Part shown: positions 1 through 64,000 of the stretch, in pieces
Layout of the letters: each line of letters opens with the position of its first letter
Position numbering within the stretch: position 1 is the stretch's first letter
Source: an uncultured virus (IMG/VR IMGVR_UViG_3300030202_002165)
Lineage: Duplodnaviria; Heunggongvirae; Uroviricota; Caudoviricetes
Virus record (IMG/VR): IMGVR_UViG_3300030202_002165
Reading direction: 5' to 3' (one strand)
Length of the DNA: 64,000 nucleotides
The notes under the pieces: generated by a model
What the model was told of the DNA's origin: nothing
Seen by the model: the letters and a program-made list of their open reading frames with translations, nothing else
Database searches by the model: none
Translations under genes and position numbers: made by a program

Positions 1-333
1 AAAGCTTGTCCACATTTAATAGAAAAACATATGAGATGTGGTAAGTGTGGATGTATGATAGAGCATAAAGCTAAATGGAGAACAACTACATGCCCAGATG
101 ATCCCCCTAGATGGAAACCGTTAGATCAAGGTCCGCAAACTAAAGCAGAAGCAGCGTATTTTAATATGCAAAAAATACAGCATGCACAAGAAATTCTTAA
201 AAGAGAAGCTCAAGACGCTAAAAGAAAAAAGTTAAATATAGCACTTTCAGAACCTGTAGATATAACTGCAGAAGAAATAGAAGAATATAAGAAAAATAAA
301 GAAGCAGGATATACTGACTACGAAAATGTCTAA
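1..333 (+). CDS. Cys-rich putative Zn-binding phage protein (5'-truncated by window)
   Basis: Frame is open from base 1 (KACPHLIEKHMRCGKCGC...KAKW...CP...W), so the true start lies upstream of the ATG at 31; CP/CxxCGC/CP pattern. Confidence 0.55.
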   Translation, partial: KACPHLIEKHMRCGKCGCMIEHKAKWRTTTCPDDPPRWKPLDQGPQTKAEAAYFNMQKIQHAQEILKREAQDAKRKKLNIALSEPVDITAEEIEEYKKNKEAGYTDYENV

Positions 334-547
334 AAAACTTATGATTTATAAGTTAGCTAATAAATATAATTTACCTCTTCAAAAAGTTGAAGAAATAGTA
401 AATTATCAATTTAAATATGTAGCCAAAATTATGAAAGAAGGAAATTTTGAAGCTGTTAGATTACCTTATTTTGGAAAATTTTCTGTAAACAGTAATAGAA
501 TTAAACATATAACTAATTTAAAAAATGGCAAAAAAAATAATATATAA
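326..547 (+). CDS. HU/IHF-like DNA-binding protein
   Basis: 73 aa, basic, helical N-terminus then VRLPYFGKFSV (HU/IHF 'V.L.GFG.F' strand motif); IHF-like genes near terminase are typical of crAss-like phages. Confidence 0.75.
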   Translation: MSKKLMIYKLANKYNLPLQKVEEIVNYQFKYVAKIMKEGNFEAVRLPYFGKFSVNSNRIKHITNLKNGKKNNI

Positions 548-827
548 TCCTAAATTTGTAAAATTAGCGGATTTAAAATCTAAAGAAAATAAAATATCTA
601 CTATTGACTATCTTAGAGAAGAGTGTTATGATTGGGCAAAGTTAAAAGAAGATATTAAAAGAGATGGGTTATTATGTCCTATAAGAATATATTTTATAGA
701 GGATGATGATGCTCCCTATATAGCAGACGGCAGGCATAGAGTTAAAGTGTTAAAAGAATTATATTCAGACAAACATTTAGTCCCTGTAACTTTAAAAGAA
801 GGTGCATATATGAAAAACTGTAAATAA
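525..827 (+). CDS. Stand-alone ParB/Srx N-terminal-like domain protein
   Basis: LKEDIKRDGLLCPIRI...YIADGRHRVKVL matches ParB box I/II (G.L.PI.V; I.DG.HR). Confidence 0.7.
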   Translation: MAKKIIYNPKFVKLADLKSKENKISTIDYLREECYDWAKLKEDIKRDGLLCPIRIYFIEDDDAPYIADGRHRVKVLKELYSDKHLVPVTLKEGAYMKNCK

Positions 828-828
828 T

Positions 829-1350
829 ATGGCATTTCAAGATGATTTAATATATATAAAAGATAATAGAGCTATTCCTACAGCGTATGCAAAGCAGATA
901 ATAGAATTTAAAAAACTATCTGCTTCTGAGTTAGCATTTGTTTATTTTATGGTAGATCATAGATCGCCTTTTGCAGTTTATGGGTGGGAACAGCGTATTA
1001 TTGAAGTAAAAAATAGTATATTTGGCGAGAAAAATAAATTTACACCTTCAGCTAAAGTCCTTGGAGCCTGTACAAAATATGAGAAACTAATTGAAACTTC
1101 AGCAGTTAGATTATTAAAAGCTGCAAAAGAATCTATAGTAAAATTAGAGAAATATTTTAGAACAATAGATTTACAAATGTTAGATGATAATGGTAAACCT
1201 ATTTATCATGCTAAAGATTTAATAAACAATCTAGAAAAAATGGGAAAAGTAGTAGATGGATTAACTAGATTAGAAGATATAGTTAAAAAAGAAGAACAAG
1301 CTGCTAATACAAATAGAGGAGGAATTGAAGTAAACAAATATAGTATGTAA
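829..1350 (+). CDS. Conserved crAss-like protein upstream of TerL (candidate terminase small subunit)
   Basis: Position before TerL, helical content, C-terminal RGG; function inferred only. Confidence 0.45.
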   Translation: MAFQDDLIYIKDNRAIPTAYAKQIIEFKKLSASELAFVYFMVDHRSPFAVYGWEQRIIEVKNSIFGEKNKFTPSAKVLGACTKYEKLIETSAVRLLKAAKESIVKLEKYFRTIDLQMLDDNGKPIYHAKDLINNLEKMGKVVDGLTRLEDIVKKEEQAANTNRGGIEVNKYSM

Positions 1351-1628
1351 TGGATTTTTTAGAAGATTTAGAATTATATAATACAGCAATGGATAATGCG
1401 TATAATGTTATTACTGGTAAAATAACAATAGAGCAAGTTTATGTTGAATTAGAAGATGCTGAAGAAGATCTAGAATTCCCTTTACCTTTTAATCCTTTTT
1501 TACATGAGGATGTTAGCGATGCAGAAATAGATTTAATCATTGAGCATTTTATAGCATTAGAAGAATATGAAAAATGCCAAGAGCTGGTTAATTGTAAAAA
1601 AGAAGTAGATGTTACAAAACACGAATAG
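1350..1628 (+). CDS. Acidic hypothetical protein
   Basis: TAATG coupling with upstream gene, overlap with TerL start; EEYEKC UVR-like helix motif. Confidence 0.55.
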   Translation: MDFLEDLELYNTAMDNAYNVITGKITIEQVYVELEDAEEDLEFPLPFNPFLHEDVSDAEIDLIIEHFIALEEYEKCQELVNCKKEVDVTKHE

Positions 1629-3573
1629 AGCTAGGCCTGCTGCAATTGCATTCTTAAAAAATGGCGTTTATACTAACGCTTTACCAGGTACAAAAGATTA
1701 CTACGATTATTGGGACCAAGAGGCTAAACGATGTGTATATGGATATACAATAGACGATTTTCATATTACCGGATTTCATTATTTTTATTTAAATTATTGT
1801 CCTATAGATAGGGCTATTGATGAGTTAATGCCAGATGGTACTATACAGTCTAAACGTGAAAGAAGTTTTCCAAGATTTTATGATGGAGATTATCAATATT
1901 TTCATCAAATAGATAAAGCTAGATCAGAAAATAAACATATGATTGTTCTAAAAGCTAGACGTAAAGGTTATTCTTACAAAGCTGGAGCAATGCTTGCGCG
2001 AAACTATTTCTTTGTCCGTAATAGTAAAAACTTTGTCTTTGCATCTCAAAAAGAATACTTAATTGGTGATGGTCTTTTATCTAAAGCGTGGGAATTTCTA
2101 TCATTTATAGATGATCATACAGCTTGGGCGCAACCGCGTTTAAGAGATAGAGAAATGCATAAAATGTCAGGATATAAAAAGAAAGTTAATGGGCTTGAGA
2201 TTGAGATGGGTATGAAATCTCAAATAATGGGAGTTTCATTAAAAGATGCACCCGACAAGGTGAGAGGTAAGGCGGGAGAACTTGTTTTCTTTGAAGAAGC
2301 TGGTTCTTTCCCTGGCCTCCTAAAAGCATGGGAGGTAACAATGCCTACGATGAGGCAAGGTGCAAAAACATTAGGATTAATGGTAGCTTTTGGTACAGGC
2401 GGTACAGAAGGAGCTGATTTTGAAGCTATGGAAGAAATATTTTACAATCCTGCAGCATATGATTGTATGGAATATGAAAATATATGGGATGAAGGAGCCA
2501 TGGGTAGTAGATGTGGTTATTTTATTCCTATACAAACTAACCTGGACGGATTCATAGACGATCAAGGAAATTCACTAGAAAGCGATGCTATTGAATACGA
2601 AAAAGGTATGAGGGAAAAGAAAAAGGGAGCTGCAGACGCAAAATCATTAGACCAATATATTGCAGAACACCCTTTTTCTCCTCAAGAAGCTACATTACAA
2701 GTAACAGCTAATTTATTTGATGTTGCATCTTTACAAGAGCAATATAATAAAATAAAATCTAATAATTTACAATCTATTGGAACTATCGGTAGATTATATT
2801 ATGATAAAAATGAAGAAATAAAGTTTAAGATTGATGGAGATCTTAGACAGATTATAAAGTTTCCACATAGGAAAGATGATGATACTACTGGTGGAGTTAT
2901 TGTATATGAATCTCCATATAAAAATGAAAAGCAGCAAGTACCTTTAAATATGTATATTATTTGTCATGACCCGTATGGGCAAAATCAATCAGCAGACTCT
3001 ACATCTTTAGGAGCGGCTTATGTTATTAAAAGACCTAATAATATATCTCATCCAGATGATATTATAGTTGCATCTTATGTAGGTAGGCCAAAAACACAAG
3101 ATGAATATAATAGAAATCTATTTATGTTAGCAGATTATTATGGATGTAAGATAGGATTTGAGAACGATCGAGGAGAAGTTATAGCCTACGCTAAACGACA
3201 TAGAAAGTTACATAGATTACAGGAAGAATTTGAGATGTTAGATAAAAAAGAACTTAGAAGTAAAACAGTAAAACGTCAATATGGAATGCATATGACAGAA
3301 GCAAGAAAAAGACAGGGAGAAATTTATATTAGAGATTGGTTAAATTCTCCACGACATAAAACTGAAGATGGAAAATATACGTTAAATTTGCATAAAATAT
3401 ATGATCCTGCGTTCTTAATGGAACTAATTAAATTTAATCACGTAGGTAACTTTGACCGTGTAATGGCATTTATGATTGGGATGTTTCATACTAGAGAGCT
3501 ATATAATGCAGAAATTAAAGAAGTATTAGAAGATAATGCTACTAATAGCTGGTTTGATACAAACTATTACTAG
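1609..3573 (+). CDS. terL: Terminase large subunit
   Basis: Walker A LKARRKGYS, Walker B VFFEEAG, GTGG coupling motif, RNase H-like nuclease with ICHDPY and GNFDRVMA, as in crAss-like TerL. Confidence 0.95.
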   Translation: MLQNTNRARPAAIAFLKNGVYTNALPGTKDYYDYWDQEAKRCVYGYTIDDFHITGFHYFYLNYCPIDRAIDELMPDGTIQSKRERSFPRFYDGDYQYFHQIDKARSENKHMIVLKARRKGYSYKAGAMLARNYFFVRNSKNFVFASQKEYLIGDGLLSKAWEFLSFIDDHTAWAQPRLRDREMHKMSGYKKKVNGLEIEMGMKSQIMGVSLKDAPDKVRGKAGELVFFEEAGSFPGLLKAWEVTMPTMRQGAKTLGLMVAFGTGGTEGADFEAMEEIFYNPAAYDCMEYENIWDEGAMGSRCGYFIPIQTNLDGFIDDQGNSLESDAIEYEKGMREKKKGAADAKSLDQYIAEHPFSPQEATLQVTANLFDVASLQEQYNKIKSNNLQSIGTIGRLYYDKNEEIKFKIDGDLRQIIKFPHRKDDDTTGGVIVYESPYKNEKQQVPLNMYIICHDPYGQNQSADSTSLGAAYVIKRPNNISHPDDIIVASYVGRPKTQDEYNRNLFMLADYYGCKIGFENDRGEVIAYAKRHRKLHRLQEEFEMLDKKELRSKTVKRQYGMHMTEARKRQGEIYIRDWLNSPRHKTEDGKYTLNLHKIYDPAFLMELIKFNHVGNFDRVMAFMIGMFHTRELYNAEIKEVLEDNATNSWFDTNYY

Positions 3574-3644
3574 TGATATATTTATAAAAAAAGCTTAAAT
3601 ATTTATTCACTTATTAAAAATTGAGATAAATTTAATTAAATTTG
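3569..3644 (+). promoter_or_regulatory. Putative late promoter P1 (upstream box plus Bacteroidota -7 element) for portal
   Basis: ACTAGTGATATATTTATAA at 3569-3587 and TAAATTTG (TAnnTTTG) at 3637-3644, 6 nt before the portal ATG; same architecture at 6454 and 11025. Confidence 0.7.
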
Positions 3645-3650
3645 TAGATT

Positions 3651-5981
3651 ATGGGATACGAAAAAATACCTAGACAAAAACTTCCAATGTCTAAGAAGGG
3701 AGAAAAATGGAGACGCGAATGTGTAGAAGCCTACATAGACTTATCCAACCAAGGTACTGGATATACATCTAGTAGGGAAGACTTAAGAAGATTTTATGAT
3801 TACTATAACGGTATAATTGATGAAGGCGATTATAGATACGTATTACAACCTTACGGGAAATCTCGGAAAAATTTTCCATCCCAAATGCGTAATTATCCCA
3901 TAATTAAACCTATAATTGATTTACTTTTAGGAGAGAAGTCCAAAAGGCCTCTCAATTATACCGTTACAGTACAAAACTCTGACACTGTCACTTTAAAGGA
4001 ACAAGCTTTAAATGATATGTTAATGGAAAACTTTAAAAAACAATTTGTTAATGAGTTAGGCGAAAAGGGTGTTGAAACCGGTATGGATCCTATGGAAGTA
4101 CAAGTACCTGAGCATATTTTATCGATGTTTGAAGATTCATATGTAGATAATAGAGCTATATTAGGACAAAAAGCTTTAAACTATATTATGTACAACGAAG
4201 AGCTAAGAGAAAAGTTTAATAAAGCATGGTTTCATTTTTTAGTTTCTGGGCAAACTTATACCTTAAGAGGTGTTAGAAATGGAGAAACTTTTTATGAAGT
4301 ATTAAATCCAGTAGATGTAGATTATGATTTAGATCCAGATTTAGATTATGTAGAAGATGGAGATTGGGCTTTAGTTAGAAAATGGGTACATGCTTCTTCA
4401 GTTATTGATAATTATTATGATTATTTATCTGAAGACCAAGTGTTAGAATTAGAAAATCCTACTCATTCTGAAACTGATAATTACTTTTTATATGCTAGTG
4501 CTGCAAGTAAAGATCCAAATTCTTATAGGAATAGACTAGTAGAAGTAATTAATGTATATTGGAAATCAAGAAAACGTGTAGGCTTTATGGCTTATGTAGA
4601 TCCAATGACAGGCCAAATGGAAGAGCAAGAAGTTGAAGATGGATATAGAATGCCTATGGAATTAAAAGAAATGGGTGCAAAACTAGAATGGCTATGGGTA
4701 AATGAAGTATGGCAAGGGACAAGAATTGATGGGAGATTTTATATAAATGTTAGACCAGTTCCTAATCAAAGGCAATCAATAGATGATGCGTCTACGTGTA
4801 AACTTCCAATTAATGGGAGAAGATATTCAAATATAAATACTTCAAATATATCATTGGTTCAATTAGGAATTCCTTATCAATTGAATTATAATATTTATAA
4901 ATATAGATTAGAGTTAGCAATTGCTAGAAGTAAAGATATTGTTGCTCAATTTGATATTAATATGATCCCTAAAAAATGGGATATGGATAAATTTATGTAT
5001 TATGTAGAAGGTACAGGAATAGCATGGGTAGATTATAATAAAGAAGGAATACAATTATCACCTCAGCATCAATCTGTACTTGATATGTCTATTAAAACAA
5101 TAGAGCAGTATATTGTTCTTCTTAACTCTATTATGGAAGAGTGGGAAAAATTGTCAGGAGTTAGTAGACAAAGACAAGGAGAGATTGGACAATATGAAGG
5201 TAAGTCAGCATCTCAACAAGCTATTGTACAATCTTCTCATATTACTGAAGATTTATTTAAAAAGTTTGAAGGCATGGAAAAAAGAGATATGCAAGCTTTA
5301 TTAGATTATTCAAAAGAAGCTTGGCATACTGGTAAAAAAGCTATGTATATAATGCCTGATGGCACGCAAGAATTTTTAGACATAGGTACTGTTAATTATA
5401 TGGAAGCAAATTTTGGAGTATTTGTATCTAACTCTGGAAAAGATCAGGAAAAATTAGATATGATAAAAGGAATGTCACAAGCTATGATTCAAAACGGATT
5501 ACCTGCATCAGCTGCTATGGAAATTTTTGAATCTGATAGTTTCCCTATTATTAAAAGTAAAATTAAAAAAGCAGAAAAAGCTCAAGAAGAATTAGAACAA
5601 CAGCAACAACAAGCGCAACAGCAAATAGAGCAGCAAAAATTACAAGCAGAGCAAGAAAGAATTCAACTTGAATTAAACGAAAAACAAAAAGATAGAGATA
5701 ATGCAATTAGAATTGCTTTAATTCAATCAGAAGGAGCGGATGTAGCGCAAAATGTTAAACAAGCGAAAGACATAAAAGATTTTACAACTTCTTTAAAAGA
5801 AATTGAAATAAAAAATCTAGCTCAACAGGAAGTAGAAAGATCTAATAAAGCAAGTGAATCTATTAAAAGGGATGAGTTAAAAATGAAAGAAAGATCAGAT
5901 CGTTTAAAAGCCAGAACAGAAAATAAAAAGATGGCTTCATCAGAAAGAATTTCTAAAAATAAACCTAAAACGTCACAATGA
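3651..5981 (+). CDS. Portal protein
   Basis: Directly after TerL; 776 aa; NYPIIKPIIDLLLGE, WVNEVWQG.RI, SGVSRQRQG motifs of crAss-like portals; coiled-coil C-terminus. Confidence 0.9.
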   Translation: MGYEKIPRQKLPMSKKGEKWRRECVEAYIDLSNQGTGYTSSREDLRRFYDYYNGIIDEGDYRYVLQPYGKSRKNFPSQMRNYPIIKPIIDLLLGEKSKRPLNYTVTVQNSDTVTLKEQALNDMLMENFKKQFVNELGEKGVETGMDPMEVQVPEHILSMFEDSYVDNRAILGQKALNYIMYNEELREKFNKAWFHFLVSGQTYTLRGVRNGETFYEVLNPVDVDYDLDPDLDYVEDGDWALVRKWVHASSVIDNYYDYLSEDQVLELENPTHSETDNYFLYASAASKDPNSYRNRLVEVINVYWKSRKRVGFMAYVDPMTGQMEEQEVEDGYRMPMELKEMGAKLEWLWVNEVWQGTRIDGRFYINVRPVPNQRQSIDDASTCKLPINGRRYSNINTSNISLVQLGIPYQLNYNIYKYRLELAIARSKDIVAQFDINMIPKKWDMDKFMYYVEGTGIAWVDYNKEGIQLSPQHQSVLDMSIKTIEQYIVLLNSIMEEWEKLSGVSRQRQGEIGQYEGKSASQQAIVQSSHITEDLFKKFEGMEKRDMQALLDYSKEAWHTGKKAMYIMPDGTQEFLDIGTVNYMEANFGVFVSNSGKDQEKLDMIKGMSQAMIQNGLPASAAMEIFESDSFPIIKSKIKKAEKAQEELEQQQQQAQQQIEQQKLQAEQERIQLELNEKQKDRDNAIRIALIQSEGADVAQNVKQAKDIKDFTTSLKEIEIKNLAQQEVERSNKASESIKRDELKMKERSDRLKARTENKKMASSERISKNKPKTSQ

Positions 5982-6454
5982 TAGATCTAGACAGGCAATT
6001 TGAAATAATAAAACAAGCTACTGCAGAAGGATATAAAGGAAATTTTAGCGATTTAATAATGCAAGAAGCGCAAGCTTTACAGCAACAACAGCAGCAACAA
6101 CAACAACAAAATCCTGAGCAGCCTCAAGTTCAACAACCTCAACAACCAATGCCTGCAGCAATGGCGCCCCCAGCACAAGAAGGGGCAGGTGATTTAATTC
6201 AATCATATCAAGATGCTCCTCCAGGGGTAGCTAATAATCCTGTAGGAGAAAATGTTTCAAATGTAGTTTCAGATGCAAGTTCTTATCAAGATGGGGGAGT
6301 TTACAGGGTAGCAGATATGATGTCGTACAAGAAAGGAGGCTATACAGATGCAAAAGTTGACTCTAGAGCAGAGAAAATTAGAGAAGATGTTATCAAAATG
6401 GCATTTCAAGATAAAAAAAAGAATGGCGGGTATAAATCAAAATACCACTGGTAA
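5978..6454 (+). CDS. Q/P-rich low-complexity protein, putative internal head protein
   Basis: ATGA overlap with portal stop; poly-Q; YQDGG, YKKGG and KKNGG motifs shared with cargo genes. Confidence 0.6.
   Translation: MIDLDRQFEIIKQATAEGYKGNFSDLIMQEAQALQQQQQQQQQQNPEQPQVQQPQQPMPAAMAPPAQEGAGDLIQSYQDAPPGVANNPVGENVSNVVSDASSYQDGGVYRVADMMSYKKGGYTDAKVDSRAEKIREDVIKMAFQDKKKNGGYKSKYHW
6080..6109 (+). repeat. CAA/CAG trinucleotide tract (10 Gln)
   Basis: cagcaacaacagcagcaacaacaacaacaa read directly. Confidence 0.9.
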
Positions 6455-6525
6455 GTGTTATATAATAAAGGAAAAACCAAAAAACCAAAAACTATAAAAA
6501 ATATTAATATAATTACTTAAATTTG
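6454..6525 (+). promoter_or_regulatory. Putative late promoter P2 for scaffold-MCP operon
   Basis: AGTGTTATATAATAAA at 6454 and TAAATTTG at 6518-6525, 64 bp spacing, intergenic. Confidence 0.7.
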
Positions 6526-6547
6526 TAACCTAAAACAATAAATATAT

Positions 6548-7678
6548 ATGAACCCAAATGAAAAAATACAACTTGACGACATCACATTTGATGATGTTAT
6601 CGGTGGTGAGGGAATAGATACGCTCCCTACAGAACTAGCGGTTGAAGAACCCACAAAAACTGAATCTTCAGATGAGCTTGAAAAAGATATTGAAGGTAAG
6701 AAAGAAGAAGTAAAAGAAGAAAAAGAAGAAGAACCAGAAGTACAGGAAGAAAAACCTAAACTTAAAAAGGTTACCGAGGATGATGAAGAATCTTCAGATG
6801 AACTTGAAGAGGATTCAAAAGAAGCAGACGTAAGTGTTGTGCATGAAGTATTAGGAAAGCTTGGCTTTGAAACAGAAGGCATGGAATATGCAGATACTGC
6901 AGAAGGTCTAGCTAATTTAACTGAAGATATAGCTTCTCAATTAGCAGATGAAAAAATGGAAAATACTTTAGAAAAATTTCCACTAGTTAAAGATCATTTA
7001 CAATATGTTTTAAATGGAGGAGAATCTCAAACTTTTATGCAAGCATATGATCCTAATCTAGATTATACAAAAATAGAACTAGGAGAAAGTGATGTAAGAA
7101 GTCAAAAAGCAATTTTAGGAGATTACTTTACAGTAAAAGGACATGATCAAGAATTTATTAAAGAATTATTAGAAGATTATGAAGATACTGGAAAATTACA
7201 TAATAAAGCGGTTCAAGCAAAAGAAGCTTTAGCTAAAGTTCAATCACAGCAAAGAGAACAAATGTTAATCAAGCAGCAAGAAGAAGTTGCAGGCCAACAA
7301 AAAGAATTAAGAGAATATTGGGAAGGTGTAGCAGACACTTTGGAAAAAGGTAAAGATTTTTCAGGGTTGAGTATCCCAGAGAGAGAAAAGGGTAAATTTT
7401 ATTCTTATCTTTCTGCTCCTGTTAATAAGGAGGGCTACACACAACGTGATTTAGATCATGGTAAAGCGCCAATGGAAACTAAATTAGCAATAGATTATCT
7501 AATGTTTAAAGGATTTAATCTAGAGCAAATTATAAATACAAAGGCAAGTACCAAAGCAACTAAATCCCTGAGAGATAAGATTGCTAGAAACGAAGAGAAA
7601 GTTAAAAGTTCTCGGGCTAAGTCTAGAAAGAGAAGAGAGAATGTAGATTTTGATGATCTTGATCTTAGTAAATTGTAA
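6548..7678 (+). CDS. Acidic scaffold-like protein preceding MCP
   Basis: Very E/D-rich N-terminus, coiled coil, basic tail, immediately upstream of MCP as in crAss-like phages. Confidence 0.7.
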   Translation: MNPNEKIQLDDITFDDVIGGEGIDTLPTELAVEEPTKTESSDELEKDIEGKKEEVKEEKEEEPEVQEEKPKLKKVTEDDEESSDELEEDSKEADVSVVHEVLGKLGFETEGMEYADTAEGLANLTEDIASQLADEKMENTLEKFPLVKDHLQYVLNGGESQTFMQAYDPNLDYTKIELGESDVRSQKAILGDYFTVKGHDQEFIKELLEDYEDTGKLHNKAVQAKEALAKVQSQQREQMLIKQQEEVAGQQKELREYWEGVADTLEKGKDFSGLSIPEREKGKFYSYLSAPVNKEGYTQRDLDHGKAPMETKLAIDYLMFKGFNLEQIINTKASTKATKSLRDKIARNEEKVKSSRAKSRKRRENVDFDDLDLSKL

Positions 7679-7716
7679 ACAACGATGAGTTGTATTAACC
7701 TTAAAAATAATTAAAA

Positions 7717-9153
7717 ATGAGCGGAACAAACATTAGCGTGCAGAAAAATTACTATAATGATGCACAAATGACAGACATGAACAGTCTATCAAACGCGCTA
7801 TTGGCTCGTCCAACAGAATTATCTCCGATAATTACTCACTTGGCAGGAAAAGACGATAAAAGGTTTCCACTATCTTTCTTAACGGAAGGTGTTGGTAATG
7901 TTAAGTCTATTGACAGATTGGAGTATGAATATCGTGTGAAAACTCATACATTGAAGACGAGACCATTAGCAACAACAAATGCAGGGGGTAGCCTTGGTTT
8001 AGGAGGAGCAACTTTTAACTTAATCTTCCCAGACAAGCACTTTGTATTTCCTTACGTATTAATTAACTCTGTTGGAGAACAAGTTAGAATTATGGCAGAG
8101 CCAGTAGCTTCAGGCGGTAACTGGTCTTATTCATGCCAACTAGTTGACCCAGATCCATTAGCAACTTTATCTTCAGGATTTACAGTTGGAGATCTTTGGG
8201 CTAAAATGTATGCACCGGTAGGAGTAGACTTCTCTAGAGGTAATGCTTCAAACTGGGAAACTCCAGGAAAAGTTCGTAATAAACTTACAACAATCAGAAA
8301 GTCTTACCATATGTCAGGTAACGCTAAAGATTTTGTAGCTGAGTTTACTTTACCAACTAAAGGAGGTAAAACTACAAAACTTTGGATGGACTATGAAGAG
8401 TACACACACATGCTTAACTTTAAAGAAGAGTGTGAAATGTACTACTGGTACGGACAAAAAACTTATGATGCTGCAGGTCAAACTTTCATGAATGACGAAA
8501 ACGGTCAGCCAGTTATGGTTGGACCTGGTCTTCTTGAGCAAATTATCAATAAAGATACTTACTCTACTTTAACAGAGTCTAAGATCAAAAATATTATTGG
8601 TGATTTATTTTATGGAATGACTGATGCATCGAAAAAACAAGTAACTCTTTACACTGGTACTGGCGGAGCTAGAGAATTTGATGAAGCATTAAAATCTCAC
8701 TTTGGTGGTGCTGCTAACTCTTGGAAAGTAGGTGGAACAGATCGTTTCATTACTGGATCAGGAAGAAGCTTAGGTTTGACTGGTTACTTTACAACTTACG
8801 AGCATGTAGATGGACACGTAGTAAATGTGGTTAAATTACCATTATTTGACCATGGTCCAGTAGCACAAGCTCGTGATAAGCACCCTGTTACAGGTTACTC
8901 AATGGAATCTTACAGAATGGTATTTGTTGATCAATCAAATTATGATGGTCAAAATAACCTTTCAATGCTTTCTAAAAAAGGCAGAGAGATGATGAGATGG
9001 TGTGTAGCTGGTTCAGTAGTTCCTAGAGGATTTGATTCATCTTCTTCTAGAGCGTCTGATGTAGACGGTGCAAGTGTTCACATGTTAAAAACAGCTGGTA
9101 TCATCTTAAGAAGATTTGATACTTCGCTAGACATTACATGTAACGCTGTTTAA
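7717..9153 (+). CDS. Major capsid protein (crAss-like, HK97 fold)
   Basis: 478 aa; RNKLTTIRKSY, GPGLLEQI, LYTGTGGAREFD, KLPLFDHG, SYRMVFVD, SDVDG motifs of crAss-like MCP; followed by a terminator. Confidence 0.93.
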   Translation: MSGTNISVQKNYYNDAQMTDMNSLSNALLARPTELSPIITHLAGKDDKRFPLSFLTEGVGNVKSIDRLEYEYRVKTHTLKTRPLATTNAGGSLGLGGATFNLIFPDKHFVFPYVLINSVGEQVRIMAEPVASGGNWSYSCQLVDPDPLATLSSGFTVGDLWAKMYAPVGVDFSRGNASNWETPGKVRNKLTTIRKSYHMSGNAKDFVAEFTLPTKGGKTTKLWMDYEEYTHMLNFKEECEMYYWYGQKTYDAAGQTFMNDENGQPVMVGPGLLEQIINKDTYSTLTESKIKNIIGDLFYGMTDASKKQVTLYTGTGGAREFDEALKSHFGGAANSWKVGGTDRFITGSGRSLGLTGYFTTYEHVDGHVVNVVKLPLFDHGPVAQARDKHPVTGYSMESYRMVFVDQSNYDGQNNLSMLSKKGREMMRWCVAGSVVPRGFDSSSSRASDVDGASVHMLKTAGIILRRFDTSLDITCNAV

Positions 9154-9190
9154 TGAGGCATTAATTTGCGTTTATATATATTGGTTTTTG

Positions 9191-9226
9191 ATTGAGGATG
9201 TGGGGGGAAACCCCCACGTCTTTAAT
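9191..9226 (+). terminator. Rho-independent terminator after MCP
   Basis: GATGTGGGGG-GAAA-CCCCCACGTC hairpin (9197-9220, one G:U, GNRA loop) followed by TTTAATT. Confidence 0.75.
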
Positions 9227-9292
9227 TAATTAACATATGCGGGGAGTTATTCTTTACACCCACCTAATTAAAACTTTAAAAGAACTATTATT

Positions 9293-10102
9293 ATGGATAA
9301 AAAAGTGTATTTAAGGCGAAAAGAGATTATGAATCATTTGCCTAAAGAAGTAAGAGCAGAAGCTGTTCTTAAACTAAGTAGTGTTTATGTAAATAGACAA
9401 CCATTAAATCCTTTTACTCGTGCAGACGAAAAAAAGTATTTAGATGGAATTTTGGATGTAGCTCCAGAGCATCCAGACTGGCCAAGGCATTCTAAAACGT
9501 TTTGGGCAGATTTAACTATTCCAGTGGGTTTTACTGGGGTAGAACTGGATATTAGCACAGATAAGGAAGGTAATCCTAGAAGTATTATGGATTATATTAA
9601 ATATCATTTTGCTATTAAGCATCCACATGTTGGATTAACAAAAGAAGAAATGAGTAAAACTTCGCAAAAGCGTTTTTATATTCATGATGAGTCTAGAGAT
9701 GTAAAAAATAGAAACTCAGAAATTCAACGTAAAAAAGATGCAGATAAAGAATTTATTAAACTTTCATCAGATCCAAAATCTATGAAAAGAGTTCTTAGAA
9801 TTTTATCAGATGCAAATCCGGATAGATTAACTGAAGATCAAATTGAAAATGCTTTATACGATTTAAAATCAAAAAGTCCTGTAAAATTTGTAAAAATTGC
9901 TACAGATAAAAACTTAACATTTAAAGCTGAGATTGAAGAATTAGTATCAGCCGGAGTGTTAAGAAAAATTGGTAATCAGGTAATTTTTATAGATGAAGTT
10001 ATTGGAGACACTGTTGAAGATGCGGTAGTATATCTAAAAGATAAAAAGAATTCAGGACAGTTAACAATAATGAGAGCAAAATTAAAAGAATTAGCTTTAT
10101 AA
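9293..10102 (+). CDS. Conserved crAss-like protein downstream of MCP
   Basis: Position after MCP; NP.SIMDYIKYHFAIKHPHV and C-terminal IGDTVEDAVVYLKD patterns. Confidence 0.7.
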   Translation: MDKKVYLRRKEIMNHLPKEVRAEAVLKLSSVYVNRQPLNPFTRADEKKYLDGILDVAPEHPDWPRHSKTFWADLTIPVGFTGVELDISTDKEGNPRSIMDYIKYHFAIKHPHVGLTKEEMSKTSQKRFYIHDESRDVKNRNSEIQRKKDADKEFIKLSSDPKSMKRVLRILSDANPDRLTEDQIENALYDLKSKSPVKFVKIATDKNLTFKAEIEELVSAGVLRKIGNQVIFIDEVIGDTVEDAVVYLKDKKNSGQLTIMRAKLKELAL

Positions 10103-10103
10103 C

Positions 10104-11228
10104 ATGAATGTAACTCAAATGCATTTAGCAGTACAGCAAGGAGTGGATAAAATAAATTCACTCCAAGCTGACTTGCTGCTGTCTGAAGAAATAGATTTAG
10201 AACTGAATAAAGCTCAGGCTAAATTTATTAATTTAAAATATGGAATAAATAATAAGTATCAACTAGGGTTTGAAGGTAATCAAAAACGTATAGATGATTT
10301 ACGTGTTCTTGTATCTGAATATGAAGATATAGCTACTTACAAAGAGCAGTTAAAAAGTAAGATTTGGGTAGATAGTTTTAGATTACCTTTAGATTATATG
10401 TATTTAATTAATCAACTTACAAGAGTTTATACAGATCAATGTTTACCTATGTCGTGGGGTATATCTTATCCAGATGATGTATATTATTTTCGAGTTAGTA
10501 TGACAGATTTTGTTACTAATGAGCAAACTCAAATTATCGATCAATTATGGATGTTTGATGATCCTCAGAATGTTTCAGGACCTACTTCATATCAATTATG
10601 GGACAATACTAATTCGCACACTTTCCCAACAGGAGTAGCAGCCACACAAGCTGAAATATTAGCATCAGGAACAGCAGGAGCAATTATGAATTGGCAAACT
10701 ATAGGACATTTAACTTATCCTGATGAGATAATTATTATAATTGATCCGATGTTTTATCCAACATTAACTGCATCTTTAGGTACAGCAACAATTGTAGGGT
10801 TAGATAGTTTAGGGGCTACAGTATCTACTTACCCATTAAAAAAGACACAAACAGCATATTCAGAGAAGAGAGTTCCAACTAGTACAGCAACATTGACGTT
10901 GGAATCTAATTATTCAAAGTTTGTACAGCAGGATGATATAATGAATTTATTAGGAGATCCTTTTAATACTACAAAACATACTGCTCCTCTTTACACAGTA
11001 AGACAAGATCAAATTGATATTTACACTAGTGATATATTTATAATAGATAGTGTAAAATTAACATATTTAAGAAATCCTAGAGAAATTTCATTATCTTTGG
11101 GGATTAGTTGTGAACTACCCGACCATACTCATAGGGAGATTGTGGACATGACCGTGAGCAGTATTTTAGAATCTATTGCAGATCCAAGATATAAATCTCA
11201 TGAAGCCGAGGTAAATAAAAATGAATAA
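10104..11228 (+). CDS. Tail ring / head-tail connector protein
   Basis: N-terminal EEIDLELNKAQ...FEGNQKRIDDLRVLV and C-terminal LTYLRNP...CELPDHTHREIVDM, typical of crAss-like ring proteins. Confidence 0.7.
   Translation: MNVTQMHLAVQQGVDKINSLQADLLLSEEIDLELNKAQAKFINLKYGINNKYQLGFEGNQKRIDDLRVLVSEYEDIATYKEQLKSKIWVDSFRLPLDYMYLINQLTRVYTDQCLPMSWGISYPDDVYYFRVSMTDFVTNEQTQIIDQLWMFDDPQNVSGPTSYQLWDNTNSHTFPTGVAATQAEILASGTAGAIMNWQTIGHLTYPDEIIIIIDPMFYPTLTASLGTATIVGLDSLGATVSTYPLKKTQTAYSEKRVPTSTATLTLESNYSKFVQQDDIMNLLGDPFNTTKHTAPLYTVRQDQIDIYTSDIFIIDSVKLTYLRNPREISLSLGISCELPDHTHREIVDMTVSSILESIADPRYKSHEAEVNKNE
11025..11099 (+). promoter_or_regulatory. Putative late promoter P3 embedded in ring-protein CDS
   Basis: 19 nt exact copy of the P1 box (11025-11043 = 3569-3587) and TATCTTTG at 11092-11099, 64 bp spacing; about 150 bp upstream of the 11250 gene. 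Confidence 0.7.
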
Positions 11229-11249
11229 GTAATTTAAAAAAATAAGAAA

Positions 11250-12203
11250 ATGGCAAGACAACTTTTAGTCGGCACAGATGTATTGGCTGCAAACGCAGGA
11301 GGAATACAACTCCTTAAAAAGGACGCAGCTGGAGAACCAGTAGTATTAACAGCTACGGATGATCTAGGATCAGCTCCAGAAATAAAATTTTGTAGAACAA
11401 TAGTAAATGGTCAAACAGGTTCAAACATATGTTCACCTTGGATTCCTGGAAAGGATATTATGGGATGGTCAGGTGTTTCAGGAGTAGCACAAACAGCTCA
11501 ATCAGTAGCAATAACATGCATACTTCCAACAGCAGCAGGTAATACTGTTACTTTGAAAGTAATTGATAAATCAACTAACACAGAACCTTTTCCAAGAGAG
11601 AATATTGAATTCTTAACAGGAGGAACTGCAAATGCAACAGCAACAAATATGAATACTGCAGTAGCAGCTCATATTGCAGTAAATGGTTACAAAGGTATGA
11701 TAGCTACAACAGGTGTAGCTGGAGCTGTGGTAACAATTACAGGACATACATATGCAGGACCAACAGCAGCAGGATATAATTCACAAACAAATATCGAAAT
11801 AGCTTTTGATCCAGGTGTAGATGCAGCAGCAGCTGTAACTGTAGTGGATACTCCAGCAACTTCAACTTTAGGTGATTTATTTGTGTTAGCAGACTTTGAA
11901 AAGGACTTATCAGCAGAAGCTGTTGGTGATTACTACAGAGTACAACAACCTAATAATACAACTTATTATGTTAACAGTGCTTTAGGTAAACCTTACGATG
12001 TTTATACAATGACTTGGAGATCTGGTTACGGTAATGGTCAAATCAATAAAGTAGATAATATGCATTATTTACATATTGCAGTACCATCAGCGCCAGGAAC
12101 TTGGCTACAAACAGCAGGAGCAACAGCTCTTGAAGTTCAACTGAATGGAACAGGTGGATATTTATTCCATACTCCAGCAGGAACTAGTACTGTAGTACTT
12201 TAA
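11250..12203 (+). CDS. Structural protein, probable auxiliary capsid (decoration) protein
   Basis: A/T/G/V-rich beta protein in the syntenic slot of crAss-like auxiliary capsid genes; has its own promoter and terminator, implying high expression. Confidence 0.6.
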   Translation: MARQLLVGTDVLAANAGGIQLLKKDAAGEPVVLTATDDLGSAPEIKFCRTIVNGQTGSNICSPWIPGKDIMGWSGVSGVAQTAQSVAITCILPTAAGNTVTLKVIDKSTNTEPFPRENIEFLTGGTANATATNMNTAVAAHIAVNGYKGMIATTGVAGAVVTITGHTYAGPTAAGYNSQTNIEIAFDPGVDAAAAVTVVDTPATSTLGDLFVLADFEKDLSAEAVGDYYRVQQPNNTTYYVNSALGKPYDVYTMTWRSGYGNGQINKVDNMHYLHIAVPSAPGTWLQTAGATALEVQLNGTGGYLFHTPAGTSTVVL

Positions 12204-12216
12204 TATTAACTAACAT

Positions 12217-12260
12217 AAAGGGTTATAGAGAGCATTCATGTTTTCTATAGCCCTTTTTTT
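12217..12260 (+). terminator. Rho-independent terminator
   Basis: AAAGGGTTATAGAGAGCA-TTCA-TGTTTTCTATAGCCCTTT long stem with G:U pairs, ending in a T7 run. Confidence 0.85.
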
Positions 12261-12274
12261 AAACTAGCAATTTT

Positions 12275-12787
12275 ATGTCTTTACAAACAGATCTTATTTC
12301 AAATTGTAGTACTGTTACGGTTACAGTTACAGACACACTAAACGGAACTTCAACTAATGATCAGATTTCTATAGTAGATTATTCTGGGAGTTTTGCAACA
12401 GGTACAATGTCTGTTGTTGGATTACCAGCAGGAGGTTTTATAGATGTTATTGTAACTGTTCCTGGAAATGGAGTATTTACTATTGATTTTAGTCAAGATG
12501 ATGCAGGAGCAGGTTTAACTACAGTAGATACTACTGGACTAGTTGTAGCTTGTGACATAGATTGTTGTTTAGCTGCGCTTACTGAAGAGTTGATGGGATG
12601 TTCTTGTGACTGTCCAAAATGTTCAACAACTTTAGCAAAAGCTCAGAAAATATTCTTACTTTTGAATTCCGCAATTGCAGACGCAGGTTTATATGATTTA
12701 TCAAATACAGGTTATATTTTAGCTGCGTATAATAAATACTTAAAAGCAAAAGAAATGTGTGATGGTAGTTGCGGATGTGATTGTTAA
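12275..12787 (+). CDS. Structural protein with Cys-rich C-terminal domain (tail-hub-like by position)
   Basis: Ig-like N-half, then IDCCLAAL...GCSCDCPKC...MCDGSCGCDC; position after auxiliary capsid gene. Confidence 0.5.
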   Translation: MSLQTDLISNCSTVTVTVTDTLNGTSTNDQISIVDYSGSFATGTMSVVGLPAGGFIDVIVTVPGNGVFTIDFSQDDAGAGLTTVDTTGLVVACDIDCCLAALTEELMGCSCDCPKCSTTLAKAQKIFLLLNSAIADAGLYDLSNTGYILAAYNKYLKAKEMCDGSCGCDC

Positions 12788-12800
12788 AATATCTTAACCT

Positions 12801-15800
12801 ATGGCTACTTGTCCTACATGTTCTAGTGTATCCTTTGCTTCTGTTACAGCTACGCAATGTAGTTCAACGTGGTCAATAACACTAAATTCATGTAATCCGT
12901 TTTTACGAGTAACAACTTTTATAGAATATGAGCAAACAGGTTGGGGTCTTCAGCCTAATTGGTGGGAAAATGTAGAATTAAAATACGATCCTAGTACTCA
13001 CCATTATCTTTCTGATACTCTTCAAGGTTATTACCATCAAGAAGTTTCTGGTCTTGGTTTAGACGATAAAACTAGTTATACTGCAGGGTCATTACTTTTA
13101 GCTCATCAGTGTAGCTCAATTTCGTATTTTCAAAAAAATGGATCTGGAAATTATAGAATTAAGGTTGTTACAGATTATACAGATGGTACTGTTTGTACAC
13201 AATATTCAAATACTTTAGCGATTACAATTGGGGGAGCCTCTCCAAATCCTGTAGATTTAACATTAAATGAATCTTGTGGATGTACTACTAGTGATGCTAC
13301 TTTTGGCGCTGACGCTAAATTAGCATATAATTATTATGATGGTACTCCTACTTGCGCAGCAGGATGTCGCTTTGAAAGTTGCCCTACTTTTTTAATAGAT
13401 TCAACAGGAGACGTTGTATATTCATTACCTACAGATATAATAGGACAAGCTGGTAGAACAGTAAAATTATTCGATGCATCTACTGTATTAGGAGTTCCTA
13501 CTTCTAAAGGGATTGCTGCAGAGAATAATCGTATGTATATTTCAGCAGGTATAGACTCAGGCACATGGCCTACTAGTCATGAGTATCTTGTAGAGTTATC
13601 TTATGACTGGCCTGGAACACCTTCTTTAGCTGGTGCAACTGCTACATCGTTTAAAATTGGAAAATTTGATTATACAGGACTAACTTGGACTTCAAATGCT
13701 CTTCTTGGAGGTACTCCAACAACTGGTATGAGGCAACGATATATAGAAGCTCCTAATGCTATAGGTAATTATTCAATAGGATTTACGAGTGGTAGAGTTC
13801 TTGCATTGATGCCAAAAACAGTTATGTATGAATTAAATGAGGGCTATCCAGGAGCGTATACATCAATAACATATGGAGGATTTTTTAATCCTGCAGTTCC
13901 CGCAAGTTATGAATATGGCTTAATTTGTGATTGTTCTTACAATAAAACAGGAGAACCTTACTTATTAGAAGGGTTGTGCTTGTTAAACTTACATCCAGCT
14001 AGCATGGCGGATCCAGACACAATTGGGGCAGCAGATATTAAACCTTTAATGATGTTTCCTGAAAAAGGTATTTATACAACAGCAGCACGTAACTATGGAC
14101 TTCAACATACAGGAGGATACGGAGCAAATATTGCAGATAACGCAAGTGGTATAAATGGGTCAATGATCAGTGACTATGGTTTTACTGCGGCTTATAACTA
14201 TTATACAAAAAGTTCAGGAGATGCAATATGTGGTTTTGCAAATGGTGGTATTTCTATATGGACAGCTATACAATCCCAAACCGCAATAGCTACAGGTGTC
14301 AGTTCTTCACCGTGTAGTGGAAAAGCAGATTGCCCTCCTTTTTATCACAGTTCAGATGCAACTGCTCCTAACGCTACGACTGCATATCCTAAATTTTTAG
14401 AAAGATTTGAGTATGCAACAGGTGATGCAAATTCTGTACACAGATACCCAACTGTACATATTGAAAAAGCACAACGTTTAAGATTTGTAGATGGAACTTG
14501 CAATACTGTAGACGCAAATTCAATTTGTACCGATGGAGAGGGATGGTATCATATAGCTTCGAAAGAACTGCACCATGAGATATATGATTTATGGAGTACT
14601 ACTAATCTAATATCTCCAGTATTTAGATCTGCTTCAAAACAGCACTGGGCCCATGCTATAAAAGGATTAGGACTAGTTAGCAGATCTTCACATACAAGTT
14701 ATTTAGATATATATGAGCAATCATTTTTTATAACTTCGCATGAAATTCCGCATGCAGATAACCAGACGTGGATGTATTCGTTTGAGCCATTTACTGTAAA
14801 AGCACAATCTGCATTAATTCCTAGAAAAATAGATCATGCTTATACCGGCAGTCCTTTAGCATTATGGGAAGTTTATGATGCAACATCATGTATGGGAAGA
14901 ACTGGAGGAGCTCCGTGTGCAGATCCTCTAGCAATGAATTATGATCCAAATGCACTTCTTGGAAATTCGCCGTCTGGATATGAAGGACAATTAGTTGCTA
15001 CTTGTTTATATTGTGATTTAGCGTCAGGAAATGTTGAAGGCACGGCTCCAGGAGATGATGGACTTTCTGGTGATTTAGAAGAGTCTTTTAAACTTGTAGA
15101 TATATCTACTACTCCGGCAACATGGAGTAATTGGGGAGATGGAACTATTACGATGAGTGTAGACCTGATGCCGCTTTTTGCAGCGTCATTTCCAAATCCT
15201 GCTGTAAATTGGAGATATAAAGCAGAATTATATAGAGTTAATGGCCCAGGTCTTGGATGGCAAGATCCTATGTCGTATATAGTAGCAGGAGGTATACAAG
15301 ATCAGTTGACTACACCTACTGTAACTTTTGCATCATCTACTTATCCTGTCCCATTATTAGTACCAGAAGGTCATTATAGTATTAAATGGTCGATTAATGT
15401 AATAACAGCTGGAGTATATGAAATAGAAGAATGTTGGTGGGAATATCCAGCATCAGTGGCCTCTTCTAATCAAGAAGCTAATCCTCCTATTTTTGCTCTC
15501 CTAGAAGTTGTTCCAAGCTTATTTACTATGACTGTTAATGTGTATGATACTACAAGAGGCGTAGTACTTCCTAATCTGTATCCGGGAGCAGGCTTATATG
15601 CCCCTCCTTTTCAGCCCGGATCACTGTCTCACGCTTGTATGTATGAAGGATCATGTATAGACGCAGTTACAGGATCTATTGTTACAGAACCTAACTTTAA
15701 TACTCCAACACTTTGCAATAGCGCAGGACATACTTGGCTAGGGTATGATCCGATAGCAAATGTAGAAGATGTTACTTCCACACACTTTGGAACTGGCCGT

Positions 15801-18800
15801 AACTATGCTGACAATGCAGCGCCAATGTCTTTTACTCATCCTTATCCGGTACTTTCAACTCCAGTACCTAATGGCTATCTCCAGTCAGGATACACAATGA
15901 ATTATTGGACAACTGGTGCCGGAGTAGAAACGTCGCCTACGTGGTTTAATATAGATCAGGGTTCTATGTGGCCTTCAGAGAAAATAGCTATTAAAGTTAC
16001 TTGGCAGTCTGGGTGGACTAAAACATTTGAGGTAAATACTCCTATAATATATGGTTATACACATGACGCAATTCCTCAGATAATGGGACACCAGACCCAG
16101 GCAAGTGTTATGGCATGTACGGGCGAAATGTGGCCAACAAGTCAATACCAATACAATGAAATGCAAAGGACCCAATCCATGTATAATATATATGGAAATC
16201 CTAATCCAGGTCTATCTCCGCATAGTGCTGCATCGGTGACTTCTATATCACTGCATAATCCTGGTGGAGGTCCTAATTATACATCAACGCACCCTATAGC
16301 AAATGATATGTACAGGCAAACATTTTTGCACGTTGAAGAAATGCCTACTATTCCAGCTCCTACTTATCCTATTACGACAATGTATGACGGAATCGCTCCT
16401 AGTACTACTAACTCTAATGCAGGTTGGATGGTTGGAATTGGTACTCATGAAATGATATATCACAGTATGACAGGCTATCTCCAAGATAATGGAACAAATC
16501 TATTACATGCAGGAATGATTATAGGAGGTTTTACAGGAGAGATTCAATTACGATTTGGAGTAACAAATACACCAGTTACTTGGGCTGATGCAAATCCAGG
16601 GCTAATGTTTACACCTAATTATAATTCTTATGGAAGTGGAGGAACAGGAGATTATGATAATCTTATAAATATGCTCCAAGCAGGTACTGGAGTAGCAGGT
16701 GTAAATGATTATACTGTTCCCGCTGGTCCAGCTCCTGGCGTAGGAACAGCCGGAACTATTACTGAGGGAGGTGTTAGTGGTATGCAATTCGCTGATTCAG
16801 TAGTTTATGGAAAAGATTGTCCTGTATGTTTACCTCCTTCAGGTGATTTAGCTTGTAGATGGAGTTCTGGGAATTCAACAGGAGCTCCTTTTATAGGAGG
16901 AACTGGCCCAGCTGTTAATCAAATAACGGGAGCAACTATAAATTATAACGCTATTAATTATATATCTAATTCCCCATTTGCAACTAATAGATCTACTGAT
17001 GATGGTTCTTGTTTAACATGTCATTGGAGCACTGGGAAATTAATGACAGATGCTTGGGACCCAACCGATGATAGCCCAGCACAGTGGGAATTTTATAAGA
17101 CAAATCCTCCTCCAGTAGGAAATGTTGGCGGAGGTCCTGGACAAGTTGATTATCAAACAGGTACAATAGTTGAAGGAACAGGAAATATTTTAGAAAACAA
17201 TTTTCCAGGAATAAATTATAGCAGTGTTAATACTTCTTCTATAAATATTTCAGACACATTAACTGGAGGTTTTGCAGCCCTTAGTTCTGATCCTGGATTT
17301 TATAAAATGGAAACTCCAGCTTCTACTTATCTAGGACATGCAATGGATACTTTAGATTATGGAGCAATAAACATTCAAACACATCTTTATAGTCAATTTA
17401 TATTAGCAATTGCCGTAAGTAAGGGAACTACACCTATAGGTTCTGATCTTCAAATGAGATATGAATTATCTAAATGGGATGGATCTGCATGGGTACTATG
17501 TGAAGAAAGAGTTACTACTGATTATTTTAATGGGGTTCCTACAACAATGCAATTATTTACTTCTGGTACTAGTACTACAGGAACAAATCTTAGTTATGGG
17601 CAATACAGATTAAGAGTTAGAGCAGAATTACAATCCGAACCATATACTGGACAAGAAAAAATATCTCTTTGTTTTCAAGACTTATTTTTTAATTTAAGAG
17701 TACGAGTATGTCCTATTCATTTTAATACAACAGATGGTATAAATATTCCAGATCCAAATGATCGAATAGTAGATCCTTCGCTTAACTGTAGTTGCTGTGA
17801 GGCTACAATACCTACTTTAACACAAACAGGAGATTGTACAGTAGGGTTTACACAAAATATTGTAGCTAATTTTGACTGTACTCCAGATAATTTAGCTACT
17901 GCAGTAACAGCAGAATTATGGTTTACTCCTGCGGGAGGTCCTGGAGCAGGTGTTGCTGTATCGCTTGGGAATTTTCCTGCAATAACAGGTGCGCCAGTAA
18001 CTTCAGGAACTATGGCCTTTGGCTCTAATGTTTCAGGAAATGCAGCTATTTACGGAGGAGATTATTATATAGTCTCTACTTATACAACAACTTCGGGAAC
18101 GTGTGATCCTTTAACTAGTCCGTCTATAACTGTAACACCTTTACCTACATGTGATTGTCAAGATAGTAATGCTGTAAACTGGTTAGCAATAGTTCCTAAT
18201 GGAAATGCAGATTGTGTAGGTGTTATTGGAGGAACTAATTATGATTGCTGTTCATACCCAACAAGCTGTGATCCTCCTGTAGTAGCTGTTGCAAGTGATC
18301 CGTGTAATGTAACTGTAACTCTTACAAATACTTGTGACTTAACAACTCCTCCTGACGATACTCCAGCTGTAAGATTACAATTTTTTGATCTAAGTACTAG
18401 TGGTGGAGTATATGTGGCGGCTCAATCTATGATTGTACATAGTCATAATATTGCTCCTGGAAATGTTACACCAAGTCTTACATACACACTTACAAATGAT
18501 TGTAGTGTAAATCAACTTGCTGCGTTTTCAGGAACTGGTCCATATATAGTACGACAAGTACAACAGTGGATACCTAATTATACAATTGAATCGTTTTCAA
18601 ATACTTTTGACTTATATTCTGGAACTAATCCAACAGGTACAACAGATTATCCTGTTATATGCGGGTGTACAAATCCAGCTGCTGGAAACTATAACCCGAC
18701 AGCAGCTTGTGACGATGGTAGTTGTCTTATCTCTGGGTGTACTGATGGAGGCTCAACTGGCTATGACGCTACTATAGGATTATATGCTACTGGAGCTTTA

Positions 18801-21800
18801 GATGATGGTATCGATGCAAATAATTACGATCCTGCAGCTAACTTTGATGATGGAACGTGTACTTACAATCCTGAGCCTTATGCAGCGTATACAATGTCTA
18901 GGTGGATAAGACTAGATTGCGGTAATGGTTGGTGTAATCCAAGACTTGAACTTGGCTGGACTAATGCTGAGTATGATATGGTAGGTAACTTTATAGAATA
19001 TCCAGACACTATAACAATACTTTTTGGCTTTAGTACAGACGACGGTGCAACATGGACAGATAGTACTCTAGGAACAATGTGGGGAGTAATTCCTCAAAAT
19101 GGTACGCAAGGATGGGGAATAACGCCTACTATTCAGCCTATAGCAAATATATTTTGGTATTGGTTCCAAGAAGGATTAATTGCATCTGCAGATCCGTTTG
19201 ATTGTAGAATTAGATGGAACATTAAAGCAACATATCCTAATTATCCTGATGCTTATTCTGCAAATGCTGCACAAATATCTGGAAGCCCCTTCCAAGGAGG
19301 CTACAAAGAATTTCTTTATGTAAATCCACACACTGTTAATAGTCTTTTACCATTAACTGGATATTCGCAATTACATGTTCTTGATCAAAGTAATGGTACT
19401 CCAGGACAACAAACTTATTGTAATCCTAATACGCCTATGCAGTTATTTACAGATAATTCTAGCATGCAAATAGCACATGCTGGAGCGCCCGGAGAAAATG
19501 CAATAATCTTAGCAGCTCCTTGTGGATGTACTGATGACGGAAACGTAACTATAGGAACTGCATGGACAAATCCAACAACATCTCTTTATAATTCACCTTT
19601 TCCAGGAACACCTGCAACAAATGTAATGACTAACCCAGGATTAGGAATAGACAATGGTACATGTGAGTATCATGGATGTATGGATCCTAGTGGTGGTGCA
19701 CCTTATGATCCTAATTATACACACGATTGTACAACTATTTGTGGAACCCCAACTTGTTGTTGTGTATTTGCTGGATGTACAGATCCATGTGCTACAAATT
19801 ATGATCCTACAGCAACAGTAGATGATAGTTCGTGTATTTTACCAGATCCAGTAAGTAGCGGGTCTTGGTCAGCAGGAGCATGTAGTAGTTCTTATACAAT
19901 AATAGTCCAAGATTCTTCTGGTTCTAATGCAGCTTGGGGCTTTTTAGCCGCAGCCATGACAGTTACACATGATGGAACAGTTTTAGGAACATTTCCTGTT
20001 ACTACGACAATACCAAACTTTTTAACTGTACATCCACAAATGAGTTGCAGTACCGGTGTATATAACTTTTTTACACAGGGAGCTGGAACTTATGTATTTG
20101 ACTTTGTTATTACTTATCCGTCAGGATGTACAGATACTGTCTCACATACTGTTATAGTAGATAGTACTCATATACCTATCTGTGGGTGTGTAAATTGCCC
20201 AACTTGTAGTAACTATGACCCTTCAGCTACATGTGATGATGGTTCATGTGCAGGCTGTACTGATTTTACTGCGTGTAATTATAATCCAGGAGCGTCTATA
20301 GATGACGGATCTTGTTACTATTGTGGATGTACTGATCCTAGTGCTGCTAACTATAACGCTAATGCTACGGTAGATGATGGTTCGTGTTTATGGTGGCACA
20401 TTTGGCAAGCGTGTGGAACTTCAGATCAAACTGCGATTGGATCAGGTAATACTTCAGGGGCAGTATCATTAGCCCAAAATAATGCAGCATTATTAATAAT
20501 TAATCCGCTAGCAGTTCCAGGTCAAACATTTATTTATCCTTATTGGGATGGAACAGCTTGGGACACAACTCAATGTTGGGAATATATTGGACAATCTAAT
20601 ACAGCTGCGTTTTATAATGCACCTAACAGTGTTGGGCCTGTCCCATCACAATGGATTGTTACAGCTCCTGCTGTAACATATGCAGATTGTACAGCATGTA
20701 TGCCAGTACCCGGATGTACAGATCCGTTAGCTACTAATTATAATGCGTCTGCTACAGTAGACGATGGATCTTGTGTTTACCCATGTTGTGATGCACCAAC
20801 ATTAGCACAAGCAGCTGGACACTTAGATAGTTGTGATGCAGAATATGTAATGAATATTAATTGTAATAGTCCAGCTACTGATAATGCAGATACTATTGTT
20901 ACAACTTTAGAATTTGATGATTCTGGAACTTGGCAAATAGCTAATACTAGTACACATAATCCGGGAGGAACAGACAATATAGCTTCACATACTTTAACAT
21001 ATCACTATAACTGTTCTGCTGATGACTTTGGAGGCTATGGAACAGGAACATATAGAATTAAATCTGTTATTACTTATTCAAGTGGTCATACGTGTACACA
21101 ATATTCTACGTTAGAATCTATTACTTTAGATGCAGGTGGATGTACAGACCCAACCGCAACAAACTACGATCCAAATGCAGTGTGTCAATGTGTAACTTGT
21201 TTATTTAGTCATTGTTGTGATACTCCAGTATTAACTTTAGATTTATCAAATGGTATCTGTGATCAATCTTTAGAGTGCGCTGTTACATGTAATCCAGCAG
21301 CCGATGATGGGTATACAGCTTTATGGCAAAGATGGAGCTCTGGATCATGGACTACAATACAAACAGATACAAGTAGCGCAGCAACGGGAGGAGTTACATT
21401 AACGTTACCTAATGCTTTATTACATACAGCTAGTGGAACTTCAGAAAATTATAGAGTTGTATTTACAAGTGATTATACTGCACCTACTCCTGATTGTCAA
21501 GTTATATCTAATGTATTAACAGTAGTAGCTCCGATATTAGGTTGTATGGACGGAGGCTCTACTGAGTATAATGTTACTACAGGATTTCCAGGGGATGGAA
21601 TTACTGACGGATTAACAGCATCTAATTATGATGCAACAGCTCAATGTCCTGGAGTAACTTGTTGTATAGACGGGTGTACAGACCCATTGGCTACTAATTA
21701 TAATTGGAATACAGCAAATTCTGTAGATGTTACTACATTAGGACATGCAGCAGCTACTTGCGATGATGGAGGATGTACATACGCGTGTTGTTCAAATCCT

Positions 21801-24170
21801 GTCCTATTAATAGACATTTCAAGTCCATGTTCACCATTTATATTTTTTGAATATGTTGATACTGCATGCCCAGCAACTCCTACACAAATTACTATAGATT
21901 GGCTTCATGACGGTAATCCAGCCTCACAACAAATTGTTGCTGCTCCTGTTACAAATACTATTTATAGTTTATCTAACGGCGTTATAACACCATATGGAGA
22001 TGGTACATGGACAATAAATGTAACATTGGTATTTGGAGGGACTAGTATTCCAAATTGTATTATTACTGATTCTATTCCTATAGTTCTTCCAGTATTTGGA
22101 TGTACTGACCCTTTTGCGCCTAACTATAATCCACTAGCAACATGCGATGATGGATCATGTTTATCTCCAATTTTAGGCTGTACAGATTCTGCAGCATTGA
22201 ATTTTCATCCTACTGCAACTCAAGACGATGGGTCTTGTATTTATTGTGGAACAGGGTGTACTGACGCTGCGGGAGGCCCGTATTCTAATTATGACGCAGC
22301 AGCAATTTGTGATTGCGACGGCTATTGGTTACAAGAAGGATATTGTGATGACGGCGCAGGTAATGTAGCTTTAGCTTATGATCCTACAGCCTGTTCAGCT
22401 TTAGGAGGTGCACATAATTGGGTAGTAACATATACTAATAATACTACTTCTCCAACATGGGATAGCTGCTGTTTACCATGTGTATATGGATGTACAAACA
22501 TTTTATATTCAAATTATAATCCAGCAGCAACATGTCCATGTACTGAAACTTTAGGAACTGAGCCGTGTAACGCTAGTACACTTTCGGTTACAGGTGACGA
22601 TTGCTGTTGCACTAGTTGTGTATATGGTTGTACAGATGATGGTAATCATAGTCAAGGTTGGTGGGATGGTGCAAATATAGCTTTATATGATTATGCCACA
22701 GCTACAGGAATTATAAGCTATGGGCTAGATCCTAATGATCAGGCAAATGGCGGCGCTATAAATTTTGATGCATCTGCTACTTGTGAAGATGGCTCATGTA
22801 CATACGCAGGATGTACCGATTGTGGTACATATTGGGAAAGTCAAAATGGTTTATTCTGTGATGGAGTTGGACCAGCTTCAACTGTAGGAGCGTCAAATTA
22901 TAATCCTAATTTAGCTGCTGATTGCGCAAGAGTAAATATACCAAATGCAAGTCCTGATTATACTTGTTGTACTTATCCTACAGGAGGATGTACAGATGGT
23001 GTGATGCCAGCTTTAAATTATGATCCTTTGGCAGTTGTAGATAACGGATCATGTATGTATTGTGATGTTCTTACAGGAAACTATGAAGATGCTGCAGGAG
23101 TTGATCAAGCCTCTTGGGCAACGGGTACGTATGTACAAACTCCAACTACTGATCCAGCTACGGCAGATGGAACTTTATTTGTATCTTTTAACCTTACTGC
23201 TACAGGAGTAATACTACAAAATACTCCAGAGTTTTTATCCGGAACTAATAGATTTGCTATAGAATTATATTCTGTAATGAATCAATGTGATACTTGGGAT
23301 ACCGGAACGCTTATAGTATCTAGCCCTAATGTACTTACAACACAAGCAACAATTACGAATTTATTTACTGGATTACCTTTTGGATATTATGCAGCTAAAT
23401 TAGTTGTAAATAATCTAATAGGAACAGTAGAACCGACAGAATGTTGGATTGATTTATGCACTGAAGTGCAGAGTAATGTTTGTACTGATTTAACAGCGTC
23501 TAATTGTAATACTTGTACACCAGCTCCTCCTATAGTAGTTCCAGCATCGTTAGTAGTATCAGATAATAGTTTATGTGTCTATCCAGGATATTGCGCATGT
23601 ACGATAGCTTTAACAACTGTTGTTGGTCCTATATGTACAAATACAGCTGATATAAATGCTACATTAACTTGTGCAGTTGCTACTGATATTAGTTGGCAAT
23701 GGCTTGATGGAAGTGGCCTACTAATTTCTTCAGGAACTACTGCAGCATTTACAACGGGCATAATTTCTACGTTATCTATTACTGCTAACGGTACATATAC
23801 ATTTGAATATGATGAAACAAGCACTCCATATTTAACTTGTGCAACTCAAACTAATAATGTAGTAGTAACAAGTATATTAAATTGTGCTTGTACAGATTCT
23901 ACTGCGTCTAACTATGACGCAACAGCTACTCATAATTGCCTTGGACTACCTGTACCTGACCAGTCCGCAGGATGGAATTCTCAACCATGTTGTTTATATT
24001 GTATATATGGATGTACAAGTGCAACTGCTTTAAATTATAACCCGTTGGCAACATGTGATGACGGGTCTTGTATTGAACCTGGAGATGGATGTTGTGATCC
24101 ATTAGCTAGTAACTACAATTCATTTGCTACAAACTGTGTAGATGCGTTGTGTGAATATTGTAACGAATAA
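12801..24170 (+). CDS. Giant 3789 aa Cys/Thr/Gly-rich repeat protein, putative virion fibre/adhesin
   Basis: Uninterrupted ORF; about 25 GC(T/M)D..A.NY(D/N)..A..DDGSC repeats interspersed with beta-sandwich-like domains; no signal peptide; lies among tail genes. Confidence 0.7.
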   Translation: MATCPTCSSVSFASVTATQCSSTWSITLNSCNPFLRVTTFIEYEQTGWGLQPNWWENVELKYDPSTHHYLSDTLQGYYHQEVSGLGLDDKTSYTAGSLLLAHQCSSISYFQKNGSGNYRIKVVTDYTDGTVCTQYSNTLAITIGGASPNPVDLTLNESCGCTTSDATFGADAKLAYNYYDGTPTCAAGCRFESCPTFLIDSTGDVVYSLPTDIIGQAGRTVKLFDASTVLGVPTSKGIAAENNRMYISAGIDSGTWPTSHEYLVELSYDWPGTPSLAGATATSFKIGKFDYTGLTWTSNALLGGTPTTGMRQRYIEAPNAIGNYSIGFTSGRVLALMPKTVMYELNEGYPGAYTSITYGGFFNPAVPASYEYGLICDCSYNKTGEPYLLEGLCLLNLHPASMADPDTIGAADIKPLMMFPEKGIYTTAARNYGLQHTGGYGANIADNASGINGSMISDYGFTAAYNYYTKSSGDAICGFANGGISIWTAIQSQTAIATGVSSSPCSGKADCPPFYHSSDATAPNATTAYPKFLERFEYATGDANSVHRYPTVHIEKAQRLRFVDGTCNTVDANSICTDGEGWYHIASKELHHEIYDLWSTTNLISPVFRSASKQHWAHAIKGLGLVSRSSHTSYLDIYEQSFFITSHEIPHADNQTWMYSFEPFTVKAQSALIPRKIDHAYTGSPLALWEVYDATSCMGRTGGAPCADPLAMNYDPNALLGNSPSGYEGQLVATCLYCDLASGNVEGTAPGDDGLSGDLEESFKLVDISTTPATWSNWGDGTITMSVDLMPLFAASFPNPAVNWRYKAELYRVNGPGLGWQDPMSYIVAGGIQDQLTTPTVTFASSTYPVPLLVPEGHYSIKWSINVITAGVYEIEECWWEYPASVASSNQEANPPIFALLEVVPSLFTMTVNVYDTTRGVVLPNLYPGAGLYAPPFQPGSLSHACMYEGSCIDAVTGSIVTEPNFNTPTLCNSAGHTWLGYDPIANVEDVTSTHFGTGRNYADNAAPMSFTHPYPVLSTPVPNGYLQSGYTMNYWTTGAGVETSPTWFNIDQGSMWPSEKIAIKVTWQSGWTKTFEVNTPIIYGYTHDAIPQIMGHQTQASVMACTGEMWPTSQYQYNEMQRTQSMYNIYGNPNPGLSPHSAASVTSISLHNPGGGPNYTSTHPIANDMYRQTFLHVEEMPTIPAPTYPITTMYDGIAPSTTNSNAGWMVGIGTHEMIYHSMTGYLQDNGTNLLHAGMIIGGFTGEIQLRFGVTNTPVTWADANPGLMFTPNYNSYGSGGTGDYDNLINMLQAGTGVAGVNDYTVPAGPAPGVGTAGTITEGGVSGMQFADSVVYGKDCPVCLPPSGDLACRWSSGNSTGAPFIGGTGPAVNQITGATINYNAINYISNSPFATNRSTDDGSCLTCHWSTGKLMTDAWDPTDDSPAQWEFYKTNPPPVGNVGGGPGQVDYQTGTIVEGTGNILENNFPGINYSSVNTSSINISDTLTGGFAALSSDPGFYKMETPASTYLGHAMDTLDYGAINIQTHLYSQFILAIAVSKGTTPIGSDLQMRYELSKWDGSAWVLCEERVTTDYFNGVPTTMQLFTSGTSTTGTNLSYGQYRLRVRAELQSEPYTGQEKISLCFQDLFFNLRVRVCPIHFNTTDGINIPDPNDRIVDPSLNCSCCEATIPTLTQTGDCTVGFTQNIVANFDCTPDNLATAVTAELWFTPAGGPGAGVAVSLGNFPAITGAPVTSGTMAFGSNVSGNAAIYGGDYYIVSTYTTTSGTCDPLTSPSITVTPLPTCDCQDSNAVNWLAIVPNGNADCVGVIGGTNYDCCSYPTSCDPPVVAVASDPCNVTVTLTNTCDLTTPPDDTPAVRLQFFDLSTSGGVYVAAQSMIVHSHNIAPGNVTPSLTYTLTNDCSVNQLAAFSGTGPYIVRQVQQWIPNYTIESFSNTFDLYSGTNPTGTTDYPVICGCTNPAAGNYNPTAACDDGSCLISGCTDGGSTGYDATIGLYATGALDDGIDANNYDPAANFDDGTCTYNPEPYAAYTMSRWIRLDCGNGWCNPRLELGWTNAEYDMVGNFIEYPDTITILFGFSTDDGATWTDSTLGTMWGVIPQNGTQGWGITPTIQPIANIFWYWFQEGLIASADPFDCRIRWNIKATYPNYPDAYSANAAQISGSPFQGGYKEFLYVNPHTVNSLLPLTGYSQLHVLDQSNGTPGQQTYCNPNTPMQLFTDNSSMQIAHAGAPGENAIILAAPCGCTDDGNVTIGTAWTNPTTSLYNSPFPGTPATNVMTNPGLGIDNGTCEYHGCMDPSGGAPYDPNYTHDCTTICGTPTCCCVFAGCTDPCATNYDPTATVDDSSCILPDPVSSGSWSAGACSSSYTIIVQDSSGSNAAWGFLAAAMTVTHDGTVLGTFPVTTTIPNFLTVHPQMSCSTGVYNFFTQGAGTYVFDFVITYPSGCTDTVSHTVIVDSTHIPICGCVNCPTCSNYDPSATCDDGSCAGCTDFTACNYNPGASIDDGSCYYCGCTDPSAANYNANATVDDGSCLWWHIWQACGTSDQTAIGSGNTSGAVSLAQNNAALLIINPLAVPGQTFIYPYWDGTAWDTTQCWEYIGQSNTAAFYNAPNSVGPVPSQWIVTAPAVTYADCTACMPVPGCTDPLATNYNASATVDDGSCVYPCCDAPTLAQAAGHLDSCDAEYVMNINCNSPATDNADTIVTTLEFDDSGTWQIANTSTHNPGGTDNIASHTLTYHYNCSADDFGGYGTGTYRIKSVITYSSGHTCTQYSTLESITLDAGGCTDPTATNYDPNAVCQCVTCLFSHCCDTPVLTLDLSNGICDQSLECAVTCNPAADDGYTALWQRWSSGSWTTIQTDTSSAATGGVTLTLPNALLHTASGTSENYRVVFTSDYTAPTPDCQVISNVLTVVAPILGCMDGGSTEYNVTTGFPGDGITDGLTASNYDATAQCPGVTCCIDGCTDPLATNYNWNTANSVDVTTLGHAAATCDDGGCTYACCSNPVLLIDISSPCSPFIFFEYVDTACPATPTQITIDWLHDGNPASQQIVAAPVTNTIYSLSNGVITPYGDGTWTINVTLVFGGTSIPNCIITDSIPIVLPVFGCTDPFAPNYNPLATCDDGSCLSPILGCTDSAALNFHPTATQDDGSCIYCGTGCTDAAGGPYSNYDAAAICDCDGYWLQEGYCDDGAGNVALAYDPTACSALGGAHNWVVTYTNNTTSPTWDSCCLPCVYGCTNILYSNYNPAATCPCTETLGTEPCNASTLSVTGDDCCCTSCVYGCTDDGNHSQGWWDGANIALYDYATATGIISYGLDPNDQANGGAINFDASATCEDGSCTYAGCTDCGTYWESQNGLFCDGVGPASTVGASNYNPNLAADCARVNIPNASPDYTCCTYPTGGCTDGVMPALNYDPLAVVDNGSCMYCDVLTGNYEDAAGVDQASWATGTYVQTPTTDPATADGTLFVSFNLTATGVILQNTPEFLSGTNRFAIELYSVMNQCDTWDTGTLIVSSPNVLTTQATITNLFTGLPFGYYAAKLVVNNLIGTVEPTECWIDLCTEVQSNVCTDLTASNCNTCTPAPPIVVPASLVVSDNSLCVYPGYCACTIALTTVVGPICTNTADINATLTCAVATDISWQWLDGSGLLISSGTTAAFTTGIISTLSITANGTYTFEYDETSTPYLTCATQTNNVVVTSILNCACTDSTASNYDATATHNCLGLPVPDQSAGWNSQPCCLYCIYGCTSATALNYNPLATCDDGSCIEPGDGCCDPLASNYNSFATNCVDALCEYCNE

Positions 24171-24182
24171 AAAAATAAAAAT

Positions 24183-24479
24183 ATGCCTTCAAATTTAACC
24201 TTAAATACAGCAATACTTAACAAAATGCAAAAGTGTCTTGCCCGCGATGGAGATACTTTACTTAATAAAATAGAAACTGGACGTATAGATGATTGTTCTG
24301 TGTTAAGCATGACAACGTTTGCACTTATAGATTATCTATTAACAAAGATAGACCCGTTACCTCTAGAGTGTTTAATTCCGTGTGATGTAGAGTATTCTGG
24401 AAATATGACCGATGCGTCGCATGGTTATTTAAATAAATTTATTAACTTTGCAAATCAACACTGCAGAAACTGTTCATAG
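24183..24479 (+). CDS. Small Cys-containing structural protein (tail-hub-like by position)
   Basis: 98 aa helical, C-terminal HCRNC; A-rich start context. Confidence 0.5.
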   Translation: MPSNLTLNTAILNKMQKCLARDGDTLLNKIETGRIDDCSVLSMTTFALIDYLLTKIDPLPLECLIPCDVEYSGNMTDASHGYLNKFINFANQHCRNCS

Positions 24480-24516
24480 TTTTGTGGTATAATTTTAATA
24501 AAAACAATATATAAAA

Positions 24517-24948
24517 ATGGAAACAATGACAAAAATTGAGAGTAAAATGGTAACCTTTAAAGGCCCTAAAAATGAATTAGTAGAGGTATTAAATGGTCTC
24601 TATTCTACAGCAGAATTAAAAGGTAAAAAGTTTGCTTTAGTAAGTAGTAAAAATATTCAACTTATTAAAACTTTTTTACAAGATGTAGAAGAGCTTGCTA
24701 AGCCTTCTCCTGAGTTTATTACGTTTGCAGAAACAGTAAAAGCTTTAAATGGAGATAAAGCAGCTATTGATGCGGCAGAAGCAAAAGAACCAGAGTTAGT
24801 TAAAGCAAGGCAGGAGCAATTAGATGTTGTTAATCAAATGCTTGCAGAAGAAGCAGAGATTAAATTATTTGCATTAACTACAGAAATGTTACCAGAAGAC
24901 ATTGTATCTCACCAAATAACTTTATTAAATAAAATATTAATCGATTAA
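24517..24948 (+). CDS. Hypothetical helical phage protein
   Basis: 143 aa ORF with A-rich start context (aaaaATG); TAnnTTTG candidates at 24443 and 24477. Confidence 0.6.
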   Translation: METMTKIESKMVTFKGPKNELVEVLNGLYSTAELKGKKFALVSSKNIQLIKTFLQDVEELAKPSPEFITFAETVKALNGDKAAIDAAEAKEPELVKARQEQLDVVNQMLAEEAEIKLFALTTEMLPEDIVSHQITLLNKILID

Positions 24949-24961
24949 ATTAAATTAAAAA

Positions 24962-25327
24962 ATGGCAAATCTAACAACAAAAATTACTTTAACTAGTACT
25001 GATGCTTCTACAGATTCATTAAGCGTAGTATTAACTAAAGCCTTAACAACAACTACTCCTTCAGAAGGTTTATCTAGAGTATCTGTAGCTACTTCAGGAC
25101 AACACAATGTTTTAACTACAGCTGATAACACAGCTATTACATATGTATATTTAAAAAATTGTGATGGTGCAAATATTATTACGGTAAAAACAGATGCCGG
25201 AGCAGCTTTTATGGATCTAGGTCCTTATGAATGGGCATTCATGCCTATTAAAGGAACTATTGGTCTAGAGGCTACTGCAAATACAGCTCCGTGTGTATTA
25301 GAGTACGGATACTGGACTAAAGCGTAG
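24962..25327 (+). CDS. Small beta-rich putative structural protein
   Basis: T/A-rich 121 aa, jelly-roll-like pattern (YVYLKN...LGPYEWAFMP...LEYG). Confidence 0.55.
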   Translation: MANLTTKITLTSTDASTDSLSVVLTKALTTTTPSEGLSRVSVATSGQHNVLTTADNTAITYVYLKNCDGANIITVKTDAGAAFMDLGPYEWAFMPIKGTIGLEATANTAPCVLEYGYWTKA

Positions 25328-25336
25328 TAGTTACTA

Positions 25337-25615
25337 ATGGCTAAGGAGCTGAATGAAGATACTGGCTTTACAGTCAGTATAAAGACACTTGTAGCAATTG
25401 GATTTGCTATGGCTACTATTATTAGTATGTGGTTTATGCTACAAGCTGATATAGAGGAAGCAAAAACGCTTCCTGCTGCTCCAGATCCAGAAGTAACACG
25501 TATGGAGTTTGACATGAAAGATCAAATGATCCGTCAAACAATTATGGATACCAAAAAGGATGTGGAGGAGATTAAAGCTTCTATTGAGAAAATAGAAGAT
25601 AAATTATATAAATGA
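25337..25615 (+). CDS. Single-pass membrane protein with C-terminal coiled coil
   Basis: Hydrophobic TLVAIGFAMATIISMWFML, Pro-rich linker, heptad tail IKASIEKIEDKL. Confidence 0.65.
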   Translation: MAKELNEDTGFTVSIKTLVAIGFAMATIISMWFMLQADIEEAKTLPAAPDPEVTRMEFDMKDQMIRQTIMDTKKDVEEIKASIEKIEDKLYK

Positions 25616-25962
25616 TGAAAATAGAATGGAGAGTATTTTTAACTTGTGTGCTATTTTTCTTTTTATTGTTGTGGTCTGGAATTTGCTCTGCGCAGATAAC
25701 CGCAATACATATTAATGCAGGATGGAATACTGATAATGATGTAGAATGGTTTTCAAAGTTATCAGACTGTAAACAAAAAACTCTTCTTGCGGATAAGGAT
25801 GATAACCAAAAGAAATATAAATTAGCTGTTGTACCTACTATTATATTATTTAAAGACGGAGAAGAGGTTGCTAGGTTTCAAGCTGATCTTAGTTTTAAAA
25901 TGGTGGTAAAAAGAGAAGACGTACAAGATGAGATAGACGATCAATTAATGAGTGATTTTTAA
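25612..25962 (+). CDS. Exported thioredoxin-fold protein lacking CXXC
   Basis: Signal peptide ending CSA|Q; INAGWNTDN aligns to the Trx WCxxC site; VVPTIILFKDGEEVARF is the Trx cis-Pro/beta4-5 motif. Confidence 0.7.
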   Translation: MMKIEWRVFLTCVLFFFLLLWSGICSAQITAIHINAGWNTDNDVEWFSKLSDCKQKTLLADKDDNQKKYKLAVVPTIILFKDGEEVARFQADLSFKMVVKREDVQDEIDDQLMSDF

Positions 25963-25963
25963 T

Positions 25964-26194
25964 ATGTGGAAATTATTTCAAAATAAGAATGATATAAATG
26001 AAAAGAATATAATTGGGTTTATATCTTTTGGTGTTATGGTGCTATTTGCATTTGCAGATCTCATTACTAGTTTTGTGTTTTCAGGTGATGATGCTTATTT
26101 ATTAATTAATGATACTATATATAATTCTTTTGTTCTTGTAACATTAGGATGTTTTGGCATTAGTGCATTTGAAAAAGTAAAAAGTAAAGAATGA
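25964..26194 (+). CDS. Small two-TM membrane protein (holin-like topology)
   Basis: Two hydrophobic segments and basic C-terminus; ATG at 25964 preferred over GTG at 25952. Confidence 0.55.
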   Translation: MWKLFQNKNDINEKNIIGFISFGVMVLFAFADLITSFVFSGDDAYLLINDTIYNSFVLVTLGCFGISAFEKVKSKE

Positions 26195-29040
26195 AAAATA
26201 TTTTATTAATATTATTATTACCAGTATTAGTATTCTCTCAGGATACTTGGGTAAACTTTAAAGTGCAATTTGATTTTTATGCGCCTTCAGAGTCTAATTT
26301 CTTTATGGTTAATGATAGTTCTGGAACTCAAGCAATTTTTTATCAGCCTACAGTAGCATATGAATATTTAGACACTACAATACTTCTTACTTCAGGGAGT
26401 TATACAGTAACTCTTAATGATACTTATGGAGATGGATGGGTTTCACAAAATCCAGCTCATTTTAAAATGGCTAATGCATGTCAAGGTTTAATTATAAATT
26501 GGGACCCTGTATTAGGCTCTTTTTATTTAAGAGATACTACAGTTAATATATTACCTTGTGCTCCTCCTTATGGGGCATGTTTAGATCCTATTGCAATTAA
26601 TTATGATTCATTAGCTGCTTGGGATGATAGTACTTGCGTATATCCTCCTTGTACTGGTTTAGATACTTTTTATGTATTAAACTATTGCTCTGGAGCTCAA
26701 AATAAAGTTCATTATAAATGGTCTAATATGCCTAATCCTAACTGCAGGATGTTGGCTTACACTAGAACAACAGATATAAATACATTAGGAAATACTTGGT
26801 ATAACTATCCAGCAAACTTTTCTAATACAGGATTATTATATAGTAATTCTCAAAATAATACTACATATTATTTCTTGGGAATGCTTGCTGACTCAAGTTT
26901 AACAGATACTCTGATTGTAACAACGCAAGAATGTATACCAGGATGTATGGACCCACTTGCTTTAAACTACAATCCTTGGGCTAACTCTGATGATGGTACA
27001 TGTCAAATGCCTCCGGCTAATTGTGTAACAGGCGAGTCTAATATAGTAGTATCAATAATGCCAGATACTTATCCAGGAGAAACATCTTGGGAAATAGCAG
27101 ATACAACTGGAACTGTCTTAGCTACATCACCAGCGTATTCTATACCTGGAGTTCCTGTTATTACTGAAGTATGTATACCAAATGGGACAGTAATAGAGTT
27201 TACTTTATTTGATTCTTTTGGAGATGGATTATGCGGTTCGTGTTACGGAGGTGCTGATGGAGGAGCAGTAGTACAGACATTATGTGAAGATACTTTAATA
27301 GCTATATTACCAGGAAATGCTGATTTTGGAAATGATACTTCTGTTATATATACAGTGGCACCGTGTATACCTAATATTATATATGGATGTACAACACCAG
27401 GATTTACAGAATATAATCCGCAGGCTACAGTAAATGACTCATCTTGTGTAACGCCTGTTATATTAGGTTGTGTTGACTCAACATCGCCAGATTATGACCC
27501 TATAGCAAATACAATGGAAATAGTTCCCCAATGCCAATATACATTAGTAATTACTGATGAAGCTGAAGATGGTTGGTACGGAGCTTGGGTAGGTATACTG
27601 CAAGATAGCACAGTGTTAGGGCCTTTTATGATGGGTCCTTATGATGGGTACTCAGAAGAATTTATTATCAGTTTAAATGCGTTTAGTCCCGTAGAGTTAA
27701 TGTTTTTTGCTCCAGGACAATCTGCAACAACAGCAAGTCAATGTGGATTCTTTTTAATAGGGCCTGAAGGTGATACTACACTATCAGGGGGAACTAATCC
27801 TTGGACGGATCCTATGTTACAATTTCCTTATAGGTATCATAATATTCCGTATTGTGGTAATATATGTACACCAGGAGTAATTGGGTGTATGGATCCTATA
27901 GCATTAAACTATGATTCAATGGCTAATATGCCTGACACATGTATATCCGTTATTTTAGGATGTACAAACTCTTTAGCATTTAATTATAATATAATTGCAA
28001 ATGTAGATGATTCTAGCTGTGTTCCAATCATTATAGGGTGTATGGATATAACAGCATTTAATTATAACCCCTCAGCTAATACAAATGATTCAGCATCGTG
28101 TGTTCCTGTAATATATGGCTGTATGGATAATACTATGTTTAATTATAACCCAGCAGCTAATACTTCAAACGGCTCATGTATACCAATAGTTTTTGGATGC
28201 ACAGATGCTTTAGCTTTTAATTATAATGTTTTAGCAAATACAAGTAATAATTCATGTATTCCATTTATATATGGATGCACAGATCCAGACGCTTTAAACT
28301 ATAATCCTTCTGCAAATACTGACGATTCATCATGTGTTTCAATAGTTTATGGGTGCACGGATATAACAATGTTTAATTATAATCCAAATGCGAATACTGA
28401 TAACGGGTCCTGTATTCCTTTTATATATGGATGTACTGATAGTATAATGTTTAATTATGACCCATTAGCAAATACTGACAATGGAAATTGTATCCCTTAT
28501 ATTTATGGTTGTACTGACCCTAGCATGCTTAATTATAATCCGCAAGCAAATACAGAAGATTTTAGTTGCATTTCTTATATTTATGGTTGTATGGATAGCA
28601 CTGCTCTTAATTATGATTCATTGGCTAATACTGACAACGGTTCGTGTGTGGCTGTGGTGCAAGGGTGTATGGATCAAAATGCGTGGAACTACAATCCATT
28701 AGCAAATATAAATCATGGACACGATTCTTTAGGCTGTTTATATGCAGCAACGTGGTGTATAAATGGATCTGGAAATCCTTTCTTTTTAAATGATGAATGT
28801 TATGCTTGGGTAATTGATGTAGATGATTACTGCTGTGAAAATGAATGGGATAATATATGTCAAGCAACTTATGACTATTGTCAAGGTACCTGGTCTGGAC
28901 CTTTACTTAAAAGAGGAGATAAAACTTTAATAATGATTACCGATTTATTAGGAAGGCCAACAATTCAGACTGATAAAAATAAACTTCTTCTCTATATTTA
29001 TAGTGATGGAAGTATTGAAAGAAAATTAATTAATAAATAA
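26191..29040 (+). CDS. Secreted GCTD-repeat protein with T9SS CTD-like C-terminus
   Basis: Signal peptide MKNILLILLLPVLVFS|Q; three D.(Y/F/E).DG(W/L) beta-domains; about 15 GCxD repeats; C-terminal ITDLLGR...LLYIYSDGSIERKLINK resembling Bacteroidota type A CTD. Confidence 0.75.
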   Translation: MKNILLILLLPVLVFSQDTWVNFKVQFDFYAPSESNFFMVNDSSGTQAIFYQPTVAYEYLDTTILLTSGSYTVTLNDTYGDGWVSQNPAHFKMANACQGLIINWDPVLGSFYLRDTTVNILPCAPPYGACLDPIAINYDSLAAWDDSTCVYPPCTGLDTFYVLNYCSGAQNKVHYKWSNMPNPNCRMLAYTRTTDINTLGNTWYNYPANFSNTGLLYSNSQNNTTYYFLGMLADSSLTDTLIVTTQECIPGCMDPLALNYNPWANSDDGTCQMPPANCVTGESNIVVSIMPDTYPGETSWEIADTTGTVLATSPAYSIPGVPVITEVCIPNGTVIEFTLFDSFGDGLCGSCYGGADGGAVVQTLCEDTLIAILPGNADFGNDTSVIYTVAPCIPNIIYGCTTPGFTEYNPQATVNDSSCVTPVILGCVDSTSPDYDPIANTMEIVPQCQYTLVITDEAEDGWYGAWVGILQDSTVLGPFMMGPYDGYSEEFIISLNAFSPVELMFFAPGQSATTASQCGFFLIGPEGDTTLSGGTNPWTDPMLQFPYRYHNIPYCGNICTPGVIGCMDPIALNYDSMANMPDTCISVILGCTNSLAFNYNIIANVDDSSCVPIIIGCMDITAFNYNPSANTNDSASCVPVIYGCMDNTMFNYNPAANTSNGSCIPIVFGCTDALAFNYNVLANTSNNSCIPFIYGCTDPDALNYNPSANTDDSSCVSIVYGCTDITMFNYNPNANTDNGSCIPFIYGCTDSIMFNYDPLANTDNGNCIPYIYGCTDPSMLNYNPQANTEDFSCISYIYGCMDSTALNYDSLANTDNGSCVAVVQGCMDQNAWNYNPLANINHGHDSLGCLYAATWCINGSGNPFFLNDECYAWVIDVDDYCCENEWDNICQATYDYCQGTWSGPLLKRGDKTLIMITDLLGRPTIQTDKNKLLLYIYSDGSIERKLINK
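27883..28737 (+). repeat. Tandem array of 11 coding repeats (about 78 bp, GCxDxxAxNYNPxANTDxxSC)
   Basis: Read directly from translation; units mostly 26 aa. Confidence 0.9.
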
Positions 29041-29050
29041 AATAATAGAT

Positions 29051-29395
29051 ATGGCACAACAAACAATAACTAATCAAATATTATCTAACCTACACGATGT
29101 TATGTTAGATACAATTGAGCCTGGAAGCACAACTCTAATAGATGAAGCTGCTAAAGAATTTACAGGCCCTTTCTACGCTGTAACAGCTTTAGCTGATACT
29201 ATTATTGATGTAGATCAATGTAAGACAGGAATAAAACAAAAAGCTGCAGGAGCTGCATTAGAAGACTTAACAACAGCAAATATTACTGTTACACAAGGAA
29301 TGACTATTTATAGTCACTTTGAATCAATTGAACTAGTTTCTGGAAGCTTATTAGCTTATGCTAGAAAAGGTGTAACTGTAACAGTTGAAGCATAA
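29051..29395 (+). CDS. Small beta-rich hypothetical (putative virion) protein
   Basis: 114 aa; FTGPFYAVTAL...GMTIYSHFESIELVSGSLLAY pattern; TAATG-coupled to LamG gene. Confidence 0.5.
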   Translation: MAQQTITNQILSNLHDVMLDTIEPGSTTLIDEAAKEFTGPFYAVTALADTIIDVDQCKTGIKQKAAGAALEDLTTANITVTQGMTIYSHFESIELVSGSLLAYARKGVTVTVEA

Positions 29396-30255
29396 TGTTA
29401 ACTATTGGAAATCCTATAAGTAAAAATCGTACTTGGACCCGTGCGTATGTTGTAAGAGGAGGAAAGCAGTCAATTGAGCTTGATGGTACTACTGACTATT
29501 TACGAGCAGGCGATCATGAAGATTATACATTTAGTTCTGGAGCTGGGTCAGCAAATGATATGCCTTTTAGTGTATCTATGTGGGTAAAAGCAGACGGAGC
29601 ACAAAATTTTACGATTATGGCTAAAGCTGATAGCAGTGGAGATTATGAATATAGAATATTTATGCTGTCTAATAAACTTTTTGTCGATTTACATACAAAT
29701 ACTTCTGGAAATTATAATAGAGTAGCCACAACTTCTACTCTTACATATGCTGGAGCTTGGACACATTTTGTAATTACTTATAATGGAGATATTGCAAATA
29801 ATGATGACGGAAGAAAAAGAGGAAGACGTATATATATTAACGGAGTACTTCATGCTATGTCGCCTGCGGCAGGAGGTTCTTATACTGGTATGAATGACGA
29901 AGTTTCTAATTTAGTTTTTGGGCATATGCTAGACACAGCAAATTTTGATCTTGATGGTATGATGGCTGATATAATATTATGGAAAAATTATGAGCTAACA
30001 CAAGCAAATGTTAATTATATACTTGGAAAACAAAACACAGTTTATTATAGTGTTAATCCTACTAAAGCTCGGGTTAACTATAGCAGTGCTGCTGCGGCTG
30101 CGTGTGTAGGATGGTGGCCGTGTGCTGTTGTAGATGCCGGTGAAGTAGTAGATGAATCTGTAAATACTAATAATTTAGCGTTAATAAATAATGCAGCAAT
30201 TTCAGCGGCATCTGACGATAATACTCCAACAGCATCTAAATTGCCTAATACATAA
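29395..30255 (+). CDS. LamG / concanavalin A-like lectin domain protein
   Basis: SIELDGTTDYL, FSVSMWVK, WTHFVITYNG, RIYINGV, DGMMADIILW are Laminin_G_3 hallmarks. Confidence 0.85.
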   Translation: MLTIGNPISKNRTWTRAYVVRGGKQSIELDGTTDYLRAGDHEDYTFSSGAGSANDMPFSVSMWVKADGAQNFTIMAKADSSGDYEYRIFMLSNKLFVDLHTNTSGNYNRVATTSTLTYAGAWTHFVITYNGDIANNDDGRKRGRRIYINGVLHAMSPAAGGSYTGMNDEVSNLVFGHMLDTANFDLDGMMADIILWKNYELTQANVNYILGKQNTVYYSVNPTKARVNYSSAAAAACVGWWPCAVVDAGEVVDESVNTNNLALINNAAISAASDDNTPTASKLPNT

Positions 30256-30259
30256 ACGA

Positions 30260-31294
30260 ATGAAATATATATTATCAATATTATTTTTTGTTATAAGCTT
30301 AACAGTAGATGCTCAAGAGTTTAAAAAGTATTTTAAATTTGCAACTTTTTATGGAGCTGTAAATGGTGGAACTTCTATCTCTGATATAGATGTATACTCT
30401 ATAACCAATGGGCTAGAAACTTCTACAGTTCAAACACCGTTTGATTATACTATTACATTAGGAGTAAGAAAGATAGCAAGATTTGGATATGAAAATAGAG
30501 CAAATACTTTTTATGATGGAACAGAGACTTCTTGGTCTGATGGAGCTAGCATAGGTAAAGTAAAAGGTTTGGAGTTTTTATTTGAAGCAGATATTAAAAG
30601 ACAAGAAGGCGTAAATTACTTAGACCAACATCACTTTATTAGGTACGTAGCGGATAAATACATACTAAAAGGAGAATATTTAGAAGATGGTTTTGCAGAT
30701 ATAAAATACTTCGAAACTTCTCAAAGGTATAGATACAATAAAGGAAAAATATCTTTTAATATTGGATTGTCTCAGAGATTATCTGAACCTTACGGTTATG
30801 ATCCTTTAGAAGAATGGATATTAGATAATGGTGATATACATTATACGTATTTAGCTATACAAGAAGGATATAAAATAGATGTATTTAATAGTGAGTATAA
30901 AGATCCAAATGGTAATATAGTAGCTACAAATGTAGAAGTATGGGAAGAAATTATAATTCCTCAAGTATTAGCAGATTATGTAGAAAGAAAAAGAAATGAG
31001 TTAGATAATAAAATGCAACAATCTTTAGTAATAGGTATAGATTATTATTACTATAAAAAAAGTTTTTGGTTGCATACTTGGATTAATTTAATGCCTTGGC
31101 ACTATGACGATGGAGGGGCATTTTCTTATCATAAGTATAATAACAATGAACAATGGTATGATTACTCAGGTGGATTAATATTTGGTTATAAATATAATAA
31201 ACACTTGGGAACATTTGTAGAAGGAAAGTACAATAAATATTGGAATCGTGAGTGGTACGATTTTAAATTTGGAATTAATTATGTAATATTTTAA
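30260..31294 (+). CDS. Putative outer-membrane beta-barrel protein
   Basis: Signal peptide MKYILSILFFVISLTVDA|Q from ATG 30260; aromatic-rich alternating strands; C-terminal beta-signal-like FKFGINYVIF ending in Phe. Confidence 0.7.
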   Translation: MKYILSILFFVISLTVDAQEFKKYFKFATFYGAVNGGTSISDIDVYSITNGLETSTVQTPFDYTITLGVRKIARFGYENRANTFYDGTETSWSDGASIGKVKGLEFLFEADIKRQEGVNYLDQHHFIRYVADKYILKGEYLEDGFADIKYFETSQRYRYNKGKISFNIGLSQRLSEPYGYDPLEEWILDNGDIHYTYLAIQEGYKIDVFNSEYKDPNGNIVATNVEVWEEIIIPQVLADYVERKRNELDNKMQQSLVIGIDYYYYKKSFWLHTWINLMPWHYDDGGAFSYHKYNNNEQWYDYSGGLIFGYKYNKHLGTFVEGKYNKYWNREWYDFKFGINYVIF

Positions 31295-31305
31295 AAATAA
31301 AAATT

Positions 31306-31410
31306 ATGAAAAAGAAAATTTGTAAATGGGTAATGGCTATAACTTTTGGTTTAGTTTGTTTTAACTGGTGCGAGTGTGCTTGCGGAGAAGATAATTGCTG
31401 TCAAGCATAA
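31306..31410 (+). CDS. 34 aa Cys-rich peptide (not in ORF track)
   Basis: MKKKICKWVMAITFGLVCFNWCECACGEDNCCQA; 7 Cys; A-rich start (aaataaaaattATG); fills the intergenic gap. Confidence 0.6.
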   Translation: MKKKICKWVMAITFGLVCFNWCECACGEDNCCQA

Positions 31411-31426
31411 ATGTAAATTATAAACT

Positions 31427-31636
31427 ATGCCTATAACTAATAAACAAATACACGAAGAATTAAGAGATCTTAAGGAAGATGTAAGATTTATTAAAAAGAG
31501 ATTATTAGATCCAGATGATGGAACTATCTCAAGAGTTAATAGAAATACTAGTTTTAGAAAGGGTACCCAAAAAACTCTTTGGTCTATTTGGTTAGTTTTA
31601 ATAGGCATACTAGGAAAATTAATATTTTGGAATTAA
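31427..31636 (+). CDS. Small coiled-coil protein with C-terminal TM helix (lysis-associated candidate)
   Basis: LRDLKEDVRFIK heptads, then LWSIWLVLIGILGKLIF; adjacent to the DUF5675-like gene. Confidence 0.55.
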   Translation: MPITNKQIHEELRDLKEDVRFIKKRLLDPDDGTISRVNRNTSFRKGTQKTLWSIWLVLIGILGKLIFWN

Positions 31637-31646
31637 AATAAAAAGA

Positions 31647-32111
31647 ATGAAATTAAAAGTATTAAGATTTAGTAGTCAAAAAGATTCTACTAATGGTTTA
31701 TTATTTGATGCAACTGAAGGTATGAAATTTTTATGCTATACGCTAGAAGACGAAAAAAGAGAAGTTAAAGTTAAATCAGAAACACGTATTCCTGCAGGAA
31801 CGTATAAAATCTTATTAAGAAAAGAAGGAGGATTTCATGGTAGATATGAAAAGAAGTATGGATCTATGCATAAAGGTATGCTATGGTTACAAGATGTTCC
31901 AGGATTTCAGTGGATCCTTATACATACTGGTAATACTGATGAGCATACTGCAGGATGTTTGATTTTAGGAGATACACAAGAAAATAATGTAATAGCTGAA
32001 AACGGCTTTGTTGGCAGGTCTACATCTGCGTATAAACGTATATACCCTATAATAGCAAAGGTTTTAGAAAATGAAGAAGAAGTAACAATTGAATATATTG
32101 ATTTAGATTAA
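31647..32111 (+). CDS. DUF5675-like protein, putative endolysin (L,D-transpeptidase-like fold)
   Basis: CYTLED, RIPAGTY, LQDVPGF, ILIHTGNT...HTAGCLILG motifs. Confidence 0.8.
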   Translation: MKLKVLRFSSQKDSTNGLLFDATEGMKFLCYTLEDEKREVKVKSETRIPAGTYKILLRKEGGFHGRYEKKYGSMHKGMLWLQDVPGFQWILIHTGNTDEHTAGCLILGDTQENNVIAENGFVGRSTSAYKRIYPIIAKVLENEEEVTIEYIDLD

Positions 32112-33604
32112 TGAAAGTTATAGGCCAAATAGCACACGAAGAAACTGTAGAGCATGGTCAGTTAAAACTGGGAACTACAGCTACAACAGCATTAGCTGGT
32201 AATACAGCTTATGACATTTCTTGTGTTGATGGGGCTAACTCTGACGAAGAAAATATAAGATTAACTAAATCGTTTGCAGGTACTAATATAGCTAGTGTTA
32301 CGGATGATGTTGTATTAGAGGCAGGCACAGGATTGAGTATAGCTAGAAGTGGAGATAAAATAACATTTACTAACACTGAAACAGATACGGTATTAACTTC
32401 TGAACAAGTTGAAGATATTATCGGAGCAATGGTAACCGGCAATACAGAAACAAATATAGCTGTAACTTATGATGACTCAGGAGGTAAACTAAACTTTGTT
32501 TCTACAGACACAGACACAGTTTATACCCATCCAACGGGTGCTGGTTATAACCATATACCTTCTGGAGGGTCTTCTGGACAATTTTTAAAGTATGCGTCCG
32601 CAGGTACGGCGACATGGGCTGCAGACAATGATACAACCTATTCAATTCAAGATGGAGAGTTATCGCAGAATAACTTTACAAACACTTTAAAAACTAAATT
32701 AGACGGCATTGCAGCAAGTGCTAATAATTATTCTCATCCTACAGGTAATGGAAATAACCATATACCGGCAGATGGATCTTCTGGGCAGTTTTTAAAATAC
32801 TCATCAGCAGGAACTGCAGTTTGGGCAGCTGATAATAATACTACTTATAGCGAAGCTAGCGGTAGTAGTGAAGGTCTTATGTCTACTGCACATCATGATA
32901 AATTAGATGGAATAGAAAGTAGCGCAGACGTAACAGATGCTACAAATGTTACGGCAGCTGGAGCGTTAATGGACAGTGAATGTAGTAGTTTAGCCTCTGT
33001 AAAAGCATTAGATCAAGGAGTTGCTACAGGTGATTCTCCGCAATTTGCGGGTATTAATTTAGGGCACGCTAATGATACAACTTTTGCTAGAACTGCTGCT
33101 GGAACTGTGACTATAGAAGGCAAGCAGATAAGTACTAGAGAAAAAGTAATACATATAGAGCACGCTAATTTTACTGATGATCTAGGTACAACAGAACATT
33201 TTATACCATTTATATCATCTTTTGAGCATGCTAGTTTTGCTAATGAAAAAGTACCAATGATTATGCCTGTTAATGGGAAATTATTAGGAGTGCATTATAA
33301 AGCTAATAATCACACACATACAAGCAGTAACGAAGTAACGTTTAGATTGTATGATGTAGATGATGGAGAACTTTGGGCTGATGGTAATAAAACAGTTATA
33401 GGAACTAAAGTAGTAGACGGAGTAAATAGAGTAAATATGTGTTCTGCTGATTTTCAAGATTTAACAACTACAGGTGCTTCTGGTAGTAATGCTTTTACTG
33501 CTAGTGAGTTAGTAGGTGTTAGTATACAAAATTCGCAAGACCTGAGTACTACAACTAAGTATTCTGTTACTATGATTTTTGAATTAGATTTTAGCTCTTA
33601 CTAA
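32111..33604 (+). CDS. Tail fibre protein
   Basis: LGTTATTALAGN, EQVEDIIGAM, KLDGI x2, duplicated HPTG..HIP.GG unit, DSPQFAGINLG shaft motifs; globular C-terminal domain. Confidence 0.8.
   Translation: MKVIGQIAHEETVEHGQLKLGTTATTALAGNTAYDISCVDGANSDEENIRLTKSFAGTNIASVTDDVVLEAGTGLSIARSGDKITFTNTETDTVLTSEQVEDIIGAMVTGNTETNIAVTYDDSGGKLNFVSTDTDTVYTHPTGAGYNHIPSGGSSGQFLKYASAGTATWAADNDTTYSIQDGELSQNNFTNTLKTKLDGIAASANNYSHPTGNGNNHIPADGSSGQFLKYSSAGTAVWAADNNTTYSEASGSSEGLMSTAHHDKLDGIESSADVTDATNVTAAGALMDSECSSLASVKALDQGVATGDSPQFAGINLGHANDTTFARTAAGTVTIEGKQISTREKVIHIEHANFTDDLGTTEHFIPFISSFEHASFANEKVPMIMPVNGKLLGVHYKANNHTHTSSNEVTFRLYDVDDGELWADGNKTVIGTKVVDGVNRVNMCSADFQDLTTTGASGSNAFTASELVGVSIQNSQDLSTTTKYSVTMIFELDFSSY
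32522..32848 (+). repeat. Two copies of a 40 aa fibre repeat (32522-32641, 32729-32848)
   Basis: YTHPTGAGYNHIPSGGSSGQFLKYASAGTATWAADNDTTY vs YSHPTGNGNNHIPADGSSGQFLKYSSAGTAVWAADNNTTY. Confidence 0.9.
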
Positions 33605-33930
33605 TGGCGTATACTCATCAACATATAATAGGAAGTTCAGGATTTATAACTAAAATACGTAGCATTGTTACAGATACTACTACACTACAAGAGCTAACGT
33701 TAAGTAGTGTAAAAGATAATGGAAGCTGCACAGTTGATTTATTTATCTATGGTAATCATGCTCCTGTAACTGGACAAAAGTTTTATATAATAAAAAATTT
33801 AATAATATTAAAAGGTACAAGTGTAACATTTGATTCTTCTGATATAGGCTATGATAATAAATTATATGATCTATATATACAAGTATCAAGTAATAAAGAT
33901 GCGCTTGACCTTAAATTAAAAATAACATAA
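33604..33930 (+). CDS. Small beta-rich hypothetical protein
   Basis: 108 aa ORF starting right after the fibre stop codon. Confidence 0.5.
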   Translation: MAYTHQHIIGSSGFITKIRSIVTDTTTLQELTLSSVKDNGSCTVDLFIYGNHAPVTGQKFYIIKNLIILKGTSVTFDSSDIGYDNKLYDLYIQVSSNKDALDLKLKIT

Positions 33931-33932
33931 TT

Positions 33933-34325
33933 ATGAGTATATTAACAAAAATATTTTCAAGCGGTGCTACAGAGCTAGTAAAAGGTGTAGGAGGAGTTAT
34001 AGACAGCTTACATACATCTACAGAAGAAAAACTTGAAGCAGAGCGCAAGATAAAAGAAATGATAATGGGATATGAGGCAGAAATGCAGAAACAAGTAACT
34101 GAGAGATGGAAAGTAGATATGAATTCAGATTCATGGCTATCTAAAAATATAAGACCAATGGTTTTAATATTTCTAGTAGTGTCTACAGTATTAATTATAT
34201 TTATTGATGCTGGAGCTATTTCTTTTGAAGTTAAATCTTCTTGGGTAGACTTATTGCAACTAGTATTAATAACAGTGATTGGAGCTTATTTTGGCGGACG
34301 ATCGCTAGAAAAAGTAAAAAAATAA
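33933..34325 (+). CDS. Holin, 3TM (GTA holin-like) family
   Basis: RWKVDMNSDSWLSKNIRP, two TM helices, GAYFGGRSLEK signature. Confidence 0.8.
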   Translation: MSILTKIFSSGATELVKGVGGVIDSLHTSTEEKLEAERKIKEMIMGYEAEMQKQVTERWKVDMNSDSWLSKNIRPMVLIFLVVSTVLIIFIDAGAISFEVKSSWVDLLQLVLITVIGAYFGGRSLEKVKK

Positions 34326-34329
34326 AACT

Positions 34330-35043
34330 ATGACATTAGATGAGCTTGCTTATAACTTATTAAATTTGATTCGAGGAGGAAGACAAAGTCAAGATGAACA
34401 TATCTCTTTAGATCAGCTTAAATTCAATATTAAACATTATAGAGCAATGTTTATTCGAAGAGATTATGCTAAGCATGGATTTAATAGTAGACATATTGAA
34501 CAGGACTTAGGATGCTTAGAGCTTATAAAAGTAGATGCAACTAAGTGCTGTAACTTACCAGAAACTGGATGTGATGTATATAGAACTGTTAAGAAAATAC
34601 CAAAAACAGTTAGGTATAATTTTACAGAAGCTCTTTCTCATATAGGTGATATAACTGGGGTAGGTACGATACCTTTTGTACCATCTAATACAGTTCAATG
34701 GTTACCTTATGATAAATATACTAAAGGTAAGTATAAAGCATATATGATAAAAGATTATTTATATATTTACAATGCAGATGGTTTAAAATATATAAATGTA
34801 CGAGGAGTGTTTGAAGACCCATCTGATCTAGCTGAATTTGATTGTGGACCTTCATCATGTTACGATGACAGCGCTACTGATTTCCCTATGCCTATGGATA
34901 TGATAGAGAGAGTTAATTCTGGATTATTAAGTAAAGAGCTATCATTATTAGCGGGATCATTTAGTGACACCGTTAATGATAGAGCACAAGATCCTAAAAC
35001 TATAGTACCAAGAAATATTAATACAGGACAATCTCCAGAATGA
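34330..35043 (+). CDS. Tail ring protein (crAss-like)
   Basis: MTLDELAY...IKHYRAMFI...QDLGCLELIKVD...YLYI...INVRGVFEDP...FPMP pattern; position before IHF-like/tubular/muzzle genes. Confidence 0.7.
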   Translation: MTLDELAYNLLNLIRGGRQSQDEHISLDQLKFNIKHYRAMFIRRDYAKHGFNSRHIEQDLGCLELIKVDATKCCNLPETGCDVYRTVKKIPKTVRYNFTEALSHIGDITGVGTIPFVPSNTVQWLPYDKYTKGKYKAYMIKDYLYIYNADGLKYINVRGVFEDPSDLAEFDCGPSSCYDDSATDFPMPMDMIERVNSGLLSKELSLLAGSFSDTVNDRAQDPKTIVPRNINTGQSPE

Positions 35044-35516
35044 CACATACCCTTAGAAATATAACTAAAGCTTATATTAAAGAGCACGGAAATATAGACA
35101 CTAATTTATTTAGAGATATATGTTCTGAATTTAATATATTAGTAATAGATTATATGCTAGAAGGAAAAGAGTTTAATATGGGAAATAATCTTTCTACATT
35201 ATCTATAATTAGACGTGAAAGAGATCCCAGATCTCCTAGACTAGATTGGGGAGAAAGTAATAAATATAAAAAAGAGTTATTAAACGACGGTAAAGATTTA
35301 TATAATGTAGACACAGGCCAAGGAGTTAAATGGCATATCTATCATACTGATGCTTTCTATTGTAAATACTATTGGAGAAAAGGGAAATGTAAAATAGCTA
35401 ATAAATCAGTATATAGATTTGACGCTACTCGAGGAGTAAAAGGAAACAAAGAAAAGTTAATTCATTTATTAAAGAAAGATGATTTAGCATATCTAAAATT
35501 TAAAAAACATAAATAA
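35040..35516 (+). CDS. Divergent IHF/HU-like protein of the tail module
   Basis: EGKEFNMGNNLSTLSI; LDWGES; YCKYYWRK...YRFDATR, as in crAss-like IHF-related genes upstream of the tubular protein. Confidence 0.7.
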   Translation: MTHTLRNITKAYIKEHGNIDTNLFRDICSEFNILVIDYMLEGKEFNMGNNLSTLSIIRRERDPRSPRLDWGESNKYKKELLNDGKDLYNVDTGQGVKWHIYHTDAFYCKYYWRKGKCKIANKSVYRFDATRGVKGNKEKLIHLLKKDDLAYLKFKKHK

Positions 35517-36400
35517 TGGCAGTATATAAAACAATATCAAGTAAAGTAGTTATACGTAAAGTCTTTCGAGATCTGCGGCCAGATGATGACAATTGGATTG
35601 ACGATGCTATAGAATGGATAGGAGAAGCTCTAGAGCATATAGGTTCATCAGCACAGCTGCAACAAAAGCAATGCGTTTTAACTGTTAAGAATCATAAAGT
35701 ATTATTACCTTCTGATTTATATTTTATTAATCAAGTAGCAATTAATAATAGTGTTTCTCCTACTACACAATCTGAACTTACAGATTTACTTGCTCAGATT
35801 AAAAAATTACAAGCAGATATAGCAACGGCTCAAGCTGCTGGATTAGATTATGCAAATACTGCTAATATATTAAATCAGATAAATTCAAGAATTGTAGTAC
35901 TAGAAAATATTTATTTTAACGATGCTAATAAATTAAACGCTTTACAATACGGAGCAAGCACATTTCATAAAAGTATGCATTGTGCAGGGTGTGTGAATGA
36001 GAATGCTATTTACGATGAAACCTATATTGTAGATGATGGCTACATTAAAACTTCTTTTGCTAGCGGAAAAATATGTTTAAGCTATCAAGCATTTCCAACT
36101 GATGCAGATTGTTATCCATTAGTTCCAGATGATATAAGTTTTAAGGAAGGTTTATTTTGGTATATATATAAACAACTTTTATTAGCTTATCCTACATTTA
36201 AAAAGAATGGAATAAATTATACTTTTGCTGATGAGAAGTGGAAATATTATTGTACACAAGCTAGAAATGCAGCTAATTATCCGGATATAGATAGGTATGA
36301 ATCATTCTTAAATCAATGGACTAGATTGATTCCGCATATTAGCAGACATGATGAAATGTTTGAAGGATTAAATAATAGAGAAAATTTACATAGAGAATAA
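35516..36400 (+). CDS. Tail tubular / first ring protein (P22 gp4-like by crAss annotation)
   Basis: DAIEWIGEALEHIG, LLPSDL, GYIKTSF.SG.I.LSY, YPLVPDD, WKYYCTQAR motifs; directly before stabilisation gene. Confidence 0.8.
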   Translation: MAVYKTISSKVVIRKVFRDLRPDDDNWIDDAIEWIGEALEHIGSSAQLQQKQCVLTVKNHKVLLPSDLYFINQVAINNSVSPTTQSELTDLLAQIKKLQADIATAQAAGLDYANTANILNQINSRIVVLENIYFNDANKLNALQYGASTFHKSMHCAGCVNENAIYDETYIVDDGYIKTSFASGKICLSYQAFPTDADCYPLVPDDISFKEGLFWYIYKQLLLAYPTFKKNGINYTFADEKWKYYCTQARNAANYPDIDRYESFLNQWTRLIPHISRHDEMFEGLNNRENLHRE

Positions 36401-39400
36401 TGGAAGAACAAAAGTTTTTAAAAGGGTTATTTAAGGACTCAGGAGAAGTAGATCAGCCGAGTAATACTTGGAGATATGCTTTAAATGCTTTGATGAATGA
36501 ACAAAAAGGCTCAGTTTCAAATGAGTCTGGTAATAAACTTTCAGGTTATATTAAAGCAACTTTACCTTCAATTCCTGGCCAAAAACAATGGCCTCATTGG
36601 GAAAAGATAATTGGAGCTATTGAAATAGATCTTAACAGAGCTATTTTATTTGTATGCGATACTCGTCCTTTGATAATAGACCCTACAGACGTTGATAAGA
36701 ATTATTACCCTCGCCACTCTATACAGTTGTGGGACGGGGTTAAATCTGAACATCAGAAAGTAACAATGTTATTTAAACCTGTTACATCTTTTGTTATGGG
36801 AGCTCAAAACACTACAGGGTGCGCGCCTGTGGATTTAAACTTTAAAGAAACTCATCCTATAGAAGGGATATTTAGAATTGACTCTAAAGAAGATGTAATT
36901 ATTTATTGGACTGATGATTTAAATCCTCCGCGAGCTCTTAATATAACTAGGCAACTAAGACATATAACAGTTACTAGTCCTATAAGTCAGTCTAAGCTAT
37001 ATGGATTAGACCCTTGTAAAAGCCATAGAAAACATATTAATTTATTAAATCTTTTTCCAGCCGCAGGAACTATTCCTCAGATTAATTCAAGGTTTGCAAA
37101 TGCTAGTTTTAATTTAATAGGCCAAGGAGGAGGGCTGCTAACAGGAGTTTATTATTTAGCTGTAGCTTATATAGATGAAGATTTTGTAGAAACTAATTAT
37201 TTAACTGTTTCAAATCCAGTATCTATTGTTCCAGAATACTCTTACACTAGACCAACAACTAAAAGAGACGGAGCTAAATCAGGAACACAAACGTCTAAAT
37301 CTATTACTTGGAACGTTCAAAATCTTAATACTGATTATAAGTATATAAAATGCGCAGTTATAAGAAAAAAAGATGATGCTGTAGACGTGTTTAAGTTGAC
37401 TGATAAAGTTATTACGGGAGATATGGCTCTTGGAACAAATATGTTACAGATTACATTTTCTGGTACTGAAGGGTTTGAACCTCTTAAAATGGAAGACGTA
37501 ATGATTGATACAGTTGGGTATGATACAGCTAAATCAATTACACAAATGGACAATGTATTGTACATGGGTAATTTAACGGGGTCTCCTGATTTAGGGTATC
37601 AAAAGTATGCTAATAATATTAAAGCTAGCTCACATGTTAGAAAAATTGAAAACTTTGATCAGCAAATTTTAAGTGTTGATAATTTATATTCTGGATTTGC
37701 AAATACTCCTGTAGACTCATTTGGGTCTGGATCAACAGGTGTAGCGATTGATGACAAAAATTCATACAGAGATCCGGAAATGAATACTTTTTATAGAGGG
37801 TATAGAAGAGGAGAAGTGTATGCGTTTTATATTGCCTTTGTTTTGAATAATGGAAGTATGTCATATGCTTATCATATACCAGGAAGAGAGCCTATTCAAG
37901 CTCAACCTATCTGGCCTGAACGGTACAGTTCTGCTTTTGGAGGTTCTACTACTAGAGGTGATTATGAATATTGGGCACTTCCAATAGGAGTAGGTAATAA
38001 TCCAATTTTAGACCATCAAAGAGAGCTTCATAATGGTACAAAAATATTTCATTTTTATGATGTAAGTGAGCATACGTCAGGCACAGATGCTAATGCGCGG
38101 CCTAACGGAGCTCCTAGAAATATGAGATATTGGCATAATTTAAATGAAGTGTACCCACACACTCCAAACTCAGAAGTATGGGATAAAAGTACATACAAAG
38201 ATCCAACAACTGGCCTTTCAATAAACTTAGTTAATGGCTTTTATAACAGCTGTCCTAACTGTAATAACGGAACAACATATGAGTATCCAGGAGGTATGCA
38301 TGGTATGTATGTTAGGCATCATCATATGCCTTCAAATATTAATCCATTTGCTACAATGATTTCAGAAGATGTTTGGGGAGGGTCTCAAGAATCTGCTACT
38401 ATTGATGTTACAACTCCAGGTATTTTTGCAGGCAGTTTCTTTACTGCTATTAATCAGAATAATTTTTGGCATAGTTCTGGCTATTCAGATACTAAAAATT
38501 GCCAAGGTAAATATCAACCGTTAGCTGCTCCAACCCTTATTAATTATGCAGCTGGGACGCTGGGTACAGAAGCACCGCCTTTTAACGCGAGTTTAGACAA
38601 ATTTGTATCTGTTCAAGATAACACACAAGTAGTAGTAGATGTCTATTTATTAGTAAGCAATGATAATAATGGGTGTACAAGAACTTTTAGCTACAAACTT
38701 AAATATAAAAAATGTGGAAGTTGTTCTACACAAACTGCGGCCAGCGGCTCTCGTGAAGTAATGTCAAACTGGGTGTCCCTTGTTAACTTTCAAGACACCG
38801 TCTTTGTAGATGCCGGAGGATCTATCTGGATGGAAGGGAAGGGAGATCAAGGAGGTACCTCTTTGAATTGGTGTGCGCATAAAGGACCTGATTGTGGATC
38901 TCATGAAAGGCATATTAAATATAACCAGGGCCCTTCTTATGGAATAACTTGGACAGTGTCACAAGTAACTGGAACTGGTCAAGATTATGACGTTAATTTA
39001 AATCATGATGTTAATGTATTAGGAGTAAGCTTTGATGATATTAATATTCCAAAATCATATTATGATAAGATTCAAGGATTTAGAATATATTATGCAAAAA
39101 GATCTTTTTCTAATAAGCGTATGATTGGACAAGCTCCGGTTATACCAATGACTAATAGTAATGGAAGAATTGGTATTTGCAGCGAGGTATTAAATGGTGG
39201 AACAAGTAATACTCCTAATCCCACTGATATTATGGATCAGACTTTAAATATCAGCGGGGGAGGAGCTGAACCATTTATTGCTAAAGAGGCATGGGCACTA
39301 GAGCCAAGTGCTTATAGCATTACTAATACACCAGGGCAAAGTCTACAAAATCAACACTCTGTACAAGATAGTGGAGGTAGTTTTAGCAGCGTTGGAACTG

Positions 39401-42400
39401 GATTTGATGCTTATAAATATTTTATTTTTTATGATTTTAATTTACTAAGAACGCATTCTACAATTTCTCCAGCTACATATATAGAACTAACTTATGTTGT
39501 GAATAATTGGGTATGGAATGGTCCAGACATTAAACAGTCAAAAAAAATGTTGTCAGAAATAAGTCTTACTTCAGGAGTTCCAGATGTTTCTGACTCTGGA
39601 TTATATAAAATTACTGAACGGTGGGGGTGGGATGACCCTGCAGATCCTAGAAACTGTTATCCGGAAAATATAAAGTCTGCTATATTTGCAGGAGGAAGAT
39701 ACTTTGAAGCTAATAAATTTATGGGTAACAGATACCTCTTACAAAGATTCTTGTCGCAAAAAGCTAAAACATATTTAAATGGAGATAGTATTTTAAAAGC
39801 TAAGCCTTTAGGGTTTCCGGGCCAAATAATAAATACGTACGGAGATTCTACTATAGCCTTTGCGCTTAGAGATAGAACTGAATTGCCAGCCTTATACTCT
39901 TCACAAGATGGAACATTAGGGGCAACTTATTTTAATGGTGGCGCAGTTTCTAATTCTGCTACACAGTGTATATTTGGAACACCAGATCCGGCTGGTTCTG
40001 TAGTATTTCCTTTCTTAGCTAATCCTAACTTGGGAATTAGCACATATACTAATTTTTATTTAGAAGCTAACGAAGAAACTGAAGCAGACGCTACTTCAAG
40101 TATGACTTATATAGCTAATTTATGTGCATTTAAAACAGATGTATATAGATCTATAGATAATCAAGATTTAGTCTGGACAGGTTTTCAAGTAGTAGGAGAA
40201 GATTTATATAATTACTTTTTTGATGATGAATATCAGATAATAGATTATCAAGATCCAACTTCAAATAGCTATGGTACTACTGTGGCTAATCCTAATTTTG
40301 GATTACAATGGAGGCCAGACACATTTTTAACCGATACTACTACTTTTCCGCAAATTACAATTGTTGGGGATGGTATAGCGGGAAATGCAAATTTAACTTT
40401 TAATCCAGATGGAACAGTATCCGGAGCAACTTTAACTAATCCTGGGTCAGGATATACATATGCCTCAGCTTCAGCTGATTATAATGGCGCGCCGATGAAT
40501 TGGTTAACATTTACAGTAACTGTGGGTGGAGGTAATATTACTAATATACAAGTTAATTATACTACAAATACATTTAAAATTGAAACTGGAGAGTGTATGT
40601 CATATTGTACTGGCGGTGATCCTTCAATTTACGACAATCAAAATATATGTGAAAATGGTCAATGTACGCATTTTGGCGCACCAGTTGATGATGACCCTAA
40701 CGGCATTACTGGAATCAGCACTCCTCTTACTGATCAAGCTACATGCGAGTCTCACGGATTTGCTGTAACTTTTCAGGCGGGACTGCCTCCTATTGTAAAT
40801 ACTTACTCCGGGCTGACGAACGCTGAAGCAGCAGCTGCAGACGGAGGATCTGTTACAATGTTTCTTCCATATGTATGGATGCCTCCGGCAGGTTTGTATG
40901 TAAATGACTGCGGAGGAATTTATGGGGGTGATACTATAATTTCTAGACACGGAATATCAACCGGCGCATCTGTTTTAGAAGAATCTAGAGAGTCAAATCC
41001 TACACATGCTATACATCACCATATAGTAGAAAGTGAAGATAATATTAACTTTAGACATATGGAAAATAAAGATAGTACTTATTTCCCTAGTCAAGTAGCT
41101 ATAGATGTTTTGAAAGAAATAGGAGTAACCCTTGACCCTACTAGCGAGAAAAACTTAAAATATGATCATAACTATTCAGCGCTTAATGATGTTAGAACAG
41201 CTTTTCCACTACCTTTAAAAGTTACCGATCAGTCTAACTTTCCTACAAGAACTATTAGAAGTACAGTAAATGATGCTACAGGTATTAAAGATAATTATAG
41301 AGTATGGTTAGCAAATCAGTTTAAAGATTTACCTAAAAATAGAGGAGAGTTATGGAAGCTGTCTACATTTGCTAATTTAATTTATTTCCATATGGAGCAA
41401 AGTTTATTTAAAGCTGCGGGTAAACAAACTATGCAAATGGGAGACGGTTCTGACGCTTTTGTTGGGAGTGGTGATATATTTAAACAAGAGCCTACAGAAG
41501 TTGTACAAACTGAAGGAGGTTATGGAGGTACTCAATCTCAGTTTGCAGCATTAACTACTAGATATGGATATTTCTTTGTAGACAGAAAAGGTAAAAAGGT
41601 TTTTATGATGAAAGACCAGCTCTTAGAAATTAGTGCTTTAGGAATGGAGAACTGGTTTATAGAAAATATGGATTTTGAATTAATAACTAAATACGGAGCT
41701 TCTGAATTAGATAGAGTAGACAACCCTATCGCAGGTTTAGGTTTCCATTCAACATGGGATCCATACAACAAACGTATTATATTAACTAAACGAGAGTTAA
41801 AACCTACACAAGCTTTTAAAGATGGGTGGGCTTTACAGGGGCCTCCACCTGGGTATAGTGTAGGTGAAATTAGATGGCATGGTCCTAGCAACAGTTTCCA
41901 AGTTTACTATACAAGTAAAGGTATGGTTCAAGGCTGGAGAAATATTATGTGGGGAGACGAAACTTATTTTACCAAAGACGGTTGGACAATTTCATATTAT
42001 CCGGATCAAGCTGTATGGTGTAGTTTCCATAGTTATGTGCCGTATCTATATTTTAACACATCGGAAACATTTTTCTCAGTGACAGATAAATATCCGGTGT
42101 GGACAGGTATTGGTGATGCTACTTACCCAGCAATTACAGACTTTATGACGGTTAATGGTACTACGATGGGGAATAAAGGAATATGGGAACATAATTTTGG
42201 GCTTAAAGGACTTTTTTATCAGGATAATCTAGGGGCTGTTCTTACTCAAGATGCGGCATTAGCTATATGGAATACTAATCGAAGTACTTTTGAGCTCGAG
42301 GTAATACAAAATACTTTAAGAGGATTTGACACATTAACGGCTAGTATAGGATTTATGGCAGATGTTTATAATACAGAAACGGTTAGAGTTTTAAATCACG

Positions 42401-42840
42401 GCTTTACTAGTTTTTATGTTTATAATACTTTCCAAATTTCAGGAGATGAAGTATCTTCTCCTTTAGAATATTTAGTAAACGTAAGACGTATTGGCAATAA
42501 ATGGAAAATAAATAAGTTTAGAGATTTTGCTGCAGATGTAGTACAAACTGATAATTATTATGTACCAGATGCAACTTGGTCTGGGGGAGTTACTACTACT
42601 AACGTTACTGGAAATGTAAGTGCGGGCACACAAACATCAGATCAGATTAATTCTATGTTTACTAGGTCTGGCATGTCAGAATTAGTTACACCGGCATATT
42701 TAGATTTTACTAAGAATATGCAACAACAACGTAAATTTATAGATAAATGGATAGGAATTCGTTTAATTTATGATAATATTACAAATAATTTATTAAATTT
42801 GTATTCTACCCATGTAGAAGCAAGAAAAATGTATAGATAA
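36400..42840 (+). CDS. Tail stabilisation (muzzle; P22 gp10-like) protein with large insertions
   Basis: KGLFKD, NESGN, IYWTDDLNPPRALN, LYMGNL, YRRGEVYAFYI, VRHHHMP, GGDTIISR, WTISY..WCSFHSYVP motifs of crAss-like Tstab. Confidence 0.85.
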   Translation: MEEQKFLKGLFKDSGEVDQPSNTWRYALNALMNEQKGSVSNESGNKLSGYIKATLPSIPGQKQWPHWEKIIGAIEIDLNRAILFVCDTRPLIIDPTDVDKNYYPRHSIQLWDGVKSEHQKVTMLFKPVTSFVMGAQNTTGCAPVDLNFKETHPIEGIFRIDSKEDVIIYWTDDLNPPRALNITRQLRHITVTSPISQSKLYGLDPCKSHRKHINLLNLFPAAGTIPQINSRFANASFNLIGQGGGLLTGVYYLAVAYIDEDFVETNYLTVSNPVSIVPEYSYTRPTTKRDGAKSGTQTSKSITWNVQNLNTDYKYIKCAVIRKKDDAVDVFKLTDKVITGDMALGTNMLQITFSGTEGFEPLKMEDVMIDTVGYDTAKSITQMDNVLYMGNLTGSPDLGYQKYANNIKASSHVRKIENFDQQILSVDNLYSGFANTPVDSFGSGSTGVAIDDKNSYRDPEMNTFYRGYRRGEVYAFYIAFVLNNGSMSYAYHIPGREPIQAQPIWPERYSSAFGGSTTRGDYEYWALPIGVGNNPILDHQRELHNGTKIFHFYDVSEHTSGTDANARPNGAPRNMRYWHNLNEVYPHTPNSEVWDKSTYKDPTTGLSINLVNGFYNSCPNCNNGTTYEYPGGMHGMYVRHHHMPSNINPFATMISEDVWGGSQESATIDVTTPGIFAGSFFTAINQNNFWHSSGYSDTKNCQGKYQPLAAPTLINYAAGTLGTEAPPFNASLDKFVSVQDNTQVVVDVYLLVSNDNNGCTRTFSYKLKYKKCGSCSTQTAASGSREVMSNWVSLVNFQDTVFVDAGGSIWMEGKGDQGGTSLNWCAHKGPDCGSHERHIKYNQGPSYGITWTVSQVTGTGQDYDVNLNHDVNVLGVSFDDINIPKSYYDKIQGFRIYYAKRSFSNKRMIGQAPVIPMTNSNGRIGICSEVLNGGTSNTPNPTDIMDQTLNISGGGAEPFIAKEAWALEPSAYSITNTPGQSLQNQHSVQDSGGSFSSVGTGFDAYKYFIFYDFNLLRTHSTISPATYIELTYVVNNWVWNGPDIKQSKKMLSEISLTSGVPDVSDSGLYKITERWGWDDPADPRNCYPENIKSAIFAGGRYFEANKFMGNRYLLQRFLSQKAKTYLNGDSILKAKPLGFPGQIINTYGDSTIAFALRDRTELPALYSSQDGTLGATYFNGGAVSNSATQCIFGTPDPAGSVVFPFLANPNLGISTYTNFYLEANEETEADATSSMTYIANLCAFKTDVYRSIDNQDLVWTGFQVVGEDLYNYFFDDEYQIIDYQDPTSNSYGTTVANPNFGLQWRPDTFLTDTTTFPQITIVGDGIAGNANLTFNPDGTVSGATLTNPGSGYTYASASADYNGAPMNWLTFTVTVGGGNITNIQVNYTTNTFKIETGECMSYCTGGDPSIYDNQNICENGQCTHFGAPVDDDPNGITGISTPLTDQATCESHGFAVTFQAGLPPIVNTYSGLTNAEAAAADGGSVTMFLPYVWMPPAGLYVNDCGGIYGGDTIISRHGISTGASVLEESRESNPTHAIHHHIVESEDNINFRHMENKDSTYFPSQVAIDVLKEIGVTLDPTSEKNLKYDHNYSALNDVRTAFPLPLKVTDQSNFPTRTIRSTVNDATGIKDNYRVWLANQFKDLPKNRGELWKLSTFANLIYFHMEQSLFKAAGKQTMQMGDGSDAFVGSGDIFKQEPTEVVQTEGGYGGTQSQFAALTTRYGYFFVDRKGKKVFMMKDQLLEISALGMENWFIENMDFELITKYGASELDRVDNPIAGLGFHSTWDPYNKRIILTKRELKPTQAFKDGWALQGPPPGYSVGEIRWHGPSNSFQVYYTSKGMVQGWRNIMWGDETYFTKDGWTISYYPDQAVWCSFHSYVPYLYFNTSETFFSVTDKYPVWTGIGDATYPAITDFMTVNGTTMGNKGIWEHNFGLKGLFYQDNLGAVLTQDAALAIWNTNRSTFELEVIQNTLRGFDTLTASIGFMADVYNTETVRVLNHGFTSFYVYNTFQISGDEVSSPLEYLVNVRRIGNKWKINKFRDFAADVVQTDNYYVPDATWSGGVTTTNVTGNVSAGTQTSDQINSMFTRSGMSELVTPAYLDFTKNMQQQRKFIDKWIGIRLIYDNITNNLLNLYSTHVEARKMYR
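42794..42801 (+). promoter_or_regulatory. Possible Bacteroidota -7 element ahead of cargo/RNAP genes
   Basis: AATTTAT-TAAATTTGTA, 40 bp upstream of the 42842 ATG, resembling P1/P2 core; upstream box not clearly present. Confidence 0.35.
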
Positions 42841-42841
42841 A

Positions 42842-44359
42842 ATGAACACAAAAAAACGACTTATAAAGAAAAAACGTATACAGTATAAAGGAGGCGGCCT
42901 ATGGGCTAACATACATGCTAAAAGAAAACGAATTAAAGATGGTTCAGGCGAGCATATGAGGACTCCTGGAAGTAAAGGGGCTCCTACTAATGAAGCTTTA
43001 AAACGAAGCCAAGAAACAGGAGGTTTACGACGTTTGTATAATACTGGAGGACAGTATGATAATAACACTGTAAGTGCAGCAGGGCAGGGTAATCCTAGTA
43101 CTACTATTATTGCAAATGAATCTAACCCAGAATTATTAAGAACAAGAGAAGCGGCTTTTAATCAGTTAAAAACAGATCAGACTAACAACATGGATGTTGT
43201 TAACCAAGAGATAGCAAATGAAGCGGCACAAGGCGAAGCAAACATAGCTAACGCAGCGGCAGCAGGAAATGCTAAGGTAGAAGGTTACGCACAAGGGGTA
43301 AAGACTACAGCTGAGGGAATTAAGAAACTTAACCCAGATGCCTTTAGCAAAATGGGGAATAAACTTAAAGGTACGATGGCTAACATGGCTAGAAATAGAG
43401 AAGTTAGACAAGTGCTTAAAGGGACAGATAAAGCTTTAGATGCAGCTAAGCAGTTGCAAAAAACAAATCCTATAGCAAAAGCAGCTAATGCAGAAATGGT
43501 AAGTAGAACTGGAAAAATGCTAGACATGGGAATAAATCCTTTGAAAGATACTCCTGGATTAAAGGTTCCCACGCTAGGGCAAAGTTTAAGTAAGTCTGCC
43601 CCTGGCATGGATCTTGGACTTAGTAAGGTAAAAGAAACTAGTTCTCTTTTTAAAGATGCTCCAGATGCTTCAAAACTCTTTGGCTCTGGTAAGGATACAC
43701 TTATGGGAACTAAGTCAGCATCTGAACTTCGAAATCTGTCTGGTGTAACTTCAGGAGGAGGTAGTCTTTTATCAAGCGCAGGATCAGAGGTTGCTAAGAA
43801 AGGTTTGAGTAGCGCAATGGGTTGGGGAAGTAAAGGATTAATGTCAACAACTGGTGTAGGAGCTGCAGGAGTAGGAACTGGTTTAGCTAAATTTGCAACA
43901 TCTGGTGCTGGTATTGGAACTATTGCATCTCTTGCAGGTAAAGGTGTAACTGCATTAGCAAATGATAATGATGCTACTACTATGAATACAGGAGAAGGAA
44001 TTGGAGCAGGATTATCAGGAGCAGGAGCAGGTATTGGTGCGGTAGCTACAGCTGGAGCCTTGATGGGATCTACAGTACCTGTAGTAGGAACGCTTATTGG
44101 TGCGGGTGTAGGAGCCCTTTATGGAGTAGGTAAAGCTATGTTTGCTAGAAATAAAGCTCGAAAAGAAAAGACTAAGATGGACACAGAAGTTAGAAACAAA
44201 GCAAAGAAATATAATACAGAGCTTGGAGAAAATTATGCACAACAAAAAGGAAGAATGATGGCTCTTCAAACTAAAATAAAAGAGCAGTCTGGATCTGATA
44301 CTGGAAACGTTACTGTAGCTAGATTTGGAGGACACCGATTAAGAAGAGCAACTGTTTAA
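42842..44359 (+). CDS. Putative ejected cargo protein with Gly/Ala-rich membrane-like segments
   Basis: First gene after muzzle; GAGIGAVATAGALMG..VVGTLIGAGVGALYG glycine-zipper-like region; xxxGG motifs. Confidence 0.65.
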   Translation: MNTKKRLIKKKRIQYKGGGLWANIHAKRKRIKDGSGEHMRTPGSKGAPTNEALKRSQETGGLRRLYNTGGQYDNNTVSAAGQGNPSTTIIANESNPELLRTREAAFNQLKTDQTNNMDVVNQEIANEAAQGEANIANAAAAGNAKVEGYAQGVKTTAEGIKKLNPDAFSKMGNKLKGTMANMARNREVRQVLKGTDKALDAAKQLQKTNPIAKAANAEMVSRTGKMLDMGINPLKDTPGLKVPTLGQSLSKSAPGMDLGLSKVKETSSLFKDAPDASKLFGSGKDTLMGTKSASELRNLSGVTSGGGSLLSSAGSEVAKKGLSSAMGWGSKGLMSTTGVGAAGVGTGLAKFATSGAGIGTIASLAGKGVTALANDNDATTMNTGEGIGAGLSGAGAGIGAVATAGALMGSTVPVVGTLIGAGVGALYGVGKAMFARNKARKEKTKMDTEVRNKAKKYNTELGENYAQQKGRMMALQTKIKEQSGSDTGNVTVARFGGHRLRRATV

Positions 44360-44370
44360 AATAAAAACTT

Positions 44371-46926
44371 ATGGCTAAAAAACAACCAAAAAAGAAGAAG
44401 GATATTAATAAAAAGATTGTAGATGCTACTGTAAATTATGCAACAGATCCAGTTAATCAAGCTCTGATGATGCTTGGTCCTGTAGGTATGGGAGCTGGTA
44501 AGCTTGGAAAAATGGCACTTAAAACTAAGGTAGGTCAAAAAGTTTTAAAGTCTAGTAAAGCTTTTCTATCGGATTTAAAGATTCTTAGAAATAGACAAGC
44601 GGGTTATCAAAGCGCGTTAAAGAATAGAAATGCAGCTCAGATAAAAGACTCTAAATATCTTACAGAAAAGCAAAACTCTTTAAATGCTGTAACTTCGGAA
44701 ATAGATCAGCTTGAAAAATTAACAAAAAATAAAAGTTTTAATTTTAATAAGGTAAATGATTATAGTGTAAAGAAATATAATCATGGGGGAACTCATGCGT
44801 ATACTGGCCCGGCTCTGCCGAAAGGTATGCCAAATATTCCCGCTCCAAGTGGAGCAACTGTTGACGCTACGGATATGAGTATATCTGCAAGAATGAAAAG
44901 AGGAGCAGATAAAATAGCTAACTTTAGCATGGCTCCTGGAGGAAGTTCTCACGGAGCTCCTACTCAAATATTAGCAGAGATGACAGGTGTACCTTCTTTA
45001 TTAAGATTACCACAATCCTATAAAAATGTTAAAGAAGATCCAAGCGGGAAAAATATATTTAAAGCTGCAGCAAATACTTTTGGGGTAATACCTGGCGCAA
45101 CAGCACTTACTAAAGGTGCAGGTCCATTATTAACAAATGCTAATAGAGTATTAAAAAGTGCGCCAGTAGGTATGATAGGTAACCTGTTTAAAGCTAACAA
45201 ACTTAAAGATAAGATGATAGAAGCACGGGATGGAGGAATGAGGTATTATCAAGGAGGAGGAGTAGCATTACCAGGAGGTGAAATGCAACCTATACCAGGA
45301 AGTGATGCAGTAGAATTTGCGGGAGCTTCTCATGAACAAGGAGGTATAGAGTTAGATCCGCAAACTGAAGTAGAGGGAGGAGAAACTATGGATCAAGTTA
45401 CTATGAGAGATGGGGGTAAGAGTGATTACTTTTTTTCTGAACATTTAAAACATGGGGGAATGCCTTTTTCAGCTAGGCATAAGCAAATCTTAGCAATGGG
45501 AGGAAGTCAAGAAGAAATAGATAACCTAGCGCAAGTACAAGAGCAGGCAGCTGGAAGAAACCCACAACAAGTAGCTGGAATGGGAGGTAAGCGTTTATAT
45601 GCTGTTGGAGGAATAAAAGGACTGCCAGAAGATATTGCATCTAATATATCATCTGCTTATTATAGCGACGATCCAGGAGAGATACCTAGTTTAATATCAG
45701 GAAGTCAATATTATTCTACTGATAAAAGAGGCGGAACAGGTAGTTCTAACTCTGACGATATTGAAGAGATTATTGAAAACGTTATTGAGCAAAATACGGA
45801 TGCGAATGTTACAATAGAAAAGACAGATAAAAAAAATACCAAGAAAGAGTCAGTTGTTACCAAAAAAGACGACGTAGAAGAAGTTGTTGACACAGTAGAT
45901 GATATATCTCCAGTAGATAATACAAAAGAGGTTCAAGAAAATACAATAACTGATCCGGGAGTTTACGGTGATGAAGATGGTAACTATTGGAAGTTAGATA
46001 AAGATGGTAACTGGCAAGTTATGTGGAAAGGAGAGCACTCATATGAAGATGGAGCGCCTTTAGATTTAAGAAAATCTGACGGAGCTTTAAGTTTTGTAGA
46101 AGGTCTTGAGGATAAATCATCTGGAGACACAGATTCTTCTGTGCCTTATAAGCGTAGAAGGGGCTCAGTGGATGCTGTAACTGGCGCGGCAATGGCAGGA
46201 CAGTTTTTACCTGCTATGCAAGCTATGTCTGAAACTCCTGATTATATAAATACACATGAGGCAGCTCCAGGTAACGTAGCTGTATCTGCTGATATAGGAA
46301 GAAAAACTCTAGATAGAGTTAATATGAACACTGAAAGAGAAAGAAACGCAGCTGACTATAGAAGTATGAACAGATTTATTGAGAATAGTGGTTTAGGTCC
46401 TGCAGGAATGGCTAATCGAATGGCAGCTTATGCAAGAAAGCAAGCAGGAGATAGAGAGATAGGGGCAAAAGAAGCTCAAATTAATGCAGGAATTTCTAAC
46501 CAAGAAGCTCAGATTAATACTGGTATAGATAAACAAAACGTTGCTAATATGATGGCAAACTCTCAGTTTAACGCAAGACAGCAAAATGCAATTAATATGT
46601 TTAATGCAGGACAAACTTATAAAACAGACGAGTTTAATAGAGGCGCTGATGCAGCAACTAAAGATAGACGACTAATGGGATTACAATCAGCTATGACAAC
46701 AATGGCTGGTATTAATAGAGATAGATTAGCATACGAGGCACAGGATAGAATGGCGCAAGCTATATCAGGAAATACAGGAGTATTATCTAGAGAAGAGTTA
46801 GCTAGAGATTTAGCCCAAGCTTATCCAGATCTGAATCCTGGGTCTGAGGAATTCCAAAAGATGACAGAAGATACATATCTTAAAATGCTAAAGAATAATC
46901 AAAATAAAGAACAATCTAATGGCTAA
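44371..46926 (+). CDS. Putative ejected cargo protein
   Basis: GASHEQGG...EVEGGE...FFSEHL motif and C-terminal N/Q/A-rich coiled coil (NEAQIN...FNA) typical of crAss-like cargo proteins. Confidence 0.65.
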   Translation: MAKKQPKKKKDINKKIVDATVNYATDPVNQALMMLGPVGMGAGKLGKMALKTKVGQKVLKSSKAFLSDLKILRNRQAGYQSALKNRNAAQIKDSKYLTEKQNSLNAVTSEIDQLEKLTKNKSFNFNKVNDYSVKKYNHGGTHAYTGPALPKGMPNIPAPSGATVDATDMSISARMKRGADKIANFSMAPGGSSHGAPTQILAEMTGVPSLLRLPQSYKNVKEDPSGKNIFKAAANTFGVIPGATALTKGAGPLLTNANRVLKSAPVGMIGNLFKANKLKDKMIEARDGGMRYYQGGGVALPGGEMQPIPGSDAVEFAGASHEQGGIELDPQTEVEGGETMDQVTMRDGGKSDYFFSEHLKHGGMPFSARHKQILAMGGSQEEIDNLAQVQEQAAGRNPQQVAGMGGKRLYAVGGIKGLPEDIASNISSAYYSDDPGEIPSLISGSQYYSTDKRGGTGSSNSDDIEEIIENVIEQNTDANVTIEKTDKKNTKKESVVTKKDDVEEVVDTVDDISPVDNTKEVQENTITDPGVYGDEDGNYWKLDKDGNWQVMWKGEHSYEDGAPLDLRKSDGALSFVEGLEDKSSGDTDSSVPYKRRRGSVDAVTGAAMAGQFLPAMQAMSETPDYINTHEAAPGNVAVSADIGRKTLDRVNMNTERERNAADYRSMNRFIENSGLGPAGMANRMAAYARKQAGDREIGAKEAQINAGISNQEAQINTGIDKQNVANMMANSQFNARQQNAINMFNAGQTYKTDEFNRGADAATKDRRLMGLQSAMTTMAGINRDRLAYEAQDRMAQAISGNTGVLSREELARDLAQAYPDLNPGSEEFQKMTEDTYLKMLKNNQNKEQSNG

Positions 46927-49015
46927 TAAATATTCAAGATTTGAACTAAAACCTTATGAATCTCAATATGTAGATCCAGGTTCTGTGCAAGTAGCAGGTG
47001 TATTACGTAAACGATATGACGATAATATGCAAAATTATAATATGCTAAATAGAGCTGCTAACTCTATTAATACTTTAGAGGGGGATAGGCATATTAAACA
47101 AAATGCAATTAATAAAGTTGAATCAGATTTTCAAAGAACTATTGAAGTTGGTAATTTTGAAAATGCAGGAAGAGTAGTAGGTGATGCAACTAATGATTTT
47201 ATAGGCAATAGAGGATTACAATTAGCACAACAATCTTATTCTTCAAGACAGCAAGAATTAAAAGTGATAGATCAATTAAGAGCTAATGGTAAACAAGTAT
47301 TAGATTTTAATGAAATTAGAAATGAAAATGGAGAAGTTATAGGGCATAGAACAGATGCTCATAGCTCTTATCATCAAGATCCTAATACAGGAAAGATGGT
47401 AGAGAATGTATATCGGCCAGGATCTGAGATGCAATTAGACTACACACAACGTATGGAAAGTCTGTTAGCAGGAATAGCTAAGTCTGGAGGAGGTAAAATG
47501 ACAAAGTCTGATATAGCTGGATATGTTAAATATATAACTAGTCAAGGAGTATCTAGAAGTAGAGCGCATAAAGTAGTTGAAGCGGCTTTAGGCGCATATA
47601 TAGACACTGATGAAGGAACTCAAGATTATAGACGATTAACAGAGATAGAAGGCATGTCTGATGGAGATGCTAAGCTAGATATGATTAACAGAATGCAAGG
47701 CGTAGTAGAAAAACAAATTGCTAGTATTACTTCTCCACATTATATGAAAGCTCCTGAAGGAGGAAGCGGGTTTGGATATAACGGGCAAGGCTACGATTAT
47801 GCAGGAGGTCAAATAGTTAGAGACGAAGGATTAGAAGACTATACATCATTAAAAACTAATTTAAGAGATTTAACAGAAAAATTAGATACTCATCCTAAAG
47901 GTAGTGATAAGTATAATAGCGTTTTAGATGAAATTAGAGCAACAAAAGAAAAAATGACTTTAACTACAGATGCAGTTTCTCACAGTCATCCAGAAATAAA
48001 AGCAAGTTTAGAAACTGGAAACAAAGCTTTAGGGAAATATCAAGATTTACAAAGTATGTTCTTTAATATGACTACTAAAACAGGGTGGAAACCTACTGCT
48101 TTTTGGAGTACGGTTGGAGATTTCTTTACAGGAAATATCGGTACGTTCCAGGAGCGCGGGGTTTCAAATATATGGGCTTCTGATAATGTAGAAAAAGGAA
48201 ATCTTAAGTTTCTGTTTGATAGAGATGGAGTTATTGAACATATTAATAAAACGCACGGAACGAACTATACAGAAGCAGATTTACCAGGTATTAAAAAAGC
48301 AGCTGAAAATTATTTAGAATGGATGCAAAAAGAGGGTGATGATACTTATGACAAAATAGATGATTTAACTACTATTAAACAGTCGGATAGAATAGTATAT
48401 GCTTTGGATAATACTAAGCAGCAAAATGCTGCCAATACTCATTTAAAACAATTTCAATTTTCAGACTTTAATTTCCAATTTTCAAGTGACGACGAAAGAA
48501 TTGCAGCAAAAGAGGCTTGGGACGCAGACGCAAAACAAAAAGGTGCAGAAGGAAGAAAAGACCAGATACAATTTGCAGGTATGACTATTCCGTCTTTAAA
48601 TGAAACTGGAAAATTACTTTTCTATCTTAATGGTAAGTTGCACATAGCTACGCCTAAAAGTGGAGATTTAGCTCAAACTATTACTTCAGGATTATATGAC
48701 AGTTTAGGAGCTACCCATATGAGTCAAACTCATGAACTAGCTCAAGCTTATGAAAGAGGAGAGCTAGATAATGGAGGATTAATTGATCAACAATTACAGC
48801 ATATTTATCACCAACACACTCAAATGAATACAAGTGAAAAAGATTTTAATGCTGTTTTACAAATGCATGAGAACAGAGTAGCTAATTGGGTGCAGACAGG
48901 GCTAGGCATTACGCAGGAAGATTGGAATAATATGTCTCGAGAAGAGCAAGCTGTTCATTTCAATACATTTAGAAAACAAAAGTATAATCCAAATGTTTCT
49001 AAGACCTTACTATAA
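46919..49015 (+). CDS. Putative ejected virion protein preceding RNAP
   Basis: N-terminal YESQYVDP motif and helical content; syntenic with crAss-like pre-RNAP genes. Confidence 0.55.
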   Translation: MANKYSRFELKPYESQYVDPGSVQVAGVLRKRYDDNMQNYNMLNRAANSINTLEGDRHIKQNAINKVESDFQRTIEVGNFENAGRVVGDATNDFIGNRGLQLAQQSYSSRQQELKVIDQLRANGKQVLDFNEIRNENGEVIGHRTDAHSSYHQDPNTGKMVENVYRPGSEMQLDYTQRMESLLAGIAKSGGGKMTKSDIAGYVKYITSQGVSRSRAHKVVEAALGAYIDTDEGTQDYRRLTEIEGMSDGDAKLDMINRMQGVVEKQIASITSPHYMKAPEGGSGFGYNGQGYDYAGGQIVRDEGLEDYTSLKTNLRDLTEKLDTHPKGSDKYNSVLDEIRATKEKMTLTTDAVSHSHPEIKASLETGNKALGKYQDLQSMFFNMTTKTGWKPTAFWSTVGDFFTGNIGTFQERGVSNIWASDNVEKGNLKFLFDRDGVIEHINKTHGTNYTEADLPGIKKAAENYLEWMQKEGDDTYDKIDDLTTIKQSDRIVYALDNTKQQNAANTHLKQFQFSDFNFQFSSDDERIAAKEAWDADAKQKGAEGRKDQIQFAGMTIPSLNETGKLLFYLNGKLHIATPKSGDLAQTITSGLYDSLGATHMSQTHELAQAYERGELDNGGLIDQQLQHIYHQHTQMNTSEKDFNAVLQMHENRVANWVQTGLGITQEDWNNMSREEQAVHFNTFRKQKYNPNVSKTLL

Positions 49016-49026
49016 AACCAATATAT

Positions 49027-52000
49027 ATGTCAAATAAAAAATATCTTTGGGATTACAAAGATGCGGAGTTAGATAACAATAACCTCGAAGAGAAAAAAGA
49101 ACCTACGTTTCAAGAGTGGAATGAAACTTTTCATTATACTCCTGGACAAGCAACGGGCTTTGTAGTAGACGACAAAGAAGCAGAAGAAGTTCGTGATCTT
49201 ATAAAAGATAGAGGTGCAGTACATTACGGTGCAGATGATGTTCAAGAGTTAATAGCGGCAGATCAATCTACTGCAAATAAATGGGCCAACGCTTTAATAA
49301 AGCTTGCTCCTAAAACTTTAAATGTTGCAGTTGGAGGTATAGCTATGTTGCCTTCAGCTATAGGGACTACTGCGGATTGGTTGGTGGGAGGACTTGAAGA
49401 AGGTGAGGCTTGGAAAGATATATATGATAACGATTTTCACAGATCTTTAGACGGTATAAATGAGTGGTTAGACAAAGAACTTCCTAACTATTATACTAAA
49501 GAAGAGCAGAAAATGGGATTTATTAGAAGTATAGGAACAGCTAATTTTGTTAATGACTTTACTAATGGGCTTTCTTTTGTAGCTGGTGCAGTACTATCAG
49601 AACTGGCATTATCAGCAGCTACTGCAGCAACGTTTGGAGCAGCAGCACCTGCGCAAGGAGCGGGTACGGTTGGTATAGTATCAAGAGCAGCGTCTACCCT
49701 CAAAAATATTAGTAAAGGTAAAGCTGTAACTAATCCAACTAGAGGGACTAAAGTAGCTGAAAAATTTTATAATACTGTTCCTAAGTTAGGATCAAGAATA
49801 AAAGCTGGAGGAATGCTAGGACGACGATTATTAACCGGAGCAGGATACGAATCAGGAGTCGAAGCAAGGCATCATATTGATTCTGTTTATTCTGAATTAA
49901 GTTCTGCTGAAGAAGCTAAACTGGGAAGACCATTAACACAAGAAGAACAGGCCGACATCTACGATCTAGCTTCAGCTAGCGGTAATGCTGTTTTTACAGC
50001 TAACTTAGCTTTGGTAGGAGTAGGAAATATAGTTGCTTTTCCTAAACTGTTTGGACCTGGCTATAAAACAGCTTCAAAAAATTGGGGGAATGTTATGAGA
50101 GGGTTAAAGGGTGATTTAACATCTCCATACGTTGCCGCACATAAAGCATGGAGTAAACAAAGAAACTTTTTAAATGCTGCATACCATGTACTTAAGCGAC
50201 CGGCTTATGAAGGATTTGTAGAAGAAGGAGGCCAGTCTTGGTTAGATGTTGCGGGACAACATTCAGCAGCAGATTTTTATATGAGAGGTAAACGTCCTAC
50301 TCAACTAGAGTCTGTAAAAGGATTAATACAAGGAATGCATCAAACTGCTGTAGAAACTTTTGGCAGTAATCAAACTCAAAAAGAAATGGGTATTGGATTT
50401 TTACTTGGTGCGCTAGGTTTACCTACATATTCACGAACGCGAGGCACAGAAACTGTTGATCCTAAGACGGGTAAAAAGACTAAAGGTAAACGTGAATGGG
50501 GTATGATGGGAGGTTCTTATGGTTCTTATCAGGATATGAAAGCAGCTCAAAATAGAAGTGAAGCTTTAGCAGACTATGCTAATAAGTATCCTGATGCATT
50601 CCAAGCTTTAAAAAGTAACTTTGATTTATTAGTTAAAGACGGAACTCTTTCTGAAGAGATGGATGTAGCTATGGCTACTAATAATATGTTTGCATGGAAG
50701 AGTGCTAAAGATGATCAATTTTTTAACTATGTAAGATCTAGAACACAAGCTGGATACTTTAACGATGTAGTAGATGATATAGAATCTATTAGACAGCTGG
50801 ATAATAAAACTTTTGCAGAAGCATTTGGATACGATCCAGAAATGTCAGATACAGAACTATCTGCAAGAAAAGATAAAGTAGTAGAATCTGCTTTACGTAA
50901 GGCTAATTTAATCAAAAAGGCTAGTAAAACAATAGACAATTTATATCAAGGGGAAAACGATGCTATAAGAGAAAGTATGGAACATGCATTAGCTTCAGTA
51001 GAATTAGTAGGAATAAGAGAAGAGTCTATATTAGATAAAATAGATGAACTAACTGATGGTAAATTAAATCTACGGGCAAGTGAAGGTGTAAGCAAAATAT
51101 TAAAAGAAACATTAGGCTCTGGTACAGTATCATTTGCAGCGCGTGCGGCGGAGATTAGAGAGCAATTAAAACAAAATAGTAATTTAGGACCTGACCACCC
51201 AAATAAATTTCCTGCAGACACTGTTCAGGAGTTAGAAGCAGCTGCGGAAATGCTAGAAAAAGGGCTTGGTGAATTACAATATTCTAATGCTGTAGATGAT
51301 ATAGAGTTTATGAAGAAATGGCAAGCAGAAGATCCAGACGGATACAATGCCAGTCCACATAGAAATGAAGTAGCTCAAATGTTATCTGATCTTAGAAAAC
51401 TAAGAGAAAGAAGACAAGATGCTATTCGTATGTATAACCAGTTAAATACTAATTTAGGGGAAGCAGAGTTTAATAAACATGTAGAATACTATACTGATGC
51501 TTATGCTAAGCAAGAAAAGGCAAGACAGGAAGCTGCTACTGAAGAAGCTGTTGAAACTCAAGATCCGCAAGCTTTATATAATGTTAATTCAGAAGCTGAG
51601 TTTATTATAAAAGATCCTAAGAACGGTAAAGATTTATTAGTAAAGTTTGCAGATAAAGATCATATCCAAGGAGTTGAAGATCCGTCAAGACGTTATAGTA
51701 GTAAATTGCTAGCAACACATTTTGTAAGAACAGCATCTCCTTCAACAGTTGAGGTAGATCCAGAACCTACAAACGAAGGAGAAATTTCTGTAGAAACTTC
51801 AGAGGAATACGATTTACCAATACGTGATCAAATAAAAAAGCCTAGCCTTGAGCATATAGGATTTGGTAAAACTGCAGGACAGATGAGTGGTGATATGTCC
51901 CCGGAGCAACAAAACTTTTACAACTACTTACACAGTACAACAAACTTTTCTAATGTGGAGATAGAACTTGTCTCTCCTAAAAATAATAAGTATAGCTGGT

Positions 52001-55000
52001 TAGAGTTTTACGATAAAGATGATATAAAAGCTGTTGTTGTAAATAAAAAGTCAGGCACTCCTAAAAAGTTTAAGGGAGACTATGTGCATACATCTATTAT
52101 GTTACCAGAATTAACTAAGGACGGCACTCCTAGATTTTATGATTTAGACTCGTTGCCTAAAGAGTTTATTGACGCACGCGTAGAAGAGTTTAAACAGTTG
52201 CGAAAGACTGCAGCGGAAGGAAATGTTAGGCTGCCAATTACTGGAAGGTCTGCCTTATTTGCAAGTCAGGCTACAAAAGATAATATAAATAATGAAGCTT
52301 ATTATAGTATTGTAAAAAGAATTGTACCTACAAGAAAAGATATAGCAGATGTTGATTTACGAATAGCTACTTCAAATAAAGTGCCTATTAATGCAATTGA
52401 ATATAATGTAATTCCAGGTCTTCCTTTTATAGTGCATAATCAAATGCCGATTACATTATTTAAACGAACGTTAACTGAAAAAGAAAATACTACAATTACT
52501 AATTTATTAGTAATGTATTCTCAAAATATGATTTCTAAAGATCCATCTGTTCAAGAAAATCCAGATCAAATTCTAGACAGTGCTGTTGGTCAAGGAGAGA
52601 ATTTAAAGATAATAGATGCAATTAGAAGTATGATTAGATTTGGAGGGTATAAAGATGGGGCATCTAATCCAGAATATCAAATAAAATTAACTAATAAAGG
52701 AGTGCTACTTAAAGGAAGAACTGCTTTAACTTGGAAAGCTTTAGCAAATGAAGATCCAAAAGCTATTGATAAATTAAAAACTTTTCTTAGCAATAAGATT
52801 CATGACATTAATAATAATATACTAAGAAGTAACGATGTATATTATCATGTATCTTTAACAGAAGAAGGTTTAGATGTACAAGACTATACAAATTATAAAG
52901 AGTATTTATTAGCTCCTAGAGAGCTTACTGAGGAAATACCATATAGAACAGCACTAGCGCCTATGTCTACTGATATGGATGCTCCACAATTTGCAGGAGG
53001 ATATTTAACATTTGACATACCTTCAGCTGCTACTACGCCTAAAAAAGAAAGTACAGATAGTAGGCCTGCAGCTCAAAAAGAAGTAAATAAATTTGATACG
53101 TTTCAAAATATAATGACTGAAGGCACTGAATGGGCATTAGAAGGAGTTAGTACAAAAGGAGAGCCTAGATCTGCAAATTTTAAAGTAGTATCTCAAAATG
53201 GAGCAGCAACTGTTGTTGTACTACCTGGAGAGGATAAACTATACTCTGCTTGGATTCAAGAAATAATACAGCCAAATTTAGTTAATCCAGATTATGCGCT
53301 AGCTAATTTTCATATAGACGTTAGAGGCATTTATGAAATGAGTGTAGATGATTATAATAAAGTTAAACCACGTTTATATTCGAAAGAAGTTACTAGAGTT
53401 AATCCTTTTGAAGCAGTAGAAGAACAAACAGCAAATACTAGAAATGATATTAAACAAAAGGTAGAAGATGTTCCAGGTTATCTGTATAGTTATAAAGGAG
53501 TTCCAGTACTTCATAAGACTGATATTGTTACACAAGAAGGTACTCCAGGTACAGCTCAACGAACTACTTTGTTTGGCGGAGATGTTATCTATATAAATAA
53601 AACAAAAATGAAAGCTGCGTTTAAATCAAAAGCGTGGACAACTCCTAGAAAATTAAAAGACGGTACATCTATTATACCAATACCTACAAATGCATTTCCT
53701 ACATTAAAAGCTTTTGAATCTTTTATTATAGAGCATGAATATCAACATACTCAAATAAAACAGAAGAAAGGAGAAACGATGGGAGAGTATGAAGATAGAA
53801 TAAACCAGGCTGCTTTTAAAGCGTTAACACCTGAAGATGAGTCTACTGCAAATGAGAGTCCTAATCCTTTTGGACGTACTAGAAACAGACGTGCTCCAGG
53901 AGACACAAAAGCTTTAGAATCGCAACGTAAACTAAGAGGTAAGTATAAAAAAATAAACATAGCAGAAGAAAGACAATGGTTTGAAGGCAAGTTTAATATG
54001 CCATTTAATACTATGAAAGGGCTAGTATCTGGATCTAATTACGGAGAGTTTAGACAACTAGCTGATGTTATGATTTCAGAGATGGCTATTGAAGGAACTA
54101 CATTTCATGAGGCTTTTCATGTAGTACATGATTATTTTTGGACTCCAGAAGAAAAAGCACAAATATATAGAGATTATAAAAAATACACTAAACAGCCTAA
54201 CATTACTAACGCTCAGATAGAAGAGGAGTTAGCAGAAGAATTTAGACATTATATGTTAAAGGATGGATTGAGTGTAGTACCTCCTGTAAAAGGGCTTAAA
54301 GCTTGGTTTAAAAGATTATGGGATTTTATAAAATCTCTTGGTACTTCTGAAAGATATAGTCCAGAAGGGATTAGACTTGCTAATTTGTTTGAGTCTATTA
54401 GAACGACAGATTATAGGACTCCTAAACATGAGAAGACGGCACTATTAAATAGATTTCTTATATCTATTAACCCTACTACTAAAACATTAGAAGGCGCAAA
54501 TGTATCAGAAACAAAAGCTATTCTTGATGGATTTGTTAACTCTGTTTTTGATGAGCTGGATAAAGAAGAGTCTAGTTTACATTTTACTGATTTATTGAAT
54601 TTAACTACTAATACAGAAGTAACAGCTGAATTTGGAGTACTTATGCAGCATGGATTTGAAAACATGTTAGGAGTTCTAAGAAATCAAGTACAAGAACAAT
54701 TAGCTGACGGCACCTGGGCAGATCGTACAGATGTTAGCACAGCAGAACGAAATGCTGTTTATGATAATGCAGAATTTTTACAAGCTAATCAAGCAGAAAT
54801 ATTTGATTTGTTTACAGATTGGTTAGAAACTTTTGGCATAAACATGGAGATAGAGTTAAATGAGACGGAAGCTACTAAAGAAAATAACTTTGGAGCTACT
54901 CATCAAGTTTTAGAAACTTCTGCAAGAGGAAATTCTCCTAATGTTATTAAGCTACTTATTGCTAGCTTACCTATTAATAGTGCTACTAGTACTACTATGG

Positions 55001-58000
55001 GACTTTACGGGCTAGTAGACTACACTAATGTATTTGACTCTTTACATAATGAGTTAGCCGGTGTTCAAGATTTTGCAGGTCAAGTGCAAGCAATAAAAAA
55101 TATGGCTATGAATAGGCCTGATATTGCTCAACCTTTAGGCGTATTATTAAATAGACTAAAAGCTACTCACCAACCTTCAGAGTTAAACTTTAAACAAATC
55201 TCATTAAGAAATAAATTTATACAGCAATTTGATAAAACTAAAAATACTTATTATTTAAATTTAATTAAAGACCCTGTTACTATACACGCTACAGATTCTA
55301 ATACATCAAGAACTGAAGATAAAATACGAAATGATTGGCGCTCTAATTTCAGAGAAATGGCATTATCAGAAAAAGGATTTTTTAAAATTAATGATGAAAC
55401 TGGAGGAATCATACTAGACCCTAACAAAAAGTTTAAATTTGGAGCTAAGCAGGCTACTTATAAAACTCTCCCAAAATTCAAAGGGGACAGCTATTTTAAT
55501 TTTTTAGACTTACTTGGAATTAATTTCACTAATAAAGCAGCATTAAAAAATAATCCAGACTTATTGACTGAGATTATGGACCATGTTATTAATATTAAAG
55601 AATTCTTTTTAAATAAACAAGCAAACGATACGGCTCTTGAAGTAGAGGATTTGTTTAGAGAAGAAGATTCAGGTATTGCAGCGCGATTAAATAAGCTAGT
55701 ATCAATGGAGTTACCATATTATACTAATACAATCGAGCTACAGCATATTACTCCAGAAGGTAAAAGAGCATATGGTATTACATTAGGTAATTTTATGACT
55801 CGAGTAGCTAACTCTTTAAGTAGAGGAGTGGTTCCTAAGTATCTGCAAGATGCGGGTACTACTGTTAGTGGTTCTAAGTGGCTTGAAACGGTGCAAAAAG
55901 GAGGCGGAATTAATGTAGTTATATTAGAAGGGGCTACAGAAGATGAGAAAGGCTCTACAGGAAATGTTACTAAAAATTTAACACCTACAGATAGAGATGC
56001 AATGTATATTAATAATACATTAAATGGTAGGTATCCAATGCTACAAGCTTCTGAAAAGAAAACAGTATTTGGATTTGAAATACTAGATAAGAAAGGTGTA
56101 ATAGGAGCGCGTAAGATAAATAGGGCTAGATCTATTTCTGATTTATTAGGACATCTTAAAAATGAAATAGAAATTACTTTAAATCTTGTTAGAGACAATA
56201 AAGGGAATGATATAAAAGGATTTAAAAATACAGCTAGAGGTTTAAGAGCTTTTGATTATTTAAATGCTATGCCTTTACCTGGAGGCAAGACTCTGATAGA
56301 TGTTTTACAAGATGAGTTTGGGACTATATCTGCTGATGAAATAATGAAACAAAATTATACTCTTTTTGCGGGAGAGGTTGCCTTAAATGTAGATAAGCAT
56401 ATAGAAGAAACTACAGAAAGACTTATTAAAAATGGCATGCTTAAAATATATCCTAGCGGATTAATACATTTAAAAGGAATAGATGCTGAAACCTTTGGTA
56501 AGACTTTAGGACTGACACGTCCTACTAATAAAGAAGGAAATAAAATAGATTATAAACAAGTTATTGGAGAGAAGTTAAAACTGACTCCAGAAGAGCTTAG
56601 ACAATTTGTAGAAGCATTTGTTTTAAGAGACCAGTTATCAGCTTTAGAGCAATTAAAATTGTTCTTTGGAGATTTAGCATTTTTTACTGAAACTTCTCTA
56701 TATAAAAGAACTGCAGGTCCTCATGGAGTTAAGAAGTTTGCTATTACAGGGGAGTTTATTTCAGATTGGCTTAATCAAAATATTAAAAGATTTGATAATA
56801 AAATAGCTGACGATAGGGTGCGAACTATAATGTTAAGAGATGTAACAGCTTCTTCTCAATATTATAATGAGTATGCAAAGTTAGTTGGACCTGAAATAGC
56901 TGATGCTTATCTTAATTATAATGAGGCAGATGCTCAAGGATTTATAACAATAGATGAGTATATTGAATTCTTAACAAGAACAAGTGATATAACAGAGAAA
57001 CACTTAGATTTATATCAGAAAGTGCAGGAAGGATTACCATTAACTTCTGAGGAAATGATTTATTTTACACCTTTAAAACCTCAATATTATGGGCCTTCAG
57101 AAGCTGAGGGTATGTATAGTCCTGCATATTATAAACTATCTTTAGCTGTACTCTTACCGCAAATGCTGCAACGAGTGAATCCTAAGAATGGAATAATGGA
57201 AGAAACAGCCTTAGCACGTTTACATGAAGATATGGTTAATAATCAAGTAGGTATAGCTGTATTTGAAAGTGGTATTAAAATTGGAGGTAAAGTTGATCCG
57301 GCATCTGGATTGTCGCAAAGGTTTTATAATAGAACAGGGGAGTATTCTAAAATGAATCCAAATAATATCCAAACATTATACTATGATTATTTAGGAGTAC
57401 AAGTAGATATGGGAACTGCAGTTAAAGATAAATCTTCTTCAGGAACACAACGTAGGGCTTTAATATTAGCGAATCTTATGGAGAATGGGAAGGGGGATGA
57501 GAGTACTGTGAAGAGTTATAATGATGCGCATAATGCTATGACTAACCATAACTTTCAAAACTTTGTACATAAACTAGGGTTTAAAGCTGATTCTGAAGCA
57601 GAAAATGGATATGTACAAGTAGCAGATGCTGAATACTTAAAAGAAGCTTTACTAAATGAGACTCGCCAAAGGAAATTAAATGATAATGAAATGGACGGGC
57701 TAGAGCTATTATTAGAAAGTGAAGACCAGTTTCTAGAACTTGTTAGTAATAAACCCGCATTAGATAGTGTATTACATTCTTTATTTGCACGAGATGTAAT
57801 AGAGAAAAAACGTTTTGGAGGAGCATACGCCCAAGTATCTTCTACAGGATCAGAGATAGCATCAGAGGGAAGAGGTATAACATTAAAGGCTATGAAACAA
57901 TCCGACCATAGTTATGGTTCTAACACATCGCCTCTTAAATTTTATAGAATGTCTAAAGACGGAAAAAGAGTATTAGGCATGGAAGTAATGCTTCCGCACT

Positions 58001-61000
58001 ATTTTAAAGAGTTTTTAGGGAATGAAATACGTGTTATTAATAATCAGATTGTAGACGCCGACGGAAATGTAATTGCAGGTAAAGAGTTATTAGATATTTT
58101 TGCCTTTAGAATTCCTACAACAGGTTTAGGTACAATAGAAGTTATAAGTATTAAAGGGTTTTTACCTAAAGAAGCAGGAGAAGCTGTTATGACGCCATCA
58201 GAGATAGTAGTTAAATCTGGATCAGATTATGATATAGATAAACTTACTTTAATATTTCCTAACTATACTGTAATTAGAGAAGGTAACGCTAAACGCTTAG
58301 TTAAAATTCCTTATTTATCTGAGAAGATAGAAGATTTAGAAAAAGTACAGGCTCTTCGTCGTTATGACAGGCCTACATATAAAAGATTTATAGAAGAGGC
58401 GGGATTAAAAGAAGGGGATGTATTTAGAAAAGCATTTGATGACATAAATAAAGAATTAAATAAATATAAAAAAGATTTGTTTGATTTATATAATACAGAA
58501 GAAGTAGCTAAACTAGATGGAAAAATTTCTTTATTAAAAGAAGACCGAGCAACAGCTAAAACAGCTAGTAAACGAAAACTTATTTCTAATCAAATTGAAG
58601 ATTTAATTATGGATAAGATGGCTATAGTGTCTGGCTATACTAACCAAATTTATAAAATTGAAGAGAGTTTTAATGAGTTAGATAAAGCATTAGCAAAGTC
58701 TTCATATTTTAAATCTTTGCCTAATGAGTACAAAAATGCTACTAAAGCCTTAGAAAATAGAGAGATTGATATATCACGTGATATAGCTACTAGACCTGAA
58801 ATGCTTGCACAGCTGTTACGTCCTACAGGAGCTGCTAGATTAGAGCAATTGGCGGATAGATTATCTCTTGATACTGGTATACCTTTACAAGAAGACCTGT
58901 CTTATAATTCTATTTTAGGATTTAATCATAGACAAAATATGGGACAAAGATTTTGGGAAGGTAAGGCAGCTTTAGGTATAGCAGCTTTAGAAAATACTAT
59001 GCACGTAAAAATGCAGCAAACTAACGCAACTCAAACAGTTACAGATGCAAATTATAAATTTGCAGAATTACTACAATTTGAGGAAGAAGATTCTTTCGAA
59101 AGGGATGAGAAATATAAAGAGATGAAAGCAAAGATAGCCGCCCAATACGGAGAGGCAGACAAAACATACGTAAACTATTTAGGATTCAGTAAAGATCAAG
59201 GAAAAACAGGATACTATGTTAATGAAATGCTAGGAGAATTTGTTAATGCTTTTGTTGACGTAGCTAATAAACCGTTTGTATATGGATTAAATGCAAATAT
59301 GGAAACTGCCAATACAATATTTACTTTATTACGTAAAGGAATGAGTATAGATACAATAGGTACATTTTTAATGCAGCCAGCTTTAAGAGATCTTACCGCT
59401 GAAGTTCCAAAAGCTAAGTCATTTATTTTAAACCTTAGTAGGAAAGACATAGTAGACAATATTTATAATAAATATGAAGATATAGCAGGTAAGGAAAGAC
59501 TTGATCCGCAAGAGATTCATATAGAACAATTACAACGAGGATTAATGATGGGCAGAGATTTCGAATCTCTTAGCAAGCAACAACAACAAACATTTGGAGC
59601 GCTTCAATTAGCTGTTCTTGACATGTATAAACAAGCAAGACTAGATGCTCGAGATGTTAGTCAAGTTACTTCTGCATTGGCTTATGATACAAATCCGCCT
59701 ATGAATAGAATGGCTGCAAAAATAAAACAATTAAAATTGCAAAAGATTGGGGCATATGGATTTAAAACTGGGTTTTCAGTAGATATAGGAACTTTAACAA
59801 CTGACTCATGGATGTCACAAATGGTTACAGCTACAAATGAAATCTTACCTTTATATAAAGATTTCTATTTAGTAGATACAAGCCCTATTGTAGAGAGAAT
59901 GTTAGATGAAATAATAAGCAAAGCAGCATATAAACCAGAGCATGATCTAATAGCAGCACTAAATATACTTGAACATGATTACGTAACGTTTTTACTGTCA
60001 GGACTAACTGATTTAGAATCAGAAACTTCTCAGTTATTGCAAGGACCAAACAGTGTAGCAAGAAGATGGAGAGCTTTCCAAAAAGCAAATCCTGATAATT
60101 TATTATCTAAAGAATTATTTTCAGAATTACAAATACATAAAGATCCAAAGAATTTAGGATATAATATAGATGGTGTGAGAGCATTTGCAAGAAAATTACC
60201 TGCATTAGAGTCTAATTTATTGACAGAAGCATTTATGGAGCTATATAATGGATCTCCAGCACATAGAGATTTAGCAATTGATTTAATGAAAGTAGCTATA
60301 CTTCAATATGGCATGAATAAATCTCCAAGATCATTTATGAGGATTGTTCCAGCTGGACTATATTCTAAAATAGCTAAGGAAATGGTTGATGAGTATAAGA
60401 TTAGTAGATCCTTGGAGAGCAAGGGAATTATCAGTTCAGATACCGCGGACGATATGGCATTTTTAGACCAATTTCCAAAAAATAATTGGAATAACGATAT
60501 GATAGTTCCTACTGTTAGACCTGTATCCTTGACACCGGACATGTCTGAAGAAGATATGAGAAACGCCTACCCAAGAATGGAAGATGGTGTATTATATATG
60601 AGGGGAAGAGATGCAACATATGTAAAGACATGGGTAGTAGATCCTAGTATTTCAGAAGAGAAAAGAAAAAGGTTAGAAAAGGCCGGTAAACGATTACCTG
60701 TAGTTGCTAGATTATTTAAAGCTATTCCAGGTTCTCCTGAAGACAAATTAGTTGCATATAAAAATGTTCCTAAATTAGGAAATGGAGTTAATTTAAAAGA
60801 ATATAGTCTTAATTCTCAAAAGTCTTCTATTATTAATTTAAATAATGACTTAATAGGGTCTACTACTGAAGTTAAAACACAAATAAAAGATACACGAACT
60901 CCTGAAGAAAAAGTATTTGAAGGAAATATTTTTGATTTAAATGGTATTCCAGTAATTCCTATTAACTTACAAGGGGATCATGCAGATGGAATAGCACTTC

Positions 61001-61380
61001 AAGCTAAAAAATTAAATCTAATACAAGACAAGTTTGATAATTCATATCAAGCAGGTAATACAAATAAGATAAATAACTTTACTCGAGGTAGATTAATTAT
61101 AACTGTCCCTATTAAGGGTTCTGCTACTGCCCCTATTAATCTAGAGCTTCTTAGTAAAGGAATGGCCAAAGTGGCAGCTATTGCAAAAGCAAATCCAAAT
61201 CAGAAAATTTTAGTACCTTTGTCAAGAGATAGTAATACACTTATTGATGATATTATCCCTGTCTATAAAAAATTAATGACTTCTAGTCCAAATATAAGTA
61301 TAGTATTAGCTTCTACTAGTAACTTAACACAAAGAGGCATTGAAGATAATGAAGTAATTAAAAAACTATTAAATTGTTAA
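49027..61380 (+). CDS. Giant virion-associated two-barrel RNA polymerase polyprotein with zincin motifs and C-terminal macrodomain-like region
   Basis: Catalytic GSDYDIDKL (DxDxD at 58225-58239) preceded by FRIPT (R at 58108); ADAQGFIT; HEAFH...EELAEEF (54106); HEYQH (53734); N-terminal hydrophobic ejection-protein-like region. Confidence 0.9.
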   Translation: MSNKKYLWDYKDAELDNNNLEEKKEPTFQEWNETFHYTPGQATGFVVDDKEAEEVRDLIKDRGAVHYGADDVQELIAADQSTANKWANALIKLAPKTLNVAVGGIAMLPSAIGTTADWLVGGLEEGEAWKDIYDNDFHRSLDGINEWLDKELPNYYTKEEQKMGFIRSIGTANFVNDFTNGLSFVAGAVLSELALSAATAATFGAAAPAQGAGTVGIVSRAASTLKNISKGKAVTNPTRGTKVAEKFYNTVPKLGSRIKAGGMLGRRLLTGAGYESGVEARHHIDSVYSELSSAEEAKLGRPLTQEEQADIYDLASASGNAVFTANLALVGVGNIVAFPKLFGPGYKTASKNWGNVMRGLKGDLTSPYVAAHKAWSKQRNFLNAAYHVLKRPAYEGFVEEGGQSWLDVAGQHSAADFYMRGKRPTQLESVKGLIQGMHQTAVETFGSNQTQKEMGIGFLLGALGLPTYSRTRGTETVDPKTGKKTKGKREWGMMGGSYGSYQDMKAAQNRSEALADYANKYPDAFQALKSNFDLLVKDGTLSEEMDVAMATNNMFAWKSAKDDQFFNYVRSRTQAGYFNDVVDDIESIRQLDNKTFAEAFGYDPEMSDTELSARKDKVVESALRKANLIKKASKTIDNLYQGENDAIRESMEHALASVELVGIREESILDKIDELTDGKLNLRASEGVSKILKETLGSGTVSFAARAAEIREQLKQNSNLGPDHPNKFPADTVQELEAAAEMLEKGLGELQYSNAVDDIEFMKKWQAEDPDGYNASPHRNEVAQMLSDLRKLRERRQDAIRMYNQLNTNLGEAEFNKHVEYYTDAYAKQEKARQEAATEEAVETQDPQALYNVNSEAEFIIKDPKNGKDLLVKFADKDHIQGVEDPSRRYSSKLLATHFVRTASPSTVEVDPEPTNEGEISVETSEEYDLPIRDQIKKPSLEHIGFGKTAGQMSGDMSPEQQNFYNYLHSTTNFSNVEIELVSPKNNKYSWLEFYDKDDIKAVVVNKKSGTPKKFKGDYVHTSIMLPELTKDGTPRFYDLDSLPKEFIDARVEEFKQLRKTAAEGNVRLPITGRSALFASQATKDNINNEAYYSIVKRIVPTRKDIADVDLRIATSNKVPINAIEYNVIPGLPFIVHNQMPITLFKRTLTEKENTTITNLLVMYSQNMISKDPSVQENPDQILDSAVGQGENLKIIDAIRSMIRFGGYKDGASNPEYQIKLTNKGVLLKGRTALTWKALANEDPKAIDKLKTFLSNKIHDINNNILRSNDVYYHVSLTEEGLDVQDYTNYKEYLLAPRELTEEIPYRTALAPMSTDMDAPQFAGGYLTFDIPSAATTPKKESTDSRPAAQKEVNKFDTFQNIMTEGTEWALEGVSTKGEPRSANFKVVSQNGAATVVVLPGEDKLYSAWIQEIIQPNLVNPDYALANFHIDVRGIYEMSVDDYNKVKPRLYSKEVTRVNPFEAVEEQTANTRNDIKQKVEDVPGYLYSYKGVPVLHKTDIVTQEGTPGTAQRTTLFGGDVIYINKTKMKAAFKSKAWTTPRKLKDGTSIIPIPTNAFPTLKAFESFIIEHEYQHTQIKQKKGETMGEYEDRINQAAFKALTPEDESTANESPNPFGRTRNRRAPGDTKALESQRKLRGKYKKINIAEERQWFEGKFNMPFNTMKGLVSGSNYGEFRQLADVMISEMAIEGTTFHEAFHVVHDYFWTPEEKAQIYRDYKKYTKQPNITNAQIEEELAEEFRHYMLKDGLSVVPPVKGLKAWFKRLWDFIKSLGTSERYSPEGIRLANLFESIRTTDYRTPKHEKTALLNRFLISINPTTKTLEGANVSETKAILDGFVNSVFDELDKEESSLHFTDLLNLTTNTEVTAEFGVLMQHGFENMLGVLRNQVQEQLADGTWADRTDVSTAERNAVYDNAEFLQANQAEIFDLFTDWLETFGINMEIELNETEATKENNFGATHQVLETSARGNSPNVIKLLIASLPINSATSTTMGLYGLVDYTNVFDSLHNELAGVQDFAGQVQAIKNMAMNRPDIAQPLGVLLNRLKATHQPSELNFKQISLRNKFIQQFDKTKNTYYLNLIKDPVTIHATDSNTSRTEDKIRNDWRSNFREMALSEKGFFKINDETGGIILDPNKKFKFGAKQATYKTLPKFKGDSYFNFLDLLGINFTNKAALKNNPDLLTEIMDHVINIKEFFLNKQANDTALEVEDLFREEDSGIAARLNKLVSMELPYYTNTIELQHITPEGKRAYGITLGNFMTRVANSLSRGVVPKYLQDAGTTVSGSKWLETVQKGGGINVVILEGATEDEKGSTGNVTKNLTPTDRDAMYINNTLNGRYPMLQASEKKTVFGFEILDKKGVIGARKINRARSISDLLGHLKNEIEITLNLVRDNKGNDIKGFKNTARGLRAFDYLNAMPLPGGKTLIDVLQDEFGTISADEIMKQNYTLFAGEVALNVDKHIEETTERLIKNGMLKIYPSGLIHLKGIDAETFGKTLGLTRPTNKEGNKIDYKQVIGEKLKLTPEELRQFVEAFVLRDQLSALEQLKLFFGDLAFFTETSLYKRTAGPHGVKKFAITGEFISDWLNQNIKRFDNKIADDRVRTIMLRDVTASSQYYNEYAKLVGPEIADAYLNYNEADAQGFITIDEYIEFLTRTSDITEKHLDLYQKVQEGLPLTSEEMIYFTPLKPQYYGPSEAEGMYSPAYYKLSLAVLLPQMLQRVNPKNGIMEETALARLHEDMVNNQVGIAVFESGIKIGGKVDPASGLSQRFYNRTGEYSKMNPNNIQTLYYDYLGVQVDMGTAVKDKSSSGTQRRALILANLMENGKGDESTVKSYNDAHNAMTNHNFQNFVHKLGFKADSEAENGYVQVADAEYLKEALLNETRQRKLNDNEMDGLELLLESEDQFLELVSNKPALDSVLHSLFARDVIEKKRFGGAYAQVSSTGSEIASEGRGITLKAMKQSDHSYGSNTSPLKFYRMSKDGKRVLGMEVMLPHYFKEFLGNEIRVINNQIVDADGNVIAGKELLDIFAFRIPTTGLGTIEVISIKGFLPKEAGEAVMTPSEIVVKSGSDYDIDKLTLIFPNYTVIREGNAKRLVKIPYLSEKIEDLEKVQALRRYDRPTYKRFIEEAGLKEGDVFRKAFDDINKELNKYKKDLFDLYNTEEVAKLDGKISLLKEDRATAKTASKRKLISNQIEDLIMDKMAIVSGYTNQIYKIEESFNELDKALAKSSYFKSLPNEYKNATKALENREIDISRDIATRPEMLAQLLRPTGAARLEQLADRLSLDTGIPLQEDLSYNSILGFNHRQNMGQRFWEGKAALGIAALENTMHVKMQQTNATQTVTDANYKFAELLQFEEEDSFERDEKYKEMKAKIAAQYGEADKTYVNYLGFSKDQGKTGYYVNEMLGEFVNAFVDVANKPFVYGLNANMETANTIFTLLRKGMSIDTIGTFLMQPALRDLTAEVPKAKSFILNLSRKDIVDNIYNKYEDIAGKERLDPQEIHIEQLQRGLMMGRDFESLSKQQQQTFGALQLAVLDMYKQARLDARDVSQVTSALAYDTNPPMNRMAAKIKQLKLQKIGAYGFKTGFSVDIGTLTTDSWMSQMVTATNEILPLYKDFYLVDTSPIVERMLDEIISKAAYKPEHDLIAALNILEHDYVTFLLSGLTDLESETSQLLQGPNSVARRWRAFQKANPDNLLSKELFSELQIHKDPKNLGYNIDGVRAFARKLPALESNLLTEAFMELYNGSPAHRDLAIDLMKVAILQYGMNKSPRSFMRIVPAGLYSKIAKEMVDEYKISRSLESKGIISSDTADDMAFLDQFPKNNWNNDMIVPTVRPVSLTPDMSEEDMRNAYPRMEDGVLYMRGRDATYVKTWVVDPSISEEKRKRLEKAGKRLPVVARLFKAIPGSPEDKLVAYKNVPKLGNGVNLKEYSLNSQKSSIINLNNDLIGSTTEVKTQIKDTRTPEEKVFEGNIFDLNGIPVIPINLQGDHADGIALQAKKLNLIQDKFDNSYQAGNTNKINNFTRGRLIITVPIKGSATAPINLELLSKGMAKVAAIAKANPNQKILVPLSRDSNTLIDDIIPVYKKLMTSSPNISIVLASTSNLTQRGIEDNEVIKKLLNC

Positions 61381-61384
61381 CTTT

Positions 61385-62038
61385 ATGGCATTAACCGATT
61401 ATCAGATTACATATTTAACCGAAGAATTTAGAGTATTATCTCGTGAAGAGTTAAATAGTCTTAGAGCAGAAAATCCAAAAGCATATACTGAATATAATGG
61501 ATGGTATGATTTATTTTTATCTAATCAAGATATTTTTGAAACTGCTGTAGAAAGATACGGGGTAACACTTAGAGATGATGAAGGAGAAGCTTTACCTCCA
61601 TCAGATCCAGACTTTCAAGCCTTTGAAGATATAATTGAAACTTCTGCATCTGAAGTTCTTGGAGCGGCTCAAAAAGCAAAATCAGTTGAACAAAATATTA
61701 AAAAAACACTAGGTGAAGAGTCTGATATAGAACAGTATAGTGATAATCATTTTCTTATTAAAAGAGAGCCTAAACTTCTTCGAGCGGAAGATAAAATTAC
61801 TCAAGTTCAAATTACAGCTGCAGAATTAGCTACTGTTTCTGGTCTTCATAAACGTAAATTATTAGACGCTCGTGCTAACTATGATCCATTTGTTTCTGTA
61901 CCTGTAACAGATTCAGCCGGAAATGTAACATATACTATATCAGATGATGCCTTAATCTCATTTGTAGAAACTATGGAAGTTTCTTCGATTGTTAAGGAAA
62001 TTAAAAATGAAAACTACAAGAATAAATATAATAGATAA
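61385..62038 (+). CDS. Acidic hypothetical protein
   Basis: 217 aa ORF tightly packed between giant genes. Confidence 0.6.
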   Translation: MALTDYQITYLTEEFRVLSREELNSLRAENPKAYTEYNGWYDLFLSNQDIFETAVERYGVTLRDDEGEALPPSDPDFQAFEDIIETSASEVLGAAQKAKSVEQNIKKTLGEESDIEQYSDNHFLIKREPKLLRAEDKITQVQITAAELATVSGLHKRKLLDARANYDPFVSVPVTDSAGNVTYTISDDALISFVETMEVSSIVKEIKNENYKNKYNR

Positions 62039-64000
62039 TGGCGTGTCCAAATAAAAATCATCCAACCTGGAAAAATTTAGTAGCTAAAGTAGGTGAATAT
62101 GAAGCTATGTCTTTATATATGCGTAATGATGAAAGCACCCCTAGTATAGGAAGAGATTTAAAAATACCTAAAAGCGGCATAGTTTCATATCAGCAAAAAA
62201 TAAATATATTAAAAAGAATAAGGCCGTATAATACTAAATTAGGGACCGGACACAGAGTAAAATTTATTCCTACGGGAGAATCTTATGAAGGAAAAAGAGA
62301 ATACACATATGTAATTACAATTGAAGAAAATTGGAAAAGAAATAAAGATAGTCAAATGGCTTTATTTCAAGATAAAGCAGACCAAACAAAAGAACGAAAC
62401 GAAAGAATTGAAGATTCAATGAGAGTGTTCTTAGACACTATTGGAGTTGATTATCAAACTGTTGATCAAATTACTGATCGAGACGGAAATGCTTTAGGAT
62501 TTGCAGCTAAAGCTGATATGCTTAATAAAGTTGTTGAAGTAGTTGAAGATAAAGCTGGAATTGATACTTTACCAGAAGAGGCTGCGCATTTCTTTGTCAA
62601 TATCTTAGAAGCTGAAGGAGACCCTTTATATCTGTCATTGTATAATAATATAGATAAATATAAAGTCTTTGATGAAGTTGTAGAAAATCCAAATTATCAA
62701 AATTACTCAGAGGAAATGCAACGTAAGGAAGCTATTGGAAAAGCTATTGCAAAACATATAATAGGAAATGACAGTGATGCAGAATTATCTGATAACTTAT
62801 CTAGATTACAAAGGTGGTGGATTAAACTCTTAAACAAAATAAAAAAATTCTTTAATAAAACAGTTGATGATCCATATAGAACAGCTGCTTTGAACATGCT
62901 AAATAATGAAGTTAATCAAAATGCTGCAGAATTAATAACTGAAGAGCAAATAGAATTAGGAGATCTATATCAAGATTCTCCGCAGGACAAACAGGCAAAT
63001 GTTAAGAAATTACTTGACGAAACGGAAACAGATTTAGAAATGCGTTTACGAGATAATGAAGAAATAGCAGCTACATCTAAAGCTATACTAGATCTTCCGG
63101 AAGGTAAACAAACTAGTATGTATTACAGCCGTAGTCGAGGATCATTTGTTCAAGGAAGAGTTTCTCACATGGCTCAAGAAAAGCTTATTAAAAAGAAAGG
63201 TAAGCAATGGATGAGAGAAATTAACCAAAGGCCAGTAAATGAACACAAACGTACTCAAGGTACTGTGCATCACTCTACTATGCAAAATTTAGTAGACTTT
63301 TGGAGAGATTATACTGGAGCTAATAAAGAAGCAGAAAATAGACGATTAGAAGCTATAAAAGAAGCTGCTACTAATGTTGAAGGTTTAAAGATAATGACTA
63401 AAGAGCAATTTGCTATCTTATCAACTAATGTTAAGAAAATTATAGGGGAAATTAAGAAACAGCAAAAAGAAATAGATCCTAATGGAAAGGCTGATATACG
63501 ATCAGAAGCAATGTTATATGCTCCTGCAGAAAAAAGAGGGTTATATTATGGGGATACGGCAGGTACAGTAGATTTATTAGCTGTCTTTTCTGACGGCTCG
63601 GCATCTATTTATGACTGGAAATTTATTAGTCCGAGCCAAACAGCTGGATTTGGGCAAAAAAGAATGATAAGAGAAACGCCTTTCAGGTCAAAAGAAGATG
63701 GATATAATATGCAAATAGGAGCATATAAAAATATTCTTCAAAATTTTTACAGAGTAAAGAAAGTTAGACGTACAAGAATAGTTCCAGTACATGTGCAGTA
63801 TAAATGGGTAGGTAAATCAGGAGAGAAAACTATGTCTCCTGTAGTAGACACGCTTAAGATGGCTTACGATTTACAAGTAGAAGACGGTAAATTTGTAGAA
63901 GTAACAGGAGATCCATATTTAAAACAAATACCTGTAGCAGATGAATTAACAGATAAAAAGGGACTAGATAAGATCTTAAATCAAAAAATTCAAGAAAGAG
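62038..64000 (+). CDS. Large virion protein (3'-truncated) with EExxH zincin-like motif and PD-(D/E)xK nuclease domain; absent from ORF track
   Basis: TAATG overlap; frame reads MACPNKNHPTW...TLPEEAAHFF...GTVHH...AGTVDLL (63559)...IYDWK (63607)...QIGAY (63712) and stays open to the window end. Confidence 0.8.
   Translation, partial: MACPNKNHPTWKNLVAKVGEYEAMSLYMRNDESTPSIGRDLKIPKSGIVSYQQKINILKRIRPYNTKLGTGHRVKFIPTGESYEGKREYTYVITIEENWKRNKDSQMALFQDKADQTKERNERIEDSMRVFLDTIGVDYQTVDQITDRDGNALGFAAKADMLNKVVEVVEDKAGIDTLPEEAAHFFVNILEAEGDPLYLSLYNNIDKYKVFDEVVENPNYQNYSEEMQRKEAIGKAIAKHIIGNDSDAELSDNLSRLQRWWIKLLNKIKKFFNKTVDDPYRTAALNMLNNEVNQNAAELITEEQIELGDLYQDSPQDKQANVKKLLDETETDLEMRLRDNEEIAATSKAILDLPEGKQTSMYYSRSRGSFVQGRVSHMAQEKLIKKKGKQWMREINQRPVNEHKRTQGTVHHSTMQNLVDFWRDYTGANKEAENRRLEAIKEAATNVEGLKIMTKEQFAILSTNVKKIIGEIKKQQKEIDPNGKADIRSEAMLYAPAEKRGLYYGDTAGTVDLLAVFSDGSASIYDWKFISPSQTAGFGQKRMIRETPFRSKEDGYNMQIGAYKNILQNFYRVKKVRRTRIVPVHVQYKWVGKSGEKTMSPVVDTLKMAYDLQVEDGKFVEVTGDPYLKQIPVADELTDKKGLDKILNQKIQER

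Follow-up and report, generated by a model that had tools for sequence, protein, structure and literature searches.

A conserved box held at a fixed distance from a host-type -7 element before the head genes of an uncultured crAss-like phage

Late genes of phi14:2 and the layout in its clade

Transcription of a crAss-like phage has been described for phi14:2, which infects a flavobacterial host. Its genes g091-g093 were classed as late, the MCP transcript was the most abundant, and the middle and late genes were sensitive to rifampicin and attributed to the host RNA polymerase (Drobysheva et al., 10.1101/2020.03.07.982082). The middle promoters (g070, g075, g108, g110) were reported to carry a tripartite motif, consisting of -33/-7-like blocks and a third upstream block, and the motif was also noted before the portal and gp092 homologues of other crAss-like phages (10.1101/2020.03.07.982082). 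In a flavobacterial host, Flavobacterium johnsoniae, promoters follow the pattern T-12 A-11 T-8 T-7 T-6 G-5, further AT-rich motifs lie at -18 and -28, and the -33 element is generally weak (PMC6847099). The accessible text of the phi14:2 preprint mentions no box specific to late promoters some 65-70 bp before the -7 element; such a box (AAACGCTATTAAAA) was found here in the phi14:2 sequence. It is present only before g093 and g092, at an identical distance (TATATTTG follows the G of GCTAT by 68 bp), and is absent from the middle promoters. Analysis of 57 relatives of phi14:2 revealed a GCTAT-to-TAnnTTTG distance of 67-69 bp in 53/61 pairs. The TTG at -33 is kept at 38/43 sites of the clade.

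The phage analyzed here, represented by a 64-kb stretch of DNA (the window), is also crAss-like, and the promoter of its Cpn10 operon has the canonical form of the phi14:2 type. Judged from sequence, the phi14:2 clade has a parallel layout with a different box, placed before late genes g093 and g092. The box of the present phage (ARTGNTATAT) differs from that of phi14:2 in both sequence and spacing, and its promoters are without a -33 element. Because the phi14:2 clade retains the TTG in 38 of 43 cases, the idea that a box replaces the -33 is not general. Measured from the common GnTAT core, the spacing is 60-62 bp in this clade versus 67-69 bp in the phi14:2 clade, so that the two clades do not keep to one helical phase; the distance of six helical turns proposed in the earlier note suits this clade (63-65 bp) but not the phi14:2 clade (67-69 bp, counted from the GCTAT G).

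Three copies of a bipartite element and their conservation

Three starts of AGTGWTATAT were identified in the window, all on the + strand and none on the - strand, each followed by TAnnTTTG at 64-65 bp (Table 1). These coordinates, first listed in the earlier note, were confirmed on the sequence. Two details of that description changed: AATT before each TAnnTTTG proved a loose rendering of a common AT-rich block (AAATTT/ATAATT, 4-9 nt before TA), and AGTGWTATAT holds for this genome but its W (A/T, position 5) is incidental, since the box of relatives reads A-R-T-G-N-T-A-T-A-Y. No further AGTGWTATAT copy was detected in a near-identical 89.5-kb record (G001) that covers the rest of the genome. 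The three-site arrangement is not due to chance. With 55 TAnnTTTG matches on the + strand of the 64 kb, the chance of one at +63 to +65 for all three boxes is about 1.7e-8. First-order Markov simulations (n = 150) gave a mean of 0.47 boxes per window; at least three boxes arose in 2/150, and the bipartite form arose in none. ACTAGTGATATATTTATAA is the only 19-mer repeated in the window, compared with a simulated mean of 0.02 repeated 19-mers.

Table 1. Positions of the boxes, -7 elements and neighbouring features in the window
Feature	Coordinates	Strand	Description
HU/IHF-like protein, 73 aa	326..547	+	Pfam Bac_DNA_binding, E = 6.8e-9; net charge +11
TerL	1609..3573	+	Last gene of the Cpn10-TerL operon; PHROG 6681, E = 2.9e-136
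Box 1, ACTAGTGATATATTTATAA	3569-3587	+	Core AGTGATATAT at 3572-3581; overlaps the TerL stop TAG at 3571-3573
P1 -7 element, TAAATTTG	3637-3644	+	65 bp from the A of AGTG
Portal	3651..5981	+	First gene after P1; PHROG 6547, E = 6.5e-127
Box 2, AGTGTTATATAATAAA	6454-6469	+	Core AGTGTTATAT at 6454-6463; overlaps the TAA stop of ORF 5978-6454
P2 -7 element, TAAATTTG	6518-6525	+	64 bp from the A of AGTG
P2 unit	6548..9153	+	376-aa gene, then MCP at 7717-9153 (PHROG 11589, E = 1.1e-84)
GC-rich hairpin GTGGGGG-gaaa-CCCCCAC	9200..9217	+	After MCP; probable terminator of the P2 unit, read from sequence
Ring-protein gene, 374 aa	10104..11228	+	Contains site 3; homologue of phi14:2 g089
Box 3, ACTAGTGATATATTTATAA	11025-11043	+	Core AGTGATATAT at 11028-11037; within ORF 10104-11228
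P3 -7 element, TATCTTTG	11092-11099	+	64 bp from the A of AGTG; within the CDS
317-aa gene	11250..12203	+	Sole gene of the P3 unit; from the ORF list
Intrinsic-terminator-like hairpin (12220-12253) and TTTTTTT	12220..12260	+	Closes the P3 unit; read from sequence
158-aa basic protein	35040..35516	+	BLASTP E = 7e-5 to phi14:2 ORF 66965-67471

The gene order of the P2 unit is that of phi14:2. Its 376-aa protein, which had no family match in Pfam or PHROG, holds the position of phi14:2 g092, and the 317-aa protein likewise had no Pfam or PHROG match. The 374-aa protein resembled the crAss tail ring protein 3/4 family only weakly, in a Pfam match that did not pass the cut-off (PF25710, E = 1.7e-5), and gave a BLASTP match to phi14:2 ORF 82340-83065 (E = 2.5e-8). 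Terminators had been claimed at the ends of the P2 and P3 units and both are real, although the hairpin after MCP was missed by a simple terminator scan because its T run is weak. When the G-at--5 rule for flavobacterial promoters was applied (PMC6847099), the predicted P1 start fell at 3649/3650. The portal ATG (3651) follows after just 1-2 nt, and a nearly leaderless portal mRNA would be expected. The predicted starts for P2 and P3 are 6530/6531 (next ATG at 6548) and 11104/11105 (next ATG at 11250), respectively.

Conservation was analyzed in related environmental loci with a portal identity of 62-90% (about 65% typical). The box precedes the portal gene as AGTGNTATA in 63/74 relatives and as AATGNTATAT in 9 more (72/74 together), it precedes the 376-aa gene and MCP in all 47 relatives covering that region, and inside the ring-protein gene A-R-TGNTATATTTATA is kept in 19/21. 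The box-to-TA distance was 63-65 bp in 118/118 classified sites, and exactly 63 in 40 of the 47 class 2 (P2-type) loci, while the intervening sequence has diverged; the spacing between the box and the -7 element is evidently under selection. Downstream of the element, the gap from TTTG to ATG was 6 nt in 40/48 unique relatives of class 1 (portal), and varied from 15 to 29 nt in the class 2 leader. Conservation of box and spacing among related phages, which the earlier note had named as a check, was thus found at the same three places in dozens of relatives. A look-alike at 36156 was not conserved, with both motifs retained in only 6/26 relatives. An IMG/VR-wide pattern scan placed 53 of the 80 retrieved matches at these same three positions; the other 27 lay outside the clade, without common flanking features, and looked chance-like.

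The third site shows selection at the nucleotide level. Here box 3 is read in its surrounding CDS as ACT AGT GAT ATA TTT ATA ATA, and synonymous sites at 11025-11043, proposed earlier as a place to look, are frozen. Conserved degenerate codons were fixed at 7/9 positions within the element compared with 3/50 outside it (Fisher P = 1.1e-5). The box 3 codons for D, I, F, I and I are each represented by one codon in all 18 unique sequences, and the TTG Leu codon of the P3 -7 element is invariant (18/18); at the other conserved Leu positions 3-5 codons are in use. Conservation, the frozen sites and the phi14:2 layout strongly support the view of the earlier note that a single functional element, bipartite and of promoter type, is present here in three copies.

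In sequence logos the downstream half resembles a flavobacterial sigma-A -7 promoter: TAnnTTTG spans -12 to -5, an AT-rich block lies near -18, and A-tracts are found near -31 and -48. The -33 element was reported missing, and this is real: TTG was found there at 3/48, 0/35 and 0/9 unique sites of the three classes, against a background of 10%. In these phages the promoter of the Cpn10-TerL operon, a canonical -33/-7 promoter located outside the window (G001 82940-82982) and conserved in 30/30 relatives, retains the TTG in 28/30, and the absence at the three sites is therefore meaningful within the lineage. The general weakness of the -33 in F. johnsoniae (PMC6847099) calls for some caution here.

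A probable activator-dependent late promoter and its rivals

On balance, we consider it probable that the three sites are activator-dependent late promoters of a marine crAss-like phage, read by the host primary-sigma RNA polymerase. The oriented box, A-R-T-G-N-T-A-T-A-Y at about -77 to -68 and at a constant 63-65 bp from the -7 element, would be where a sequence-specific activator docks, recruiting or stabilizing RNA polymerase at a core promoter too weak to act alone. The activator would most likely be phage-encoded, as a product of the Cpn10-to-TerL operon with its own canonical -33/-7 promoter, and would turn on the portal gene, the 376-aa gene with MCP and the 317-aa gene in a middle-to-late cascade. 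Late timing was measured in phi14:2 alone, and from it we infer late expression of these genes in the present uncultured phage. The conserved box before the head genes thus points to a putative protein that switches on late genes.

Other readings were weighed against this one. It is unlikely that the box is itself a -10-like TGnTATAT promoter element, with tandem promoters, or a promoter and a downstream signal, read at each site by another polymerase or sigma, such as a newly synthesized RNA polymerase or sigma-like factor of the phage, or an alternative sigma of the host. The box does resemble an extended -10, a sigma-70-type scan returned TTGATA-17-TATATT with an upstream TG at 3554-3582, and a homologue of the phi14:2 gp66 RNA polymerase is encoded at 49027-61380; by our own reasoning, if rifampicin blocks the middle genes, the sensitivity reported for late genes cannot exclude a phage enzyme. 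However, the last position of the hexamer, critical in a sigma-70 -10, is free (T/A/C/G) in class 1, independent tandem promoters would need no 63-65 bp spacing amid heavy sequence turnover, and no sigma or gp55-like family was found among the 68 ORFs scanned. Furthermore, the accessible text of the phi14:2 study reports no common motif at gp66-dependent starts (10.1101/2020.03.07.982082). A low probability is also given to the box as a negative-regulator or timing site, through which a host or early phage protein would silence competent cores until late, for instance through looping or occlusion involving nucleoid-like proteins. A site centred near -72 has no overlap with RNA polymerase, spacing and orientation as strict as these are more typically seen where an activator contacts the polymerase, and the strongest head-gene promoters bear the box, including P2 with MCP, the top phi14:2 transcript. 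What speaks for repression is that a distinct -33 is often lacking in working flavobacterial promoters (PMC6847099), so that the cores could be constitutive and might need no activator, in which case the box would modulate or repress them, and that the phage encodes HU-like and IHF-like proteins.

Recognition of the box by a host protein, either a transcription factor or RNA polymerase alpha/upstream contacts, would make the element a host-borrowed variant of a strong constitutive promoter. The A-tracts are conserved at UP-element-like positions (about -48 and -31) and the phage binder is a candidate only, but the chance-like nature of the retrieved IMG/VR matches outside the clade makes this reading improbable, as does the difference in box and spacing between two clades that both use TAnnTTTG, which fits phage-specific partners. 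Very improbable is an action of the element as RNA, whether as a terminator, a processing site or a 5'-UTR structure. Boxes 1 and 2 lie at stop codons and a subset of class 1 sequences contains an inverted repeat (ATTTACC...GGTAAAT), but the repeat is missing from classes 2 and 3, and TAnnTTTG matches the host -7 promoter consensus exactly. RNAalifold found no consensus pairs in 48 class 1 sequences, which argues for constraint at the DNA rather than the RNA level.

Candidate regulators and comparison with known systems

Within the activator-dependent reading, the box would be bound by a phage activator, perhaps aided by IHF-like proteins. A candidate activator, encoded upstream of TerL, is a conserved protein of 111 aa, in which Pfam HTH_45 was detected in 15/33 members (best E = 1.3e-5) and for which the AF2 model (pLDDT 90) predicts a winged helix. 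Its top fold matches were the DNA-binding domains of MarR, OhrR and LexA, none at E <= 0.001. Many winged-helix regulators bind dyads, and the asymmetry of the box counts against binding of this type. The 73-aa HU/IHF-like protein may serve as an architectural helper, and the 158-aa basic protein is a homologue of phi14:2 g073, annotated 'IHF subunit', and could have a corresponding role here.

Comparison with better-known promoters reveals partial parallels. In T4 middle promoters a MotA box lies at -30 and sigma is appropriated by AsiA, an anti-sigma co-activator that is needed. As there, a phage-specific box stands in place of a missing upstream hexamer at a host-sigma promoter; however, the present box lies at -72, and T4 requires the anti-sigma co-activator. 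An acidic 92-aa protein encoded here (1350-1628) gave no fold match and has no link to the element. In E. coli class I promoters, CRP sites at -61.5, -72.5 and so on contact alpha-CTD. The element shares with these a site centred near -72, fixed spacing and an A-rich stretch where alpha-CTD could sit, but organism and sigma type differ and the box is without dyad symmetry. At the phi29 late promoter A3, which has a poor upstream hexamer, the phage protein p4 bound upstream is reported to stabilize the closed complex, assisted by the histone-like/nucleoid-like p6, and early synthesis of the activator gives a temporal switch (PMC3100819). The poor upstream hexamer is common to both systems, and so, as proposed here, would be late activity, an early-made phage activator bound upstream that sets the temporal switch, and a histone-like helper. 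On the other hand, phi29 has a Gram-positive host and a sigma-A -35/-10 promoter, and its p4 sites are described as inverted repeats that also repress early promoters, whereas the present box is asymmetric, occurs in three dispersed copies and has a binding protein that is a candidate only. By analogy, the mechanism proposed here would resemble p4 action at phi29 A3 or class I activation.

Bipartite sites in the virion half of the genome

The window covers the virion half of a crAss-like phage genome, and its gene order is that of phi14:2, a cultured Cellulophaga crAss-like phage. The closest annotated phages shared only ~30% portal identity, and a megablast search against the phage collection returned no match for the window. 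Tail ring proteins 1 and 2 were found with Pfam. A 4117-aa ORF (49027-61380) is homologous to the phi14:2 gp66 virion RNA polymerase and nearly twice as long; it is one of three giant ORFs, together with 12801-24170 (3789 aa) and 36400-42840 (2146 aa). The genome portion outside the window was supplied by G001, a near-identical IMG/VR record of 89,487 bp. G001 is labelled linear and 100% complete; the record ends and restarts within window 5056-7249, and it lacks ~2.2 kb including site 2 because it breaks inside this interval. The real genome is probably ~91.7 kb and, compared with G001, circularly permuted. The G001 replication module encodes two small SET-domain proteins on the minus strand (60101-60442 and 78148-78528; Pfam E = 1e-8 and 1.7e-7) and a spore-photoproduct-lyase-like radical-SAM protein (63574-64434).

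Re-reading of the sequence at all three sites (P1, P2 and P3) bore out the three bipartite copies reported in the earlier note, with TAnnTTTG located 65, 64 and 64 bp downstream of the A of AGTG in the box AGTGWTATAT. The box occurred three times on the + strand and zero times on the - strand of the whole window, and the 64 kb had 55 copies of TAnnTTTG on the + strand. The probability that all three boxes would have TAnnTTTG at +63 to +65 by chance was ~1.7e-8. Over 150 first-order Markov simulations, an average of 0.47 boxes per window arose, and the bipartite form did not appear. ACTAGTGATATATTTATAA was the sole 19-mer repeated within the window. No additional AGTGWTATAT was identified in G001, which lacks window 5056-7249. 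A weight matrix trained on relatives gave the three sites scores of 51.6, 42.6 and 37.5 bits, with a runner-up of 10.0 bits at 36156. This look-alike was rejected as a fourth copy: its synonymous sites drift, both motifs were retained in only 6 of 26 relatives, and the encoded protein sequence (WYIY ... YTFA) accounts for it.

Promoter-like sites, genes and neighbouring features in the window
Feature	Position	Strand	Sequence or match	Remarks
Cys-rich DUF6171 protein	ends at 333			canonical-promoter operon; candidate partner
HU-like protein	326-547			canonical-promoter operon; candidate partner
TerL	1609-3573		PHROG match	
Box 1	3569-3587	+	ACTAGTGATATATTTATAA	spans TerL stop TAG 3571-3573
-7 element of P1	3637		TAAATTTG	TAnnTTTG
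Portal	3651-5981		PHROG match	downstream of P1
Box 2	starts 6454	+	AGTGTTATATAATAAA	variant; on TAA stop of ORF 5978-6454
-7 element of P2	6518		TAAATTTG	TAnnTTTG
376-aa gene			no family match	after P2, before MCP; position of phi14:2 g092
MCP	7717-9153		PHROG match	in P2 unit
GC-rich hairpin	9200-9217			after P2 unit
374-aa gene hosting P3	10104-11228		weak crAss ring 3/4 match	homologue of phi14:2 g089
Box 3	11025-11043	+	ACTAGTGATATATTTATAA	identical second copy; within ORF 10104-11228
-7 element of P3	11092		TATCTTTG	TAnnTTTG
317-aa gene				downstream of P3
Hairpin and seven T	12220-12260			after 317-aa gene
Homologue of phi14:2 'IHF subunit' g073	35040-35516			candidate partner
Look-alike	36156-36235		TGGTATATAT ... 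TACTTTTG at 64 bp	inside Ring-1 gene

Conservation and selection in relatives

A portal search of IMG/VR yielded 80 loci with 62-90% identity, which were scanned for AGTGNTATA with TAnnTTTG 60-68 bp downstream. This analysis revealed 119 sites including the window's own (96 unique), and 118 of these fell into three positional classes: 64 before the portal (class 1), 44 before the 376-aa gene (class 2) and 10 in the ring-protein gene (class 3). Using denominators independent of the motif, the exact box form was present before the portal in 63 of the 74 loci whose sequence extends 110 nt or more ahead of that gene; nine of the remaining 11 carried AATGNTATAT, in which a TAA stop replaces TAG, and the other two (L014 and L015) had no promoter-sized spacer. 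The element was found before the 376-aa gene in all 47 loci covering the start of that gene, five of them with variant boxes (among these AGTGACATAT in L014 and L015), and in the C-terminus of the ring gene in 19 of the 21 loci covering it. The box consensus was A-R-T-G-N-T-A-T-A-Y followed by an AT-rich tail, in a single orientation throughout. Conservation of box and spacing in related phages had been set beforehand as a test, and both were kept at the three homologous positions.

The spacing was 63-65 bp in 118/118 classified sites, on the same strand every time. The preferred distance in class 1 was 65 bp (42 sites; 64 bp in 18 and 63 bp in 4), in class 2 it was 63 bp (38 sites; 64 and 65 bp in 3 each), and all 10 class 3 sites had 64 bp. 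The ~45 bp that separate the box from the -7 element were mostly unalignable among relatives. In class 2 the leader from TTTG to ATG had ten distinct lengths (15 to 29 nt) while the distance from box to -7 element was fixed; therefore, the leader tolerates indels and the spacer between box and -7 element does not.

Synonymous sites were examined in ring-gene homologues gathered via the protein anchor DPFNTT, blind to the motif; two loci without the element, L014 and L015, were removed, which left 18 unique sequences. Among conserved degenerate codons, a single codon was used in all sequences at 7 of 9 positions inside the element compared with 3 of 50 outside (Fisher one-sided p = 1.1e-5). Ile was encoded by ATA at three positions inside the element, and the Leu of the element was TTG in 18/18 sequences, compared with three to five codons at other conserved Leu positions. 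The synonymous-site check proposed for the 11025-11043 region thus revealed frozen codons. The bipartite feature is genuine and under selection.

Among the spacers between TerL and portal (window 3582-3636 and class 1 relatives), a subset contains an inverted repeat around an A-rich centre (e.g. ATTTACC ... GGTAAAT), with changed pairs such as AATTATC/GATAATT. RNAalifold identified 0 consensus pairs across 48 class 1 sequences. A conserved hairpin in this spacer was rejected as a general feature: some sequences fold, yet there is no consensus in the 48.

Core promoter anatomy and a second promoter class

Flavobacterium johnsoniae promoters have a -7 element T-12 A-11 T-8 T-7 T-6 G-5 (TAHHTTTG) with starts 4-5 nt beyond it, a weak -33 element, and AT-rich motifs at -18 and -28 (Baez et al. 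2019, PMC6847099). All three window sites carry this -7 element. Its positions were invariant in logos of 92 unique sites, which had been chosen by the same motif; motif-independent ascertainment still recovered the -7 element in 47/47 and 19/21 loci. The logos revealed TAnnTTTGTA, an AAATTT block at ~-21 to -16 (4-9 nt before TA), AAAA at ~-33 to -29 (17-21 nt before TA) and another A-tract at ~-50 to -47; on F. johnsoniae numbering the box lies at ~-77 to -68 and its AT-rich tail extends to -61. The AAATTT and AAAA blocks match the AT-rich motifs near -18 and -28. The earlier note had each -7 element preceded by AATT: an AT-rich AAATTT/ATAATT block is indeed shared 4-9 nt before TA, but the AATT wording was loose. 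Its observation that the -33 element is missing at the usual spacing held. No TTTG/TTG ~19-21 bp before the -7 element characterized any of the three classes, and TTG at 17-23 nt upstream occurred in 3/48, 0/35 and 0/9 unique sites compared with a background of 0.10.

The predicted transcription starts, placed by the F. johnsoniae distance, are 3649/3650, 6530/6531 and 11104/11105. At P1, 6 nt separate TTTG from the portal ATG (window 3637-3653), as they do in 40 of 48 unique relatives and at g093, the portal gene of phi14:2; phi14:2 g070 and g110 are alike (5 and 4 nt). Given a start at the usual distance, the portal mRNA would therefore be nearly leaderless, with a leader of 0-2 nt. In metatranscriptome contigs from one run search, 0.05-0.19 of sampled words were present; on 3300-11400 these contigs gave pieces of 90-99% likeness within 6567-11400 and almost none within 3300-6551, and such contigs cannot show starts, nor are uncovered stretches informative.

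A promoter of a different kind, canonical for flavobacteria, precedes the Cpn10-like gene at the head of the small-gene cluster running into TerL and lies beyond the window (G001 82940-82982; 2940-2982 of IMG/VR locus L007). It consists of an A/T-rich block, TTTGGAA, 19 nt and TATCTTTG, and TAnnTTTG was present in 30/30 and TTG in 28/30 unique relatives. It fits the tripartite form of phi14:2 middle promoters (A/T block, TTG and -7 element) as the published description gives it. The three box sites did not match this form, since the TTG block is absent. The lineage therefore has two promoter classes, one canonical and one with the box and no -33 element.

The phi14:2 regions upstream of g093 and g092 (the next late gene) both contain AAACGCTATTAAAA, and the G of GCTAT is located exactly 68 bp before TATATTTG. 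The four published phi14:2 middle promoters (g070, g075, g108 and g110) combine an A-tract, TTG and a -7 element and lack a GCTAT-type box. In 57 phi14:2 relatives from IMG/VR, 61 pairs of GCTAT and TAnnTTTG lay within the 55-80 range; 36 of these pairs were 67 bp apart, 13 were 68 bp and 4 were 69 bp apart. The two clades differ in that the -33 TTG is retained in 38/43 unique sites of the phi14:2 clade, with the box GCTAT(T/G) at ~-80, whereas the window clade has no -33 element and ARTGNTATAT at ~-77. In the available text of the phi14:2 preprint (Drobysheva et al., bioRxiv 10.1101/2020.03.07.982082), g091-g093 are late genes, middle and late genes are rifampicin-sensitive, and the tripartite motif is given for middle promoters only; that text does not refer to any late box far upstream. 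The phi14:2 genes behind the analogous boxes (g093, g092 and g091) are thus classed as late; for the window phage, late timing is presumed. In gut crAss001 the portal and gp23 promoters have ordinary -33/-7 elements, and these two regions share no obvious far-upstream box. The Flavobacterium phage FpV4 (5800-5931 and 8330-8450) has GCTAT(G/T) 66 and 61 bp upstream of TAnnTTTG before the portal and the next gene; it was not counted as a phi14:2-type box because the spacing is inconsistent.

Activation, its alternatives and known systems

An oriented, specific site at a fixed distance from a core without an upstream hexamer marks activator-dependent initiation, and both parts were observed here, a deficient hexamer in the -33 TTG counts and an upstream site constrained in distance and orientation. 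We therefore predict, with reasonable though limited confidence, that the three sites form a late-promoter class needing an upstream-bound activator.

Four other readings were weighed, taken here in descending order. That the box is itself a promoter element, for another sigma factor or a phage polymerase, is unlikely: TGnTATA of a sigma-70 extended -10 (TGnTATAAT) is retained, but the last position of the TATAT-N hexamer is free (T/A/C/G in class 1). T4-type late promoters have TATAAATA at -10, read by gp55; this was not consistently matched at any site, and no sigma-like family of the gp55/gp33 type was found among 68 ORFs scanned against Pfam. A negative timing site is improbable, and we give a similarly low weight to a host-factor site. 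An RNA-level signal is very improbable, as no consensus RNA structure was identified in the 48 class 1 sequences. The strict spacing also argues against these readings, as does the chance-like character of matches outside the clade. An IMG/VR-wide pattern scan returned at least 138 stretches; of 80 examined, 53 were at the same three positions in relatives, and the remaining 27 were unrelated, with no flanking features in common.

The leading candidate for an activator of the box is a conserved 111-aa basic protein encoded just upstream of the window (G001 83839-84174; L007 3839-4174) in the canonical-promoter operon. Pfam HTH_45 was detected in 15/33 family members (best E = 1.3e-5), and the family has an invariant NTLNNY.K..KDK stretch. 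The AF2 model (pLDDT 90.3) suggests a helix-turn-helix with a beta wing; the top Foldseek rows were MarR, OhrR, CadC and LexA DNA-binding domains, none with E <= 0.001. Any tie between the box and this putative winged-helix regulator, or the other candidate partners in the table, is presumptive. In crAss001, the annotation assigns a zinc-finger factor, a VpsT-like regulator, HU and Cpn10 to the syntenic cluster. Comparison of the small genes upstream of TerL with phi14:2 and crAss001 matched only the Cpn10-like gene and a 173-aa gene (to crAss001 Gp16), and no shared regulator could be named among them. A 92-aa ORF (1350-1628; very acidic with net charge -21, all-helical, model pLDDT 69.6) overlaps the TerL start; most relatives keep it, but L014/L015, where boxes 1 and 3 are missing, do not. 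This correlation carries no weight because L014/L015 retain box 2 as AGTGACATAT, and the protein, with no family and no fold match at E <= 0.001, was rejected as a co-factor.

An activator-dependent switch could work as follows. A phage-encoded DNA-binding activator, expressed from the canonical-promoter operon whose last gene is TerL, would dock on the clade-specific box and turn on a small head-gene regulon (portal, the g092-like gene with MCP, and one additional gene). The box would co-evolve with the activator, the activator would make the -33 contact dispensable in the window clade, and the portal transcript would begin 1-2 nt ahead of the ATG. That flavobacteria-infecting Crassvirales share this late switch in all these parts, with the 111-aa protein as leading candidate, is a tentative proposal that we judge slightly more apt to fail than to hold.

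A conserved, countable cis-element with strict geometry bears on the middle-to-late switch of crAss-like phages. The element would define a late regulon, offers a concrete bait for its regulator and would aid annotation of transcription units in many uncultured marine Crassvirales. The activator reading is directly testable in phi14:2, a phage in culture whose g093 and g092 are each preceded by the analogous box. To our knowledge, few activator-dependent promoters have been described for the unusual Bacteroidota sigma factor, and the element would add an example.

The literature searched did not describe any late-specific upstream box for crAss-like phages; the available text of the crAss001 transcriptome paper (PMC8375218) and of a Crassvirales review (PMC10136315) says only that late genes are probably transcribed by host RNA polymerase. 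Activator-dependent late promoters are already known, and it is the element, its geometry and its distribution that appear new. Class I CRP promoters and T4 MotA/AsiA provide analogies. The nearest worked example in the literature searched is the phi29 A3 promoter, where a poor -35 is offset by the phage protein p4 bound upstream, assisted by the nucleoid-like p6 (PMC3100819).
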